From an uncultured Planctomycetales bacterium (GTDB taxonomy: Bacteria; Omnitrophota; Gorgyraeia; Zapsychrales; JANLHA01), in the NCBI GenBank assembly GCA_964374105.1, contig CAYJXI010000001.1, positions 199,743 through 263,742 of the forward strand: a stretch of DNA of 64,000 bases, in the 5' to 3' direction. The notes beneath the pieces are model-generated. The model saw only the letters and a program-made list of their open reading frames with translations, was not told where the DNA came from and did no database searches. The translations under genes and the position numbers were made by a program. Shown here in pieces: positions 1-64,000 of this stretch. Positions within the stretch are counted from its first letter, which is position 1, and every line of letters begins with the position of its first letter.

Positions 1-1
1 G

Positions 2-3000
2 ATGGGACTCAAACTGGGCATAGGAATTGGCAGTGATTACGAGGGTGAATCGGTCACCTATCTTGAGGAAGAAAAAACTGTCCTAGAGCCGCATATGTAC
101 TTGATTGAATTCAATAAAAATAGCGGGCAATTGAATGTTAATGAATTCGATAGTATGAAAGATCTCGCTAAATTCATTAATTCACCAGAATTCTTAAAGA
201 GAAGACAAAAGGATAAACGCAATCAAGGTTTTTCATCGGGAACACCGTTTGGCACCAAAGAGGCTTATAACTCATCTTATCAAGGGATCACGATCAACGA
301 TCAAAAGATGAATCTCGATCAAGCCCAGAAGGTCTTTGTCCGTCAATATCGACTGAATCCGGAAACAGTTATTTTGGTGGCTACCCAGAACGGAATTCAA
401 GTCCAGATGAACGCCAATGCCCCACCGGAACTTGCAGAGAAAGTCAATCTCTCCAGTCAGAAGCTTAAAGATATTCTTTCTTCCCTCCCTCTTAAAGTTG
501 ATGAGTCCGTTTTCATCTATCTATTCAAAGGTGCAATCAAAGAAAAACATTTTGGTTCGGATCCTTTTGCCCTGATCGATGTGGCGGAGGAAAAGCTTTA
601 TGCTGAAGCCGGGGCTGCTAATGAAATGAAAATCCCATCCGTGTATCTAACGTTTGAACTTTTTCAAGTCTTGGGAGATGAGTCGTTGGTAGATCTCCTT
701 CAAGAAGAAATCCAGCACGCCTTCGCCAAGGTTGCGGGAATTTTCTATCAAGAGACATTTGAAGAAGATCCTTTAAGACCTCAGAAGTTAGAGAGAGTTC
801 AAAATGAGATCAACAGCTACAAGGAGCAATCCCAACGCAAACCTTTAAGTGACGAAGATATCAATCAATTTAAGTTTGAAAAAAGTCTACTTAAACAAAG
901 GGACATCATAAACGGGGTCATCAAGGACCGCGCCGGTTATGACAATCAAGTGAGCTCTTTTGTGGCGCAGAGATGGATTCATATGCAAGAAAAGAATCTT
1001 AAAAGTGATTCTTATAGTGCCAAGGTCTTATTGAGGATTTATGATTCGTATGAAAAAGGTTTTGATCATTTTCGATTTTTTGATGATCAAACCTTAAGTG
1101 TCCAAATGCTATCCCAGACTTTCCGTTTAGTGCAAACAACGAATTTTACCGATCTTGATTTCAAAGAATCATGGCTTGGCATCGAGAAACCCACCTGGAG
1201 GAGTAAAGGACACGTTTTAGCTGATGTCGGATATCGGTTGATTATCAGCATGGGGTTTCAGTTGTTGGCGATGGGGTGGAAACCAGATCGCCGTTTTCTG
1301 GAAAAGGCCTTGAGCATTGTCGAGGATGTTTTAAGCCAGGAGGAATTCACCGTCGAAAGTCCTAAGATCTTCTTTAGTATCATGAAGGCCCATTTCGCCG
1401 CATGGTTAGGGGATGTGAAGAAATTTAAGGATGCCGAAAGGCAATATCAAGAAATTATCGAGAATCAAGAAAAATCTCAACGACAAGATAGTTCCCTTTG
1501 GGGGAGTATCACCCTGTTTGATTCATTCAAGATTTATGGTCTTGCGATTAAAGCGGTCTTACATTATTTCAGTGACAGGACCCAAGAAGCTTTAAAAAGC
1601 TTCCAAGAGGCTGGGGAATACCTAGTTAAGAAATCCATGAATATTGAAAACTTTTTTAGTGCAGCAAGATTTTACTATCACCGTCAAAGATATAAGGAGG
1701 CTTTGGAGTTTATCAATTTAGCCTTGAACGCTAATCAGAAAACAAGGGCTTTTGTGGATCTCTTTTCGGCAAGGGCGCGAATCCACCTCTTGTTGGGTGA
1801 AGAAGCCAAGGCTCTTTCTGATTACAGTGAAGCCATCAAAATGGGGATGAAGACAGAATACAAACGTCCTAAAGATATCAACAGTATCGTTACGGTCGAA
1901 TACATGATACGAATCCTCATTGAGCGATTGCGGATTTTTATTCGCTATCTTGAGGAGCCGGACAAGAAAGAAAAGGTCGCTTTACTCTTGATCGATCATC
2001 TCAATAGCCTTTTTCCAATGATTAAGGCGGTTCGTGATCAGACAGTTAGGCAATTGGTATTTCGTATTGTCCTTGAGGAGTCCCGGAATCGAGAGGAGGC
2101 CTTTTTACCGATATTAAGAGCTATTTTCTTAAGCGATATTCAAAGTGTTAGGGAATTGTTTGAGAGTGCCTTTAAGAATCCGAGTATTCATTTCCATCGA
2201 GCTCAATTGATGCAAGTCTTCAATGAACTTAAAAAAGAGGGCGGGAAAATTGAAGACCGCGTTTTAGCGTTCATCGATCGAATATCGACAAAAGAGTCCG
2301 CAGAACCCGTCACAGCTTTAAGACCCAAAGGAGAACTAAAACCACAAGAGAAAGAAGAAGTCAAAGAAGAAGTAAAAGCTCTATCAGAAGAAGAGAAATT
2401 GAAGAAAGACCTGGAAAAGAGATTAAGGAAGATTGAAGAACTTATTGTGGAATTTAAAATTCGCTTCGGCGAGCAACTAAGGGATCTGAGTCCCAATGAA
2501 GAAGAGGATTTTGCTCAATCGTCAAGGAGGATCATCAAGGAGGCCCAGTGGCTTAAGATTGAAATAGAAAAGAAAAAGGTTAATTGGGGTGAATTTGAAG
2601 ATCGATTCAGGGGCCTTGAGGTTTCCTTAAGATTTGTAATTGAATTTGAGAACTATGTCAAATCAAAACGAGATCGACTGAAAGGAGAATTAGACCAACT
2701 CCTTAAAGAAGCACAACAACTGACTGAAGAGATGGTTAATCAATTTACCCAAAGACATGAGGAGGCCGCTTTAGAAGAAGACCTGAAACGATGGATTGGT
2801 CAAGTTGCAGAAATGATCGATAAGATCCAAAAAGAAACTCAATGGTCTGACGATTCTAAAGACATTTTGGAGAATCTAAAGAAATTCATGGAATTGTTGG
2901 CGAGATTCAAAGAGATCTTAAAGAAGGTCTTTAAAGACGGTAAAGTCGAGGAAAACCTTTTAGAATTAAGAGCGGTCTTGGGAGAAATACCGCTTAAGAC

Positions 3001-6000
3001 TCCCAAAGAAGTTGTAGCCGGGACAATTGAGGGAGTTCTTGTGGAAAGGTATCTGCGATCGATCCTTGTCATCTTTCCCGAAGAAATTCAAAAGAAAGTC
3101 AACCATCAATACCAATCTCTTCCCGGAGTGGTTCGGGAAGATTTGGTCAATAAATGGGTGACGATCCAAAATGAGGCTGTTCGGCTGACGGTTGAATTCC
3201 TGATCCCGGCTATGTCTCAGGATTTAAGAAGAATCCTGGATATGGCTTATCCAGCTGGAGCTAGCGAATTTATTAAATCTTATCTTGCCAGGAAATTAGC
3301 GCTATTTAATAAGAAGGAAGACTCAGCGGTTGTTACGGCACAATATTTTAAAGATGGGAGTCAAGAGTTTAAGAAGCAAGTTATTCAGATTGTTATTGGC
3401 CTGCTAGAAGAACAATTGGAGAAGGCCAGAGAAAAGACCAGTGCTTCCGCAGAGGCCGTTAAGACCGTTAAGGATATCTATATTCGAAAGATAGAAAGCG
3501 AATTAACGCCGCAGCTTGTTTCTGATATCAAAGGAGGAATCCTGAATCGCCTATTGCGTGAGAGACAGAGTGGTCTTGATCTTGAAAAGCAGAGAGAAAA
3601 GGAAAAACAAAGACAGGAAGAGCAGAAACGTCATCTGGAAGAACAAAAGAAAAAAGAAGAAGCTAAAAGAAAAGCAATGATCCAAGAACAGGTGAAAAGG
3701 GCCAAAGAAGACATCCAAAGAATCATTGAGCAAGGCCAAAGGGTTGTAGCCGATTTTATGGCCGGCCTGTTAAAGAAAAAAGATCAGCAAAAGCTTAAAG
3801 AAGAATCGCAAAAGAAACTCGAAGACCTTTCGACACAACTCATGAATTTGGCGCAGGGTGTGGTGATGGTTCAATTAAGCCAGGAAGTCCTCAATGCCAA
3901 TCAAGCTTTAAATAAGATCAGTGAGACATTAACCGCATTGGCGCAATTCCCCATTAAAAATATTTTAAGCGAAGATGATCTTTTAGGACTTCTTGAAATC
4001 GTTTCTTCTTACCAAGAAGCAACTCACCTAATTGATCAGGAAATTCAAAGACGGGAGGAATTGCAAAGAAAGGTAGAGGAACAAAAACAGCCTAGTGCAT
4101 TAGAAAAAGAACAGGTTGAAGAAGAAATTCCGCAGCTACCTTCTGAGAAGGCTTTAGGGCTTTCTGATCAGCTTGAGGGCCGATGGAAGAGACTGGTGCG
4201 GGAAGTAGAGGATGCCGAAGATCCCTCGATGAAAGGCAATGCTTTAAAACGACTTGAGCGCGAGATCAATCGGGCCAAAGAAAAGGCTAAACCCAAAGGG
4301 AAACGGACCTTTGTCAATACTAAAGAGCGAAAGAAGCCGCGAATTCCCGATGGAGTCGAAGAATTTTATTTAAGAGAAATACAAAAGAAAGGGAAATTCC
4401 CACCCGGCAGACAAGGCTTCCAGGCGCGCATTAAAGAAGAGAGTTCTTGGTTTAGAAGTGCGGCGAACATTTCCAAGGTCGAAGAACTACCCTTTGTTTT
4501 ATCCCAGCAAAAGATGTCAAGGATTTTTGTTACCATCGAGGAGAAAAATAGTCTTTTCAAAATCTCCCAGCGATTCCCCAGGACATTTTTAAGTGACGGT
4601 AAACTCGCTAGTTTATTAAAGGAAGCCCTCTCGGCTTTAGGAGTCATTGACATTAAGTTTGCTCACCGCTTAAAAGAATTCCTCCAAGCCAATCATTCTT
4701 TCAATTTGTTGACCATCAATCATACCTTCCACCTTTTCGAAAATTATGAGGATTATTATCTCATTGTAGTCAATTTTGGTCTGATTGATCTCTACCGAAA
4801 ACGGGCCATCCAGGCAAGTAACTTTGAAATCGCTCTCACTGTGGGTCTCGTCCATGAGCTTGGTCACTGGGCCTCCCCTGAGCTTGAAGAAAAACAAAGG
4901 ATCGACATTGATGTCCAACTAACCCGTCGGCTCATTGAAAGCAAAAGCAACTCCTATCTTACTTTCCGCAAAATAGCGCACCAATATATCAATCATTTGC
5001 TCAATCTTATTGAAGAAGAAGGTTATATCAAAGCCCTTGTTAAGGATTTAGAAGAAAAACCCGCCAGCAATTTGTTTGTTCCTGAAGCTGGTCAGGAAGT
5101 CAAACCACCTGTTACGGAAACGGCTACTAAGGCGGTACCTGCGGCTACTGAGTCCCAGGCTGAATCTGTGATCGTCCCCACTAGAAACGGCTTCATAACC
5201 TCTGAATCTCACATCTCCGATGTCATTCCTGCGAAAGCAGGAATCCAGCTTGAGGACAATTCTATTTTGGATTCCCGATTAAGGCATTCGGGAATGACAA
5301 AGAAAGGTTATGAACCCGGTTCTAAAGAAGCTGAAGCGTTGTTAAAGGAAGATTCTCATAAAGGCGCCGTCATCTTTGAACATAATGATCGTCAGGATGA
5401 TCTCGTTTCCTCAGCCGAACCGGTTTTAAGTCAACCCCCATCAACTGAAGTAACTGAAAAACCAACGATCGAAGAACCCGCTCTCTTTGACCTCATTATC
5501 ATCGTTGAACCCAATGTGGGATCAAAGCTGAATCAAAGGGAAGCAGAGAATCTGAAGATGGAGATTCTTGAAATCTACAAAGAAGAATTAAAAGAATTAA
5601 AGATTACGCATTTGCGAGTTGTCAAAGGAGAAGGCCGTTCTGTCAAACTAAGATCATTAAAGGAATTTGTGGAGATCGAGGTCTCGATAACCCATAAAGA
5701 CATAAAATCCTTAAACAAAATTAAAGAAGCTATCAGAGCATTATTGATGAGCCATCTTAAAGAAGAGTCATCAAGAAAACAATTGTTAGAAACAAAAGAG
5801 GTTTTAAATGAACCCATTGAGGTTACAGATTATGGGAATATCGATTTCGGTGGGACATTGGTTGAGGAAAATGAACATCTTCAAGAAATCATTCGGCGGC
5901 TCTATAAACAATACGGACCGATCTTAGAGAAGTTAAGTATCGAAGAAGTCAATATCATTTATGAAAAGCAACAAACCTTTGAAATCCAAGGGAAGAGATT

Positions 6001-9000
6001 GATCTTACATTTAAGACATGCCGAAATCCTAAAACGGAAGCAGACCCCAATGTCATTTCAGACCGGGAGTGTTATGACCGGGAAAAGAATCATCGGTTTA
6101 GAACAAAGACCCGATGAATTTTCCACCCACAAATTCAAAGAGGAATTGACTGGGGTCTTAGAGATGCTCAAGGTTTATGTGGAAAGACAAGCGTCACCAC
6201 CAGGCATGCCCAATGCCATGGTGCCTTGGGTTTATGATCGTTTGGTTCAGAGAGGATGGTATCACAGGGCTATCGGTATAGCCATTATTTTGGAGGCTAT
6301 TTTGATCTTGAAAGTTGGTCAGGTATTAGGTCTTTCGGTTATTGGATTTGGGATTTTGAATTTTGTCATCCATTTGATGGGGCCGTTGTATCGGTGGATT
6401 GAAAAGGAAGGGAAATGGATCATCGAAAAGACCGATTGGCCGAAGGAAAGACTTGAGGCCTTCCGCTGGGCCATGAATTTTGTGGTGAGTGGCATGGTTA
6501 TCTATACCCAGAATGACAAATCCGCGCACTGGTTATTGGACTTATTTCTGCCTCCTCAATTCGCATTTCTCTTCGGATATCAGATTCTGGGTATTCCTGT
6601 TATATCGATACTCGTAGCGATGAGTTTGCATGCCCTTAGAAATTATTTACCGCGAGTATCCGGCTGGGACGTTCCCTTGTTGATGGCAGGCCTGCCTGAC
6701 CGGCAGGCAGGTTGGGTTAAGCTGGCTGCAAAGAAACGTACGTTTGGTAAAACATCCCATCCGCCTAAGCCTTCTCAATCTCCTCGAAAACCAAATCGGG
6801 CTTGGAAAGTGGCGTTTGACCGCGCCTTTAAAATTAAAAAACTATCTCAAAAGTTAAAGGCCTTGGATCGATTGGCAAAATCTTTACACAGCCCAGGTGT
6901 CCTTAAGACATGGAGGAAAGAATTTCATAAGGTTTATCGCGCGATTGTGGTTGAGGCGTTTCGCCGCAGCCTGTCTTACGAAGGCGCATCGAGAGTTTTA
7001 GGATTTGGGGATAACACAGAAAGGCTGTATCAGTTGATGTACCGCCTTAGGTTGACAGCTCATGAGCGAAAGATGATTGCTCAGTATGTTGCAAAGGCAA
7101 GACAAAAGCAATTTCGTTCCCGCCGAATGGCCATCAAAGAAATTTTCATGAAGAGTCAAACGCGGCAGGAGGCCTTAAGGAAGGTTAAGGCCATGGATCG
7201 GGTTAAACGCAAAGATGAGAATTTCCTGTGGAGTCTTGCAGACAATTATCGGCTTAAACGTGAATACAGGGCCCTGATGGAGCGTCATCGAAAGAATCAA
7301 TCCGAAAGTTTAACCCAAAAGAAGTTAAAGAAATTTAAACCTGTTCTTCAAAAAGCAATTCAAAAGAGCCGGGGCCGACCTGTCCTTATAGCTCAGTATT
7401 TTGGTTATCGATACTTCTCACTTCTCGTCAAATATAACAAAAATACAAGATTGATGGAAACATTGCGTCCGATCATTATTAAAGCGACTTTAAGATTTAT
7501 AGAGAAGGTCAAACAAAGGCCTATTGATGAACAGCACCGAATCTATGTTGAACTTCAAGATGTTACCCATTGGTTTGGCAAGGAGGAAAAAGACCACTTG
7601 GGAGTTATTTTCATTAGGACATTAAATAAGGCACACGCGAGAATTATGCAAAAGGCCTGGGTAAGGGGCAAAGGCGATAAGAAAGAGGCAGCTAAGAATC
7701 TCGGTGTATCAACTAATCGGATGGATGACTGGGCCTTGAGGTTTGATTTACCCTTGGCCAAAGATATCAAGATCATTGAGTCGTACCTGCAATTGATCAG
7801 TGAGCCGTTCCCGCCACCAAATCCGCTCAATCGGTTAGCTGAGCATTATCATGTGACAATCTATCGAATCCGGAGTCGATTACTCAATTTAAGTCAAAAA
7901 GGACAACAAATTGGTTTAGCCCCTCTGCCGCTTCTCCATCCCATAGGATGGTCAATGGATTTGGCAACAAGACTTTTGATTGGGGTGTCCTATGAGCTTT
8001 GGTTGAAAAATAAACATCGATTTGATTCATTAAGACAGAAGGAACAGGGGAAAGGGGAATCCAATACAGAAGAACAACTGAAAGCCGAGGTTATAAAAAT
8101 TAAACAGCAAGCACAGGAATTGGCTTTTTCTATGGCGAAACATTTCCTTCAGAAAGAGCGTTCTCTGATTTTAAGCAAGTTAAAGGAAAAGAAGGGGGAC
8201 CTCAATGAGGCTGCCTTAGATCTTGGGATTTCCTCAAAGAAATTAAAAGAGAAATTTGAAGAACAAAGATTATTAAAGATTTGGCAGTCCCTTTTGTTGA
8301 ATGCCCTTAGAACTCGAATCAAGATCATTGAACAAGATAAAGGTTTAACTCAAAAGGAGCGTTTGGAGGAGTTGAAGAAACTTTACGATCATCCGCAGGG
8401 GGATTTTAATCTCGGGCGTAAAACAGTTCTGTTGGCCATAAGGAGGATTTATCATTCCCTTTTCCTTAAGAAAGACACCTTGGCGCAGACGGCGGACTGG
8501 TTTGCAATAGATTTAGATGAACTGCTTAAGGACATAAGGAAATTTAGAATCAAGGGCGAGGTTGTTAAACAGCAGAGCCGGTCGAAAGCAAAACAGGAAC
8601 AACAGAGAACCCGTTCTCTTTCCAAACAAATCATGGACATTTTGAAATCCCAAGAATTAACTTTGCGTGAACGTTATCAGAAACTGACTCAATTGGATAA
8701 AGAAACCAAGGGTAAGAATAAAGCTGTATCCGATTTGTTTGAATCAGCCACGAAGCGTTTGGTGATTCTTGCGATAAATCAAGAATATACGATTACAGAC
8801 TCAGCCGAAACTTTGGGAGTCACAAGATCAGTGCTAAAAGCAAGGATTAATAAATATGGTCTGGTTTTATTGGTGGATAATCAAAAGAGACGTTTGGAGA
8901 TGAAAAACTTAAGAGAGGCGAAACAAACAAAGGAGAGAAAGAAAAAAGAACAACAACGAAGACAGTTAGAAATGGAAAGGCAGAGGAAGAACAAGGAAAA

Positions 9001-12000
9001 ATTAAAGAAAGAGGAAGACGAACACCAGGCGGTCAATATCCGTATGGCCGAAGGGGTCGTTGAGAAGGTCATCGGAGATTATGACTACCTTTTGCCTTCC
9101 TATCCGATTCTTAAAGGTTTAGATGAGGTTTGGAAACGCCTTGAGCAGATTGAGCAGCAGTACGGGCGTATGTGGGATGAAAGCCTCAAGAACATAACGT
9201 GGAGGGGTGTCGAAGGAAGATTAAGAAATCTAGGAATTGATTCTCGAAAAATGAGGCTGGTGAAAGAAGTGTTCGATCGAGCAGATTTTAAGGAGGCGCG
9301 AAAGAGAGTCCGGGATTTACAGAAAGAAATGAGTCAAGTGCTAGAGAGGAAAATCCTGCAAAAACTAAAGACCGATCCCCGTTTAAGAGAACTCATAATC
9401 CTAGGAAAATGGCAGAGTGTGAAAGACGAGGTTGTCAGTATATTAAAGGAGATGGCCAAAAGCAGGAGCCAACTCAAGGCCACTTATGAGGTGGGTTATC
9501 CACTCCCCCGATTCCTCTTAGATGATGATGAGGAGGTGCATGATTTTAGACCTCTGGATGCCCTCATGGCGGGATTATTGGTGGCTATCTGGGTAGGGAT
9601 TGGGATTGTGGTTTCCACTCTCATTTTAGGAGCGGGGACATTAACAAATGCGATTATGATCTTGGGGATGGTTTATTTAGGCATCGCATTTGTCAAGTTC
9701 AATTTAATTTATGAGGTCGCTTTCCGGGCGATTGCCTTATGGAAGATGTCAGAGAAGCTAGGGATTCTCGATGAAATGAGACAGGGATTTTCTGAAAATA
9801 GAGAGAAGGAAATATTATCTAAACTGGCACCTCAGGAGATTCAAGAAATTAAAACAATCTCCATCGCCCGATCCGATGGGACCTTAACACCCGCCTTTGT
9901 TGCGTTAAGAGAGGATTGGTCTATTCCATCTTTATGGGGTAGAAATCATATTTATCGATATGTCAAAAATCAAATCCTCTGGCATGAAGAATTCAAATCG
10001 CATTGGGTGGGGCTCTTTATGATGGCCCCTGGGTTTAAGTGGATTTTAAACATAGGTCGATTCTTATTTGCCCTTCGAGCGATTATTCCTCAATTGGTTA
10101 TTGGGACGTTAACAATTCTGATCGGCCGGCAGATATTAAGCCTTTTGGGGATCAATGTTTCCTCTTTGTGGTCTTATTTTCTTATTGGTGCCATGATGAT
10201 CTTTAACCTTTGGCTGTATCATGATCTGACTTTCGTCTCCCGCAAATTAAAGGAACTCAAGAGAGGGAGTCAGATGGAACAAATTCTGGCCCTTGAGGCG
10301 CTTGAAAAGAAAGAACGTAAGTGGAGTAAACGGCTCATTAACACCCTTGGCGAGATTATTATCGATCAAGAGAGTCCGTATGAGGCTCGAGTAAAAGCCT
10401 TTGAGGTATTTAATCGCATGCTGATTCGAAATCCGCATTTCTTAACCAGACAGATGTTTGCCGACATTGTCGCAAGTTTTGGATTTTTTGATCTGCACAA
10501 TATGTTTACTCGCTTGTCACACTCCGTACCCTTTCATCTTTTTAAATTAGGGGAGATCCTGCAGGACTTGATTAATTACATTTATCAATTGGTTGAGCCC
10601 TTTAGTCGAAAATTCCAGCAACAGGTGTTACAGGTCTTTCAAGATTATTATCTTAGGGTGATGGTGCATTTACCAGAAGATATCCAGTATAAGGAAGTCA
10701 GCTTTATCAAAAGATTGATGGGAGAAGATTTGAAAGAGAAACGCAATCAAGGAGAAATTCTCTATCCATTAGAGACAATTAAAGCGGCCATTGCTATGAA
10801 GATTCAATTGCATAGGTTGCAAGATTTAGAGAATGTTACCCCTCTTGGCTTGGGGACAATGGAAAGGATCATCCAGTTTCTCGGCCAGGGTTATCCTCAA
10901 CAAACGCGGCAGTTCCTCGAGATGTTTGGTATCGATGAGTTTCTAAGGATTATCAGGGAAATTCACCAGACAGAAACCCATCGCCGCAAATCAGGGGAGA
11001 AGGTCGTGCCGTTGTCAGGCCAAGAATATTATGAAGAGATTCAAAAGAAGATCGAAGAGCGTTTAAGACAAAAGGAAGAGGGAGCTGCAACTGCCGGATC
11101 CATTTCTCATCTGCCAAAACGAGATGATCTGGATTATGCTTTCCCGCGTTGGCAATCTTATCAGTTATCATTGAGTGTCTTATTAATTTTATTGATGGGG
11201 TCGGCCTGGTTCCAAGAAATCCCTCTTTTACGTCCTTGGGGTGATTTGGGCTGGATGTTTCTCTTAAAAGTTTTACTTCCTGCATGGGTGAGTTATTATC
11301 TTACCCTACCATTCATCAATTTTATTCATGAATTGGGTCACAAGATTATTTTGAAGAAATTCGGAGTCAAAAGCAAAATTTGGCATGACAGCGAACGACA
11401 AATTTTGCGAACCCATCCTGACCCAGCCCAATTTGGGAAATTGTCTCCCAAGAAAAAAATTATTGTTTATCTTGGCGGTTTATTGGCCGAGTTTATTTTA
11501 TATTCATTGTTTGCGGTAGGGTTTGGTTTGAATCCATGGAATATGATGAACGGGTTATTATTATTCGCGCCGTTTAAAATTTGGTTAATAATGACGACTC
11601 TGATTGTAAGTATCGGTGTCTTATCGCAATTCCCGCCTTTCAGCCGATGGAATTCATTAAAGACGGATATAGAGAGGGTGTTAGAGGAGATTCGAAAGCT
11701 AAGCGGGGGCCCCACTTCGAAGGAGAAAGATCAGGAATCTAGAGACTCTTTCCTCAATAGTCCTTCTTTAAATAATCTTAACAATGGATTCTCTTTGAGC
11801 AATGACAAGGAAGACCAAGGAGACGGTGATCATGGGAAAAATAGAAAGCATACTCGTTATCTTAACCGAGGCTCAAGCGTTTCGAAATCGGAATTGATTA
11901 ATGCCTTGATGAAAAGAAACGGTAATCAAGACCGGGCAGCTAAGGACTTAAGTGTTACGGGGGGGACACTCTCTTGGCTCATCAAGACAAAATATAAGCT

Positions 12001-15000
12001 TAAGCCCAAGGTTTTAGCTATCAAGAAAAGAGTCAGAGAGCTCCTTGGTGCCTTCCAGATAACTCAAGGGAATGAAGATAAGGCCCGTGCTGTTTTGGGA
12101 ATGACAAAGGTTGATTATCAAAGGGAGATCCGTGAATACGGGTTAGAAGATCAATTGGCCAAAGAGAAAGAGATTGTTTCTTATCTCATCCAAAAACTCG
12201 AGGCGGCCTCGGGGCAAATGACAACTGTGGCCAGGGAGTCAGAAGAGTTCTCGGAACATAATGTAAGAACACTTATCAGGCGATATCAATTAAAGGAAAT
12301 CATCAACAACGCCAAAAAGCGGACCGGTGAATTGACTCAAGGTTTATTGGAGCACAACCTCGATATCGATCAGGCAGCTTTAGCATTAAAGATATCCAAA
12401 GAGGATTTAGAGAAAGAGATGGCCCGTTTTGGGACCACAGTCGAAGCACTTTATCAAAAATATCAAGCTGAGCGTCAAGAAAAAGAAAAGCGAATTTTGG
12501 AGGCAGTAGAGAACCATGGCCTCGATTGGAAGAAGGTGGTCGAGGCTTCAGGTTTCAGCGAAAACTACATTTTTGATGCTATTCATCGTTATCACCTTGA
12601 ACTCAAAGTGGTAAAAATTTTGGTGGACCACTTGCAAAGATTGCAAAAGACTTTATCCGAAGTCAAAAGTTTCAAAGAACTAAAAGGAATGTATGACCAA
12701 ACGGATCGGTTTACAATGAGATTCTTAAAGAAGCCGATCATTTTAGAAATGGCTTTAGAAAAATATCGCGGGGAAATTCTTTTAGAGGGAATCCGACGCA
12801 AGCAAGGCAACGAAACTCATGCCGCTAAGGCCCTAGGATTTTCTTTGCCTGGATTCAGGCGGAATATTCGAGTTTATGGTTTGAAGGATAAAATAAAGGA
12901 GATGAGAGAATTTGTCAAAAAGTTAATCCATACCTTCAAGACTCTTCAAGGGGACAAACAAAAGGTTGCTAAGGCGCTAAAGATGAAGGTGGATAGATTT
13001 GAGGAAGAAGTTGATCGATATGGATTAAGCGATTCCTTTGAAGAGATTCAACTAAGGGTCGATGAACTGAAAAGCCTACTTAAGAAATCCGCAGGCAACC
13101 TTTACCAATTGGCCAAGGATTATCGTATACCATATGTCACTCTGCAGGAAGAAGTCAGTGGTCATGGATTAAAGGAGAAACTGCGCGCCATTCAGGATGA
13201 GACGAAACGCTTACGTCAGTCATTTGAAGCTGTGAGCGGCAACAAAATGAAGGCCGCTAATAAGCTGAAGATCACGGTTGAGGAATTTGACCATCGGATT
13301 GAGGAGTATGGATTGGCGGAGGTTATCCGTAAGACAAAAGAGAAGATCGATAATTTAAGGGATCTGATTGAGGAAACCGGAGGTAATCTTTCTAAAATCG
13401 TTCGGATGAAGATCAAAGGGATGTCTGAACCAATGGTATTTAGAGATGTTCAGCGTTACGGTTTGATGGGATTGGTTCAGCAATTGCGTCGGAAGGATAA
13501 GCCGAAGGTATCTGAAACTCCGTCTGTGACTGCCACGTTGTTTACTCAACGCAGGGCGTGGCTGAAAAACTTGCCGGCACGATTGATCTTCAGTGTCGCC
13601 ATTATAATTCAAGAATTGGTGCATTTGATTGCGGCGTCTCTTCGTGGATTACCCATTAAATACTTTGGGATTGGGCATCTGTTAAGTGCAGTCGAAATCG
13701 ATTACGCTCGCGCGCCACCGGTGGATGAAATGATCGTACGGTTGGTCGGCCCATTAGCCAATCTTTGGGCGGGTCTTGTGGGCCTTATCTTGATTGTTGC
13801 CTTTGACCTTTCTTTGATCCCACAGGGATTTCATTTGAGTTTGGCGACATTGCTCCAATTTTTCACTTTGATCAATTTCGGATTATTCATAAGTGATAGT
13901 GGCCTATCCCTTCTTTTTAAACGAGGGGATGTTTGGGAGGCTTGGGAGGCTTGGAATGAAACCCATTTGCAAAGGTATTTTGCTCAAAATCAAAATTGGC
14001 AAAGCGCCATCTATGAATTATCTGTCTTAAAAATGAATGGGATAATTGCGGGATTCGCTATTACCGGAAGCTTCTCCCGTGGACAGTTTCATTCAAAGAA
14101 AGGACATGACTTTGATCTCACCATCTTTCCCAAGACAGGATTGATGGGGGAAATGTACTTGGCTATCGAGAAGCTGGATAAAAAATACCGGGATCAACCC
14201 TTGCGTGTTCATATCACCCTTGAAGCCTATGGCCCAACTTACCAATTCTATGAAGAGGACCATCGGATAAAACTTGTTTATTACATGGTCCGAGGGGATC
14301 GAGTCCTTGAAAAGATGATCGAAAAAGATCAATACAAGAGCGATCGCCTCATTGATATCACTCATGAGAATTTAAGTATTTTCACCCCTGCCTTTTTGGC
14401 CAGATTGCATCGAGAATTAAGTTCACTGAAACGTCTCAGTTTGGATGAGCTTCAACATCTTATTCGTGAGCCACCGGTCATTAAGGTTCCTAAAGCCTAC
14501 GTTCCTCACTCTCAAAATCAACCCGGGGACGACACTCCGCAGACGCAAGAGGATTCAGAGGAGCATCCCATTAGATCAGAGAACATGTTTGCTCAAGGAG
14601 CGAAGGAAGAGGATCCATTCATCGCTGATCGATTCAATCTCTTAGGCAGGGCTTTGAAAACCCTCGAGGATAAATTAAGGGAGGATATCACCAAATCCGG
14701 CCAGATCATTGACCTTCCGGAATCGGCCTATTGGGTTGTCTACCGAACCAAAGAAGGACAAATTATTTGGAATCTGAGCAAAGAAAAGATTCGGGAGATC
14801 TTGCTCAATAATAGTTTTGAACCTGAAGAGATCGAGTTTGTCATCGATCAAATCGAACTGCATGAACAACAGCCTAACGAAGGGCTCGGCCTAAAGAAAC
14901 AACAGGAGAGCTTGATTGAGATCAGGAATTTAGAATTAGAAAAATTAAGACATGAAAAAGAAGTCCGAGGGGAAATGGCCCGTCTTGTCAAAGAAAGTTT

Positions 15001-18000
15001 TGATCTTGATAATCAGTTTCCTGAGTTTGAAGACCTGGCAACGCTTTTAAAGAAATTCAGAGACTTCAATGAAAAGAAATGGACATTAACAATTGGCAAG
15101 AGAGGAACAACCGCGATTACACCAGTTGTCGGGTTTGGGGTTATCCAATTTTATTCCTTAAGGCCCGGAGTAGAATACAGAATCTTTATGTCCTGGCTCC
15201 CTTTTAGCGGTATTCGGATTTATTTTGGGCATCCGTCACACGTGGTGGCCTTTGAGGTCAATGCTTATCGAGAGCATGTCGATAAGAAAATAAAGAAAAT
15301 GACCCACATTGGCGATCGGGTTGATTTATTTAAGACAGAAGTTCCTGAAGAAGAATCCTTGGAATTGTTTATCTTAAAAGATTTAATTGGTGATTTGGTT
15401 AAGACAGAAGAAGAGTTTGGCTTACTTCTGGAATTGAGAAATGAAGAGACCGCTCAAAGGATGTTAAACGATCTCATTGCGGAGAATATCGTCGAGGAAC
15501 TGGATCTGGAACAAAAAGCAAAACCGTATGTTATTGAAGATATTCCTCCGGGAGTCCAATTGAGCCTTGAGAGGTATTTAGCGCGCTTAAGGCAGGAAGA
15601 AAGGGCTTATCAGGAATCAATTCAACGAAAAGAAAAGGAAGTCATCACTCCCCCCATCCCCCAGGAGGACGTTTACGAGCTTCTTCAGAAAGCAGAGGAC
15701 AAAATCATTTTGGAAGAGCCAGAAAAGGTTCGGCTCGAAATCGAAGAAATCCCCGCCGAAAAGATGGAGGAGTATAAAACACAAATAGAACAAGAGGTTA
15801 AGGAGAAAGATGAAAAGGAGAAAGAAGTTGTTCTGGAATACCCATCGTTGAGTGATCAAGAGATCTTAGAGTTTGTTCAGAAGATCATTGAAGATGATAT
15901 CACTCTTCAAGGAACAAGGCTCCATCATCCACAATGGCTTAAGTATTATCTTTTCGAAGGGATGTCCTCAAGGAAGATCAGCACGTTAGTGAAAACTTCA
16001 GACTCCAACGTTCGTCGCAGGATCAGAGAAGATAAAAAGCGTCTTATGACAATCATGCGGATCAAGTATGGAATATCACAAGAACGGATGAGGGAAATTT
16101 TTAAAGAAAAGGCGGATAGGTCACACTGGCCCAAGGAATATGACTTCTTAGAAAAAATTATTGGAGAGGAAATCCCTCGGGAAGCAACAAGGCTAGCGCA
16201 TCCAGAATGGCTTAAATTCTATCTTTTTGAGGGGAAGTCCTTCAAGGAGATTGCCCGGATTGCCAATACCTCAAAATCGAATGTGATTCAACGGGTAAAA
16301 AATGATGAGGAGCGTATTACCACGATCATGAGAATCCAATATGGAATATCGGAAGATCGGATGAGGGAGATCCTTAAAGAAAAGGCACAGAGGGCTCGCT
16401 GGTCTGTGGAATATGATTTCTTAGATCAAGTCAATGCCTGGTTGAAACAGCCCAACCAATTCCCATTACCTTATAAATTCAATTTGAAGGATACTGATCG
16501 CAATAGTGTCTTGGTATTCAATTTTCTAGGCATTCCTTACCGAGATTTAAAATTCGGCAAGATCAGTCCCAGGAATGATTTTGAATTTGGATATGTTTTA
16601 GAAGTTTTTAGTGAGGCAAACAAAGCAACAGAAGCATACCTCATTGCTGATCAACGTGGTCGAAGACCCCAAGTCTTCTCTGATGATGATTTGATGTTTC
16701 AAGGCAAGGGGGCAGATACCCAATTGCTCAAATGGGCCCTGGCGAAAAGTTTGGCTATCAATATCACTTGGGCCGCAAAACCACGAAAGATCCATAAAGA
16801 TTATTCAGGAAAGGATACAACTGGATCCATTGATCTTTTTGAGATTAAAGATGGCAAACTGAAACCCACCCGCGCGCGGCTGCCTCCCACATACACCTCC
16901 CAAAGGCCTCTTATCCCTTATATCAGTGCAGAAGAATTCACGACCTTTTTAGAAAAAGGCTATTCTGTGATCTTGCTTAAGGAACAAGGGACAACGAAGG
17001 TGGTCATGAGGGTCATCATAGGACGATTAAATAATCAATGGGTCGTTGAAACCGATTGGGAGGGTGATTATACGGACTGGAAGGAGAGCAGTATTCGTGA
17101 AAGAATTTTTAGTGACTTGCAGAAATTTTTTGAAGGACAAAGGCTAACGGTCCCGAATCTGAAGGATCTTGTTGTTAATTTCACAGAAAGAAAAGGAAGA
17201 AAAGTGGCAACCGCTTACTTGGGCGGCTTGATCTATCTAGGGACTCGCTATCCGCACATTTCCGTTCAAATCGGAATTTTGCGATCTGCGCCAGGGGAAT
17301 GGCTTTTGGGTTTATGGGAACCCAATCGGGATAAGAGATTATCCCAACCTTTTAGGATTTTAAAGAAAAAGGGTGATGTTTGGATCAATGTGAAAAATGT
17401 TAAGGTTCGATACTTGAACCAAAGGGATCTTCTGCCAAGGGCCAGCCTTCAGACACCGATCGAATTTTTAGAAAGATTTAAAGAGACTGCCCAAGGATCG
17501 CATTTCATGAAAAATGATTTCATTGAAGAGGTCAAGAGACAGCTTATGATTAACCGAACTTATATTTTGGAAATCCTGTCTAAGGTTCTCAAGCTGATCC
17601 CTAAAGAGCATGGGGCCGTTGAATTCCTGGCTCAGATTGTCCGCGAGGTCAATGATCCCATTTTGACCAATCATATTCAACTTTATTCCTTGCCTTACTT
17701 TGGGACAGCCCTGATGCGTCAGAGAAGTTACGATTGGGGAGAGGAGATTAACAAAATTTTGTATCCCCAGGGACGGAAAGGTGAACATCAGGGTAATCAA
17801 AAGGATAAGAAAAGGAAAAGTAGAAATAGAAATAAGGATAAACTCAACGACAGCAAAGATGATGAACAAAGAAATGGCGGCCCTCACCTGACTGACGGTC
17901 GGGGCGGCCCCCGCCAAGGCGGGGCAGGCCGCTGGCCGTGGATGGTGCCGGTGTATGAGGGAATTGGTAAATTGTGGCCACGTGGCCACAATTGGTCCTG

Positions 18001-21000
18001 GAGTGGAGAATTCATCAACTGGGTTGTTGCGTCAAGCTTGATTGAATCCGGGCTTTTTGTCGGTGGTGGGATGATTGCGATTTTGAAATGGGCCTTCGGG
18101 TTGCCACTTATTTTAGGGCCTCCGCAAGCATTGGTCATTGTCGTTTCCTTCTTTATTCTGCAGTTGATGTGGCATCTCCTTCACGGCCCAGAGGCTTTCA
18201 CCAAAGATAAAATTGCTATTTCAAGATTAGCGGTTATCATCCTTGCCTTAACATTAAGTCTTATCAGATTTTTTGATTTAACGGGTATTGTGTTCTTAAC
18301 AAGTATTGTGCTGGCCATCATATTGCCACATGCGGTTATTAATGCTTTCAGGGAAGGACAACAATTGAGCAAATTCAGTGCGGGAGGCGGATCCCAAGCG
18401 GGAAGAATTCATAAGGCATTACGAAGGTTTCCAAACACGAATTTCATTGGTACGAATAAAATCCCGGTCGTTGGTGGCGATATTTTGAATCTTATGTTTG
18501 GACATGAGGGCCAGGTTCAAAGAGTCATTGGCCATGAGTCCGTATTTTTTACTCATCAACTGGGCAGAATACAAGACGTTGCCGGTCAAATTCCAAACTT
18601 TAATATTCATTTTGGGGATGAGCGAAACAGCTTCAGCGGTTTTAGTAAGCTGTTGGATACATTTGGGATGATTTCTAAGATAAGTGACGGCTTTGCGGGG
18701 AGTGAGGTCAAATGCTTCAATTGCTTCAGCGATCATCAGCCGATGCCAAACCTCGGCAAGAACGATCACCGAGGTAAAACCAGGAATTTCTTTATTCTCA
18801 ACGCGGATAAGAAAGTCAGTGCAGGAATCGATAATCCCGAGAAAATGGTAAATGAAGATATTGGAATCAATGAAAATCGATTGACCCTCAGGAACCTTCG
18901 AGAGCATTTAACCTCCCAGGGGGGTGAAATGGGGAGATTCGGCAATGATTTTACCGAATTTATTGCGGACATGAATGATCGCCTTGGTAAGCCGGGCTTT
19001 GCTCTTTTCATTTTCAATAATGAGCTCTACCTTTTGGTAGTTGCGCAAAGGCAATTTCTTGAGGGGGCGGATAATGCCTTTTTCGTAGATGCCAGCAATT
19101 TTGATCATAATTCATCTCCTTATGCAGTTTCGAGTATAGCTTCTTCGAAGAAGAAAGTCAACCCCCAAAATCGGCGAAAACAAGAAAAGGTGAATCTCCT
19201 CTTTAAGCCCGAATGGACGATTTTCTCTGACGATTCACGAACCCCGAATCACGATTCCAAAGAAGAAGGCGGCCCCCGCCAAGGCGGGGCAGGCCGCTGG
19301 CCGTGGATGAAGAAATTTTATAATTTCTTTGGTCAAAGATGGATGGGCCAGGCCTTGATGCCTTCCTTGGTTGAATCCGGCGGTTTTGTGGCGGGGATTG
19401 ATTGGCTATTATCTCTTGTCTTTGGTTTACCTTACGATTTGAGTCCACCGCATCTAGGCCGTATTGGGATTCTGCAGTTGGTCTGGCATCTGTTGCATAT
19501 CCCACGAGGAAAACCAAAAGAGTCTGTCAGTCCCGCCAAGGTCAGCATAACGGTTGTCAGTTTATTGTTGTTAGGATTCCTGCCTAGTTTTATGAACTTG
19601 TCTTATATCTTCTTAACTATTTCTTTCATTCTGAATTTCGTACATTTTATTGTTAATCTGTTTAACCCATGGGAGGAAAGTCCACAAGGATCATCCCTAG
19701 GCGAAATCAATCCTTTTGGTTTGAAATTAAAGATGGTCCTGGGTGTAAGCCTTTTAGGGATGGTGTTCATGGGATCTCTGTACGTGATGGGGGGATTGGA
19801 TTGGTATCTTACCTTAAAGAATACGCTCATTGAAGGAAATCTTGTGACTTGGAAAGTAGCGTTCATAGATATGGTGACTGGCGCATTTCTCTGGGGTTTT
19901 GGAAATGTGATTGGGCAATATTTGGTCAAACACCCGGCCCGTATAGATTGGCGCCATAATCGATTGGTAACGGCCTTTGGTTTGGCCGGCGGGTTGGGGA
20001 CGCATGTCCTTTACAATTTATTAATGGGACTGGCCATTACCGGTGGAATCAAAAGGATGTTATTTATCCTTATGGGGGGACTCGTGTTGACGCTGTTATT
20101 TACCGTTTCCGAATCCCTGGCCCGACGGTTATTTAACATCAAAAAGTTTTCGGTTAAGGATGAGCAGGCCAAAACGCTTGATGTCCTGGCCATCAAATTC
20201 CTCATCGCCTGGCCGAAGTCCTTCATTGTCGCTAATCTCTTACCTTTACCGCTGCAGGTCATCAGTGAACAGATTTGGGATTATTTCTTGAAACCGGTCG
20301 AGTCCTATCTGATGAACCGGGACAAACCATTATTTGTTGAACCAATATTGCATCGAGTTGTTTGGCCGATGTACCTAAGGGTCAGTTCGGTAATAAACGG
20401 TTTGCAAAAATTATTCCTGGATGACCGAGGTGTCCAAGTGAGAAATTTTGTTCAGGAGTTGTATAGATTACAGCCTCCGCTGCCCATTTTAGATGAAACA
20501 GGTGTTGATCACCAGCGTTACCCTGGGGATCATGAATATTTTTCGAATTTTAAACAGCTGTCCACATTACCGCGGCATAGCACCCTTGGACAACCCGCTG
20601 TCTTTAGTCCATCCGAGACCACATTTTTCCTGATGGCGCATCTTCCTGTCCAAAAAGGGGACTCTGTTTTGGATGTCGGTACCGGCACCGGGGCGTTGGC
20701 CTTTCATGTCCTAAGGCAGGGGGCTAAAGAAGTGTTGGCCATTGATATTGATGAACACGCCGTAGCCACGGCCAGAGATAATGTCAAAGATGCCGGCTAT
20801 GCCAGGCGCATCAAAGTTCGGCAAAGCGATGTGTATGCCAATATTCAAAGAGAAGAAAAATTCGATCTTATCGTATCAGCGCCGCCGTTATTTGCCGAGG
20901 GACGACGTTCTGATCCAGCCATCTATGATGAAGGGTACCGGATGATAAGCAATTTAATCCAAGGTGCCGGGGAACATCTGCGGATAAATGGACGGGTGGT

Positions 21001-24000
21001 CTTTCTCCATTTAATCGGCTCTTATGGCGGCCTGATGACTACGGCCGAAGCGGCAGGGTTTGATTTAATAACCTTGGCGGTTTCCTCTAATATGCCGTTT
21101 GCCATTTACCAATTAACCAGAAAGAAAGATGACTTAAGTTCACTGATGAAGGAGGAAGGCCGTGAGCCTCAGAAACTAAAAGAGATTATCCGGATAAAGC
21201 TTGAAAATTTGCCTCTCCCATCCGCTAAATTTATTCTTGAAAATTTAATCCTGAAATCCACGTATCAAGACCCAGAGATCAAGAACTATCTTTCGGCTCA
21301 GGCGCGAATGGCGCTTTTGGCCAAGGCCTTGGCGGTTTCCCTGAAAAGAAAGGATGCAAATGAGATGGCCGTTTACCTTGAATCTCTCCTTAAGGAATCT
21401 CGCCATTTGATCCTACCTTCTGCACTAATGTTTATCCGTTCTTATTTAACCGTGTATTATCTTAAACAACCGCTAAAGCTTGCCTTTGTGATTCCTGTTT
21501 ACGGCGGACAGAAGGCCTTCTTGGATTTTAAGGATGGCGGAGAGGGCTGGTTGAGGTTCAAGGTTGATCAGTTCTTTGTAGAATTGTTATCGGTCAATCC
21601 AAAGGTCAAGGGAAATTTCATCTTTGTCAATGACGGAGATGATTCAGCCAAGACCGGAAGAAAAACTAGTGATGTGATCCGCGACCTCCTTAAAGATCCT
21701 TTTTATGACAAGGTGCGTGGACAGATCTTTGTTCTCGATCTGCCGCAGGAGACCAAGGTTAAGATGAAAGGAAAGAAACATAGTGCGGTTGCGGCGGGAA
21801 TGAAGTTTGCCTTGGAAAGAGGAGTGGATATTGTCATGTACACCGACCCGGATCTGGCCAGTCATTTGGGATTGAGTGGACTCTTGGTTGATTCTTTGAT
21901 CAACCGCGGATTTGACATGGCGTTTGGTTCGATTGAAATGAAAGGTTCAATTGTTCCTATTCGTTCATTCAAACGCCGTGTTGGGACTCTTGCTTATAGT
22001 CTTTGGGTGAGGATTAATCTTATAAGATACATTCTTAAAGTGAAAGATACCCAAAGGTCTTTCAAGGCCTTTAAACGAGAGATATTAGAGAAGATTATGC
22101 CTATTAGGAAAATGAGTGCTGATCAAAATGGGATCATCCAGCTTAAGGATTATGATCCCGATTTCCATTATGATTACACCGGTGACACCGAATGGATGGG
22201 GCGCGTGAAGATTGTGGGAGGAGGTTTAGAAGAATTCCCGATCGTTTGGATTGATTCACCGCAAACCGCCCAAACAAGTCTAAAGAAAGATGCCTGGCCG
22301 ATGTTTAAGGCCCTAACAGGGCAGAGAAGATCTTTAAGGAATTTTGCCTTAAAGCATTCTGGATTACGATCAACAAATCACGACCCGCAAAACAAGGGCC
22401 GTAACGACAAGGCGTGGGTCTTAGAGGATTTCCGGGATGCTCCCAAGCTCGAGGTTCGGGATGAGAGAAGTCTAGGCTTCGATCCTTGGCGAGATTTGAT
22501 TAAGGAAGTGGATACTTCTTTATTGAAAGAAGCGATTGGTTTGATTCAGCACACTGATGAATTCCCAGGGCAAAAGAGTTTGGTGAATATCCTTAAAGAA
22601 CTCATGAACTTTAGGCGGATCTTTTTTGCTAAGAACCTGCCTGGGATGTTTAGGGCCGAGCGACTCAATGAGGGAGCATATTTGATTTTGATCGATCAAT
22701 CATTGCATTGGTTATTTGGCGGAGCGGACTCTCTGATTCGTATCCGCAGTCCTTCCCCCCGTCAGAGAAAAGCCCTCTTAGCTTTCCTTGCGGCCAAACT
22801 TCTGCATGAGGCCGCGGAAATCCTTATGTCGAATCATCCTAAAGTGCATTGGCATTTGGATGAAAAAGATCCCTCCCTCACTACAACCGAACAGGTTGCC
22901 TACTGGGTTGAGGTGATTTTCTTAAGCCGTATCCCCGCCTTCTGGTTTGATTTTAAGAAATTCCTTAATCCCACAACCGTCTCTCCCTTATTTGTTCTTT
23001 ATGAATCTGTTTTTAGTGGGGAAGAATCTTTAGGCCGTTCCCCGGATCAATCTCCCAAGCCGTTAAGGCAGTTCCTGGCTACTTTAGGTTATCTGGCACC
23101 TTTACAGACTAAACTCTCCCGGGAACTTTTCAAACATATCCTTCAGCAGTTCGATGTTAATCTAGCGGAATTTGAAAGGCAAGAGAATCTTCGGGATTTG
23201 ATTGAATCCACCGTTGGTATTGCCGCGGCGCATTTTGATGACAGTCCCATCGGACGGTTAGCAACTGGAGTAATGATCAGCCGGGATTTTCTTATGACCA
23301 GTCTTCATGTTGTTGAGGATGAACAGGTACGGTTGCAGTCCTTTTTCAAGATTTATATGTTTGTCCCGAGGTCAAATGGCAACAGCCTTTTAAGTAAGAA
23401 ACCCAAGATGTCTGAAGCGAAAGTCGTGGCTATGCATCTCAACCAGGATTTGATGTTATTGAAGATCGATCCAGCCTCGATCCCGTCAGGGATTGTCTTA
23501 AGAGAAGTTAAGCTGGGGTATCAGGAGAGCTTGAAGGGAGGAATGCCGTTAATCATTTCCACCCTTCGTTCAGATGAAAAAGCGATTGATGAGAAGGCAC
23601 CGAGAATTCAGATCACCTCCACTTTGATTCCTCCTGTCGAAGAGGACCTCATTTATATGAAATTTGCTTCATGGAAAGGAGTGAGTGGCTCGCCCGTTGC
23701 TGAACGAGGTGGGCGCTTGGTGGGGATTTATATCGCGACTGAAAAATTAGGCATGAAAGATAAGGGTGTCGCGCATTCCATTGGGGCTGTGCGCAGCATG
23801 ATCGAGACATTGAAGATTCCACTGTCGCAGAGTCACGGCCGTTCAGCAGATCATAAAAGTGACAGTCACTCCCGCCATGGCGGGATGACTGTCACCTTTA
23901 GAGAAAAAATTAAGAAATGGTTAGTGAAGGCAATCGAATTTCAGGATAATATAATTCGAACATCACGAATTCCTATCTTTAAGTTTTTAAGGCTGCTATC

Positions 24001-27000
24001 TTTTGTCCTCAGGAGTTTGGGGAGACAGACGTTCAACCTGCCGTGGCTGGTTGAGTGGTTCTCATCCTGGCGTTTTCTTGGGATGGGAAAGATAGCGGCC
24101 TTTGTATTCAAAGAAAAAGGTGATCCCGCCAAGGCGGGATCACCTTTCCCCGCTGAGATATCAAAAGAGCAGCATGGATTCCTTGGGAATTTGGATCAAG
24201 ACCACTTAAGGAGTCTTCAAAGAATCGTTGAGTCGAATCGTGGTTTTGAATCCGTTAAGGAATTTAATCGTATCCTAGGTTCCTATTATGGGATTAAAGT
24301 CGAATTCTATTATTTCACAGACCCCTTCTCACGTTTCCCACCGACGCCCTTTGTGGCGGCTTTCCATCGCCAAACTCAACTGAGAATCTTTTTCTCCTCA
24401 GTTCATTTCTTGAATCAATTCAAAGTTCATTTTAGGAATCAGTTGTCTTCTGTTTTACAGTTGATTACAACCCATGAATATATGGAAGTGGTCCAAAGGA
24501 AATCTCACCAAATGGTTGATAAACAAACCAGCCAACTTTATAAAGACAGAGAGCAAGGCACCTTAATTCTGGAAAAATTAGACGAATTCTTTGGGACTAT
24601 GTACCTTGTCAATGCGTTTCTTGATTTGGAGAAATTGACGAGTCCTTATTGGAATGTCCGCAAGAAGACGCAAAGGCTGGCAAAAAAGGGCGGCCTTCAA
24701 GGGGCGGTTATCCCGGCAACAATGCTCATTCGCCATCAAAATAAGGATGGCCCTGAGGCCAAGGTAGTGGATGAAATGTTCCGTCAGGGTTGGCTTAAAT
24801 TTGTTCATTTAAGTGAAGAGGTTGTTTTATCCCACAATCCCAGGTATACCTATCAAGCTGTTTATTTGATTGATATCCCAGAGGAAAAGATGACAAGCCG
24901 TGATGTTCCCCTCAAAAGCCTTAAAGAATATCTTAAATTGGGAGAAGAATACCTTGGAGAAGAATCTTCTTTGGAGGAAAGAAGAGGCCGTTCGAAAGAT
25001 CGTTCCCGCCCCCTTCCCGGCAAAGACATGCCTTCAGCGGATGACATCAAAAAAGAGCTCCTGAGAGTTTTAAAACCTTATAAAAATGTCATTAACGAGC
25101 TGCCCCTCTTGAAGCCCAATAGCCCTGCGATGATCCAAGCATGGGCATTTTTAAAGAGAGATAAAGATCATCCCACTTTGGCACCTGCGCTTGAAACCTT
25201 TGCCAGAGAAGGCCGTATCCGGGCCGGGCCATTTGAAGGCTTCTTGGCTACAGTTTATCGAGTGAAGAAAGGAGGAGAATACATCCTTCTTTCCACCGCC
25301 TATCCGGAATTCAATTCCACCATCCAGAGAGCAGCCTCTCTTATTCATGAAATTGGTGCAGTCAGCCTATTTCATCTAGATCATCCAATGAATGAAAATA
25401 GAGAAAGGACCTATTTGACCGAGAAGGTCAGTGAGCTGATTTATGAACTTCAGTATCGCTCCACCGATGAGATGTTCGCTGACTTGGCGAATCTGCGTCA
25501 TTATTTTTCCGAGGGACATCTCGAGCAATTGATCCATTTAATCTTAATCCAAAAGGGTCTCCCTCAGAAAACAATAGCTTATATCATTGGGATTATCTCA
25601 AGTTTAGCCGAAGCTAATAGGAAGATATTTACACCGAAAAATTTAAAGGCGGTGCTGGAATTGCTGGCAGAGAAAGAAAAACATCCCATGATGGATCAAT
25701 TGATTCTATTGTTTAAGGATGCCAATCCACCGGCTTTCACAATCGAGAATCTGGCCTTTGTCATTGACTTCATATTGACTGTAATTGAATTCCAAGAAAA
25801 AATTGTCGAGGTTATTTACATTTTTAAAAAGATCAATCCTCTTTCATTTGACACAACGAATTTTAATACTATTCTTCCCCTGGCCGAGGAGGACCGGACA
25901 GAGGTGCGGGAAACCATGTTACGCGTGGCTAGGATCTTTAGAGAGGCGAATCCTTCCGTGTTTACTGCGGCTGGATTGTCCCAGCAGTTTGTCCGATTAA
26001 GGACAGAAACAGAAATGAAGTTTCTCATCAGTCGACTAAGGCTAGTGGCTATTTATTTTGAGGCGGATCAGGGATTAGCACAAGAAAAAATCTGGAATGA
26101 TTTATGGGATCTGCCAGTCATCTTGGAATATGATGATTATTTGGTTGCTTTCTATGACACGTTGGCCTCACTGATCAAAGCCAATCATACCATCGTTAGC
26201 GAACCTCATCTTGAAAGATCCATTGGCAGCTGGATCAATGATTTTACGGATCCGGGAGGGATGTTAACGGGTGGTGATGTAAAAGTGATCGCGGCAAGAC
26301 TTAGACTGTTGCATGTCTTTTTACGCGCTAACAAGACCTTGGCTACCGAATCTCGATTCGCCCGGGTGATGATTTATTTATCGCAGGGGCTCAGTTTTGA
26401 TCCTTTGATCCTTCGGACCAGTTTTGAAATCTTAAAGACGTACGCAGAAATAAATCCTGATCCTAAGTTTTTCTCAGAAGATCATTTGAGCATTGTCATT
26501 AAAAGTTTGGTTGAAGAAGTACCCAAACCGGGAGAATTCGAAAAGCCAAAAAATCCCCACCGAGTTGATATTGTCAAAATATTTAAAAACATCAACCCGC
26601 AATCATTTTCTTATAAAAATTTATTGGCAGTGATTTACTTTTTTGCTCAATCGGATGAACTGGTACGACAACAGGCCAGTCAGATATTGGACATCTTTAT
26701 TGAGGTGAATCATCATATTATAGACGATTCGATCTTACGGGCCTTGGTGGTGGTTAATTTGATCGCTGAGGAATTGTATTCCGAAGCTATTCAGGCAACC
26801 CAAAGAGTCAGGGGGCTACTAGGAAGGGAGCCTTTTGATATTCAAGATTATGATCTCATCGTAAGAAATTATCTGCCGTTCCTGGAAACCTGGGAAGAGA
26901 AAATCCGTGCGTATCAACGCCTTAAGGCAGGGGAAATAGAAGGATTTGATTTTAAGGCCTGGCGGGAATTTATATTAGACCTTACGAAAGAACAGGGGCT

Positions 27001-30000
27001 TGTCTTTGTTTGGCTTTTGGTGTGGGATATGTTGGAATTAAGAGAAAGAACTGAGATTCTGGATGATTTGCCTGTCCGAATTGATTCTTCGGCAGATCGT
27101 TGGGACATCGAACTGATATTCGGAAGAAAAGGGATCTTTGATGCTTTAAGCTCATTGGAAGTCCATGATCGGCGCAATGCACAGACAGCTGTTTTAAACT
27201 ATTTCGGCAAAATCAAATGGATTCAGAAACGCTTGAGCCGTGATCCGCGGATGAGTTTCTTATGGGAACTGGATGAGCCATCCTTAAGGGACTTGATTAC
27301 GATTATTAAAATTACCCATACCAATAGCACCTTGGTCTTTAATGCCATGACCATGGCGGAAGTTTTACCTGAGGAAATTAGAAGTCTCATTAAGGTCATT
27401 CCGTTTAATAACACTTTAACTGCGGTGATCAACCTTTTCGGTGAATATGCCAATTTCATCATGGATTTGCGCAGTAACGGCAAACTCAAATTTTTAATCG
27501 AAATGCTGACCTTTGTTGGTTTAGAGAAGAAACAATACTCGCTCACTCAAATTGAAGGGATCTTGGGCTATCTTGCTGAACACAGATCCAAAGTTCTGAG
27601 TTGGAGTAAAAAAGATTTTCAAGATTTTGAACTGGATTGGTATTCCTATTCAAAGGCCATCCCGATCTTCCATTCTCGCCTGTTTGAGTATTTTATTAAG
27701 TATCAAGCTCAGGAGCACCTGATTCAGCAAATGAGTCAGGATGTCCAGGAGGAATTATTGGGCATCGCTTGGGGCAAATTTAAAGGATTAAAGGGAAATT
27801 TGCGAAAGTATGGGATGACCGATAGGGATGAATTTGTTTTGCTGCAAAAATACATCCCAATCAAGGGATACGGGCCTACCATTTATGCGGATGTCTTTCA
27901 GAAGTTGACCGAGGCTGTTGAAACAAGAAAGATAACAAGAGAGGATGAACCAGAATCTTATCTCTTAGATCAAATCCTTTTGGTGAGAGGAGAACGGGAG
28001 ATCAGACATCTTAAGGGATCAGAAAAATTGAATGATCAATGGATGGATCAGATGCTGAAACTTTTTGCTGAGCCGCCAGCGGAAAGTTTGTCTTTATCAG
28101 AGCGTATAAGTCAATATCTTAAGGAGGGTCTCTGGTCTAGAGAGCTAATGGAGCAGTCGGCGATCATGTGGCTGTTAGCAAAACCCACCTACCAAGAACG
28201 GTTGTCGAAATTAAAGAACAGATTAGAACAATTTGATCGTTCTGATATGACTTTGCAGATCGAAAGCTATCTACAATTGATGGAGGATATCCAAGTTTTC
28301 CTCTCGGATACCTGGGAAAATGATTTAAGGGATGCCCGCAGTCAACTCCTCAAAGAAGTGGTGGAAAAAGAAAGAAAGGCGGGTTTAATTAACTTATCAA
28401 CGGGTTTAGGAAAAATTGCTGTTGTCAAAATGCCCCGGAAGAAACTGAAAGCGGTCTTTGCAAAGATTGCATTGCCCTTTGATACCCTTTCTTTAAGTCA
28501 AACATGGGCCCAGGAATTAGGTCTAACGTTGTGTGATAGGAATTCTCTGAAGCGGCTGAAGGAAGAATGGAAAGTCAAAATGATTGAGTACATTATTTCA
28601 ATCTTTAAGAAAGAATCCAAAGGGGAGGTGGCCGAGGAGACTAAGGCAGCAATTAATGAAGCTTTTGATCTTATGATTTCAAAGGAAGAAGAACGAAGAA
28701 GCAAAAATGAGTTAACCAATGAAGAAATCCAAAAGATAACTTTAGATTTGGAAAGAAATTTACGGGAGATATTTAAATCCAAAGTTCTGTTATTGGAAGA
28801 AGAGACGCAGAAATTTGAGACTATCACACTTCCGGGGATGGGGAATACGGTGGTGATGGGACTCTTTGGGGATCCCTTGAATTTGATGTATTGTCAGGGA
28901 GAATGTACTTTCCGCGATTGGCCAAGGGCGATCCTTGATCAAAGATACTTTTATATGAAGTTATTGATTAAAGAGCCCGGGGTGGAAAGTGGAGGGCGTG
29001 TCTTAGGGGGAGCGCAAGTACAATTTTTAAAAGAGACAATCAGAGAAAGAAAAGTGAAAAGGATGCCCCGGGGTTGGGCGATTTTGAGTTTACCAGGGAT
29101 CAATATGGACGAAGGGATCGATAAGTATGGGATCGGAAAGCGCCAAGGGATAAGGTTCCTGTTAGAATTTGCCCAGCGGTTAGCCGAGGAAACCGGACTC
29201 CAAGGAGCAGTCATCCCCATCGATATTTTGATCCGCCACCAAAATTCTGAAGGACCCGAGGCAAAGGTGGTTGAAGAACTGATTCAAAAGGGGTGGTTGA
29301 AACCGGTCAAGTTGAGTTCAACCGTGGAACTAGCCCCTAAAACAGAATTCAATAATCAGTATACTTACGAAGATGTGTATCTAATAGATATTCCTAAAAA
29401 CGAGATGATGACAAAGGAGACACCTTTTTCAAATCTCAAGGAATATCTGGAAAGGGAGGAACAAACACCGTCCCTTGTTGCCAATCTTCCCGGGATCGGG
29501 GTGTGGATGCGGGTCTTATTGGCAGGGGGAATCTTGCCGCATGAGTTAGGACACCTCATCGTTGGGCCTCAAAAGGGTAGAAGGTTAGATTACGGCTTAA
29601 GGAGAATTCTGAAAGGCCTTTTCTATGCTATGCCCTGGCCAACCCGAGGGCCGCCGGCCTTGGTTGGTCTGGCGGTGAATCTCTTCTTGGCGGTTGTTTT
29701 AGGGCTTTTGATCTGGTCAGGTTTATTGAACTTTGGGTTTACATCGAATTCTTCGGCCTTTCTCTTCTACCTCTTTATTTCCAGCCTTATCGTATTTCTT
29801 TTGGAAATCCTGCTCACCCCATTTGCGGAAAGCTTAAAGATAAGCCGATTTGCGGATTTAAGACAGATGAAAGGTGATCCCGCCATGGCGGGATCACCTT
29901 TTTATATCCCAGGGCCGCTGCGAGTGTTCAACCGACCGTGGCTTCCTGCACCACACAGGGTGCAGGACCATGAACCCAATTCCGTACCACATAGGGTACG

Positions 30001-33000
30001 GGACGGTGAACCCTACGTGGTTCACCGTGTGGTTCATGGGGTTGAGCTCTTCCCGCCTCAGGCGGGAGCAGCGGCCCTGTATATATTTAAAGGAAGAAAT
30101 ATTATAGAGAAAGACAGTATAAGTATAACATCTGCCATTGAGGGGATGCCAAGGCCTAAGTCCAGTGATCAAAGCAGGCATCCCCTTGATTTAAAGGATA
30201 TGTCATTCCCGCGCCCGCCCGAGGCGGGTCCGCCTCTGGCGGAAAAGCAGAGATCCAGAAGGTACTTGTTTCCAAAATCCCGGATTCCTTCTTACGCAGG
30301 AATGATAAAGGTTGATAACGGGCCGCTACAGAACGTTCTTCACCTGGATCCGTGGCTGGGTGAGAGCACTTCGTCTGCGCTCAGCGCAGACGAACCACTT
30401 GCACCACCACAGGAAGGTAGCATCTCTGCTTTGAGGAGAGGCAGAATGCACCGAACACTTCCTATTAAGGAAGAACCTGTGGTGAGGGGTGTAGCGGCCC
30501 TACTCATAAAAAACTTTGTCCATCCACACGGTGGACAAATCTGCCAAAACTGTGTCGCTTTACTCCTTAAATCTGATATTGCTCAGGAACTTATTCAACA
30601 GTTGCGGGAAATCTCTGGTGCCATCCGCTGGATCAATGGCCATCCGTATTTTAAGATCGGCCCGATGGTTAAGATCCTTGAGGGTTTTGTTCGAAAAGGT
30701 CTCATGGCACAATCTGAGCTCGAGGCGATTTATGTTGAAGAAGACGAGCACGGTTACCACGCCACGCACATGAAGACAAGCACGCAACTCATCCACGCCC
30801 CCCAATACGCCTGGATTGGGGCAAAGAAGAAGGCTAAGGAGGATGAGGCACTCTTTGATTTTAATGAATTCCTGAAGTTAAAGGGCTGGAGGGCTCGTAA
30901 GGCCTTCAGGAAGCATTCCCAATTTTTAAACAACACTGAGAGGTTTGCCTTAGGGGCAAGAGACTTTATTTTGAGATTAAGGACGATCAGAGTGCCTTAC
31001 GAAGTCCAGTGGTGGGTTCTGGAATTTTTGGCACGATCAACCGGCTTTTGGAGTCTAAAGCAAATAGAAGCTTTGGTTCAAATCATTTTTAGTCGACAGG
31101 TTGATGATGAAGTCTTGAATTTATTATCTCGTTTTAACAATGTGAGAGGGATTCAACATGTCATTGGGAGGCTAGCGAAAGAATATCATCTGCGGCGCTC
31201 GGCAAGCATAGAACTTTATGTAGCGAAATATTTAGAGGATAAATATAAGGCCACGATTTTGGCTTTTAATGAAGAGATATTGGATAACAATAAAAAACCT
31301 ATTGCGGAATTTGATGTCATCTTTAAGCCTTATCGGCGAAAAACAATTGTCATCGCAGAGGTTTTCAGTTTCTTGCTTCAACCCGATCAAAGTTTTGTAT
31401 ATGAACGCACGATAGAAAAATTTGAAGAGAAGATCAGCAGGATAACTGATCCAAGAAACGATGATTGGATGATTTTAGAAAAGCTTAAATTTAGGGATAT
31501 CAAAATTTTATTGGTGTTTGAGCCAAGTCAAAAGCAATATTACGAAAGAGATTTATTTGGGGTGATCCAAGATGCATTGCAACAGAGCAGTTCAAAAAGA
31601 AAATTGGAAACGCTCTTTATTTCATTTCCGACATTAATCATTCAAAAAGAAGAAACATACGATCATGTGAGTTATACCAAACAGAAAGCGACTGATCGTA
31701 GTGTCTATTACGGTGTTTATTCTTACCGACCCTTCCATCAACAAACCACCTTAGAACAAGAAGGGAAAATGAGAAGAAACATCATCTGGTTGCGGTCAAA
31801 GATCTTAAAAGCGCTTATGAAACAAAAGGCTAAGGAAAGGAAGGAGCAGAAACTTAAGGAGAGACAAACATGCGCCAATTGTTTGACTAATCAACTCCAT
31901 CAAATGGGTTTGAGAGAAAAGTCCACAGATCTTATTCGACATTTAAGATCCAAGCTCGGGAGTATAAAAAGATTTCCTCATTTAAGTAATCCGGTTTTTA
32001 ATGCCAAAATCGTTAATGAATTTTTGCCTGAGGATATCACAAAAAAGATTTATCTTAAATATTTAGATCGAATTGATCAAGAGATCATTTATCACGTCAG
32101 TCAAATTCCCACCGCTATTACGCTCTGGGATCTGCGTCACGAAATTCATTTTTGGGTAGGGGCGAAGGTAAAAGAGGAAGAAAAAGGGGACAGTCCCCAA
32201 AGAAAAAGGGGACAGTCCCCAATTATCCAGTTGGATTTGTTCGATTTCATTGCTGAGAGCGCACTTAAGGCAAAAGAGGAAAAAGAATCACAAGTAGCAC
32301 AACAACCCAAAGGAGACTTTGTGTCAGCAGTCTTTAGCCAGATTGTTCCCCTTATTAAGAATAATCCACGGATTTCCATCATCCAGATTAATTATAAAAT
32401 TCAACCCTTTTATGATCCCCTCAGCGGGTGTGACCGATGCTTCGTAGAAGGAACCGTTGTTCATGAAAAGAATAGCCAACAGGAGAGAATAGGTTGGTTT
32501 GATTTTTATGTTTATCCTCAGGAGAAGATTACCATCGAACATTATTTCCCCATTGGAGTCCCAGGTTCTAAGACTTGGGAGGAATATCGTAACGTTGGTG
32601 TCAGTCAGACATTCCTCTTTTGGCTTTCGACCTTCGCTAAAACCATTGATGTTGATTTAATTACCATTAACTCCCAATGGCTGGTGGACATGTATATTTT
32701 TGGCAAATACTTTGCGGATCGGATTGGCATCCGTGATCCTAAAGAGCCAAAGATAAATTATTACGAACTTAAAGGTGGCGAACATAAAGGCATTTATGCT
32801 AACGAAAAGATAGGGGTGCTGACGGTTCATGATGTCGAAACCGTGCAAAGAATCGGTGCCGTAAAACTTAAATTTGATGCTTTAAAGGATGAATACGAAG
32901 TATCAGAGAAAATACTTGGGAGTATTCTGGAGGGAACAAAATTAACAATCATTAAGGGATTTGTTTATAAGGACAACGGACTTTTAGGATTCATCCACGA

Positions 33001-36000
33001 CCCCGCTGGGAATTCCATCTTTGAGGGGAAGCCCAGATTCCCGGAGGATATAAGGCCAGAGGCCTATGTCTTCAGCATTCCTCAGGAAGTGGTAAGAATG
33101 CTTAAACCTGTTTACGATGAATCGGAAAAGCAGAAAGAAGCAGGCGGAAACTTATCTCCCAAAGGAAACAGGGATGGCGCCCATTTTTCAAACGAATGGG
33201 AAAATTGTTTAACCCGCTGGCTTAACGCAAGGGAATTCAAGGAAGTGGCCGAGGAATTGGTCAAAGGACTTAAAGAAATTCCAGGGGCCATCATGCGGCT
33301 TAAACGCTACCAGGACCCCTTATTTAATCTTAAAGCCATCAAGGAAGCGTTGGAACAAATCATTCCTGGTTTCTCTGAACAGATTTACTTGAAAAAGATT
33401 GAAGAAGTGATGACTGACGACACTTGGCAAGTGGTTTATCATGTGGTTTCTCCAAAGGAATCCTTGAGCTTGGGTGAGGCAGATGTTATGACCAATGGCG
33501 CCAGGGCGACTTTACTTTCCGAAATCCGCGACCAAAACGCCTGGGTGGGGGCACAAGAAACAATAGATAAATCGCTTAAATCATTAAAACTGCAAAGAGC
33601 GATTTGGGATGCGAGAAAACATCCTTTGGATGCAACGATTTTGCTCAAAGCCGAAGAACTTTTGTTTGCATTCCAAAAAGAGTTTGGGGAAACTCATTTG
33701 AGTGAAAGGGGAAAGTTGCTGAGCCAGATCAGAGCTGGCCGATATCCTCATCATTCCCGCATCATCCGAAGATTTCGCTGGAAACTTCAAGGGAAAGACC
33801 GAAAGATAGAGGAATCCTTACGATTTTTCCATCGCGGCCGTGAGTTGTGGGGAGAAGAGGTTATTCGTGATGAAGATCGGGCGGACTTCCTTATTGCCGA
33901 GGCTAACTTTAAGGCTTTTAAAAGAGGGAGTTTGACACGCAAAGAACTGGCCTACGCTTTAAGCATATTAGGAAGCGGGAGAGAGGGGAAGTTGAAGCTG
34001 AAACTGCGAGATTTTGTGGTGAGTGCTCTGAGTTTAATTCCTGAGGATCCGCATGCGCTGATCTCAGAAACGGCTTTAAAATTACTTGCTCAATTTCGTG
34101 ACAGCAAGATTCAGGTTGTCTCCTCTGACAAAGGGACATATAGTGTTACGCCCTTTTTTAAACAAGCCCTCCAGTTTCATAACTTAAGTTCTCGGTGTCG
34201 ATATTTATTGCAGCCTTATTGGGAACCAGGCCGCGGCTTGATTCTTTATTGGATCTCTAATAAAGAAACGATAGGCTACGATATGACTCCTTATCGTTCG
34301 GCCAGGCCGTCATCGAAATTGAAAGTTATTCCTGCCCATGTTGTTGTTCGTGCCCAAGATTTAAAAACTGCTCGATGCAATCCTGGCCAGCTCTTAACAG
34401 ACCTGGTAAGAGAAGTTATCCCGATTGATCCTCTTAATCCCGATGAAGCAAGCTTAAAGGCATTGGAAGAATCTCTTAAAGATCGGCGCGATCAACCGCT
34501 AAATATTTTTGTTAAAGGAGGTTCTCATACGGTTAAGCCATGGGAAGATAACAATAAATATATCTCCTTCCAGCACCTGAAACCCAACAGCTCCTATACC
34601 ATTATGCCTTACTGGGAACCAAAAAAAGGTTTAAGGACCTTCTGGGTACGGGAGGGAGAAGTAGCTGTTTATGATCTTATTTTGTATCAACGTTTCCGAC
34701 CTGACAACTCACGGGAGTTAATCAGTGCTAAGAAAGAACGCGAGGATAAGCTCCCTGCAGCTGATCCGCAGCGGTTGAAGGTTTCCTTACTTTGCCGCAA
34801 TTGTTTCATCCTGGCCTTGCGGGAACTAGGATGGGATTATCAAAGATTGGAATCTTTTCTGGAGGCTTTAACAGAAGAAGAAAAACTTAAGGATTCCCCC
34901 AACAGTAAAACTCCTTTGATCAAGGCCCAGGCCATTGTCCGCATTTTGGCAGATGAGTTTGAGACAATCGCAAAGGAAATTTTTATGAGGGGGAGCGGGA
35001 CAGATGTGCAAGGGCGTAAAATTTATCATACTTTCTTATCTGAAAAAGGCACACGGGAAGCAGAAGCGTTATTAAACGTTATCCTCGATTCCAGCATGTG
35101 GGTAGGGGCGAAGGCTAATGAGGAAGAAAAAGGGGACAGTCCCCATCCGGGGCATCCGGGGACAGTCCCCACCGATCCCTTAGAAAAAGGACAATATCTG
35201 GTTATCGCCATGGAAACGGAAAGGTTGTCGGAATTAAGTGACCGGATGCGGGAAAGGGCGCTTTCTAAGGAGGGCCGAAAAATTAAAAGAAAAGGGCTTA
35301 ATGAAATTATCGCCTACTACGAGGAACGCAAAGCCGCTTACCAAGAGCTGGAAGAATTTATGAACAAGATCATTGCAATCGAGGACCCGTTTGACATTGA
35401 TTTTGAAAGACTGTTTGAATTGTATGTCCAGATCATTTCCTTTGCCCATATTCGGGCTGGATTCCGTCGGCGCGTGATCGGACCTTTAAGGTCACTGCTT
35501 TTTATGAAATTGCCCGGCTCCATAGCCCTTTTTGTACAACGGTGGATGTCGTTTATTTCCACCGGTCTTTCTGACATCACAACGCACCTCAGGGATGTGG
35601 AGTATAAGGAATTGTTATTTGTCATTGAACTTAATCCCAAGGCGAGAAAGATTATCCTAAGCCAAGAGAGTCCGCTGGTGCTCAAACAATTATCGCAAAG
35701 GGCAAAACCGGTTTATCAGAGTCTGGAGGATTTTGCCTTTCGCTATAAAATTGAACGTAACCAGAATGATGATATGACCAACCCCCTGCCTTTAGAAAAA
35801 CTGTTAAGCAATATCCGAAAAGACCTTGAATCCGGGGAATCCCGCAACCCGATCCCCCTATTGTTTAGCCGGACACCGCAGGGATATGCCTTTGAGTTTG
35901 AGCAGATCGGAAAATGGGTCAGACAGAAAGCGCCTCGTTTTGATGTAGAGGTTTTCCAAAAGATCATGATGATTTCTTGGGAGATGCCGGCCCAGCTCGA

Positions 36001-39000
36001 TAGGGAGCGCCATTGGCAGCATCGTTATCAGAACCAGTTACAGGGAATACTGTCATCGATAGAAAAGCGATTGAAGAAGGCCCGTTTGTTGAGTCAAAGA
36101 CAGAGCGTTTATGACCTTTCTGCGGAGGAATTGCTTAATCTGATTGAGAGGTACCGCCACTTAGACCCCCACCGCGCTAAGGCGGGCCTGCCTGCCGGAC
36201 AGGCAGGGAATCAATTGCCAAAAACAGAGCCGGAGCGGGAAGAGGCGATCCAGCAGGAAATTAGCGGCAATCGACCCCTATTTCTTGAACAGAGTCAATA
36301 CGTTCTCGAGGCAAATAAGGAAGCGAAAGAATTGGTGGGAGAGAAAGATCGGGATATTGTACGATCTTTAGAGCAGATGTCTTCTATGGAAATTCGCGCC
36401 GGGCCGATGCCGAATTTGTGGAGTGTTGTTCGGGAAGTGTCGCTTGTGAAGCGTGAAGCGTTAGGAGAAAAACGAGATACGAGTCCCGCCTCACGGGAGA
36501 CGAGATATGTCCTCCACCTCGATCGATCCCTCTTTGATTCCGCTAACCGCCATGAACTTCTTCTCACCCTCATCCACGAAGCAGGTGTCCTTCTGGGCCG
36601 AAGCGATGAAGACAATGAAAAATTTGCCCAGAAGGTTTTGGGTGATTTTGGTATAGAGAAAATTCATTTGCATTCATTAAAAGATATTGGAAAAGTTGAC
36701 CAATTGGTCAAAAAGATTAAAGAGCTCATTCAAAGTGGCTACTGGAAAAATGTTTTTGAGCTTTTAATGGAACATCTTGGCAAAGATCCAGAAATTGATT
36801 CAAGGTTGATAAGGGATGCTATTGAGTATGCATTCCGCGAGACTGCCTTGAAGTTATATGGGAATTTTATTCCTACCAAATTTATTCAGGCAGCAGGGGG
36901 TTTTCTGTTGAGGCTTACTCGGAAGGCTACAAAAGAAAAAAGGTATGATGTCTTGAGGGCTATCCTGGAACATTATGGGAATTCTTGGTCTAACAAAGAT
37001 TCTGGTGTGAAAAGATTGATTCTCCAAGAAGAGCCAGCCCTGTGGCCACTCCTTTATATTTTCGATATGGTAATTAAAATTTTAAAGAAAGATGATCCAA
37101 CATCTCACCCAGAGATCTTCGAGCATGTTCTTCCTTTCATTATCGATGTATTTCCACCCAAGACACTTTATTGGATTAAAACTCGACGGATTACTAGAGC
37201 ACCAGGATTCATAACATCTGATGATCGATTTGAGTCGAAGGAGAGTCCCTTTGTGCAAAAAATGGTTGAATTGTTTAGTCTGCTTGCTGAAAAGTATCCC
37301 GCTCATCCTTTATTACATTTGGCTTTAGAGAAATACATTGGTCTGCGAGAAAAGGTACAGGAGCAATTACAAAGAAAAAGTAGACTGATGGGGCCGTTTC
37401 GAGCGTTAGCTACATTGTTAGGTTTTAGGAGAGAGGGAAAGTCTTTGGAAATTCAAAGGTCTTTCACACTAACACCTGAAATGCAATCTCTTCTTCCTCG
37501 GATTGAATTGAAACCAGAAGAGATGAATTTAATATTAGATCAGAAAAGAGACATCGAGGAAACAGCGGTAACATTTTTGAAAACATGGGATGATTTTGTT
37601 ACGGCCTTTCAAGTCCTTTATAAGGCTCTACGTGATGAGACCTTGCGGATTTCTTATGATTTTGACGTGGAGGGCCGGCATACCCAAGGAGGGAGAATCA
37701 TTGAGAAAGCCTATCACGAAGGATGGATTCATGATACAGGTTTCGAGGCCTATATTCACCTTCCGGTCGGGATTCAGATACCTTTGAAAAAATGGTCAAG
37801 TATATCTGATTATAATTGGTGGGATGAGTATCATAAGCCTCTACGATATTATTTGAATTATTCTTTAGATATGGAAAGAATTCAGGAATTATTCCAAGGG
37901 CTCACATTCTCTGGTCTAAAGATAGGGGATCGTCTGGCCGAAGACGAAATTTGGGATGAGGGAATTATATGGGCTATGCTGGACAATAAGTTTAATGAAC
38001 AGTTAAATACAGTTCGCACTTTGAGAGAAGAATTAATTCGGTTAGCTATCAAACTCGAAGCCGTCAGTACAGGTCAGACAGAGGAAGAAATACGGAATCA
38101 ATACGATGGGAGTGCGTTGGTTAGAAAATGGCTTAAGAAATTTGGGATTCATGTTCGCGAGGCTAATAATCTTGATTTTAAGAAATTGACTTTTGATAAA
38201 TCTGCACAAACTGAAGAATCTTCAAAAGGTGATGAACAATCTGAGGATGATCGTGAATTCACCGATCCCCACCGCGCCAAGGCGGATAACAATCTGCCGA
38301 AAGATCCGGTTGAGCGCGAAGAGGCGATTCAGAAGGAAATCGCCGGTACTCAGAAATTGACGGGCTCCCAAAGGCAATACGTACTCAACGCTATCTGGCA
38401 AGCTCTGAAACTGGCCAAAGAAGATCAAGAAATCGTCCGCTCGTTTGAAGAGATGGTCAAAATGGAAATCCGCGCCGGGCCGTTTAGGTATATTTGGGGC
38501 ACCATTCGTACATTGTACAGCGTACTTCGTACGTCGAATGAACCGGGAACTTTACGAAGTACGATGGACGAAGTACGATGGACGTTATTCCTCGATCAAT
38601 CCCTCCTTGATCCTGTCAATTATCGCGAGCTTTTAATCACTCTCATTCATGAAGCCGGAGTCCTTCTGGGAAGAAGTGATGAAGATAACGAAAAATTCGC
38701 GCAACAAGTCATCCCCATTTTAAGCCAACCGGCCCAAGAACGGATCCTTGAGATGGTTCGAAAGTACTTCCTCTATCGAAAACCATTGAAGGATGAAGAA
38801 ATTATCCAACTTATCGGGTTTATTTCAGCTCAAATTCAGGTTCCTGTTGAAGAGCATGGCAAAGCTGTTCGTGAAATGCTGGCAGAGATAGTCAGGCATG
38901 ATCTTTTTGAACAAAACAGGTTCAATAGGATTTTAGAATTGGCAGGAATTTGGTACGAGCATTTTTATGTATTTTCAACTGAAGCGCAGGAGCCGAGAAC

Positions 39001-42000
39001 AAGAGGTTTAGAGTCAGTGCTTTTTGTGGACCAGCCAGCAGCCAAAAAAGAGTCAGTCAATCCTATCAAAGCAGCGCGTACTTTGAAAGAAAAAGGCGTC
39101 TCTTTAAAAGGATTAGAGCGAATGATTGGTTATTCCCGATTCGTTGTAGCTGTAAGGCAAAAGGAAACAATCGAACATCACAGTTCTTACCATGTCAAAG
39201 AACGAGAAAGAAAGAGCCAAGGCGATTTAAAACGATTGGAAGTCGTTCGATATATTTACAAAGCTGAAAGGTTTAAAGACGTAGAGATTGGCTCGTTAGA
39301 ATTGGGATTAACATCTGAAGGGATTGCTCTGGTCGCAGGTACGGTGTTCAATCAATTAGAGCGTTACCGGCAATTCAAGCCTGACCGGTTCAAAATTATT
39401 TTAGACACAATGAATGAAGTGTTTAAGATTTTTGTCCCAGAGGAAGGGATTTACGGCGAGGCATATCTCCGTTCAATGGGAGAGGTCATTGATCAGTTGT
39501 TAAAGCAAAGGGATTTCGGAAAAGAAGTCAACGACATCTTGGCAGGCGTGGCTTTATGGAATAAAGAGCTGCGTGGGCGGTTTAATCAATGGCTCGAGTA
39601 TCAAAAAGAACCCACAAAATATGTTAATCCAATCCTTGCTCTTGCCGCTCGGAATATTCCTGTATCTCAGCTGCAAGCTGTCATCAATTATTTAAGGATC
39701 AAACTGGGAGAAGTTCAGAATATCTTCTTCTTATTTTTAGAGCTGCGAGCGCAGAGTGATTCAGGTATTACAAAATCGCAAACAGCCAAAGAGCAGATGG
39801 ATGCATTCGAAGGAACTTCGCAGGCGGAAATTGAATTTGTCAAAGCCTTATTGGCAGCCATACAGGCACGCAAGCAAGAAGGAGACAATCTTGAATCCCG
39901 TGGATCCCCCGATCCCCACCGCGCCAAGGCGGGGAATCATCTGCCGGAAGATCCGGTGAAACGCGAGGAGGCGATTCAGAAGGAGATTGCTGGGAATCAG
40001 AAGATCCCCGATAAGGTAAGAGAATATGTGGTACGAGTTATCAGAGAAGCCCAAGGGATCGTGGGCAAAAAGGACCGAAAAATCGTCAGGGCCCTGGAGG
40101 AGATGGCCTCCATCGAGATCCGCGCGGGACCGTCGTTGAACTTGTGGGGAGTTATCCGTAATAGGTCAAAGGTCAAAGGTCATAGGTCAGTGGAAAATCC
40201 TATGAGCTATGACCTATCAGCTATGAGCTCCCCAGCTATCAGCTCTTCGGCTGAAGTTAACATAAAAAGGGACAGTCCCTTTTTATGTCAACCTGTTCTC
40301 TTCCTCGACACTTCCCTCCTTGATCCCGATAACCACCAGGAACTTCTCATCACCCTGATCCACGAAGCTGGCGTGCTCTTGGGCCGCGGCGACAAACGGA
40401 ATGAACGATTTGCCCAGCGGCTCTTTAAGACCCCCGCGCCTTCCCTGAGCTGGCACGCCTTCAAAACAGAGTTTATAAAGTATCCTTTGAAGAGACAGTT
40501 GTTCATGTTGACAGGTTTCATCACTGAGGTTGTGGGAATATTTCTGGGAAGCCAATTGTTAGTCCTTGCCGGGATAGGGGTCCTTATTCCCTGCGCGGTC
40601 ATCATGGTTCGATCGGCCATCAAACGTGAGGACATGACCCGCACCCTTTTAACCCAATGGATTTTAAAAAATATATATTTGAATGAGTTCTCAAGTCAGC
40701 ATTTGATGGACCTCAACGCGGTGATTCGATTGCTTGCCTCACTTGGGAAATTAAACCTCGAACTTAAAGAAGCGCTTCTCCATGACCTGCTGGAACGCTA
40801 CGCGTTAAGAAAACCAGGAAAATTTAATTTAGATCATCTTGATCAACTGACCCGTCATTTTGAACCGAAGGGATTGGTTCGTTATTTTCTATTTTATTTG
40901 TCGACCCGGCCCAAGGTCGCGGCTCAAGTTCGTTTCATGGTCAAGCAGTGGATAGAAGAGAACAAGCTCTTCCCCTTACATTCCGTCATCAAGAACAATC
41001 TTTCCATCGGCCCCAAAAAGGTTCTGGTGATTCACAACATTGCCGACGGAATGGGGGATGAGTTGATCCGTGTCGGGACATTGGTCCAGGCCTTATTAGA
41101 CTTCAATCCTGAATTAACGGTCACCATTATCACGACTAGAGATTACCTTTATGATCACTCCCGCGTGCGGCTTGATGTCGATGGCGAGCTCAAGGCATTG
41201 GAGCATGATTATGATGTCGTGGTTCATTACTACGACAAAAAACAAAGATTTTCCGATGTATTAGAAAAACGCGTTCAAGATTATCTGCAGACGCACCCTA
41301 AGATATTTCTGTATATTAGAGCCGACAAAGCCACCGATCTGTTTACCTTTTCTGAAGTCATTGTCGATCAGAAAGAGTACGCGGATGAGCTTAAACTCAA
41401 CCAGCCGCGAGGGAATCATCTGGCCTTCTCTAATAATGTCTATGAACCAATCTTTCGGTTTTTGGCTGAATTGGGGATTCCCTTCCGCGTGGGCGAGGAG
41501 GAACCGCAAGGTGAGTCGTTGTGGATTGGGAAACCCAATCCTGAGGCAGAGATTTTTTGGCAGGATGGTCTCAGCGCGTTCCGCAAGTTACAGGGGAGGT
41601 CTCAAGGAGACAATCGGCCGGTTGCCTTATTTATGCCTTTTGGAGGGATGCATCCCAGCAAGGGAATCGATGCTCTTGAGCCTGAGTCTCTCTACCTCTT
41701 CCTCACAATGGTCAGGCACCTCATCAGTAAGGGTTATGACATTATTATTATTCCCAATGGAGAAACGTGGGGATCTTCAGAGATTGCCGTCGCCATTGTT
41801 GAACGGCTTTTTAATCATGAGGAAAAGACGCACATCATCATAGGTCCGGAACCCAGGGAAATCCCCAGAGACCTCAAATATCTAATTTCCTACTCAGACT
41901 ATAATTTATTCTTTGAAGGGGGCATGGTTCATTTAGCCTATCATCTGGGATGTCCGTATCATTTTCTAACGATGCCCGGTTCAGGAGTTTTATCAAAATG

Positions 42001-45000
42001 GACACCCGTGGCCTTTGGTCCCCATCAGAGATTTATCATCTCAATGAGGAATTCTATGGCTCAGTTGGCTGATATGGTCCCCACAATGCTGGAGATCCAT
42101 GAGGAGAAGGAGAAATTTTTTGAAGATCTGTTTGAGGAGGAGGATGAAAAAAAGGACAGCCACTCTGCGGACATTCTCCCCCAAGACCCCCACTGCGCTA
42201 AATCGTGGGCGCGATGGCCGCTCGATAAAAAAGAAAAAGAAACGGCGATTCAAAAAGAAATCAGCGGGAATAAAGTTGTGACGCAAGAACAGAGAGACTA
42301 TGTTATCGGTGCAATACGCGAGGCGCAAAGGTTAACAACGATCGATCAAGAAATTGTCCGGGCGTTGGAAGAAATGGCCCGAATGGAAATCCGCGCCGGG
42401 CCGATGCCGAATCTTTTTGGGCTGGTCCGTGCTCAACGTGATCCTGCCTTTATGACTCGTGTGCTCAATAGACTCAGGAAGCATTCCTATAGTCATTATA
42501 TTCTGCATTTAGATACGACTTTAGGCCAATTCCTCCTTGATCCAGCCAACCGCATTGAACTCCTCAGAACTCTTATTCATGAAGCCGGAGTCCTGTTGGG
42601 CAAAAGCGATCAAAAAAATGAACAATTGGCAAAAGAATTTACCAAACATTTAAAGCCTTCAGCGGAATGGTTGCGCGAGAATTTCCAAAACCGCTGGATT
42701 CATCTTCAACAACCCAGAAGTGTCGCTCTGCCCGGGTTCCAGGGAGTCACTCCTGATCAGATTGATCGTGTTATTGAGCCATTTATTTATGATGCATTGG
42801 ACGGTGGGGCCAAGGAATTAAGATTTGAGATGAAATATGATTTTGATAAAGAGAAAGATGAGGAGAAGTTTGTCATTGATGTTTATGAAAAGGACGGGGA
42901 CAAAAAAGTAGGCTGGGATGATGAGCCTTTTAAGGATGTATCAAAAGGTATGGCTGAAACAGTTAAGAAATTGATTAAAGCCCGACAAGTTGCGCTAGAA
43001 TCTGGCAGTAAATCTCCTATTCCATTGGACCATCGCGAATCTTGGGAGAGTATTTTGGATTCGCTTCGAGGGATTAGGTTCGCGATCCTTCCTGGAGTAA
43101 TAACTTTGCTGGAGGGTGTTTTAACCCATGTGGGAACAGGTGAGCTGGGCCGGGAAATTTATATAGGAGAAAAATTGATTGAGGCGTTAAGCCAACGAGA
43201 CCTGGCGCTTTTGCTATTGGAATCTGCTCGCTACGATGCCCTGCCGCTGGTGATGCCAACAACAGCAATCCAGCATGACAAAATGCTTTTATCCAGGATT
43301 ACAAAAATGATTGGTCATCAGCCGGTAAGGGCATCGGTGAGACAAAAGAGGAAAGGTCCTCAAAGTCAAAGATTTTCCAGCCGCGGCACAAAAGATAAAA
43401 ATAAACTTCTCAATGAACTAGAGGGATTAATCAAGAAGATCGAATCGCGGGATGAGGGTGGTTGGAGACGATTTCGAGATTTTGATTTGTCCAGGGTCGA
43501 AAGAATTGTTCGGGAACTGCAGGAGAGTTTTGAGTTGGGTGTAGCGATGGCCAATCGTCTTGCCCGGGTGATTATTGATTTGACTGAAAGTCCAAATATT
43601 TTCGATTCTCTTGGCTCGTTAATCTGGGTGTTGCTCATGTCTCGGGAGCCTATGGACCCCTATTTAGTGAACCAATTGGCAAAAATCTCGTTAGAAAAAG
43701 TTCGGGGGGTTGATCATCACTTGGGGTATTCCAGCAGGTGGGGACCCAATCATCTTTATCATTTATTTTTGATGGCGGAGATTCATCATGCTGTATTAGA
43801 CATGGATACCGTAGAGGAGATTCTGAAATATGGTTTAGAGGATATCACGACTGGATCTTTCCGATCGGAAGTTTCTGAGTTCTGGCATAGGGTGCCGGTC
43901 ACGATTGGGACTTTGCTTTCCGGGCAGAGATGGTTTTCATCCGCATTTTTGGATCATTGGATTGAAAAGTGGAATGGAGACTTTAAGGATGTGATTTACA
44001 TGGAAGATCAGTTTGACGATATCCTGCAGAGCAATCAACCTATGACTGAACAGCAAATCAAAATGATTCAGGAAAAACTTTTGAAAAAAATTAAGAGAAG
44101 AGATCTGAGCTATAACAATTTGTACACCCTCGGTGCTCTTTTGGGCAGCGGCAGGCCACTTTATGAAGAGCAGCAATTTATCGCCAATGCGATCAAGGCG
44201 GTCAAACAACATCTTGATGAGATCGAGGCTGAAGGCCAGGAACTGCATTTTAGTTACTTAGTCTTCACCGTGGGCCTGCTCAAGAATCAGCGAGATCTTT
44301 CTCAAGAGGATCAAGATTATTTTGAGCGGTTGCTTTGGAAGATTTGGGGGAAGCATGCCGGCCATTATTGGCAAGATGGCCGTTTCGTCGATGCCTTTTC
44401 ACCTTATCTCTATGGATTGCAGGGAAAGATCAGGGATGATGTGCCTTTGGGACTGGAGGCTTTTAAGAAAAGGTTGGGTCCTCATTGGAGAACTGCCTTC
44501 AAGATTGCGAATCAAGTTTTCTTCAAGCTCAATCTTTCAGGATTGGCCATCGGTTCGCAGAGTTTGATTAAACTGGAATTACTCAAGGAGGCTCTTGGTC
44601 AAGGCCATCTTGACGAACAGTTTATTGAGAGGATTAAAAAGGAATTCATTCCATCCTTGCGGGTCATTGAGAAGGTGACCGATGTTTATCCAACGGTTGG
44701 GATCGAGACTAAAAAATTGATCCGTAATCACGATGATCTGATCACGGTCTCCTGGCAGGTAGCGATTATCAACTTTTTATCCGAGATCCAATTCCCGACA
44801 GGTTTAGGCAAGTCCTATGCTGAACTAGAGCATTCGGAACTGCGGATCCCTCCTTCGGTTTATCCCATATTCCGTCGGCTTTTGAAAGAAATCAAGCAAG
44901 TGCTGTTTGTGGAAGATGAAAAGGAGTTGGATTTCTATCATACCGCTGTTGCCGGCGATTACGCCGATGAAAGCCGGTTCCTTTTATCCAGCTTCTTTTT

Positions 45001-45727: not shown

Positions 45728-46228
45728 GCCCATGACCCGCACTTTGACCAAATCCGCAAAAATGCCTTTAATGGTGATGATCCCCAAAGATCACAAACCC
45801 AATCTCCCAACGACCCCCACCGCGCGAAGGAGGGCGACCGTGTTGAGACAGACCATCCTTTAAGACCAATCAGCCAGCTGGGCGCCGTTTTGTGGCGATT
45901 TTATCAGCCTCGGGTGGCATGGGGATTTTTAAGAATTGCCTTTTCAACGACCGTGGCGAATTACCGGCACCTGCGCCATCACGGTATTCGCGGGGCGCCA
46001 CTGGGACGAATCCAAGCCGCACTCCGCGCGCCCTTCTTCAAAACCGCCGAACGTATTGACGGCCTGCCGCGGTGGAATATCGACCGCCATCTCCTCCCCG
46101 AAGATATCCAGCGCCTCGTTGACATCCACGAATCGCAACCCTGCTGCCGCTTGGGTAACCGCGAGATGGCGATAACCATTCAGAAAAGGGAAAGCAGACA
46201 ACGATCTAAAGAAAATTCAGCAGATGTC
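45728..46228 (+). other. Junction between the two giant ORFs. The single in-frame TAG (45725-45727) is followed by 54 stop-free in-frame codons that include a DPHRAKEGDR motif copy (45812-45841), then a ~400-bp GC-rich (~60%) block, before AT-rich ORF2 proper (an in-frame ATG is at 46229).
   Basis: Frame arithmetic: positions 2, 45725, 45812 and 45890 are all 2 mod 3. The GC-rich block shows ORFs on both strands in the provided track. Confidence 0.6.
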
Positions 46229-49200
46229 ATGGGATCCCTGCAATTATATGTTTTGAAAAAGTTTCTCAAATTCATTCTGCCTCTCTTGATTTTGGCGGTC
46301 CTGAATCATATTTTTGCGGTCATAACGCTGCAATCCTCTGATCAGTTATGGGCGGCGATTGATACGGCTGAGGAGCTGGTTCAGGCCCGAGAACACTTTG
46401 AGCATTTTCCATTTCACTTTGAGAAAGGTATTGAGTTTATTATAGGTAATACTCCTTTGCCTGACATGCCCTTCCCATATCCGCTTATTACTTATGCTCC
46501 ACTGCAGCGGCACATTATTACGTCGCTTTTTACTTTAATTCCGGTCCCGTTTATTTATTGGGCGGTTGGCTTCATCAAATCACCAGATCTGAAAAAGCCA
46601 ATAAAATTATTCAGGCTATTCAGTCAACTTTGGTGGGTGGGAACTTTTCTCCAGGTTATTGACATGATCAAATTTGGGGGAGTTTTTGATTCATTCTGGG
46701 GCTTCTCCTTGGGTGATTTATTGATCTCTATAGGATATATAGGAACTGTTCTTGGTCTCTTGTCCCTATTACCGGAATTGATTTTTGATTTGCCCTTGTT
46801 ACTCTGGGTTAAATTAAGAGGGATCATAAATTCGTTACGAAAAAGAATTCGGGCTAACAATCAGGACGTTAAAAATATTAACAGCGTCCATTTTTCATCA
46901 GAAAAAGCAGCAGAAGAAGAAAAAGGTGATAGTTCTCATTTTTCAACTGATAGAAATGAACCCCAAACCCCGAACGATGAACGACCGCCCCAAGACCCCC
47001 ACCGCGCTGAACCAGGGGATAAAGCATCGCAAGATCCTACTCGAGCTAACCGGGTTTTACAGGAGGATGAGCGGTTTAAGTTAGAGGAGATTTTGCGCAA
47101 ATACGAGTTGGCTGTCCGTGAGGCACAGGAAACGCAGGAGAATTTAAAGACCGCGTTCTTGATTCGTTTAAGAAACCAAAAGGAATTTCTCGAAGAAGCC
47201 CAAATCCTCAGTCAGACGAAGTTAGTGCAGGCACCCGCAGCGATGGTCAAGGAAATCCTGACGCTGCAGTTTGAGGCTGCAGAGCCTTTGGTGATTTATG
47301 CTTTGAATCTCCAACTCGAAGAGCAGGATTACATCCTTCTTCTTCCCAAGGCGCGGGAGGATGAAAGGGAAGCCCAGAAATCGATTCTGCATGAGGTCAA
47401 GGCGATTCATCACCGTGGACAAGCGGATGCACAGACCATCCACGAAGAGGCCCTGCGCTTTGAGTCTTTGCTAGAGGACGAGGCAGAGCAAGAGGAAGAT
47501 GAGATTTATAAAGTTGAGAAGATTGGAACCGGAATTTTCTGGAAACGCCTGACACAGAATTGGGAAGAGGCGCTGAAGGAAATTGAAAAATTACAGAAGC
47601 GTTCTTGGTTCCAGAAGGCCCTGCAGGAATTCCGGGTCTATCAATCGCAGATTTTCCGTATGGGAAGCATTTTGACGTTGCTCGTGTTGGGGGGTGTGGC
47701 GATAACCTTTGGTTCGTGGGCCGCCCTCTTGGGAGGGATCCTCCTTTTATTGGTTATTGGGGAAATGGTGTTTGGGTTAGTGGAGAGCTTGGGAGAACTG
47801 TTGTACAGCACCCCGTATGACATCCAAGGAGTCGAAGGCCGTTTGGCTGTCCCTGCCATCTCGGAAAAAGATCTAAAAATTCTTTACGCTATGGAAGGCC
47901 AAGAGTTACTCTTGGTCAACACCGGGCAGTTTGTCCTGCCGCGGATTTCTTTCTACCGCGCCTGGCGCCACAGCTTCAAAGGATGGAACGGACCGCGGAT
48001 GTTTGAGGTGCCGCTCACCTCTTCGGATCACGGGATTCTTATGTTTCTATCCTATGCTTTGTTCAGCCTGATTGTTCCGCTGTTGATTCAGGTGGCGATT
48101 GGCATTTTTCATCTCGGGCAGGAAAACCTGATGGGAATCATTCGTTTTGGGTTTAGTGTCTTGGTCGTCCTAGCCCCTTTCAAACTCTTTATGGAACTAG
48201 CCAAGATGCATAAGGAAGTGACGATTTATGCCAGACGAATCGTTTACCTTTGCGAATTGGCAAAAAGATCTTCCGGGACCTTGCGCGTTAACGAGGCGAT
48301 TTATGAAGATATAGAGAAGTTTAAGCAGGAAACGGGCTGGAAGGTCTTATGGACAGATCATCCGTATCTTTTGGTTTATCCAATCTTGGCTAGTCAACAG
48401 CTGGTTCTAAATATCGGTTGGATCGTGGCGGGCTCTGAGCGGATCGATGATTACCGCATTCCTTATATGAGAGGGATCTTGCGCTCGGTCCGTCAGGCTA
48501 TCCCTAAGGGCTTGCGAGAAGAAATAGAAAAACAAAAACAGAGGCTTGAGATTGAAAGACTTCTTCAAGAGGTCGAAAGGTTAATGGATGTCGAAGACAT
48601 CCGCACATTATATGAAGAACAAATTAGTGAACCTAGAAAGAAGTTGGAGGCATTGAAGGAACAAGATTTGGAAAGCGGCTGGTGGGAAGCACGAATCAAT
48701 GCCGCCTTGGCGGCCCTTGATCTCATTGATGCCGCCCATTCGGGTACTAACGAAGAATTCCAAAGGGCAGAAAAACGTTTCCGCGATTCCGTGCGTATCG
48801 GCTTACAGTTGGATGAATGGATTGATCAGGGTTTAAGAATTATAGAAGATCGAAAGAGGACAACCTATACTCTAGGTGAAGAAGATTCTGCTCTCAGGGA
48901 TAAGGAGGCAATAGATTCAGAGGATCAAGAAACCCAACAACGAGATAATTCCCATCAAGGAGAATCGAATAATGATTTGCCAGATGAAAACAGAGATGCT
49001 AAAAAAGAGGCGAGTGCCTCATTCCCAGATGAGTCACAGGCCAGGGGACACAAGCCACCGCCTCAAGACCCCCATCGAGCCAAGACGGGGAAGAGGCCAA
49101 CGGAAAAGCAGATTCGAGAGGATATAAGAGGGGCAAGGGTCATGGGGCAAAGGTCAAGGGAAAAGATTAAGCAGGCGGTTAATCAAGTGATTGATCTTGT

Positions 49201-52200
49201 ACGTCAGGAAGATACGAATGTGGCGGTCGCCCTTGAACAAATCCGCGACACCATCGAAATCCGCGCTGGGCCGTTTGAGTATATTTGGGGGACTGTAAGA
49301 AAGTCACAAGTCACAAGTCATCCTTCGACAGGCTCAAGATCCCTTGCGAAGGAATCCCGAGCAAAGTCGAGGGACAAGCCACAAGCCACCGATTACATCC
49401 TTTACTTCGATGAATCCTTTTTGAACAACCCCGCCCTCCACACTGAATTACTTCTGACTCTTATTCACGAAGCCCGCGTCATCGCTTATCCGAAAAGTTT
49501 GGATGAGGACAATGAGTCCTTTGCCCAAAGGGTTTTTAAAAAATTAAATGCCTCTGTTGATGGGGGAAACTTACTGCAAAATTGGTGGGATCGGATTTGT
49601 CGTCTCTGTCACCAATTTGGAATTTATTTTCTGTTGGGTGGCCTTCTGATACTGGGATTAGCAACAGTGGGAATTGTTGTCCTTTATTTTTATCTTTTCT
49701 TTGATCTAGTAGGATATTTTGGGAATGAGCCGTTTAGTTACGGGGGGTTTAGAAGTTATGTTGCCAGCTTAGTTGTCTTGGGGATCATTGATGTCTTTTT
49801 AGTCAAGGTCGTAACATTTTTCCGCAGATCTCATGGCGAGAGGGAAGAGGAAAGAATCCCACTTGGATATTCTAAAGATGAAGTCGATGAAAGGGATGTC
49901 TTAACACGTTATCTTGTCATTGGGGGAGGCATAACCCTCATTAGTTTACCATTTATTTTTTATGCTAATTGGGGGTATATTGGGCAAGGGATCACAACGG
50001 CTTTACAGTATTTTCTAAGTTGGAAGCTGCATTATCTCTTGGGAATTTTGCTGATCGTTTCCTTTCTTTATCATCTTTATTTGAAATTCACTGACGAATA
50101 CGATATAAACGGCTTTGGAACGAAAATTTACCGGGCGGTTGTTGCGACTCTCTTTGCCCCCATTTGCGAAGAGGTCATTTTCCGTTTTATCTATTTCCAA
50201 GTGTCTTTGTGGTTTTGGACGAGTGTCTTTGGATTTTTCCAGCCTTTCAATTATCCGATTCCCTTTTTGGGCGTATCGATTGGCTTTGATCTTCCTTTAG
50301 GAGTCTTTATTGCCATTGCCAATAATGCGGAATTATTTTTCAAAGCCCATGGACGGGCCAAGTGGTTTCATCATTGGCTGATGGGGGTGGTGGCCTCTTA
50401 TGCCTATTATCAGACAAATTCCTTGATTGTTCCGATCGTTATCCATTTCATTTGGAATGGGATCGCCAGTGTGTTTTCCCTGATCATGAATGCGGTCTTT
50501 CCTTTGGAGTTAAGCATTTTTTCCGACCGATCGAAAGAAGAAAAGAAAGTGAAGAATGTCTTCCCTTTGAAAAATTTTGAATGGAAAAATATCATTGCCA
50601 GATCAATATTCCTCATCTCCATTTATTTTGGGATTGTTTCGTTAATGAATATTGCTCATTTTATTTCTTATCTTTTTATGATCAGCCTGCCGATTTTTAT
50701 TCATTTTATCTTTTCTATGAAAGGGAAAGGTATTTTTCTTACTATCGAAAGACAAAAATGGACGAATCTAAAACGATTGGGGTTAGGATTATTACTTTTC
50801 ATTATGATCTTCCCAGGTTTGTTTTATTCTTTAGATGGTCTGTTGGCGTTTTTCCATCCCCTTTGTTTAAAGTTTCTTAACGTCATTGCTTATGTCATTT
50901 TGGGGTTATTGATTACCCTCGTATGTCTTCAGCCGTTTGCTCAATTTCTTTACAATATCACTTTCAATCCTAAAATCAAAAAGGCACCTTGGAGTTTAGC
51001 ACGTTTTGTAGTTTATACCCTTGTCCCCACATTTTTGTCTTTGCCGATTATTTATCTTTCCCTATTTATCGATTTACAAAAAAATGTCTTTGATTGGATA
51101 TTCAATATCCTTTTAATCGCAACGATCTTTGGGATATTGCGCATGACGGATTATTTTCTTTATCGTTTCTTTTATCGACCGTTTAAAATCAAAGCCCTGT
51201 TTATGTTTTTATTGCAATTTTTGGCCATAGTCTTTGTCATGACTCAACTTTCTGTTAAGCGAGCCCTTAAGGATGAGGCGGTTTTGCAGGCCTTACCCTC
51301 ATCACCGTTAAAAACTTTTGAGGTGGCTCCTTTGGCTATCTTAATTGCGGCGGTTATTTCTCTCATCATCATTGTCAGTTATATCCATTCCTTTGAAACC
51401 AAAAGATTTCATAAAAGGGACCTCAAGGCCCTAGAAATATCTGCAATCAAAATTAATCCTCAACAATTTTCCTCAGAAATGAAAGACATCGCTTTTCATC
51501 AAATGGATATGCCATCTGTTCTAGCCTTTATCTTGATGAGTTCCAATACTATTGAGGAAGTGGAAAAAAAGTTCGCTGCTTTAGGAATTTTAAAGGATTA
51601 TCTTTATCCCCAAAGTCATCTTGACCGAAGAAAACTCGTTAAGATCATTCAAAGGCTCTGGCTAGAGGTTTATGACTTTCTACCATTTCAATACCCAATG
51701 GCCTTTAAAGAAAATAAACTGCCAACCGCTGAGGTTATATTAGGGGACTTAAAGATCGTCCTTCATGGATTTGCGCATATTCCATCTTACGAAAGACCAT
51801 TTCAGCAGACAGTTGATGAACTTATCCAGAAAAATTTATCGGTTTATTTTGAAGCCGGTATCAAACAGATGATGGGAGGGATTCAATACGGTTATGCATT
51901 AAGCGATCAGTTCGGTTCCACCACCAAGATCACGCAAAATTATTCTTGGCCGAGTCAATGCTATTTGATGATTAAAAATTTTTTAATGATGGTCATAATG
52001 GTTGTGGATATTTTTATCTCAACCATTAAAGCCCTGCTCCATTTGGAGGGAGAGGCTCCCATCAAGTTGTTTTCTACCCGCAAGACAAAGAGTGTTAAAG
52101 AAACGATTCCCCTATTTATCCAACAACAACTTCCCCAGCCTTTGGATTGGACGTGGGAGCTTTATATTGACCGCAATGAGACTTATGATTGGGTAGGGAT

Positions 52201-52798
52201 TCTACGGTCGCTGGCGATGTTAAAAGAAATGGTGGACGATGCCAAAGAACAAGGTTACCCAGAAGTCCATTGGATTGGTGGGTTTGGGCATCAGTTTCAA
52301 ATGAGCTGGGCCGTTGACCATCGCGATGAAATAGGAAAGTTGATTGTGGATCCCGATAACTATTATCCACAAAAGGAATTTGATTTAAAAGAGTTTAAGT
52401 TTGAGATCCTGTCATTTCTGGAAAATCTAAGACAAATGAGAGAACAGGCCCAGAAGGAAGTTTCCTTAGATAACTTTCAAAATGCTTTAGTCAAGGCCTT
52501 GCCAAAGGAAATTGCTCAGGAACTCATTCGGGTTTTAAATGTCAATCTGTTAAAGAATATCCGCAAGTTTCGGGGAAAGGACGAACATTGCTTTTTAGTT
52601 TGTGAGGTTGTGAGGATTCTCAAATTGATTTATGGCCAGGATAAATTAGAGAAAATTTATGTCAAGGAGATTTTAAAAGAAGGCAAGGAGGTCTATTACC
52701 TTGTCGTGAGTGAAGAAGAATCAAAACAAGCCAATGATGGCAAAGCCCTGGCGCTTCTTGATATCGATCATGGGCATTCTTGGATTGGGGGAAAATAA
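45890..52798 (+). CDS. Second giant membrane protein (2,302 aa as called from TTG 45890; an alternative ATG is at 46229). Many TM helices, one partial and one complete copy of the DPHRAK...IRAGP...LIHEA module, and a CPBP/CAAX-type intramembrane protease motif set. Ends TAA.
   Basis: Long stop-free frame. Module copies at 46994 (partial) and 49067-49540 (complete, with STR inserts ggcaagggtcatggggcaaaggtcaagg at 49121-49155 and agtcacaagtcacaagtcat at 49302-49322). Extensive hydrophobic helices 46230-46850, 47640-48200, 49600-51400. Confidence 0.8.
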   Translation: MWRFYQPRVAWGFLRIAFSTTVANYRHLRHHGIRGAPLGRIQAALRAPFFKTAERIDGLPRWNIDRHLLPEDIQRLVDIHESQPCCRLGNREMAITIQKRESRQRSKENSADVMGSLQLYVLKKFLKFILPLLILAVLNHIFAVITLQSSDQLWAAIDTAEELVQAREHFEHFPFHFEKGIEFIIGNTPLPDMPFPYPLITYAPLQRHIITSLFTLIPVPFIYWAVGFIKSPDLKKPIKLFRLFSQLWWVGTFLQVIDMIKFGGVFDSFWGFSLGDLLISIGYIGTVLGLLSLLPELIFDLPLLLWVKLRGIINSLRKRIRANNQDVKNINSVHFSSEKAAEEEKGDSSHFSTDRNEPQTPNDERPPQDPHRAEPGDKASQDPTRANRVLQEDERFKLEEILRKYELAVREAQETQENLKTAFLIRLRNQKEFLEEAQILSQTKLVQAPAAMVKEILTLQFEAAEPLVIYALNLQLEEQDYILLLPKAREDEREAQKSILHEVKAIHHRGQADAQTIHEEALRFESLLEDEAEQEEDEIYKVEKIGTGIFWKRLTQNWEEALKEIEKLQKRSWFQKALQEFRVYQSQIFRMGSILTLLVLGGVAITFGSWAALLGGILLLLVIGEMVFGLVESLGELLYSTPYDIQGVEGRLAVPAISEKDLKILYAMEGQELLLVNTGQFVLPRISFYRAWRHSFKGWNGPRMFEVPLTSSDHGILMFLSYALFSLIVPLLIQVAIGIFHLGQENLMGIIRFGFSVLVVLAPFKLFMELAKMHKEVTIYARRIVYLCELAKRSSGTLRVNEAIYEDIEKFKQETGWKVLWTDHPYLLVYPILASQQLVLNIGWIVAGSERIDDYRIPYMRGILRSVRQAIPKGLREEIEKQKQRLEIERLLQEVERLMDVEDIRTLYEEQISEPRKKLEALKEQDLESGWWEARINAALAALDLIDAAHSGTNEEFQRAEKRFRDSVRIGLQLDEWIDQGLRIIEDRKRTTYTLGEEDSALRDKEAIDSEDQETQQRDNSHQGESNNDLPDENRDAKKEASASFPDESQARGHKPPPQDPHRAKTGKRPTEKQIREDIRGARVMGQRSREKIKQAVNQVIDLVRQEDTNVAVALEQIRDTIEIRAGPFEYIWGTVRKSQVTSHPSTGSRSLAKESRAKSRDKPQATDYILYFDESFLNNPALHTELLLTLIHEARVIAYPKSLDEDNESFAQRVFKKLNASVDGGNLLQNWWDRICRLCHQFGIYFLLGGLLILGLATVGIVVLYFYLFFDLVGYFGNEPFSYGGFRSYVASLVVLGIIDVFLVKVVTFFRRSHGEREEERIPLGYSKDEVDERDVLTRYLVIGGGITLISLPFIFYANWGYIGQGITTALQYFLSWKLHYLLGILLIVSFLYHLYLKFTDEYDINGFGTKIYRAVVATLFAPICEEVIFRFIYFQVSLWFWTSVFGFFQPFNYPIPFLGVSIGFDLPLGVFIAIANNAELFFKAHGRAKWFHHWLMGVVASYAYYQTNSLIVPIVIHFIWNGIASVFSLIMNAVFPLELSIFSDRSKEEKKVKNVFPLKNFEWKNIIARSIFLISIYFGIVSLMNIAHFISYLFMISLPIFIHFIFSMKGKGIFLTIERQKWTNLKRLGLGLLLFIMIFPGLFYSLDGLLAFFHPLCLKFLNVIAYVILGLLITLVCLQPFAQFLYNITFNPKIKKAPWSLARFVVYTLVPTFLSLPIIYLSLFIDLQKNVFDWIFNILLIATIFGILRMTDYFLYRFFYRPFKIKALFMFLLQFLAIVFVMTQLSVKRALKDEAVLQALPSSPLKTFEVAPLAILIAAVISLIIIVSYIHSFETKRFHKRDLKALEISAIKINPQQFSSEMKDIAFHQMDMPSVLAFILMSSNTIEEVEKKFAALGILKDYLYPQSHLDRRKLVKIIQRLWLEVYDFLPFQYPMAFKENKLPTAEVILGDLKIVLHGFAHIPSYERPFQQTVDELIQKNLSVYFEAGIKQMMGGIQYGYALSDQFGSTTKITQNYSWPSQCYLMIKNFLMMVIMVVDIFISTIKALLHLEGEAPIKLFSTRKTKSVKETIPLFIQQQLPQPLDWTWELYIDRNETYDWVGILRSLAMLKEMVDDAKEQGYPEVHWIGGFGHQFQMSWAVDHRDEIGKLIVDPDNYYPQKEFDLKEFKFEILSFLENLRQMREQAQKEVSLDNFQNALVKALPKEIAQELIRVLNVNLLKNIRKFRGKDEHCFLVCEVVRILKLIYGQDKLEKIYVKEILKEGKEVYYLVVSEEESKQANDGKALALLDIDHGHSWIGGK
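50100..50480 (+). other. CPBP (CAAX protease/bacteriocin-processing, Abi-like) intramembrane metalloprotease domain in ORF2
   Basis: Motif 1 FAPICEEVIFRFIYF (EExxxR), then HHWLMGVVASYAYYQ, then motif 3 VIHFIWNGIASV (HxxxN). All lie in hydrophobic helices. Confidence 0.55.
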
Positions 52799-53008
52799 AA
52801 AGTGGGGATTCTGTGTTGAACACGGAATGACAGTGGGTGTTTAATAAATTGTCACTCCTGTCTCCCATTTGTTATTTTTTAAGTTTTTAAGAATTGTTTG
52901 TTCAAATATTCCTCTTCCATTTTCACAACCGTTGGCCGGCCGTAAGGCAGGGTAAAAGTCGTAACCCGCGCTGGGTTTAAGACCATGAACCCTATGCGGT
53001 TTACGGGA

Positions 53009-54868
53009 TCACTTGCGGAGGAATTGTTTATCTAAAAAAGACTCTGTCATTTCCACCACCGTGGGTCTTCCGTGGGGGCAAGTGAATGGATCCCGGCATT
53101 GCGTTAATTGGTCGCGCAGGTATTCAGCCTGTTCCGCCTTTAAGAAGTCTCCCGCCATGATCGAGCAGCGGCAGGCCCGCCGGGCGATTGTTTCATGATC
53201 ACAAAGGATGACACTCCCTCCGGAAAGGATATCATGAAAGGACTGGGCAGGGTCTTTGAGAAGGACAGGATAAGTATGAACGGCAACCGTCTCTTTATCA
53301 AAGAGGGTGGAATTGAATCCAATTTGATCGAGTTTTTCTTTGGCCTCTTCCCAATTCAGAAGTTCCTGGGGGGTAAGTTTGACAAGATAGGGACTCAACA
53401 AATGCTGGACTTCTACTTTTCCTTTTTGCAGTTGTTCAATCAGTTGTTCAAAGGTGATCCTCTCTTGGGCGGCATGCTGGTCGATAATCAACAAAGAATG
53501 ATGGGCTTCATACAGAAGAAATTTGTTGATAAATGAACCAATAAAATGGGCTTTCGATAATTTGTCCCTTAAGGTTTCTTGTTTATGTTGGGTGATTGCC
53601 TCACCAGCGAGGGAATAATAGGACTCCTGGGGAAAGGTGTATTGTTCGGTTGGCAGGGGTTTCAGGGTATCCGAGGCAAGGCTTTTTTCAAAACTGATTG
53701 GTAAAAGATCATCAAAGGCCTTCTCGGCCATCATCGTTTCGGACAAGGCCCGATGAATGGAAAGACGATCTTTAAGTTGGCCCAGAGGGGCTTTATCTTT
53801 CATTTCTTTGGGGGGACTTAAGGTCATGAGCGTCTGTTCGCAGATCTGCCGGATGATTGAGGTTATCACAAGTTCATCTTTGATTTTGACTTCACGTTTG
53901 GTGGGATGGATATTGACATCGACCTCGCTTGCCGGCAGTTGAAGATAGAGACAGAAAAAGGGATACTGTCCACTTGGTAAAAGCAACCGATAGACTTCAT
54001 TGAGGGCAAAACTCAAAGATTTATTCTGAACCGGGCGGTTATTGACAAAGATAAACTGAAGATCCCGCCGGGGACGATGGATGTTGATATTCCCTAAGAG
54101 CAAGCGGATGTCCGTATCCCGGTCAGTTAAATGTTGATTGACCTCAAGACAATGATTTTCTTCTAAATTCAGGGCGTAAGCCACCCTTTTTCGGAGGTTA
54201 TCCTGGGCTTTAAGATCGATCAGCGGCCTATCCTGATGAATCAAAAGAAACTGGCATTGATGATGAAGGAGGATATAGGGGACAACTGTATTTAAAATTT
54301 GATTCAATTCGGTTGTATCGGTCTTTAAAAATTTTCGCCGGGCCGGTGTGTTAAAAAATAATTCCCTCACCTCAATGTGTGTTCCGCAGGGCATCGCCAC
54401 CGGGCGAAGATCCAGCTTTTTCCCACCTCTTAAATGGATTTGAAGTCCTGTTTCCTGATTCTTTGTCCGGCTTCTTAATGTCACATCACAGATGGCAGCA
54501 ATGCTGTAGAGGGCTTCTCCCCGGAAGCCTAAGGATTGGATATTAAAAAGATCATTAAGATTGCTAATTTTGCTTGTGGTATGCCGGTTAAAGATTGTTT
54601 CGATATCATCGGGATCGATCCCCATCCCGGAATCTTTAACACTGATCAATGTTTTGCCGGCATTTTTAAGATGAATCTCAATAGTTTGGGTCTTGGCATC
54701 CAAGGCGTTCTCGATCAATTCCTTGATGACCGAGGCCGGGCGTTCGACCACCTCGCCGGCCGCGATTTTACTGATGATTTCTGGGGGGAGGGTATGGACT
54801 TTTTTCATATTTTTTATAACATAGATCGGCACAGATTTAAAGTAACGGATCATCACAGATGCGCCCAA
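53009..54868 (-). CDS. mutL: DNA mismatch repair endonuclease MutL
   Basis: 619 aa. N-terminal GHKL ATPase signature VIKELIENALDA. C-terminal endonuclease motif DQHAAQERI and FTCPHGRPT. Stop TGA. Confidence 0.9.
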   Translation of the reverse strand: MGASVMIRYFKSVPIYVIKNMKKVHTLPPEIISKIAAGEVVERPASVIKELIENALDAKTQTIEIHLKNAGKTLISVKDSGMGIDPDDIETIFNRHTTSKISNLNDLFNIQSLGFRGEALYSIAAICDVTLRSRTKNQETGLQIHLRGGKKLDLRPVAMPCGTHIEVRELFFNTPARRKFLKTDTTELNQILNTVVPYILLHHQCQFLLIHQDRPLIDLKAQDNLRKRVAYALNLEENHCLEVNQHLTDRDTDIRLLLGNINIHRPRRDLQFIFVNNRPVQNKSLSFALNEVYRLLLPSGQYPFFCLYLQLPASEVDVNIHPTKREVKIKDELVITSIIRQICEQTLMTLSPPKEMKDKAPLGQLKDRLSIHRALSETMMAEKAFDDLLPISFEKSLASDTLKPLPTEQYTFPQESYYSLAGEAITQHKQETLRDKLSKAHFIGSFINKFLLYEAHHSLLIIDQHAAQERITFEQLIEQLQKGKVEVQHLLSPYLVKLTPQELLNWEEAKEKLDQIGFNSTLFDKETVAVHTYPVLLKDPAQSFHDILSGGSVILCDHETIARRACRCSIMAGDFLKAEQAEYLRDQLTQCRDPFTCPHGRPTVVEMTESFLDKQFLRK

Positions 54869-54890
54869 TATCCGCGGTCATCTGTGCCGT

Positions 54891-57467
54891 TTATCTGCGA
54901 TCATCTTTAGAATCTATCGTTTCCTTCAGTTCCTGCAATTTATTCAAAGCCTCCAAGGGCGTTAAATGATTAACATCTGTGGCTTTGATCAATTCTTTTA
55001 TTTTTTCAACAGAAGGATCAGGGGCTTGAGAAAAAAAACTTAACTGTTGATTCTCTTTTTGATTCAAAGTCTGTGGTGTTAACTTTTCCTTGAGGTGAGT
55101 CTTTAATTCAAGTTGGGTTAGAATTTGTCGTGAGCGCTGAATGATCTCTTGGGGAATCCCCGCGAGTTTGGCGACATAGATCCCATAACTGTCATCGGTA
55201 CTGCCCGGTAAAATTTTATGTAAAAAAATGATTTCATCTTCCCATTCCTTGACGGCCACATTGTAGTTTTTGACTCCTTTGAAATAATCCGCAAGACCGG
55301 TGATTTCGTGGAAATGGGTGGCAAAAAGGGTTCGGGCCCTTGTTTTCTGTAAATGTTCCGCCAAGGCCCAGGCTAAACTCAAACCATCATAAGTACTCGT
55401 GCCGCGGCCGATTTCATCTAAAATGATCAGGCTTTTTTGGGTCAGGTTGTTTAAGATGTCCGCGGTTTCATTCATTTCCACCATAAAGGTGCTTTGCCCC
55501 CTGGTGATATCATCATGCGCTCCGATTCTGGTAAAGATTTTATCAACAACCCCAATGTGGGCAGAAGCGGCGGGAATGTAACTTCCCATCTGTCCTAGAA
55601 TAACCAGCAGGGCAGTTTGGCGGATATAAGTGGATTTGCCGGCCATGTTGGGGCCGGTTAAGATGATCAAATGGTTCTCTTCGCAGTCAAGATAGATATC
55701 ATTGGGTACAAAGATATCGGTTATTGTTTTTTCAACAACCGGATGACGACCTTCTGTGATATCAATAACGGTATCATCGGCAAGGGAAGGGGCCACGTAT
55801 TGCACAGATTGGGCGAGTAAACATAAGGAGTCAATCACATCAACGGTGGCGATGGCCTGACTAAAATTGTGAAGGTTCAGGGAATGATCAAGGATTATCT
55901 TTTGTAAATTTTCTAGAATTTCATTTTCAATTTTTAGGATTTTCTCTTGTGCGGTGAGGATTTTTTCTTCGTATTCTTTCAGTTCGGGGGTGATATAACG
56001 TTCTGCGTTCACCAAGGTTTGTTTGCGGATATAATCCTGAGGAACAAGATTGAGATTGGGATTCGAAATTTCAATATAATAACCAAAGACCCTATTGAAT
56101 CCTACTCTCAGGGAATGGATATGAGTACGTTTGATTTCTCGTTCTTGAAAATTTTTAAGCCAAAGGTTGCCGTTTTCCTGGATATCTTTTAGGGTATCCA
56201 ATTCCTGATGAAAGCCTTTTTTGATGACTTTGCCATCGGGATTGGATAAGGGTATATCCGGATTAATAGCCTTTTCTAAGAGAAGACGCAAAGAAGGGAT
56301 ATCCTCTAAAAAGAAAAGGCGGTTTTTCTCCATCAGCGGTTTTAGGGTTAAGATGATTTCTGGTAAAAGGCACAGGCAATTGCGGATCGCCAAAATGTCC
56401 TTAGCCTGACAGTACCCACAGCTGAGTTTGGAGATGGCTTTCTCAACATCTGGCAGACGGCTTAACAATTCTTTTAATTTCTTCTGGATTAAGAGTTCCT
56501 CTTTTAAGAGGGTCACGGCCGCTTGCCTCTGCAGGATCGGGGCGGGTTGTTTTAAAGGATGATAGAGCCAGAAACGCAATTTTCTTTTTCCCATGGCCGT
56601 TAGGGTGTGATTGATGGTTTTAAACAAGGTTTCCAGCTCCAGACCATAAGTGGCGGCCGGGGAGATATAAACATATTTATGATCCGCATAGAGCGATATT
56701 TTATCGATGTGACGAAGGGGTTGTTTGTTCATCTGCTTTAAGTATTCCAGAAGCGCTCCGCTGCTGGTGATCGAGAGAGGCCGTTCTTCAATCCCAAAAC
56801 CCTTCAAATTGAGGATATGGAAATGTTCCAAGAGAGTTTTCTTGGCGATATCGAGGTTAAAGCTCCAGTCTTCAAAAGGTGTTAAGGTGATCTCTTTGAT
56901 TTTTAGGAGAGGTGTTTTAAGGATTTCTTTGGATTTTTCTTCTTTGCCTTGCGGATAGATACATTCATAGAAGGGAAGTTTCAAAAGCAATTCAATCACC
57001 CTGTCCCGTTGATCATATTGATTGGTTTGGATTGTTCCTGAGGAGGGGTCCATAAAGGCTATGCCAATAGCATCTTCGTCAAAATTGATCGCTAAGACAT
57101 AACGGGAATCAGTTGAATTTTCATCAAGATAGGTCCCGGAGGTAATGACGCGGATCACATCCCTGCGAACTATTCCCTTGGCCAGGGCCGGGTCTTCCGT
57201 CTGTTCACAGATGGCTACTTTTTTGCCGGCCTTGATGAGCTTGGCAATGTAATTTTCCGCGGCATGATAGGGAAGTCCGCACATGGGAGTCTCATAGCTG
57301 GTGCCCTTTCCCCGGGAGGTCAAAACAAGATCCAAGATTTTTGAGGCGACTTTCGCATCCTCATAAAACATTTCATAGAAATCCCCTAAGCGGAAGAAGA
57401 GGATGCAATCCCGGTGTTGGGCCTTGATCCGCTGATACTGATGCAGCATGGGGCTAACCGATTCCAT
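54891..57467 (-). CDS. mutS: DNA mismatch repair protein MutS (MutS1 type)
   Basis: 858 aa. N-terminal mismatch-binding domain (TPMxxQY-like SPMLHQYQRIK...FFRLGDFYEMFYEDA). Walker A GPNMAGKSTYIRQ. 22-nt spacing to mutL, same strand. Stop TAA. Confidence 0.9.
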   Translation of the reverse strand: MESVSPMLHQYQRIKAQHRDCILFFRLGDFYEMFYEDAKVASKILDLVLTSRGKGTSYETPMCGLPYHAAENYIAKLIKAGKKVAICEQTEDPALAKGIVRRDVIRVITSGTYLDENSTDSRYVLAINFDEDAIGIAFMDPSSGTIQTNQYDQRDRVIELLLKLPFYECIYPQGKEEKSKEILKTPLLKIKEITLTPFEDWSFNLDIAKKTLLEHFHILNLKGFGIEERPLSITSSGALLEYLKQMNKQPLRHIDKISLYADHKYVYISPAATYGLELETLFKTINHTLTAMGKRKLRFWLYHPLKQPAPILQRQAAVTLLKEELLIQKKLKELLSRLPDVEKAISKLSCGYCQAKDILAIRNCLCLLPEIILTLKPLMEKNRLFFLEDIPSLRLLLEKAINPDIPLSNPDGKVIKKGFHQELDTLKDIQENGNLWLKNFQEREIKRTHIHSLRVGFNRVFGYYIEISNPNLNLVPQDYIRKQTLVNAERYITPELKEYEEKILTAQEKILKIENEILENLQKIILDHSLNLHNFSQAIATVDVIDSLCLLAQSVQYVAPSLADDTVIDITEGRHPVVEKTITDIFVPNDIYLDCEENHLIILTGPNMAGKSTYIRQTALLVILGQMGSYIPAASAHIGVVDKIFTRIGAHDDITRGQSTFMVEMNETADILNNLTQKSLIILDEIGRGTSTYDGLSLAWALAEHLQKTRARTLFATHFHEITGLADYFKGVKNYNVAVKEWEDEIIFLHKILPGSTDDSYGIYVAKLAGIPQEIIQRSRQILTQLELKTHLKEKLTPQTLNQKENQQLSFFSQAPDPSVEKIKELIKATDVNHLTPLEALNKLQELKETIDSKDDRR

Positions 57468-57676
57468 AGGGGAATAGGGGATAAAGAAGTATCTTTTTAT
57501 ATTTTAAAATTCTTTAGATACTATTTATAGCACAAATTTTATCACGGAGGAATAAAAGAATCGAGTCATTTGTAAGACGCAAGCAGAAAATAAAAATAGT
57601 ACTCTTTGCTTGGGAAAGGAAAATGTCCAAAGCACAGTGAATTAAAGACAATCATCTAAAATATATTGATCCTTCG

Positions 57677-57706
57677 TTGACTTCAATATTTTATGGATGA
57701 TATAAT
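57677..57706 (+). promoter_or_regulatory. Sigma70-like promoter (TTGACT 57677-57682, 18-nt spacer, TATAAT 57701-57706) in the divergent mutS/coiled-coil intergenic region, oriented toward the 57778 ORF
   Basis: Hexamers read directly. AT-rich 310-bp intergenic region. Confidence 0.45.
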
Positions 57707-57777
57707 TAACTTGTTATTTTTGTGAAAAGTTTTTACAGAAAAAGAAAGTATTTTTTAATTTCTGCGTTTACTGCACG

Positions 57778-59124
57778 ATGCTAAACAAGATCATCAAAAT
57801 TTTTTCTATTGTTTTTCTTTTAGGATCCTTCCTGGTGATTCCTGGGTCGGCAGGGCTTATTTCTCACGATCTTATCAATCGCGGTAAAAAATATTTAGAT
57901 GAAGGGAACTTAACCATGGCTATTCATGAATTTAGCAAGGCGATTCTGGCGGATCCTCAAGACCAAGAGGCAAGACATTACTTAAGGAAGCTTGGCTTAA
58001 AAGAAGGATTGTATAGTTGGGAAGAAACACCTCTGTCGTCCATGGGGCAGTTAACCGAAAAAGTTTATCGTTATAAACAGAAAATGAGCCAATTGAAAAA
58101 GGCCAATCAAGCCAAGGATGAATTAAATCAGTCCTTAAAGGAGAATCAAGAAAATTTAAAGAAGACCCTGCAATCCAAGGATGTCGAAAATCAGCAATTA
58201 CGTGGGAAAGTTAACGATAGGGAAAAAGAAGTGAGTAGCCTCACACAAAAAAATCAGGCTAGCATAAAAGATAAAGAGAAAATTCAGAGAAAGGCCAGGG
58301 ATGAGGTTGTCCGTTTGAATACGGATTTGTTCAAATTGAAAGATGAATTGGTGAAACAAAGAAAACTCAACGATGAAAAGGAATATCAAGCCAAAGAGGT
58401 TAAAAAGAGTTTGAAGGAAGCTGGAAAGAATTGGCAAAATCAAAGGCTTAATTACGAAGAGCAAATCCAAACAACGGATGAAGAATTTGATCAATTCCGG
58501 CACCGGTCTTTCAAGTTGGATAATGAAAAGAAGCAGTACATCAAAAGTTTAGAAGATGATTTAAGAAAAAATAAAGTGGAATTAGCTTACACAAACGATC
58601 GATTTCTGTTAGCAAATTTTAAACTTACGGATAGGGAAACGGAACTCTTTCAAAAGGATCAACAAGTCAACGAACTTAAAAGTCATCTGGATAATTTGGA
58701 AAGAGACCTCCAATATTATCAAACTAAAATTCAGGGAAGTCAGGCTAGGCCTAAGGAATTTGTTGAACGAGAAGATAGCGAAAAAATCGTCTTGATTAAA
58801 CAACAGGATAGGGTTATCGCAGAATTGAAAGAACAACTGGTCAAAGCCCGCCAAGGAGAAGAAGGTCCCTTATCGCAAAGGAAAGAAGATCGAAATAGAG
58901 TTGAGGTTTTAAAGAAACAATTGGAAGAAATGAGATTGCAACTCAAAGAGAGAGAAGACTCTTTTGAGAAGAAAGATGCAGAATACGAGACGTTAGCAGA
59001 ACAACTGAAAGATGCTAAGGAACGGTTAGATCTGGTAGAAAAGATTATTCAAGAGAAGGATGAGCAAATCAAAGAGCTGGAGAATCAATTATCGGAGTAT
59101 CCATTAGAAGAAAATTCTTTTTAG
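57778..59124 (+). CDS. Secreted coiled-coil protein (signal peptide, short TPR-like helix pair, then ~350 aa of Lys/Glu/Gln-rich coiled coil)
   Basis: MLNKIIKIFSIVFLLGSFLVIPGSAG signal-like N-terminus. A heptad-like charged repeat region. Stop TAG. Confidence 0.6.
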   Translation: MLNKIIKIFSIVFLLGSFLVIPGSAGLISHDLINRGKKYLDEGNLTMAIHEFSKAILADPQDQEARHYLRKLGLKEGLYSWEETPLSSMGQLTEKVYRYKQKMSQLKKANQAKDELNQSLKENQENLKKTLQSKDVENQQLRGKVNDREKEVSSLTQKNQASIKDKEKIQRKARDEVVRLNTDLFKLKDELVKQRKLNDEKEYQAKEVKKSLKEAGKNWQNQRLNYEEQIQTTDEEFDQFRHRSFKLDNEKKQYIKSLEDDLRKNKVELAYTNDRFLLANFKLTDRETELFQKDQQVNELKSHLDNLERDLQYYQTKIQGSQARPKEFVEREDSEKIVLIKQQDRVIAELKEQLVKARQGEEGPLSQRKEDRNRVEVLKKQLEEMRLQLKEREDSFEKKDAEYETLAEQLKDAKERLDLVEKIIQEKDEQIKELENQLSEYPLEENSF

Positions 59125-59390
59125 AAAAATTTTCTATTGACGAGGATCTTAGAATAAAGGCAATTCCAAACTTTTGAGGGATTGTCTTTTTTTATTGATC
59201 ATTGCTTAAGAAGGTTATCTTTTTAAAAATTTTAAGACCAACACGTTGCAAATTAAATTTGAAAATGATAAACTTGGAAAGGAGGAGGATAAAGATAACT
59301 TACGAAATTTCAAATGGTTGTGAAATAGTTTTGAAAGATAAATTTCTGGATCTGAAACCCCACAAGTTTCTTATTAAATGAAATATTTTT

Positions 59391-60131
59391 ATGATAGTCA
59401 ATCGTGAGACCATACTCAGAGAACTGAGCGCTTATCTTAACAATGAATTATCAAAGCAGGAAGTTTATGAGTGGGCGTTATCGGTTGCCGTCACTGATCA
59501 CTTTCAAGAATTAGCTAGAGGCGATGTGCTGATCAGGAGGACAATTCAGGCTATGATCGATATCAATCATGATGATTTAAAATTCATCCCAACCCGCAAG
59601 GCCCTAGAATATTATCGAAGGTGCTTGGTCGGGGAAGAAAAATTTGTTCCTTTGGAGATCAATAAAGATTTAAAAAATCTAAATATTCCGGATGATCCTG
59701 ATATTGTGAATCGGAAGAAGAAGCCCAAATATTTTATTTTTTTTAGAATTTATATCATCATTTTTAGCATTTGCTCTTTGACTATTCACATTGCCTCAAT
59801 GATTGATCCTGCTTTTTTTAATCTTGATCAAACAAGTCCTACTCGATTGGCCGTGATTAAGGAATCCTTTCCTCATGTCTTTTATGCTTTGTTTGTCCTG
59901 ATTCCTGTTCGCTATCTGGTGAGATGGGTACTTTTTTATCCGTCTTTTGTCTTTTTAAGTCTGGGGATGCTTTATTACTGGTATATTTCGTTTCAAATGG
60001 TCTTGAAATTATCTTTGAATATGGTTTTTATTTTTATGATATTGCCTTTGACTGCAATTCCGGCCACCTTGGCGTTATTTCTCTTGATGATGGGACGAGA
60101 AGAATTCAAAGAAAACCGCAAATCTGTCTAG
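59391..60131 (+). CDS. Hypothetical protein with a soluble N-terminal domain and a four-TM-helix C-terminus
   Basis: 246-aa ORF. Hydrophobic helices in the C-terminal 120 aa. Stop TAG. Confidence 0.5.
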   Translation: MIVNRETILRELSAYLNNELSKQEVYEWALSVAVTDHFQELARGDVLIRRTIQAMIDINHDDLKFIPTRKALEYYRRCLVGEEKFVPLEINKDLKNLNIPDDPDIVNRKKKPKYFIFFRIYIIIFSICSLTIHIASMIDPAFFNLDQTSPTRLAVIKESFPHVFYALFVLIPVRYLVRWVLFYPSFVFLSLGMLYYWYISFQMVLKLSLNMVFIFMILPLTAIPATLALFLLMMGREEFKENRKSV

Positions 60132-60166
60132 CTTTATTTTAAAATTATTTTAAACCTTCCATTAAT

Positions 60167-61918
60167 TTGAAAATGTTCAAGCCGACCCTTCAAAGAACTT
60201 CTATTTTTATTGCTACAGGGCTTCTTATGCTCATGTTGGGATTACTGATCTATTCGAATGCCCTGCATGCGAGCTTCCAATTCGATGACTATAAAACGAT
60301 AGTCAATAATCCCTCTGTTAAAAATCTAAGGAATATCCGGATCATGTGGGAAGCTTTTAATACAAGGATCTTGACGGGTTATAGTTTCGCCATCAATTAT
60401 GCCTTGGGTGGACTCAATGTCTTTGGATACCATTTAGTCAACATTTTAATTCACATTTTTAATTCCTATCTGGTTTATCTTCTTCTTAGATTGATTTTTT
60501 CAACTCCTTATTTCCGTAAAGAATTCCTGAGAAATAATATTCATCTTTTAGCTTTTTTTGCCGCGCTTGTATTTCTGGCCCATCCCATCCAAACCCAAGC
60601 CGTCACATACATCACCCAGCGGGCAAGTTGTTTGGGGGCATTTTTTTATCTTTTAGCTTTAATTTTTTATATAAAATTCCGATTAATCTCTAGAGGGTTT
60701 TACCTAGGGCTGGCAATGGCCATGACTATATTGGCGATGTTGACTAAAGAGATGACGGTAACAATCCCTTTTAGTATTGCGGTGTTAGAAATTTTCTTTT
60801 TAAAAGAACAAAGGGATCAAATCAAGACCATCTTTAAACGAATATCTCCTTTTCTATTATTAATTTTTCTCATCCCGATCCTTTTGTCATTTGATAAAGA
60901 TTATTCTATTCTTGGACTTAAAGAACAATTTTCATCCTCCCATTTGAGAATACTGAATCTATTAACAGAAATCAATGTTTTACGAACTTACTTGCGGCTG
61001 GTGTTTATCCCTATTCACCAAAATGTGGATTACGACTATCCGATGGTTAAACATATTTTGGATGCAAACACGATTTTTTCCGTGTGCCTATTCCTTGTTT
61101 TAATAGGAATCGCCATTTGGCAATTTAACCGAAAGAGAATGATCAGCTTTTGTATCATCTGGTTTTTTTTGAGTATGTCGGTAGAATTTATCGTTTGTTC
61201 CTTGGTAGCGGTCGATATGATCTTTGAACATTATCTCTATTTACCGATGGTCGGGTTTTCCATTTTCCTGTCATGTTTGCTGGCAGAGATTTTTAAAAAG
61301 GACCACGCATTTTCTGTTTCCATGGCCAGCATCATTGTTGTTTTGAGTATTTTGACTTTTAACCGAAATGATGTTTGGCGGAGTCCCTTGAATCTGTGGA
61401 CGGATGCAAAAACGAAATCTCCTAACAAGGCCCGTCCTTATATCAATGCCGGGGTAGCTTATCGCAAGATGGGACTCTATGAGAAGGCCATTGATCATTA
61501 CCATCATGCCCTTTCTTTAGGGTCCCTGGAGGATACAACCCGGGCCCAGATCCTGATCAATTTAGGAGCGGTTTATGGGTATTTGGGAAACTATAATAAA
61601 GAAATCGAGTATTGTCTTCAGGCGATCCAAGCCGATCATAAAAACCCTCAGGCTTATAGTAATTTGGGTTATGCTTATATGCTGATCAATGATTTTGAGA
61701 AGGCCCTTCAATACGGACATATGTCCTTAAAGATTAATCCTAATTTTGTGGAAGGAGCGGTCAATTTAGGAGTCATTTATGGGAGGTTGGGAAAATATGA
61801 AGGAGCAAGGAAATTATTCGAGAGGGCCCTTTTGCTTGATCCGGATAACGAACAGGCTAAAAGAAATTATAAAATTGCCAATGAATTGCGCAAAAAGGAT
61901 CTTGATGACGTTTTATAA
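60167..61918 (+). CDS. Polytopic membrane protein with C-terminal TPR repeats (PMT/GT39-like glycosyltransferase-family architecture)
   Basis: About 11 predicted TM helices in the first ~400 aa. C-terminal TPR-like repeats (AGVAYRKMGLYEKAIDHY; LGAVYGYLGNYNKEIEYCLQAIQ; LGYAYMLINDFEKALQY; LGVIYGRLGKYEGARKLFERALLLDPDN). Confidence 0.5.
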   Translation: MKMFKPTLQRTSIFIATGLLMLMLGLLIYSNALHASFQFDDYKTIVNNPSVKNLRNIRIMWEAFNTRILTGYSFAINYALGGLNVFGYHLVNILIHIFNSYLVYLLLRLIFSTPYFRKEFLRNNIHLLAFFAALVFLAHPIQTQAVTYITQRASCLGAFFYLLALIFYIKFRLISRGFYLGLAMAMTILAMLTKEMTVTIPFSIAVLEIFFLKEQRDQIKTIFKRISPFLLLIFLIPILLSFDKDYSILGLKEQFSSSHLRILNLLTEINVLRTYLRLVFIPIHQNVDYDYPMVKHILDANTIFSVCLFLVLIGIAIWQFNRKRMISFCIIWFFLSMSVEFIVCSLVAVDMIFEHYLYLPMVGFSIFLSCLLAEIFKKDHAFSVSMASIIVVLSILTFNRNDVWRSPLNLWTDAKTKSPNKARPYINAGVAYRKMGLYEKAIDHYHHALSLGSLEDTTRAQILINLGAVYGYLGNYNKEIEYCLQAIQADHKNPQAYSNLGYAYMLINDFEKALQYGHMSLKINPNFVEGAVNLGVIYGRLGKYEGARKLFERALLLDPDNEQAKRNYKIANELRKKDLDDVL

Positions 61919-62017
61919 ATTTAATAACCGTGAGTGCTCACTTAATTTGTCAACCTTGGAAGTTAGGAAATCTCTCGTTTTTATTTTATACTTAAATAAA
62001 GAAGGTCAGACAGGTCT

Positions 62018-63529
62018 ATGAAGATTTTCAATAAATGCATTTGTATTGGATTTATATTTTTAATTACTTTTCCCATTTTCCCGCAACAGTCGCAGGCACA
62101 GGTTCCCCCTGAACCTAGTCTTTCCCGCGTTGTGGGACATCAATTGATGGTGCGAAAACGTTTGCCCAACGGCGAACTTGACTTTGAATATCCTTATGTG
62201 ATGAAAGGGGTTACCTGGCAGCCGGCCACCCGGGCGACAAGCTTTTTTTTCGGGGATCCAACCGGCTTTGTCAATTGGTTAAGAAGCCAGCCCTTTATTC
62301 ATTACACCCTAGACGTCCCTCTCTTGAGAGATATGAATGTGAATACAGTGCGGGTTTACAATGATTTCGGGGATAACCAAGTTGCGTTTCGGCAGATCTT
62401 GGATGAATTTTATCGTAATGATATCATGGTTGTCATGACCATTGTGAATTCAAAGGCAGAAATTGATGTGAATAAACATTTAACTATCGTGAATGCCTTT
62501 AAGGATCATCCGGCCATCTTGATGTGGGCTATTGGCAATGAGTGGAACTTTGATTTTCATTTATTTTTTGACCGAACGACTATCCGTAATGTCCAAGAGG
62601 CAACCGCCTTGGTCAATCGCGTGGCGCAAGAGATTAAAGGTGCTGATCCCCAACATGCGGTGACCTCTGCCTTGGGTGATCGGTTTTCTGAAGGAACAAC
62701 GATGAGGGACATTGTCCTTAATGCCTTGAATATCGATATCTGGGGCCTTAATATTTATCGAGGCAGTAGTTTTAATAGTCCACAAGGAAATGTGTTTACC
62801 CAGTGGCAATCTCTATGGAACCAAGCTCCTGATGGAACGCCGTCAAAACCATTTTATTTCAGTGAGTTTGGGACAGATTCCTTTCAGACCACTGCCCGAC
62901 GGGTGGTCGATGGCAATAAGGCCGATGATGTTCAGGGAAGCGAGGATCCGGCTCTACAGGCAACTACCGACATTAATCTTTGGCTTCAAATTCAATCGCA
63001 TCTGGCGATCCCCGGGAATAATGAGCGATGTACCGGTGGTTTTGTTCACGAATTTAATGATGAATTATGGAAAGTCGGTAATCCGCATGTGGGGTTAGTA
63101 GGTCTCAATGACTTTGCCGATAGTTACCGCAGACAAGATAGAGAAGGATTTATTGCCGGTCATCCCGATGGAGTTGCCAATGAAGAATTTTTTGGTGTTG
63201 TGAACGCCGATCGGCAGCCCAAAGAGGCCTTTAACCAACTCACAGAGGTTTTTCATGAAAACACTTTCATTAGGGGCGACTCCAATTGTGATGGAGGCGT
63301 GGATCTCTCTGATCCCATCCATGCGTTGACTTATTTGTTTAAAGATGGGGCAACACCCTTGTGTTTGGATGCTGCCGATTCCAATGATGATGGAGGGGTT
63401 GATATCAGTGATGCTGTGAAAAGTCTGTTGGTCCTCTTTGTGGGGGCGCAGATGCCGTCTCCTTATCCTACTTTTGGGCGTGATCCTTCCTTGGATACCC
63501 TATCCTGTGAGGTGAGTTGTCCTCCTTAA
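62018..63529 (+). CDS. Secreted glycoside-hydrolase-like protein (clan GH-A TIM-barrel-like) with two C-terminal type-I dockerin repeats
   Basis: N-terminal signal-like hydrophobic segment. MWAIGNEWNFD (NE acid/base-like) and FYFSEFGTDSF (nucleophile-like). Dockerin repeats DSNCDGGVDLSDPIHALTYLF and DSNDDGGVDISDAVKSLLVLF. Confidence 0.55.
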   Translation: MKIFNKCICIGFIFLITFPIFPQQSQAQVPPEPSLSRVVGHQLMVRKRLPNGELDFEYPYVMKGVTWQPATRATSFFFGDPTGFVNWLRSQPFIHYTLDVPLLRDMNVNTVRVYNDFGDNQVAFRQILDEFYRNDIMVVMTIVNSKAEIDVNKHLTIVNAFKDHPAILMWAIGNEWNFDFHLFFDRTTIRNVQEATALVNRVAQEIKGADPQHAVTSALGDRFSEGTTMRDIVLNALNIDIWGLNIYRGSSFNSPQGNVFTQWQSLWNQAPDGTPSKPFYFSEFGTDSFQTTARRVVDGNKADDVQGSEDPALQATTDINLWLQIQSHLAIPGNNERCTGGFVHEFNDELWKVGNPHVGLVGLNDFADSYRRQDREGFIAGHPDGVANEEFFGVVNADRQPKEAFNQLTEVFHENTFIRGDSNCDGGVDLSDPIHALTYLFKDGATPLCLDAADSNDDGGVDISDAVKSLLVLFVGAQMPSPYPTFGRDPSLDTLSCEVSCPP

Positions 63530-63768
63530 CTCGTTAGTTTACAAAAAGTTATAGTCGGATAATTTCGAAGAAAACAGAGGGTGTTCGCTTATTTCAATCC
63601 TTCCTCTAGGGGTGATCTTAAGCTGAATTGTTATTTAACCCCTGCGTATGGCATACTTGAATTAGAGATGCCACCTTAGACTAGCCTACAAATTTTCGAT
63701 GGATTATTGAAAACGGGCATTAAAGATTTTATTCAGGATGGGAAGTCGTACAAAAGGAGGTGGTAAAA

Positions 63769-64000
63769 ATGAAAAGGGCCATTGCTTTTGCTCTTGCCTT
63801 TGCTATCATCGCCTTCACGACACCTTCGTTGGCTATGTCTGAGCCTGTCACCAAAATCAAAGATGGGGCAATCAGTATTATCTCCTCACCGTTAGAGATT
63901 GTTAATCATACGAAAGATGAACTGAACGCCTCGACTTTCAAACCGTTTGGGTTGATGGGAGGACTGCTCAAGGGCACGGTTTATTCAATTAAGAAATTAA
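63769..64000 (+). CDS. Small secreted protein, 3' partial at the window edge
   Basis: Strong SD AAAGGAGGTGG 6-8 nt upstream of the ATG. MKRAIAFALAFAIIAFTTPSLA signal peptide. Confidence 0.45.
   Translation, partial: MKRAIAFALAFAIIAFTTPSLAMSEPVTKIKDGAISIISSPLEIVNHTKDELNASTFKPFGLMGGLLKGTVYSIKKL

Follow-up and report, generated by a model that had tools for sequence, protein, structure and literature searches.

REP sequences and REPINs are repeats that are reportedly mobilized by RAYT (TnpA-REP) tyrosine transposases, as Nunvar in 2010, Bertels and Rainey in 2011 and Ton-Hoang in 2012 are said to have described. Classical REPs are 20-40 nt long and each of their families is known from one species or genus, while classical REPINs are inverted doublets. 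Palindromes within protein-coding genes are also familiar from Rickettsia and from yeast mitochondria. RPE-1, a Rickettsia palindromic element (RPE), is 100-150 bp long and is known from Rickettsia only. The GC-cluster or 'byp' palindromes of yeast mitochondria are skipped via ribosomal bypassing.

A related group of repeats flanks the tyrosine transposase genes called TIRYTs. These repeats have the consensus GGGGWSAS, and some are self-complementary and form dimers or clusters (Di Nocera et al. 2013, PMC3733652). Intragenic REP dimers that encode 20-30 aa were described in the same work, with tRNA synthetases among the hosts, and REPs are reported there to act in termination and mRNA stabilization (PMC3733652). 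Most TIRYTs belong to TnpA-Y1 subclass 2.1, which is the same as RAYT group 1 (Quentin et al. 2018, PMC6006769). This is the most widely distributed subclass (PMC6006769; PMC5581495), and Quentin et al. found no REP-like sequences for it (PMC6006769).

We analyzed a palindrome, GGGGACAGTCCCC, that lies in pairs inside a giant gene of an Omnitrophota bacterium. The window, meaning the whole stretch of DNA that was analyzed, is 64 kb long; the organism is also present in sequencing runs ERR3478686 and ERR4904391. We consider it likely that the pairs are miniature palindromic repeats of the REP/REPIN type, whose 13-mer flanks RAYT-like (IS200-related, HUH/Y1) genes in other bacteria. The event is of a known kind; the repeat family is remarkably widespread.

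Palindrome pairs in a giant Omnitrophota gene

The features discussed below all lie on the plus strand of the window.

2-45727, plus: giant ORF of 15,241 aa, host of all palindrome copies
30812-30826, plus: module copy A, WIGAK; palindrome absent (empty site)
32153-32185, plus: codons for WVGAKVKEEEK at the end of module copy B; the first pair follows directly
about 32178-32222, plus: perfect 2 x 22-bp tandem repeat AAGAAAAAGGGGACAGTCCCCA (Tandem Repeats Finder, 100% match)
32186-32198, plus: palindrome copy 1, GGGGACAGTCCCC, translated GDSP
32208-32220, plus: palindrome copy 2, GGGGACAGTCCCC, translated (R)GQSP in a different frame from copy 1
33542-33556, plus: module copy C, WVGAQ; palindrome absent (empty site)
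35099-35131, plus: codons for WVGAKANEEEK at the end of module copy D; the second pair follows directly
35132-35144, plus: palindrome copy 3, GGGGACAGTCCCC, translated GDSP
35144-35161, plus: 2 x 9-bp repeat CATCCGGGG, the bulk of the site 2 spacer; loss of one unit keeps the frame
35158-35170, plus: palindrome copy 4, GGGGACAGTCCCC, translated GTVP in the third frame
40256-40292, plus: 37-nt near-perfect palindrome GTTAACATAAAAAGGGACAGTCCCTTTTTATGTCAAC, a core of the same family with an A/T stem extension, translated ...NIKRDSPFLCQ...

The 13-mer occurs in four exact copies, each with the central A on the plus strand. When up to two mismatches are allowed, nine matches are found against 0.99 expected from shuffles, and none of 100 shuffles reaches nine. 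The copies form two pairs within inserts of 35-39 bp. At site 1, where the spacer is 9 nt, the first-pass annotation had described a 2 x 21-bp tandem at 32179-32221; both palindromes and the perfect tandem stand, but the unit is 22 bp and the period is thus not a multiple of three. The second pair had been placed at 35132-35170. Two exact copies are present there, but the spacer is 13 nt (ATCCGGGGCATCC), and the last 'gg' of the 15-mer given as flanked is part of the second palindrome. A terminator-like variant reported at 40264-40286 is also present. It carries the two-mismatch form AGGGACAGTCCCT (40268-40280), makes up the core of the 37-nt palindrome, and lies in a variable linker in the third copy of a different module of ~170 aa.

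No copy of the 13-mer was found outside the giant gene in roughly 21.8 kb (18 kb of the window and 3.5 kb beyond it), a span that includes about ten intergenic regions, so the family is not visibly abundant locally. Neither doublet is surrounded by a target-site duplication, and the element consists of two palindromes and a spacer, with no terminal inverted repeats round a core. Other, unrelated perfect palindromes also lie inside the giant ORF. A second palindrome family, CCCGCCWWGGCGGG, had no match in the loci fetched for the 13-mer pair.

Pfam recognizes only Peptidase_M50, an MTS-type methyltransferase and Trypsin_2 in the 15,241-aa protein. Searching the protein against itself in overlapping chunks revealed four copies of a domain of ~100-120 aa that ends in W-(I/V)-G-A (W at aa 10271, 10718, 11181 and 11700); self-BLASTP of the whole protein returned the identity match only. 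The palindrome pairs stand directly after the end of this domain in two of the four modules, copies two (B) and four (D). The other two are empty. W(I/V)GAK without a palindrome had been noted at two places, and the motif is indeed WIGAK at 30812, whereas that near 33540 is WVGAQ (33542). In a full HMMER scan, the foreign module homologs P0141 and P0147, which are distant modules and not orthologs, read AWVGA or AWVGT with no insert. A word-indexed search found no orthologs of aa 10401-11900 at E <= 1e-5, and a fold search of the domain against the PDB gave no significant match. The structure prediction proposed by the first-pass annotation was run with AlphaFold; it placed the insert in a segment with pLDDT <50, predicted to be disordered, that adjoins the last strand of a confidently modeled domain (pLDDT 84-95). 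Judged by comparison with paralogous and homologous modules, the element is an insertion, which agrees with the earlier suggestion that the palindrome was added to a pre-existing repeat position.

The palindrome had also been tied to a recurring protein motif, and WVGAK(V/A)(K/N)EEEKGDSP is encoded from 32153 and again from 35099. The tie does not survive a reading of all four copies. They use all three frames, and GDSP arises only from the first copy of each pair. Since the copies are translated in three frames, what is conserved is the DNA and not the peptide. As read from the sequence, neither GGGGACAGTCCCC nor its complement contains TAA, TAG or TGA in any of the six frames.

Alone, the 13-mer folds at -3.3 kcal/mol as DNA; the doublets form strong hairpins. 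Copies 1 and 2 at site 1 form a 6+6-bp stem that contains a single A.A mismatch and closes a 9-nt loop, and this doublet folds at -13.0 kcal/mol as DNA (z = -6.45; z = -4.5 as RNA). At site 2, copy 3 pairs with copy 4 at -13.1 kcal/mol as DNA (z about -3.2). Because the 13-mer is self-complementary, the orientation of a doublet is set solely by its central bases. Both doublets are direct by this measure, and at site 1, a tandem duplication, the flanks are repeated in direct orientation too.

The 13-mer in other genomes

Chance occurrence with no other genomic copies had been named as an outcome that would explain the palindromes away. The outcome speaks against chance: the same 13-mer pair occurs at no fewer than 120 loci of other genomes, spread over ~15 phyla, in data with one genome per species. 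Cultured carriers among the matches listed include Lederbergia, Neobacillus and Pseudoduganella. These matches hold about 342-343 exact copies against few variants, one of which, GGGGTCAGACCCC, is compensatory. Across the roughly 342 listed copies, conservation stops at the ends of the 13-mer, and the spacers and flanks of the listed pairs differ from genome to genome. The central-base combinations A/T, T/A and A/A are all present in pairs from other genomes. At low-GC loci among the matches listed, 33 of 46 sites (~70%) are extragenic. One locus (L036) has six intergenic 13-mer sites within 8 kb.

Outside intergenic DNA, neither the frame nor the strand in which the 13-mer is read is fixed, and the resulting peptides are GDSP, GTVP, GQSP, GLSP or GDCP. 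Hosts of in-frame copies, verified with Pfam, are genes for MiaB-like proteins, MetRS, ValRS, GT9, GT4, ATP synthase gamma, AcrB, peptidase U32 and CobQ. One MiaB-like gene holds three in-frame inserts, and the same doublets are found in other genes of Omnitrophota relatives. Sister Omnitrophota have MutS proteins that are 70-73% identical (P0150-P0153). These observations suggest that the 13-mer has repeatedly come to lie in frame within housekeeping and giant genes.

We compared the 13-mer to palindromes of the same format. A control, GGGGCANTGCCCC, likewise turned up in pairs and arrays, with 100 loci in metagenomes, and the wide spread of our motif could therefore partly reflect a general tendency of G4-N5-C4 hairpins. 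We accordingly dropped the idea that every paired G4-N5-C4 palindrome is special per se. The real motif is at least ~6-10 times commoner than the control per centre combination, a figure that takes the metagenome collection to be ~1 Tbp, which is our own assumption, and that is a rough lower bound because the 120 loci are themselves a minimum and the two databases differ. Viral-contig controls yielded 3, 1 and 0 loci, too few to inform. A CRISPR repeat, a sequencing adapter and an assembly artifact were excluded by the genome-specific flanks, the cultured carriers and the frame-preserving inserts. A search of the searchable literature for the exact 13-mer brought up only unrelated eukaryotic primers and the like, and we found no account there of an exact self-palindromic 13-mer with cross-phylum recurrence and frequent in-frame residence in housekeeping genes. 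Two preprints on Omnitrophota giant genes do not mention palindromes.

RAYT-like genes flanked by the 13-mer

We examined which genes accompany the pairs. All-against-all BLASTP of neighbors in the 120 listed loci returned generic ABC-transporter ATPases as the commonest clusters. The transposase link surfaced by another route, from phmmer and HMM searches that followed a lead in the literature. Y1_Tnp genes, detected with the family HMM, occur at 6 of the 120 pair-bearing loci among the matches listed and at 0 of 100 control loci. At three loci (L057, L047 and L081), the 13-mer brackets a RAYT-like gene on both sides. The bracketed genes score above the Pfam gathering cut-off for Y1_Tnp and reach 56-79 bits with NCBIfam REP_Tyr_transpos, whose cut-off is 80. 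The RAYT-like proteins are 198-222 aa long and have a Y1_Tnp domain followed by a C-terminal tail of ~60-80 aa; their HUH and Y..NP motifs align. In subclass 2.1 proteins the C-terminal extension is of the HTH type. The window itself contains no RAYT-like gene.

An independent test started from the protein side, with the flanks of nine RAYT-like homologs. In the case of P0033 (L231-233), one exact 13-mer precedes the ATG of the gene by 38 nt and another follows the stop codon immediately, and the gene of P0003 (L234) has 13-mer pairs on both sides. P0032, P0035 and P0042, the last from Omnitrophota, have flanking inverted repeats that start GGGGACAG or GGGACAG. The flanks of P0051 and P0078 read (A/G)GGGACGTCACC. 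Two of the nine genes, P0007 and P0096, have no such flanks. At L226-L228 and L241, the RAYT-like gene is next to a spoVG / UPF0102 (PF02021) / Mg-chelatase-like cluster. GGGGACAG, the outer end of the repeat, fits the TIRYT consensus GGGG[AT][CG]A[CG] exactly (PMC3733652; PMC6006769). Taken together, these findings suggest that one 13-mer connects populations of dispersed repeats with RAYT-like genes from many phyla.

The 13-mer resembles REPs and REPINs in being short, GC-rich and able to form a stem-loop, with doublets that make a longer hairpin. In other genomes it is also dispersed and mostly extragenic, and identical copies bracket a gene resembling a Y1/HUH transposase. It differs from classical REPs in its shorter unit of 13 nt, its full self-complementarity, the absence of a GTAG/CGTC tag beside the listed copies, and a core that recurs across many phyla instead of being restricted to a species or genus. 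Its copies here are intragenic (four exact and one variant in 64 kb plus 3.5 kb), and the doublets are direct by the central base, in contrast to the inverted doublets of classical REPINs. The repeats of TIRYTs, or 'TIRtrons', are similar in their fit to the consensus and in flanking RAYT-like genes at short distance, and some published TIRYT families are likewise self-complementary and paired. If the RAYT-like genes that it flanks belong to subclass 2.1, the 13-mer would depart from that subclass as reported, in which no REP-like sequences were found (PMC6006769).

Other mobile palindromes offer partial parallels. Like intragenic REPs and Rickettsia palindromic elements, the palindrome here keeps the frame and adds a translated loop to the protein, and the 13-mer inserts in MetRS and ValRS recall the tRNA synthetase hosts of intragenic REPs (PMC3733652). 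The present inserts differ from RPE in their length of 35-39 bp and in their host, an Omnitrophota giant gene. The doublet is small, non-autonomous, palindromic and multicopy, as MITEs are, but it has no terminal inverted repeats round a distinct core and no visible target-site duplication, and it is an order of magnitude smaller. With the byps of yeast mitochondria it shares the character of a GC-rich mobile palindrome in protein-coding genes, but the doublets here are read by ordinary linear translation and the 15,241-aa frame is open. Ribosomal bypassing between the identical copies was rejected, as the frame stays open under linear translation and skipping 22 nt would break it.

Origin and persistence of the inserts

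Our preferred model is that a RAYT-like transposase acting on single-stranded hairpin DNA made the copies. Single-stranded hairpin DNA is an established transposase substrate for E. coli TnpA-REP and IS608. Two doublets and one diverged, A/T-extended copy would have settled in unstructured linkers after conserved domains of the 45.7-kb gene. Local changes may then have shaped them, with a 22-bp tandem duplication at site 1 and a 9-bp duplication at site 2. The sequences directly upstream of the two pairs (32153-32185 and 35099-35131) are identical at 30 of 33 nt, while modules B and D share only 29% amino-acid identity. One site may therefore stem from the other by a short gene conversion between modules B and D, which we consider probable, and not from a separate insertion. 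The inserts would simply be translated into short Gly/Pro/Ser-rich loops, KGDSPQRKRGQSP and KGDSPHPGHPGTVP, and are probably neutral for the protein. They can persist because the 13-mer is free of stops in six frames and the surviving inserts preserve the frame. On this account, an odd coding repeat in the window receives an ordinary explanation as selfish hairpin DNA tolerated in a linker.

We weighed four other explanations. The hairpins might be selected RNA or DNA signals, most plausibly terminators for antisense transcripts that cross the 45-kb gene, or else obstacles to RNA decay. Read on the minus strand, the doublets each consist of a long GC stem with UUUUUCUU behind it, a terminator consensus (GGGGACTGTCCCC then TTTTTCTT) is matched there by three of the four copies and on the plus strand by none, both doublets have the same orientation, and site 1 folds stably (-28.7 kcal/mol, z = -4.7); REP roles in termination and mRNA stabilization are on record (PMC3733652). 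The minus-strand fold at site 2 is, however, no better than shuffles (z = 0.22), and terminator-like matches in the region are not enriched (25 against 20.9 +/- 5.5 in shuffles). With two sites only, a shared orientation has a 50% chance of arising at random, and it may simply have come with the shared 33 nt upstream. In the Omnitrophota MiaB-like gene of locus L020, T-runs accompany the same element on the sense strand too, which means that sense termination is not avoided everywhere. We regard selection for such signals as unlikely. Selection for the peptide (E)EEKGDSP, as a protease, kinase or binding site, say, with the palindromy of its codons incidental, would account for the recurrence of WVGAKxxEEEKGDSP at both sites. 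We give it almost no credence, since the second copy of each pair yields RGQSP or GTVP, synonymous positions are identical between the sites, and elsewhere the 13-mer is intergenic or read without regard to frame or strand.

The remaining two explanations concern the repeats as such. Quasi-palindrome correction, tandem duplication and gene conversion could have built the pairs locally, with no transposase and with the match elsewhere a coincidence. The common upstream 33 nt, the plain tandem duplication at site 1, the 9-bp duplication at site 2, the natural pairing of control G4-N5-C4 palindromes and the unrelated perfect palindromes elsewhere in the giant ORF all fit a local origin. It nevertheless appears quite improbable to us: all 13 of 13 positions agree with the motif that stands on both sides of RAYT-like genes in several phyla, an unrelated module 5 kb away holds a third, diverged copy, Omnitrophota relatives have the same doublets in other genes, and an Omnitrophota RAYT-like gene is flanked by repeats of the GGGGACAG type. 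Alternatively, the 2 x 22-bp repeat could be a slippage switch between the full product of 15,241 aa and one of ~10,758 aa. The two direct copies are identical, adding or removing one 22-bp unit is computed to shift the frame and bring a stop at aa 10,758-10,759, and in-frame variation is conceivable for the 9-bp repeat at site 2. With the period at 22 bp instead of 21 bp, the predicted outcome of slippage at site 1 is truncation and not in-frame variation. Known contingency loci consist of many copies of 1-9 nt units, but only two copies of a long unit are present here, an anatomy unlike the classical one, and the same pairs occur at many spacings in unrelated genes and intergenic DNA, which explains the repeat without a switch. 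A rare on/off event may occur, but a dedicated switch is very unlikely.

If the pairs are REP-type repeats, as we favor, their breadth invites a further proposal, which we offer only tentatively. GGGGAC(A/T)GTCCCC may be a shared, cross-phylum REP of RAYT group 1 / subclass 2.1 ('TIRYT'), the largest and most widely distributed group. A 13-nt core with free flanks would evade surveys based on 16-mers or hairpins, in keeping with the few or no REPs reported for subclass 2.1. Its stop-free frames would let it enter essential genes of lineages with reduced genomes, such as those for MetRS and ValRS in Patescibacteria and a MiaB-like gene in Omnitrophota, as well as the linkers of Omnitrophota giant genes. 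Were this proposal true, the repeat would supply bacterial proteins in general with small loop insertions. The inserts could serve to mark recent insertion, permissive protein loops and the DNA that a poorly understood transposase subclass recognizes. In Omnitrophota giant genes, such repeats also pose a practical risk to assembly and to gene calling.

Copies of the 13-mer in the giant ORF

The palindromic 13-mer copies reported in the first-pass annotation are real. We found four exact copies of GGGGACAGTCCCC and a variant with two mismatches, all in a single giant ORF and each with its central A on the + strand. With up to two mismatches allowed there are 9 matches, where shuffles would lead one to expect 0.99. 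The 13-mer has no copy in the ~21.8 kb of window and adjoining sequence outside the giant gene, and the family HMM detected no RAYT-like (REP-associated tyrosine transposase-like) gene in the window.

Giant ORF, 13-mer copies and adjacent ORF
2-45727, + strand: giant ORF, 15,241 codons, host of every 13-mer copy and the variant
~aa 4528 of the giant ORF: M50 peptidase domain (Pfam)
~aa 6864-7000: MTS methyltransferase domain (Pfam)
~aa 7754-7909: Trypsin_2 domain (Pfam)
32186 and 32208: exact 13-mers, site 1
35132 and 35158: exact 13-mers, site 2
40268: two-mismatch variant
45890-52798: next ORF, 2,302 codons, Rce1-like CAAX protease domain

These three domains are the only ones recognisable by Pfam in the 15,241-aa protein, which has only 20 cysteines. 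The 2,302-codon ORF is followed by mutL and mutS. The best named relatives of this MutS all belong to Candidatus Omnitrophota (63-70% identity), and an identical MutS is encoded on a contig of MAG GCA_947085705.1. Residues 10401-11900 of the giant protein had no homologue at E <= 1e-5 in a word-indexed search of 5.8 billion proteins, and the searched collections contained no true orthologue of the part around the sites.

The tandem unit at site 1, first described as 21 bp, is 22 bp long and occurs in two copies with 100% match (32178-32222). The 13-nt spacer of site 2 itself contains a 2 x 9-bp repeat. The variant hairpin placed at 40264-40286 is present, but that interval is only the core of a 37-nt palindrome (40256-40292). 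The four exact copies translate as GDSP, (R)GQSP, GDSP and GTVP. All three frames are therefore in use, and the proposed tie between palindrome and protein motif is not supported as stated: conservation is at the level of the DNA rather than the peptide. Direct reading of the 13-mer reveals no stop triplet on either strand in any frame. Because the unit is self-complementary, neighbouring copies can pair in a stem of 6+6 bp that contains a single A.A mismatch. As RNA, the 101 nt around site 1 fold at -33.7 kcal/mol (z = -4.5); as DNA, the doublets fold at -13.0 kcal/mol (site 1, z = -6.45) and -13.1 kcal/mol (site 2, z = -3.17).

Insertion after a repeated module

Both doublets follow a module of ~100-120 aa that ends in W-(I/V)-G-A. 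Four copies (W at aa 10271, 10718, 11181 and 11700) share 23-29% identity, and only the second and fourth carry a doublet. To find related modules, 1.8 billion representative proteins were scanned in full with HMMER; in the homologous proteins P0141 and P0147 the module ends in ...AWVGAGAAEEELARL and ...AWVGTKKTERND, without an insert. The occupancy of two of four modules and these empty homologues bear out the earlier suggestion that the palindrome is a layer added to an older repeat position. AlphaFold models module copy two as a confident domain (pLDDT blocks 84-95) whose last strand is F-W-V. The insert falls in the low-pLDDT segment after it (residues 127-157, pLDDT < 50), which contains the palindrome-encoded KGDSPQRKRGQSP. 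The domain had no fold match in the PDB. The 13-mer is thus a hairpin repeat conserved as DNA; compared with paralogues and homologues it is an insertion, and it is translated in a linker predicted to be disordered.

Upstream of the palindrome, sites 1 and 2 are identical at 30/33 bases, including all synonymous positions of WVGAK, although the two filled-site modules share only 29% amino-acid identity. One filled site may thus have been copied from the other through short gene conversion.

Distribution and association with RAYT-like genes

We scanned one genome per species for two 13-mers 1-31 nt apart and recovered at least 120 pair-bearing loci. The matches listed span Omnitrophota, Planctomycetota, Actinomycetota, Bacillota, Bacteroidota, Pseudomonadota, Acidobacteriota, Kiritimatiellota, Patescibacteria, Elusimicrobiota and others, and include cultured isolates of Lederbergia, Neobacillus and Pseudoduganella. 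The 120 loci listed hold 343 exact 13-mers and few variants, among them the compensatory double variant GGGGTCAGACCCC; the centre is either A or T, whatever the orientation, and flanking bases are unconserved. Spacer and flanks are family-specific inside one genome, and periods range from 16 to 40 nt between genomes. Of the 46 sites in low-GC loci, 33 lie outside genes or at their edges; Lederbergia, for instance, carries the motif in six intergenic regions in succession. The other 13 lie within long open frames. For most of these, and for similar higher-GC sites, Pfam identified the host as a real gene with the doublet in frame.

Hosts of in-frame doublets
L020 (Omnitrophota locus) 4052-5380: Pfam-identified MiaB-like radical-SAM gene, three separate in-frame doublets inside 560 nt
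Pfam-identified: Patescibacteria MetRS; Saccharibacteria ValRS
Pfam-identified: GT9 and GT4 glycosyltransferases
Pfam-identified: ATP synthase gamma, AcrB, peptidase U32, CobQ

Two of the three MiaB-like inserts have an identical 45-nt element in common. A large serine-recombinase-like ORF (2496-4139) precedes this gene directly upstream. In the Bacillaceae isolates Lederbergia and Neobacillus, 13-mers surround a central palindrome resembling GTTAACGCGTTAAC, forming ~50-nt composites in successive intergenic regions (L036 2611-2662, 4154-4205 and 5922-5975; L077 887-977).

As a control, GGGGCANTGCCCC, a palindrome shaped like the 13-mer, was searched with all 16 centre combinations in a much larger metagenome collection and gave 100 loci of similar look. 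Paired hairpins of the G4-N5-C4 type thus make up a general class. If the metagenome collection is assumed to comprise roughly 1 Tbp, GAC/GTC pairs outnumber the control at least about 6-10-fold per combination. This figure is a rough lower limit, as the genome count is itself a minimum and the two databases differ. Viral-contig controls (3, 1 and 0 loci) were too few to inform. The control GGGGCA(N)TGCCCC occurs as doublets and as tandem arrays, with spacers particular to each genome (L126-L225), including six copies at a 27-nt period in L155, which suggests that further, undescribed G4-N5-C4 hairpin repeat families exist. The RAYT-like family HMM matched no gene in L126-L225.

RAYT-like "TIRYT" tyrosine-transposase genes carry flanking inverted repeats with consensus GGGGWSAS, and some of their repeat families are self-complementary and occur in dimers or clusters (Di Nocera et al. 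2013, PMC3733652). The GGGGACAG of the 13-mer matches this consensus. Most TIRYTs fall into TnpA-Y1 subclass 2.1, which corresponds to RAYT group 1 and is the most widely distributed subclass; the consensus GGGG[AT][CG]A[CG] was noted there, yet no REP-like sequences were reported for it (Quentin et al. 2018, PMC6006769). The 16-mers flanking group 1 genes were only moderately frequent (Bertels et al. 2017, PMC5581495). We would expect a 16-mer approach to under-count a 13-nt core with free flanks.

The family brackets RAYT-like genes. The family HMM found six Y1_Tnp genes in the 120 loci listed versus 0 in the 100 control loci; their HUH and Y..NP motifs align. Exact 13-mers lie on both sides of the gene in L057 and L081 (Planctomycetota) and L047 (Eubacterium). 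We then chose nine homologues of the L057 protein with flanks unknown beforehand. P0033, from a Deltaproteobacteria MAG and present on many contigs, has GGGGACAGTCCCC 38 nt before the ATG and GGGGACTGTCCCC right after the stop codon, and P0003 has several doublets on each side. Flanking inverted repeats start with GGGGACAGGCTAC in P0032 (Elusimicrobiota); the flanks carry GGGGACAGCCTGACC in P0035 (Solibacter), GGGACAGATACCTATTT in P0042 (Omnitrophota) and (A/G)GGGACGTCACC in P0051 and P0078 (Omnitrophota). The motif was absent from the flanks of the remaining two, P0007 and P0096.

In 3-4 different Omnitrophota MAGs, a RAYT-like gene occupies the same place downstream of spoVG, UPF0102 (PF02021) and Mg-chelatase-like (PF01078) genes (L226 and L227/L228, 4001-4663; L241, 2558-3217). 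This shared neighbourhood points to vertical inheritance of a "domesticated" transposase in single copy. Its flanking repeats are lineage-specific, AGGGACGTCACCTATTT or GGGACAGATACCTATTT. The RAYT-like gene of L084 is flanked by a longer relative of the motif, GGGGACA(Y)GTACC-N4-GGTAC(R)TGTCCCC (~4480-4560 and 5270-5300), with the same GGGGAC...GTCCCC outer stem plus an inserted inner stem; at a distance of 1.3 kb there is a doublet of the plain 13-mer.

Probable origin of the doublets, and other repeats in the gene

The window 13-mer probably belongs to a REP/TIRYT-type family, with its copies sitting in frame within the giant gene. E. coli TnpA-REP and IS608-type Y1 transposases provide the established basis for transposase action on hairpins in single-stranded DNA. 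By analogy, such action would generate new 13-mer copies, and inside genes only inserts of frame-keeping length would survive. Site 1 may later have been remodelled by the 22-bp tandem duplication and site 2 by a 9-bp duplication, taking 13+4+13 = 30 nt to 39 nt, in frame before and after. Conversion between the two modules possibly also shaped the present copies.

Neutral persistence of the inserts is most likely. Selection could instead maintain the hairpins as functional signals, most plausibly antisense terminators: on the minus strand TTTTTCTT follows 3/4 copies and the score is terminator-like. This is unlikely, as there are only two sites, terminator-like matches in the region show no enrichment relative to shuffles, and the L020 copy of the element has T-runs on the sense strand as well. 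Pairs of purely local origin, without a transposase, seem quite unlikely, for this would leave both the identity to a cross-phylum motif and the third, diverged copy unexplained; the second site alone may have arisen so. Loss or gain of one 22-bp unit is computed to create a stop at aa 10,758-10,759, 4,480 residues short, but the usual contingency anatomy differs from two copies of a 22-bp unit, making a slippage switch very improbable. Protein-level selection for GDSP is hardly conceivable; reading of the copies in different frames excludes it. In-frame residence of a REP/TIRYT-type repeat, the reading we favour, has precedents. Even so, the constancy of the 13-mer across phyla and its recurrent presence inside essential genes are worth a systematic survey.

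The giant ORF contains other repeats. A second in-frame palindrome family, with core CCCGCC(AA/AT)GGCGGG, has five exact copies versus none expected by chance, and no match in the fetched loci. Two copies are extended into (near-)perfect hairpins of 32 nt, AAAGGTGATCCCGCC..GGCGGGATCACCTTT, translating as KGDPA(K/M)AGSP; another is nested in a GTGACAGTCAC/GTGACTGTCAC stem. An exact 42-nt repeat, GGCGGCCCCCGCCAAGGCGGGGCAGGCCGCTGGCCGTGGATG, encodes GGPRQGGAGRWPWM in two paralogous segments that are elsewhere only ~32% identical as protein, which indicates a putative DNA-level element or recent conversion. Further perfect hairpins with stems >=10 bp, such as AATTGTGGCCACGTGGCCACAATT, number seven versus ~1 expected for 64 kb. 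A ~170-aa module, DPHRAK...EREEAIQKEISGN...MEIRAGP...LLxTLIHEAGVLLG, occurs four times (41-53% identity), each with a variable linker between two conserved halves. Three of the four linkers contain 7-bp tandem repeats and inverted repeats, different ones in each.

Other repeats in the giant ORF
17910-17923, 19275-19288, 23871-23884, 24125-24138, 29879-29892: CCCGCC(AA/AT)GGCGGG core; near copy 39920-39933
24116-24147, 29870-29901: 32-nt hairpins
23854-23900: nested stem
17903-17944, 19268-19309: 42-nt repeat
11373-11408, 17970-17993, 30003-30028, 30370-30394: further perfect hairpins
36164-36640, 38264-38710, 39911-40425, 42185-42640: ~170-aa module
36416-36461; 38506-38584; 40163-40229 plus 40256-40292: linker repeats

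For the 150 nt from 40150 to 40299, the folding energy is -56.8 kcal/mol (z = -6.6).

What the first reader, a model, noticed from the sequence alone, without database searches (positions are those of the whole stretch)
36164..49540. About 2-kb-period super-repeat of a ~130-aa module spanning the ORF1 3' end, the junction and ORF2, with a hypervariable STR/hairpin hotspot inside each copy
Seven module copies (36164, 38264, 39911, 42186, 45812 fragment, 46994 partial, 49067) share DPHRAKAG-REEAIQKEI(A/S)GN...IRAGP(x)3(W/F)G...LL(L/I)TLIHEAGVLLG(R/K)SD(E/Q)xNE(K/Q)FA. Copies 2 and 3 retain about 85% nucleotide identity at their starts, which points to recent duplication or gene conversion. Immediately after IRAGPxxxxW each copy has a different low-complexity insert built from short tandem repeats and hairpins. 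These are gaagtacgatggac x2 (38556-38583), aggtcaa x4 (40163-40190), ggcaa(a)ggtca units (49121-49155) and agtcaca x3 (49302-49322). A fixed position accumulating different STRs looks like a slippage-driven variable loop, possibly for surface variation. The conserved HEAGV could be a degenerate metal-binding motif.
Basis: seen in the sequence. Interest (0 to 1): 0.75.

Follow-up and report, generated by a model that had tools for sequence, protein, structure and literature searches.

The report
Repeated protease-like domain with hairpin inserts
A giant bacterial gene of at least 17,600 codons carries five old copies of a previously undescribed, metalloprotease-shaped domain, and in this lineage one surface loop of every copy has been enlarged by young DNA that is hairpin-forming and built of 7-base repeats in four of the five; the domain is a candidate marker for where such giant proteins might be cut.

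Summary
The motifs are real, but the region is not a 2-kb super-repeat. Five full copies of one domain (36164, 38264, 39911, 42185, 49067) share 38-58% amino-acid identity. The spacers between them are unrelated. The sites at 45812 and 46994 keep only the DPHRAK motif.

The variable site is the tip of a tight beta-hairpin. Most relatives have no insert there; all five window copies carry 21-43 extra residues. TRF arrays cover 44% of insert bases against 1.2% elsewhere, all seven arrays have period 7 or 14, and several pair with inverted copies to form hairpins.

Slippage-driven surface variation is unsupported: tracts are short and not triplet-based, and copy 7's are identical in a second assembly (the other copies lie outside that contig).

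ORF1 and ORF2 are one gene interrupted by a single TAG.

The parts
2..45727 (+). ORF1: giant open reading frame of at least 15,241 codons, running off the left end of the window
   Evidence: Scattered Pfam domains only: Peptidase_M50, a methyltransferase and Trypsin_2. About 55 hydrophobic candidate transmembrane segments across ORF1 and ORF2.
45725..45727 (+). Single in-frame TAG separating ORF1 from ORF2, which are in the same reading frame
   Evidence: TAG also ends two neighbouring genes, so it is an ordinary stop codon in this genome.
45809..45889 (+). Conserved coding sequence lying between the TAG and the first possible ORF2 start codon
   Evidence: It begins a 128-aa alignment (window nt 45809-46192) that is 74% identical to part of L001's single uninterrupted 2596-codon ORF. 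There is no ATG, GTG or TTG in frame before 45890.
45890..52798 (+). ORF2 (2302 codons from the TTG): continuation of the giant gene, rich in transmembrane segments, with an Rce1-like CAAX-protease domain at aa 1413-1524
36164..36646 (+). Module copy 1 (zincin-like domain)
   Evidence: HMM i-Evalue 4e-72
38264..38719 (+). Module copy 2, the copy that was modelled
39911..40432 (+). Module copy 3
   Evidence: HMM i-Evalue 1e-80
42185..42649 (+). Module copy 4
   Evidence: HMM i-Evalue 2e-70
49067..49549 (+).
   Evidence: HMM i-Evalue 4e-68. Its nearest relatives all lack inserts.
36434..36505 (+). Insert in copy 1 (about 23 aa): period-14 and period-7 arrays (36416-36461) plus a hairpin
   Evidence: (z = -1.9 against gene background)
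38510..38578 (+). Insert in copy 2 (about 22 aa): a heptamer array (TCGTACA-like) followed by an inverted array (CGAAGTA CGATGGA x2), forming a hairpin with 26-nt arms
   Evidence: (I1)
40160..40291 (+). Insert in copy 3 (about 43 aa): AGGTCAA x3.9, a partly complementary CTATGAG-like array x6.3, and a separate AAAAAGGGACAGTCCCTTTTT hairpin
   Evidence: MFE -53.4; z = -3.4 against gene background, -7.5 against shuffles; I6
42431..42496 (+). Insert in copy 4 (about 21 aa): no STR and no hairpin
   Evidence: (z = +0.2)
49301..49393 (+). Insert in copy 5 (about 30 aa): AAGTCAC x2.9, then a central hairpin, then ACAAGCC x2.3
   Evidence: Identical in the second assembly.
45812..45829 (+). Stand-alone DPHRAK motif with no domain behind it
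   Evidence: (D5)
46994..47011 (+). Stand-alone DPHRAE motif; only the first 24 residues match the family profile
25175..25426 (+). Divergent extra copy of the core (RIRAGPF...YILL...SLIHEIGAV...HLDH)
   Evidence: weak; hhalign E = 4.6e-4, probability 33%. Motifs are collinear, but the statistics are marginal.
38252..38355 (+). Short high-identity tract shared with 39899-40002 (84% nt identity): a probable gene-conversion patch
   Evidence: (D7)
49129..49160 (+). Period-14 array (AGGGGCAAAGGTCA x2.3) in the N-terminal part of copy 5, not at the hairpin-tip site

Best explanation
The region is the last third of one giant, membrane-associated gene of the kind known from Omnitrophota. ORF1, a single TAG and ORF2 together make at least 17,598 codons.

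Within it, a domain of about 125 aa recurs five times as old, dispersed paralogues. Each copy sits at the head of a different, unrelated downstream segment. The domain belongs to a previously undescribed family. Its landmarks are an N-terminal DPHRAK strand, EIRAGP, a three-stranded sheet, a long helix ...ELLxTLIHEA(G/R)..., a turn, and a last helix D-x-x-N-E-x-F-A.

SHOWN. The domain has the zincin metalloprotease fold. It keeps the His-Glu of the active-site helix and a downstream Asp and Asn-Glu. It has lost the second His of HExxH.

INFERRED. It still binds a metal or a peptide. It acts as a punctuation module that recognises, and perhaps cuts, the giant polypeptide at or near the DPHRAK motif, which also occurs alone at other domain boundaries.

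SHOWN. The 'hypervariable hotspot' is the tip of the beta2-beta3 hairpin, a surface turn that is tight and insert-free in most family members. In the lineage of this genome and its relatives L001 and P0001, every copy carries 21-43 extra residues there. In four of the five window copies, and in L001 and P0001, the DNA encoding them is young and unusual: tandem arrays of 7-nt units, often followed by the reverse-complement array so that the whole forms a hairpin, or compact palindromic elements. Copy 4's insert shows neither.

INFERRED. This DNA arose by replication slippage, template switching and in-frame landing of small palindromic elements. It persists because the loop tolerates it, not because the loop is a programmed variation device.
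For: Module and family: (invariant D1, K6, R70, E122, T126, H129, E130, A131, N142, E143, A146).

Rarity and host range: 13 proteins of 5.8 billion; 57 of 1.84 billion representatives. All loci are giant ORFs in MAGs labelled Omnitrophota or 'uncultured Planctomycetales/Planctomycetia', with 1-4 copies each.

Absence from libraries: not in Pfam, NCBIfam, PDB sequences or Rfam.

Motif: H-E-A-G-V-L-L-G-R-S-D parallels HExxHxxGxx(H/D). His replaces Asp at or next to that position in five distant members. That substitution tends to go with loss of His3.

Boundary motif: stand-alone DPHRAK occurs before other domains, in the window (45812, 46994) and L011, plus a core-deleted remnant in P0014.

Insert site and structure.

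Insert statistics: 7 of 7 insert arrays have period 7 or 14 against 5 of 34 elsewhere; Fisher p = 3.5e-5; hairpin z-scores.

Same heptamer-plus-inverted-heptamer build in another genome at the same site: L001. A nested palindrome sits at the same site in P0001/L023 (-64 kcal/mol, z = -8.7). A heptamer array lies in another loop of the same domain in L018.

Independent origins. Old paralogues against young repeats. One gene.
Against: The second His of HExxH is absent. None of the 76 instances that cover the motif has a strict HExxH, so catalysis is unproven and the domain may be a pseudo-protease.

Foldseek found no significant PDB match; the best was selecase at E = 0.42.

I could not read model coordinates. 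It is therefore unknown whether the DPHRAK strand lies in the active-site cleft or whether His3 approaches His129.

The His3/position-139 covariation rests largely on one divergent subfamily.

Nothing explains why the repeat unit is 7 nt. A 7- or 14-nt unit cannot expand one unit at a time in a reading frame, which sits awkwardly with simple slippage.

Copy 4's insert shows no repeat or hairpin at all.
Confidence: 0.6

Rival explanations
1. The loop is a contingency or hypervariable tract. Slipped-strand mispairing at the STRs changes loop length, or shifts the frame, at high frequency and so generates variants of an exposed surface.
For: STRs are strongly concentrated at one structural site. 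The site is a surface hairpin tip. Some repeats are perfect and therefore young, for example 38554-38584 at 100% matches. Heptanucleotide tracts do drive phase variation elsewhere, as in Haemophilus HMW1A (PMC8262952, listed; title and abstract only were seen).
Against: Tracts have only 2-4 units, whereas contingency tracts are typically longer (my own knowledge). Units of 7 or 14 nt would shift the frame of a gene of more than 50 kb rather than vary the loop. The copy-7 tracts are identical in two assemblies. Copy 4 has no STR. Most family members have no insert, so the loop is not an intrinsic variation device. Surface exposure of the domain has not been established.
Confidence: 0.12
2. The inserts are small mobile palindromic elements of the REP, MITE or RPE type. 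They have landed in frame, either because the conserved GC-rich DNA around IRAGP is a target or because only this loop tolerates them.
For: P0001/L023 carries a 117-nt nested palindrome with a perfect 13-bp outer stem at exactly this site. The copy-3 insert contains GGGACAGTCCC, which occurs 5 times in ORF1 against 0.02 expected. A second palindrome family, CCCGCC-WW-GGCGGG, occurs 5 times against 0 expected, always read through in frame. In-frame palindromic elements in permissive protein sites are known from Rickettsia (PMC10969869).
Against: The heptamer-array inserts of copies 1, 2 and 5 and of L001 are each unique in sequence, with no other copy in the window or in 24 loci. No terminal inverted repeats or target-site duplications were recognised, though I made no dedicated search for them. 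Only 64 kb of this genome could be searched.
Confidence: 0.25
3. The hairpins act at the nucleic-acid level. They would be pause, processing or attenuation signals in an mRNA of more than 50 kb, or DNA structures placed once per module, and the extra amino acids would be a by-product.
For: Four of the five inserts fold more stably than matched coding background. A Stouffer-type combination of the five z-scores, worked out by hand, gives about -3.6. The L001 and P0001 inserts fold strongly too. They lie at equivalent places in each module.
Against: Neither sequence nor structure is conserved between inserts. Copy 4 has none. Most family members in other genomes lack inserts altogether. The strongest hairpins of the gene lie elsewhere, at 30001, 17861 and 24081. 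There is no Rfam match.
Confidence: 0.08
4. The domain is an inactive pseudo-protease that serves only as a structural spacer or protein-protein interaction module. On this reading DPHRAK is simply its first strand and not a recognition or cleavage site.
For: The second zinc-binding His is lost throughout the family. DSSP places residues 4-5 of the motif in a short strand that is part of the predicted fold, with pLDDT about 85.
Against: His-Glu, the downstream Asp (or His) and Asn-Glu are conserved very strongly in paralogues whose synonymous sites are saturated. DPHRAK also survives on its own at domain boundaries without the core.
Confidence: 0.3

Closest known systems
M35 aspzincin metalloendopeptidases: peptidyl-Lys metalloendopeptidase of Grifola frondosa (PDB 1g12), deuterolysin (1eb6) and AsaP1 (2x3a)
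   Different: Sequence identity is only 12-13%. The module has no second His (HEAxV/A/L instead of HExxH). It has no GTxDxxYG motif (my recollection of the aspzincin signature, checked by eye against the alignment). It is not a secreted stand-alone enzyme but an internal domain repeated inside a giant protein.
Minigluzincins (selecase, proabylysin, projannalysin) and other minimal zincins (3e11, Wss1/WLM)
   Different: Those proteins keep a full HExxH. The match is weak (Foldseek E = 0.42). There is no detectable sequence relationship. The analogy for the DPHRAK strand has not been tested.
Peptidase domains proposed to process Omnitrophota giant proteins (C39 and S8; West-Roberts et al. 2023, bioRxiv 10.1101/2023.11.21.568195)
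   Same: The biological setting and the open question are the same. That paper suggests giant proteins may be cleaved into several products and states that cleavage points are unknown. This module is another protease-fold domain found in long and giant ORFs of the same kind.
   Different: It has a different fold and family, is not reported in that paper or in the 2026 domain catalogue sections I read, is repeated several times per protein at segment boundaries, and is catalytically uncertain.
Rickettsia palindromic elements and other in-frame MITEs
   Same: They are palindromic DNA of about 70-130 nt inserted in frame into coding genes at positions compatible with the protein fold (PMC10969869).
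   Different: RPEs are families of homologous copies scattered over many genes. Here most inserts are unique in sequence, are built from 7-nt arrays, and recur at one structural site of one domain family.
Simple-sequence contingency loci, for example the heptanucleotide tracts controlling Haemophilus influenzae HMW1A
   Same: Both involve tandem heptanucleotide repeats associated with a large, possibly surface-related protein (PMC8262952).
   Different: From my own knowledge, those tracts are long, homogeneous, promoter-located and demonstrably polymorphic. Here the tracts have 2-4 units, are intragenic, and show no variation in the one comparison possible.
Cyanobacterial STRR heptanucleotide repeats (own knowledge: Mazel et al. 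1990)
   Same: Both are tandem 7-nt units of unexplained origin that recur in one lineage.
   Different: STRRs are reported from a different phylum and, as I recall, are mostly intergenic with a few fixed consensus units. This is a lead from memory only and was not tested.

Membership tests
Zincin metallopeptidase fold | Alpha/beta core: a mixed sheet packed against a long active-site helix, followed by a second helix | tested here: met
Zincin metallopeptidase fold | HExxH motif supplying two His zinc ligands and the catalytic Glu | tested here: not met
   His-Glu is conserved, but the fifth position is V, A, L, S and so on. None of the 76 instances covering the motif has a strict HExxH. His appears there in only 2 rows (HEASH), and those are one copy (L011_1531, seen again as protein P0015_377).
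Zincin metallopeptidase fold | Third metal ligand (Glu, Asp or His) downstream of the helix | tested here: inconclusive
   A near-invariant Asp lies 10 or 12 residues after the His and is replaced by His at or next to that position in five distant members. An invariant Asn-Glu follows. The geometry could not be inspected because no coordinates were available.
Zincin metallopeptidase fold | Zinc binding and peptidase activity | not testable with these tools
   Needs biochemistry.
M35 aspzincins | HExxH plus the GTxDxxYG motif | tested here: not met
   Neither motif is present in the family alignment. Only the fold matches.
Metzincins / snapalysin-like | HExxHxxGxx(H/D) followed by a Met-turn | tested here: not met
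   One subfamily reads H-E-A-G-V-L-L-G-R-S-D, so the Gly and the Asp/His are in register but the middle His is missing. The other subfamily has a 2-residue insertion (HEARVIAYPxSxD). No conserved Met was seen after it in the family alignments by eye; there was no dedicated test.
Omnitrophota giant proteins (West-Roberts 2023; Nielsen and Lui 2026) | ORF of more than 10,000 aa with many transmembrane segments, in an Omnitrophota genome | tested here: met
   At least 17,598 codons. 55 candidate transmembrane segments. The module's relatives that carry a taxon label are in MAGs labelled Omnitrophota or 'uncultured Planctomycetales/Planctomycetia'. The taxon of the window itself is inferred, not shown.
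Omnitrophota giant proteins, 'Archaeovorin' type | SecA DEAD-like domain, and C39 or S8 peptidase domains | tested here: inconclusive
   None was found by Pfam in the 17.5 k residues present, but the N-terminus of the gene lies outside the window.
In-frame palindromic mobile elements (RPE / MITE) | Multiple homologous copies dispersed in the genome | tested here: inconclusive
   Met for GGGACAGTCCC (5 copies) and CCCGCCWWGGCGGG (5 copies). Not met for the heptamer-array inserts, which are unique within the 64-kb window and 24 loci. The rest of the genome was not available.
In-frame palindromic mobile elements (RPE / MITE) | Read through in frame at a structurally permissive site | tested here: met
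   The ORF stays open and the site is a hairpin tip.
SSR contingency (phase-variable) locus | Tract length polymorphic between cells or strains | tested here: inconclusive
   The only independent assembly is identical at the copy-7 tracts. No sister strain was found in genome, metagenome or protein collections. No reads were available.
SSR contingency (phase-variable) locus | Long homogeneous repeat tract | tested here: not met
   2.1-4.4 units at 71-100% matches, with one degenerate 6.3-unit array.

The most novel reading that the evidence does not exclude
The DPHRAK-zincin module would be a self-processing 'punctuation' protease whose metal site is completed by His3 of its own N-terminal strand. 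It would cut Omnitrophota giant polyproteins into separate working segments at DPHRAK sites. The non-triplet heptamer and hairpin tracts at its hairpin tip would be frameshift-prone switches that decide how much of the downstream polyprotein is made, and the in-frame TAG at 45725 would be a fixed example of such truncation.
Probability: 0.1. Interest if true: 0.85.

Novelty: new variant of a known kind. Interest (0 to 1): 0.6.

Why it matters
Whether proteins of 10,000 to 150,000 residues in Omnitrophota work as single chains or are cut into pieces is an open question, and the 2023 study says cleavage points are unknown.

This work supplies three concrete, testable things:
- a conserved protease-fold domain that recurs at segment boundaries;
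- a six-residue boundary motif (DPHRAK) that can be searched for in proteomic data;
- a profile that finds the family in other giant genes.

It also documents an odd mutational pattern. Hairpins built from 7-nt repeats accumulate at one loop of one domain, in independent copies and in a second genome (L001), and a nested palindrome occupies the same loop in a third (P0001). No standard mechanism explains this neatly.

It also shows that a 15,241-codon ORF and a 2,302-codon ORF are really one gene split by a single stop codon. That matters for how such genes are annotated and how their lengths are counted.

Tried and rejected
(1) A true tandem super-repeat. Rejected: protein and DNA self-comparisons show similarity only within the module.

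(2) Seven copies. Rejected: the HMM and hhalign give five full copies and two motif-only sites.

(3) A known family by sequence. Pfam, including a permissive scan of all 23 aligned members, NCBIfam, PDB sequences and Rfam gave nothing.

(4) A second word-indexed homolog search with a broader alignment added only one protein.

(5) The AFDB Foldseek library was unavailable. PDB Foldseek was not significant.

(7) Search for sister strains to test STR polymorphism. The genome scan and metagenome scan gave at best 44-48% identical modules. The 90% clusters of ORF2 and MutS have one member each. The '268-kb contig' is most likely the window's own source, because the 429-aa versus 448-aa difference is an alternative GTG start, and it could not be fetched.

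(8) TAG as a recoded codon. Rejected: two neighbouring genes end in TAG.

(9) Period-7 repeats as a general habit of these genomes. Rejected: only 8 of 75 TRF rows in the related loci have period 7, and two of those are the L001 insert itself.

(10) L009's near-identical module pair as a large segmental repeat. Rejected: only the 380-nt module is 98.9% identical; its flanks are not similar.

(11) DPHRAK as merely the translation of the CCCGCC-AAGG-CGGG palindrome. Rejected as a general explanation: relatives conserve DPHRAK while the following residues vary (P, S, D, K...), so no hairpin is encoded there.

Full report
SETTING. The window holds one enormous open reading frame. ORF1 runs from base 2 to 45727 (at least 15,241 codons, and it runs off the left edge), and ORF2 runs from 45890 to 52798 (2302 codons). 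The two are in the same frame and are separated by a single TAG at 45725-45727. There is no ATG, GTG or TTG in frame between the TAG and 45890. Even so, that stretch encodes a DPHRAK motif and, from nt 45809, begins a 128-residue alignment that is 74% identical to part of one uninterrupted 2596-codon ORF in a related contig, L001. TAG also terminates two neighbouring genes, so it is a normal stop codon here. ORF1 and ORF2 are therefore one ancestral gene of at least 17,598 codons, now interrupted by a nonsense codon, an assembly error or a read-through site. Downstream lie MutL and MutS on the opposite strand. Pfam recognises only scattered domains: M50 peptidase, a methyltransferase, a trypsin-like domain and an Rce1/CAAX protease. 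A hydropathy scan gives about 55 candidate membrane segments. This matches the published picture of Omnitrophota giant proteins.

THE OBSERVATION. An HMM built from the claimed copies finds five full modules, at 36164, 38264, 39911, 42185 and 49067. Their i-Evalues are 1e-68 to 1e-80 and their pairwise identity is 38-58%. The sites at 45812 and 46994 retain only the first 6-24 residues. A divergent further copy lies at about 25175-25426. ORF1 also holds a still more remote relative at about aa 7540-7640 and a canonical HELGH at about aa 1640. Similarity stops at the module edges in both protein and DNA comparisons, so there is no 2-kb super-repeat. The paralogues are old. At conserved residues, synonymous third positions agree only 34-57% of the time. 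The exception is the first ~90-100 nt of copies 2 and 3, with 84% nucleotide identity and 71% at synonymous sites, which fits a short conversion tract. In another genome (L009), two module copies are 98.9% identical over exactly the 380-nt module and not beyond it. Homogenisation or cassette-like copying of the module therefore does occur.

THE FAMILY. The module is rare. It was found in 13 proteins of a 5.8-billion collection and in 57 of 1.84 billion representatives in an exhaustive profile search. Most of those are fragments of very long proteins. Scans of genomes and metagenomes returned 21 loci, and in every one the module sits inside an ORF that spans the fetched DNA, with one to four copies each. 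The genome records are labelled Omnitrophota or 'uncultured Planctomycetales/Planctomycetia'. The canonical module is 122-132 aa. Invariant or nearly invariant residues are mostly polar: D1, H3, R4, K6, D54, R70, R82, E122, T126, H129, E130, D139, N142 and E143. No sequence library knows the family.

A BOUNDARY MOTIF. Conservation begins abruptly at D1 of DPHRAK, and the residue before it is unconstrained. The motif also occurs without the domain: twice in the window, once in L011 directly before a domain that looks like a GNAT acetyltransferase by its motif (not scanned against any profile library), and once in P0014 fused to the C-terminal NEAFA motif, which is a core-deleted remnant. Each module heads a different downstream segment. 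From this I infer, without proof, that the module marks segment boundaries and may recognise or cut the chain there. This is of interest because the literature states that cleavage points in these proteins are unknown.

THE INSERT SITE. In most of the roughly 80 instances, the strands after IRAGP form a tight hairpin (...GVIRNNILYLD...). All five window copies carry 21-43 extra residues at its tip, as do L001 (23), P0001 (37) and P0042 (31). About 16 others have 3-8 residues. The model shows low confidence exactly there. Copy 5's nearest relatives all lack inserts, as do P0042's. Copies 1-4 are interleaved with insert-free members. So there were at least three independent gains, concentrated in the lineage of this genome and L001.

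THE INSERT DNA. The DNA of the inserts is peculiar. Seven of the window's 41 TRF arrays fall in 1% of the sequence (p = 1.5e-7). TRF arrays cover 44% of insert bases against 1.2% elsewhere in the ORFs. All seven arrays have period 7 or 14, against 5 of 34 elsewhere (Fisher p = 3.5e-5). In copies 2 and 3, and in the L001 insert, a heptamer array is followed by a complementary array so that the whole folds into a hairpin; copy 5 has heptamer arrays on either side of a central hairpin. Four of the five inserts fold more stably than matched coding background, with copy 3 at z = -3.4. P0001's insert is a 117-nt nested palindrome at -64 kcal/mol. In L018 a heptamer array sits in the next loop of the same domain. 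Copy 4 and P0042 show none of this. Period 7 is not a general trait of the related loci.

OTHER PALINDROMES IN THE GENE. The same gene carries other in-frame palindromes. GGGACAGTCCC occurs five times against 0.02 expected, once inside the copy-3 insert. CCCGCC-WW-GGCGGG occurs five times against none expected. Neither occurs in the related loci, except for a near-identical core inside P0001's insert.

INTERPRETATION OF THE INSERTS. The repeats are much younger than the paralogues that host them. They are non-triplet, short, and different in every copy. I read them as tolerated products of slippage, template switching and landing of small palindromic elements at the one loop of this domain that accepts extra sequence. 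A programmed variation device is not supported: a single-unit slip would frameshift the gene, tracts have only 2-4 units, and the only independent assembly (99.994% identical, with its one mismatch at 51570) has identical copy-5 tracts. I cannot explain why the unit is 7 nt, or why this domain attracts such arrays in three genomes.

VERDICT. The degenerate metal-site idea is supported at the fold level. The surface-variation idea is not supported. What is new is a zincin-fold domain family confined to very long and giant ORFs (those with a taxon label being Omnitrophota-type), a boundary motif, and a heptamer-hairpin insertion pattern.

Noticed in passing
window 45725-45889, compared with L001 7216-7599: ORF1 and ORF2 are in one frame and are split by a single TAG. 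The 54 codons after it have no start codon. From nt 45809 the window begins a 128-aa alignment that is 74% identical to part of an uninterrupted giant ORF in L001. The gene is therefore at least 17,598 codons long and carries a nonsense codon, an assembly error or a read-through site.
   Followed up: yes
window 32187, 32209, 35133, 35159, 40269: The palindrome GGGACAGTCCC occurs five times inside ORF1 against 0.02 expected, twice as a perfect 22-nt tandem pair at 32178-32222. It is read through in different frames (KGDSP, RGQSP, GTVP). It is absent from the 22 loci held at that point.
   Followed up: partly
window 17910, 19275, 23871, 24125, 29879 (longer arms at 24116-24147 and 29870-29901): A second in-frame palindrome family, CCCGCC-(A/T)(A/T)-GGCGGG, has five exact hits against none expected, and two of them have perfect 15-nt arms. 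At 24116 it translates to KGDPAKAGSPF, which looks much like the DPHRAKAG motif. The DNA of DPHRAKAG in copy 3 (39920-39933) matches the palindrome with one mismatch. I do not know whether this is coincidence.
   Followed up: partly
window about 29480-30420, 17861-17940, 24081-24160: The most stable local folds of the whole window (-36 to -43.5 kcal/mol per 80 nt, against a mean of -14.9 with sd 5.3) lie here, inside ORF1 and outside the modules, and cluster around 29.5-30.4 kb.
   Followed up: no
window about 4847-4950 (aa ~1616-1650) and about 22620-22920 (aa ~7540-7640): ORF1 has a canonical HELGH (…LTVGLVHELGHWASPELEEK…) and a further module-like stretch (YLILIDQSL…LLHEAAEILMSNHP). The giant protein may therefore contain both intact and degenerate zincin-type sites. 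Neither matched NCBIfam.
   Followed up: partly
L009 617-996 and 4505-4884: Two module copies in another Omnitrophota giant ORF are 98.9% identical over exactly 380 nt, with unrelated flanks. This points to recent module-sized gene conversion or cassette-like copying.
   Followed up: partly
L018 6980-7011: A heptamer array (AACTCCG/AACTACG x4.6) lies inside another copy of the same domain in a different genome. It is in the loop before the ELLLTLIHEA helix rather than at the hairpin tip.
   Followed up: partly
L023 220-336 (gene of P0001): A 117-nt nested palindrome sits in frame at the module's hairpin tip. It has a 13-bp perfect outer stem CTGTCATTGCGAG/CTCGCAATGACAG, a 14-bp inner stem, and a CCCGCAAGGCGGG hairpin. 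The MFE is -64 kcal/mol (shuffle z = -8.7). It looks like a REP/MITE-type element. Fragments of its arms occur in L009.
   Followed up: partly
window 53009-57467 (- strand): MutL and MutS lie immediately downstream of the giant gene, convergent with it. The genome therefore encodes mismatch repair, which is relevant to how stable the short repeats should be.
   Followed up: no
window 15870-16430 (aa 5290-5477), 17790-19710 (aa 5931-6570), 24670-29450 (aa 8223-8312 and 9724-9817): ORF1 has other internal protein repeats unrelated to the module: a 97-aa tandem pair at 55% identity, a pair of about 200 aa at 32%, and a 94-aa pair at 56% that lie 1500 residues apart.
   Followed up: no
window 51570: This is the only difference (A versus G) across the 17,777 nt shared with NCBI contig CAMTXN010000015.1 (GCA_947085705.1).
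   Followed up: yes

Follow-up and report, generated by a model that had tools for sequence, protein, structure and literature searches.

Layout of the junction between ORF1 and ORF2

The window (the whole stretch of DNA that was analysed, 64,000 nt of a 268,627-bp NCBI contig) carries two ORFs, ORF1 and ORF2, that lie in the same frame and are separated by a single TAG. A GC-rich island lies between this TAG and the hydrophobic start of ORF2. The features of the region, in window positions, are as follows.

2..45724, + strand: ORF1, 15,241 codons, encoding a giant multi-domain protein that is mostly unannotated
45725..45727, + strand: the single in-frame TAG, the sole stop between ORF1 and ORF2
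45728..45811, + strand: post-TAG stretch of 28 codons, in which the homology of the ORF1 C-terminus continues and gives way to a hydrophilic linker
45812..45835, + strand: header motif DPHRAKEG (GACCCCCACCGCGCGAAGGAGGGC), the 5' edge of DNA similarity to two close copies, L006 and L007
45851..46171, + strand: conserved domain, the body of the island (DHPLRP ... ANYRHLRH ... GIRG ... FFKTAERIDGLPRWNIDRHLLPEDIQRLVDIHE ... CRLGNRE)
45890..45892, + strand: TTG called mechanically as the start of ORF2, which encodes a conserved Leu inside predicted helix 1
45944..46201, - strand: antisense ORF of 85 aa, a by-product of GC-rich codon usage
46016..46111, + strand: core AALRAPFFKTAERIDGLPRWNIDRHLLPEDIQ, 96 nt with almost no synonymous change among three close copies
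46172..46228, + strand: basic, AT-richer linker AITIQKRESRQRSKENSADV, joining the domain to the membrane segment
46229..52798, + strand: ORF2 as publicly annotated, from ATG 46229 (2,189 aa), with hydrophobic helices from 46238

Translation of 45650-46300 shows the one TAG and no further stop, and the combined frame of ORF1 and ORF2 spans at least 17,597 codons (15,241 + 2,356). Many hydrophobic segments are spread over this giant frame. Pfam matches in ORF1 are Peptidase_M50, HTH_8, a methyltransferase and Trypsin_2, and ORF2 holds an Rce1-like/CPBP protease domain. Short GC-rich palindromes occur in frame elsewhere in the giant gene.

Composition of the GC island

Sliding-window GC confirms an island of about 60% GC, as had been noticed from the letters alone. 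The segment 45800-46170 has a GC content of 0.596 against a window mean of 0.428 (the slightly different span given in the sequence-only reading, 45840-46210, has 0.561). When 300-bp segments of the 64 kb are ranked, the top peak is 45804-46103 (0.60, z = 3.84), followed by peaks of 0.563, 0.56 and 0.557. The position assigned to the island was also correct, with the TAG of ORF1 (45725-45727) on one side and, on the other, the first of the hydrophobic helices of ORF2 (from 46238).

GC at codon positions 1, 2 and 3 is 0.67, 0.48 and 0.64 in the island and 0.51, 0.33 and 0.45 in the host gene. The rank order of the three positions, a coding pattern, is the same in both, with all values shifted up in the island. 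GC-rich patches in AT-richer genomes are often read as structured RNAs or foreign DNA; here, the codon-aware comparison of three copies decides for coding sequence.

The island encodes a conserved domain

Across 45728-46228 the shared frame of ORF1 and ORF2 contains no stop, while the other two + strand frames contain 3 and 10 and the - strand frames 4-5 each. An exhaustive HMMER query with 45728-46897, translated in the ORF frame, returned ORF2 itself (P0002, 2,189 aa from ATG 46229, 100% identical), and the island peptide matched internal segments of P0003 (5,293 aa, residues 3675-3794, E 4e-22), P0004 (592 aa), P0005 (2,578 aa) and P0007 (1,789 aa), with E values from 4e-22 to 5e-5. The domain so defined is ~107-115 aa long and has the pattern HPLRP...ANYRH...GxPxWxI(N/D)...LLPxD...HE; motifs conserved in the alignment are (D/N/T)HPLRP, ANYRH, G(I/V)RG, F(F/Y)KTA, GxPxWxI(N/D), LLPxD and HE. 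A scan of species-representative genomes added two close copies from a single MAG, CAYJUK01 (label: uncultured Planctomycetales), namely L006 with 75% and L007 with 70% aa identity, and placed two distant homologues in MAGs labelled Candidatus Omnitrophota. Metagenome scans were less productive, the first being empty and the second giving only an orthologue of P0003. A word-index protein search with the domain alignment gave no matches.

The frame of the domain is stop-free over 2,191 codons in L006 and 754 codons in L007, which indicates that the domain lies inside long ORFs there as well. Giant genes are not its sole setting, since it also occurs in a VWA protein of 592 aa. The order of domain, basic linker, Met and hydrophobic helices is repeated in L007, and P0004 likewise has the domain followed by a basic linker and hydrophobic helices, as in the window. 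Given this shared layout, the island makes up a single unit with the beginning of ‘ORF2’.

Substitutions among the three close copies follow codon structure. Differences at codon positions 1, 2 and 3 number 18/7/41, 17/11/39 and 18/12/38 in the three pairs, and dN/dS is 0.11-0.18 in the sense frame, indicating purifying selection. An AlphaFold2 model of 45839-46198, computed from an alignment of only 5 sequences, is confident (pLDDT 88.5, pTM 0.82) and has five helices and a beta-hairpin; on this model the domain is predicted to adopt a mixed alpha/beta fold. Pfam gave no match in four reading frames of the island, and neither Pfam and NCBIfam with the domain family nor a PDB sequence profile search with the domain returned any; Foldseek comparison of the predicted fold with the PDB gave a best E of 3.5 (TM ~0.2). 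We therefore regard the family, which has no Pfam, NCBIfam or PDB relative, as previously undescribed.

We are highly confident that the island is a protein-coding domain in the frame of ORF1 and ORF2. The sequence-only reading had offered a linker kept open in frame as one of its options; the frame is indeed open, but it is open because it encodes a conserved folded domain in the frame common to both giant ORFs, and the segment is not a linker. That reading had also named ordinary protein homology and typical codon usage as the marks of an unremarkable segment: the homology exists, in the ORF2 frame, whereas the codon usage is not typical. Within the giant protein, it is probably a juxtamembrane module on the cytoplasmic side of the membrane; here, ‘it’ is the island domain.

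The small overlapping ORFs on both strands that had been pointed out are real (55 and 79 aa on the + strand; 50, 85 and 66 aa on the - strand). In each of the three copies the domain is overlapped by antisense ORFs, 82-147 aa long, as might be expected if the 85-aa ORF at 45944-46201 were a real gene. This ORF nevertheless occupies the codon-complement frame, in which stops are lost through GC-rich codon usage, and open - strand frames are expected because TTA, CTA and TCA codons are rare here (1.9% vs 4.4% in ORF1). Its dN/dS is ~1.0, against the low sense-frame values given above, and it has no Pfam match. We consider an antisense gene at this site extremely improbable.

Elevated GC and the question of a foreign origin

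High GC is shared by the close copies, in which the domain stands out from its host (0.61 vs 0.46 in L006; 0.60 vs 0.47 in L007) and GC3 is 0.65-0.69 against 0.43-0.50 in the hosts. In the four distant homologues the GC of the domain equals that of the host gene (z between -0.2 and 0.7), and hence the amino-acid sequence does not force high GC. The elevated GC is thus a property of a DNA-conserved cassette sub-family that is found in otherwise unrelated giant genes.

These observations bear on the earlier suggestion of a captured foreign fragment: the composition is atypical (GC3 0.64 vs 0.45), and hallmarks of mobility are absent. A recent capture from a genome of ~60% GC, not yet ameliorated, would account for GC and GC3 values of 0.60 and 0.64 in a host gene with 0.43 and 0.45, for homology edges that are sharp at the header motif, and for distant homologues in which the domain does without high GC. 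Yet no donor was found, and every known homologue belongs to a giant-gene lineage of the same kind. The closest of them are themselves GC islands in hosts of ~46% GC, and synonymous sites outside the core are saturated among the copies (dS 1.7-2.5), which makes the copies old and still GC-rich. The only terminal repeats at the island, inverted or direct, are 10-12-mers at chance level, there are no target duplications or mobility genes, and a scan of viral contigs with the DNA core gave no match. Recent capture of a foreign fragment is accordingly an unlikely origin for the island.

A 96-nt core with frozen synonymous sites

Within the domain, 96 nt behave differently from their surroundings. 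Pairwise dS of the three close copies is 0.05-0.14 in the core and 1.7-2.5 outside it, and codons at aa-identical sites are themselves identical in 27/30, 28/30 and 30/31 cases in the core (90-97%) but in 42-46% of cases outside. The core includes 22 consecutive codon-identical codons (permutation p < 1e-5). Comparison with the distant homologues reveals no synonymous suppression in the core, which confines the effect to the close trio. The most alike pair in the core is L006 and L007, the two copies that share one MAG.

Such a core might mark a cis-acting nucleic-acid element (a structured RNA, a recombination site at which cassettes insert, or a signal for translational control), with the island or its core superimposed as such on the coding sequence. 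Such an element would account for how little 46016-46111 has changed at synonymous sites in three copies that are saturated elsewhere, and all three retain 8 bp of complementarity between the header (CCACCGCG) and the core (CGCGGTGG). These header/core pairs are invariant, though, and therefore uninformative. An Rfam scan at permissive thresholds found nothing in the island (two sub-threshold chance matches both lie outside it), and ARAGORN found no tRNA or tmRNA in the window. Single-sequence folding gave no excess stability (z = -0.83 for the + strand, +1.08 for the - strand), while RNAalifold on the three copies gave a covariation term of +7.0, a penalty, with many broken pairs. Together with the codon structure of the substitutions, these results speak against the structured RNA that the sequence-only reading had listed among its options. 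The core is also free of synonymous constraint in comparison with distant homologues, and the likeness of the L006 and L007 cores within one MAG is a prediction of gene conversion. A nucleic-acid element is in our judgement improbable, at about the level we would give to foreign capture, although the core may have a function at the nucleic-acid level that is specific to this lineage.

Gene conversion is the explanation of the same data that we prefer. Cassette copies would exchange sequence, keeping the synonymous sites of the 96-nt core near-identical, and GC3 would stay high through GC-biased conversion or because a module that started out richer in GC has ameliorated slowly. With only three close copies, gene conversion is inseparable from selection at the nucleotide level, and we put its role in shaping both core and GC at a little under an even chance. 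A core frozen at synonymous sites would then point to ongoing recombination among cassettes of giant ORFs.

The DPHRAK header and GC-rich cassettes

BLASTN similarity of the window to L006 and L007 begins at 45811/45812 and ends near 46172. Its beginning coincides exactly with the header GACCCCCACCGCGC.AAGG (DPHRAK, 45812). The header occurs in 7 in-frame copies on the + strand of the window, against 0.08 expected. It also precedes a different repeated module, DPHRAKAG...EIRAGP...LIHEAG, which is present in five copies, several of them coincident with other GC peaks. In L006, the only other DNA resembling the window is a GC-rich copy of this DPHRAKAG...LIHEAG module with the same header (75% DNA identity). 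GC-rich, header-delimited cassettes are thus common to otherwise unrelated giant ORFs.

Two unrelated domain types are seen to have the 24-nt header in common and to exceed their hosts clearly in GC content, and both occur in otherwise unrelated giant genes of different MAGs. A relationship of the island domain to the DPHRAKAG...EIRAGP...LIHEAG module, as a divergent copy of it, was considered and is unsupported (hhalign Prob 0.1%, E 0.47).

It is conceivable, if rather unlikely, that the GC-rich segments headed by DPHRAK move as in-frame ‘domain cassettes’, with header and core as recombination signals at the nucleic-acid level. Were this true, giant genes of bacteria would be built and reshaped in a manner that resembles exon shuffling, and the header might double as an Asp-Pro cleavage site that releases polyprotein modules. 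Cassettes may also explain breaks in short-read assemblies of giant genes. The other assembly of this population, GCA_947085705.1 (contig CAMTXN010000015.1; the only other public assembly found for it), is 99.994% identical to the window over 17,777 bp and stops at window position 46224, exactly at the 3' edge of the island; its contig does not cover the TAG. The population is also present in sequencing runs ERR3478686 and ERR4904391.

A probable single gene interrupted by a TAG

Only one database relative was found for the junction region, P0001 (781 aa, NCBI MAG GCA_041643015.1). It shares 46% identity with the C-terminus of ORF1, and the BLASTP alignment runs past the TAG. With the register fixed, the 17 residues after the TAG reach a score of 27 against P0001 (BLOSUM62), compared with -14.7 ± 8.2 for shuffles (p ~1e-5), and the position equivalent to the TAG is AGA (Arg) in P0001. 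MAFFT placed the post-TAG piece on an upstream repeat of the same short motif.

The doubt raised earlier about the start of ORF2 proved justified. TTG 45890 aligns with CTT (Leu) in L006 and L007, and it is preceded by the HPLRP motif (45854-45868), by the initial half of predicted helix 1 and by HPLRPISQLGAV, a peptide of the 45728-46228 segment. From the sequence comparison, this TTG is not credible as the start of ORF2. ATG 46229 had been taken as the first in-frame Met in AT-rich context; an in-frame ATG at 46166 comes before it. No in-frame ATG, GTG or TTG lies between the TAG and TTG 45890; with HPLRP upstream of that TTG, a complete domain needs translation through 45725. The N-terminus of the domain is thus upstream of all possible starts, which leaves three possibilities for the TAG: an error of assembly, a nonsense allele of recent origin, or read-through. 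Other signals of initiation or termination are few. No gene in the window has a clear Shine-Dalgarno sequence, and this comparison is therefore uninformative for the ORF2 start. A promoter scan of the island gave no promoter-like site on the + strand, and a terminator scan gave two weak hairpins at 45883-45934.

On the whole we favour, with moderate confidence, the view that a single gene comprises ORF1 and ORF2, or did so until very recently (error or young allele aside). The TAG would then reflect a mistake in assembly or sequencing, or else a nonsense allele that is young, with programmed read-through less likely. It would follow that the annotation, which divides the locus into two genes and begins ORF2 at ATG 46229, is wrong for what is one frame of ~17,600 codons.

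The main competing account takes the TAG as genuine and fixed, with ORF2 independent from ATG 46229 or TTG 45890 and the island a decaying relic of an earlier fusion that is translated only in part or not at all. Public annotation does begin ORF2 at ATG 46229, and TAG is a normal stop in this window, where it ends two other genes downstream. Private substitutions at columns conserved in distant homologues are also more frequent in the window copy (4/10) than in L006 (1/11) or L007 (0/15), an excess (4/10 vs 1/26) with a Fisher estimate of ~0.015. This excess hints at relaxed constraint and at a TAG that may be real and not very recent; relaxation after a genuine nonsense mutation would fit these changes, and we treat them as a weak counter-signal. 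Total private changes in the window copy are nonetheless not raised (10 vs 11 and 15), and the 167 codons that follow the TAG contain no stop or frameshift (P = 0.0019 for a stop-free run in shuffled island sequence). The weak terminator-like hairpins at 45883-45934 are at chance level (2 vs 1.2 ± 1.1), the + strand offers no promoter-like site for a separate gene, and a start at TTG would cost the HPLRP motif and half of helix 1. A true split is therefore the less likely account, although it deserves more weight than any of the other alternatives to a single gene with an accidental or young stop.

Programmed read-through or recoding of the TAG would yield a product of 15,241 aa and a longer one of ~17,600 aa. 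A preserved frame with an intact downstream domain is consistent with it, as is homology that runs across the TAG. Neither L006 nor L007 has a stop upstream of the cassette, however, and P0001 has none at the equivalent site. A search for an orthologous locus that spans the TAG gave none, and exact look-ups of ORF2 in the contig index, taken from ATG 46229 and from TTG 45890, returned no record. No suppressor tRNA or Pyl tRNA is encoded in the window, and no structure adjoins the TAG because the GC-rich part begins ~85 nt downstream. Read-through seems to us very unlikely.

Taken as a whole, the explanation of the GC island as coding sequence for a conserved domain, within one giant frame that is interrupted by a TAG, is in our estimation likely to be correct.

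Comparison with known systems

A minimal zincin (SprT/WLM/DUF45-like) consists of a strand and an HExxH helix. The segment W-x-I-(N/D)-x-x-L-L-P-x-D-x-x-x-x-(V/I)-x-(I/L/V)-H-E of the island domain resembles a zincin edge strand and active-site helix, and a similar tail closes the repeated ...LIHEAG module. Assignment of the domain as a zincin-like metallopeptidase is unsupported: the motif reads HESQP, with no second His, and no Pfam, NCBIfam or PDB match supports it.

Rickettsia palindromic elements, which Ogata et al. are said to have described in 2000, are reportedly repeated DNA inserted in frame in protein genes. The island resembles them as a multi-copy, nucleotide-conserved and compositionally distinct segment that lies in frame inside unrelated ORFs. 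It differs in that it encodes a domain with distant homologues of normal GC, low dN/dS and a confident fold, and in that it is not palindromic and is without terminal inverted repeats.

At module boundaries the header carries D-P-H, a tripeptide that recalls GDPH, the Asp-Pro autocleavage motif of VWD domains (PMC10880436). Unlike that motif, the header has no VWD fold around it, and the preceding Gly is absent in most copies. By this analogy, Asp-Pro autocleavage at the header might be considered, as a lead only.

The locus also resembles genes broken in two by one nonsense codon or one wrong base call, whether pseudogenes or assembly artefacts, having two ORFs in the same frame, one stop and homology across it. 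Unlike the usual cases, it comprises 17.6 k codons, and its downstream part opens with a domain that has no initiation of its own.

Passages of the literature on Omnitrophota describe giant multi-domain membrane proteins, the ‘Archaeovorins’ (West-Roberts et al. 2023, bioRxiv 10.1101/2023.11.21.568195; bioRxiv 10.64898/2026.06.07.730766). A set of HEAT, TPR, glycosyltransferase and SecA-helicase domains is described for Omnitrophota giant proteins in part of this literature; none of these Pfam families was found in ORF1 or ORF2 at E ≤ 1e-5. The passages searched in the Archaeovorin texts make no mention of the island domain, the DPHRAK header or compositional cassettes. One of them reports two adjacent giant genes that became one once an assembly error was corrected (bioRxiv 10.1101/2023.11.21.568195). 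Relatives of the island domain occur in MAGs that carry the label Candidatus Omnitrophota, the label of the closest MAG being Planctomycetales. Proteolytic processing has been proposed for Omnitrophota giant proteins in this literature; with such cleavage suggested and protease domains present in the giant protein, it is plausible that it is a polyprotein. Like the Archaeovorins, the locus has an ORF that exceeds 15,000 codons, contains numerous hydrophobic segments as well as embedded peptidase and other enzyme domains, and is mostly unannotated, and the giant frame fits the multi-enzyme, membrane-threaded giant proteins of the Omnitrophota.

Palindromes and short repeats within the giant frame

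Short, GC-rich palindromes lie in frame within the coding sequence of ORF1, the giant ORF that ends at TAG 45725-45727. Among them, a perfect palindrome of 32 nt (AAAGGTGATCCCGCCAAGGCGGGATCACCTTT) encodes the peptide KGDPAKAGSPF, and an exact repeat of 42 nt (GGCGGCCCCCGCCAAGGCGGGGCAGGCCGC...) encodes GGPRQGGAGRWPWM. Their common core (CCCGCCAAGGCGGG) is translated in one frame at some sites and in another elsewhere, a pattern suggestive of an element that would act at the level of DNA or RNA. Matches number 8 vs 0.02 expected, counting both strands, with the two palindromic variants scored once per strand.

Short repeats in and around the giant frame

24116-24147, 29870-29901, 23862-23893; 17903-17944 and 19268-19309: GC-rich palindromes or repeats in ORF1
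29951-29985, 29987-30021 (inside ORF1); 52966-53000 (intergenic): 35-nt hairpin-like repeat (CCRCRYWGGGT..GACCATGAACCC...GT)
32153-32199, 35099-35145, 46892-46938: repeat 'WVGAK..EEEKGDSP'

The 35-nt hairpin-like repeat is present as two tandem copies within the giant ORF and as a single intergenic copy downstream of ORF2 (annotated from ATG 46229), and thus an element of intergenic type also occurs in frame within coding sequence. Two copies of the 'WVGAK..EEEKGDSP' repeat, 2.9 kb apart, are 94% identical over 47 nt; the palindrome GGGGACAGTCCCC forms part of this repeat. A short motif, (F/Y/L)-x-(K/Q)-(I/M)-(R/K)-x-x-A-(F/L)-x-x-(D/E)-P, has one copy immediately before the TAG and one immediately after it (45650-45790), and is also duplicated in P0001 (residues 500-545), a 781-aa homologue of the ORF1 C-terminus.

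Larger repeated modules

36164-36660, 38264-38725, 39911-40440, 42185-42655, 49067-49550, and 1800-2250 of locus L006: DPHRAKAG ... EIRAGP ... LLxTLIHEAGVLLGRSDEDNEKFAQ module
15881-16426: 273-nt unit, duplicated in tandem

The DPHRAKAG module (~155-175 aa) occurs in five copies in the giant frame, and a further copy, with 75% DNA identity, resides in an unrelated giant ORF from another MAG (L006). It has no match in Pfam or NCBIfam. Its GC content is moderately high (0.46-0.55), and it overlaps several of the GC peaks in the window. The two 273-nt units are 71% identical and encode an HTH-like segment (…HP(Q/E)WLK(Y/F)YLFEG.S…).

Genomic setting of the GC island

53009-57467, - strand: mutL and mutS homologues (Pfam annotation of L011, an identical locus)

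Directly 3' of the giant gene lie the mutL and mutS homologues, encoded on the other strand. An independent public assembly of the same population (GCA_947085705.1, contig CAMTXN010000015.1) differs from the window by 1 mismatch in 17,777 bp, and its contig ends at window position 46224, exactly where the GC island has its 3' edge. The coincidence suggests that short-read assemblies break at the cassette region because of either repeats or a drop in coverage.

The conserved domain encoded by the GC island is also found in P0004, a protein of ordinary size (592 aa; 21-1799 of locus L002), where it is flanked by a VWA domain on one side and hydrophobic helices on the other; the island domain is therefore not confined to giant genes. 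The P0004 gene adjoins PilZ and ABC-transporter genes.
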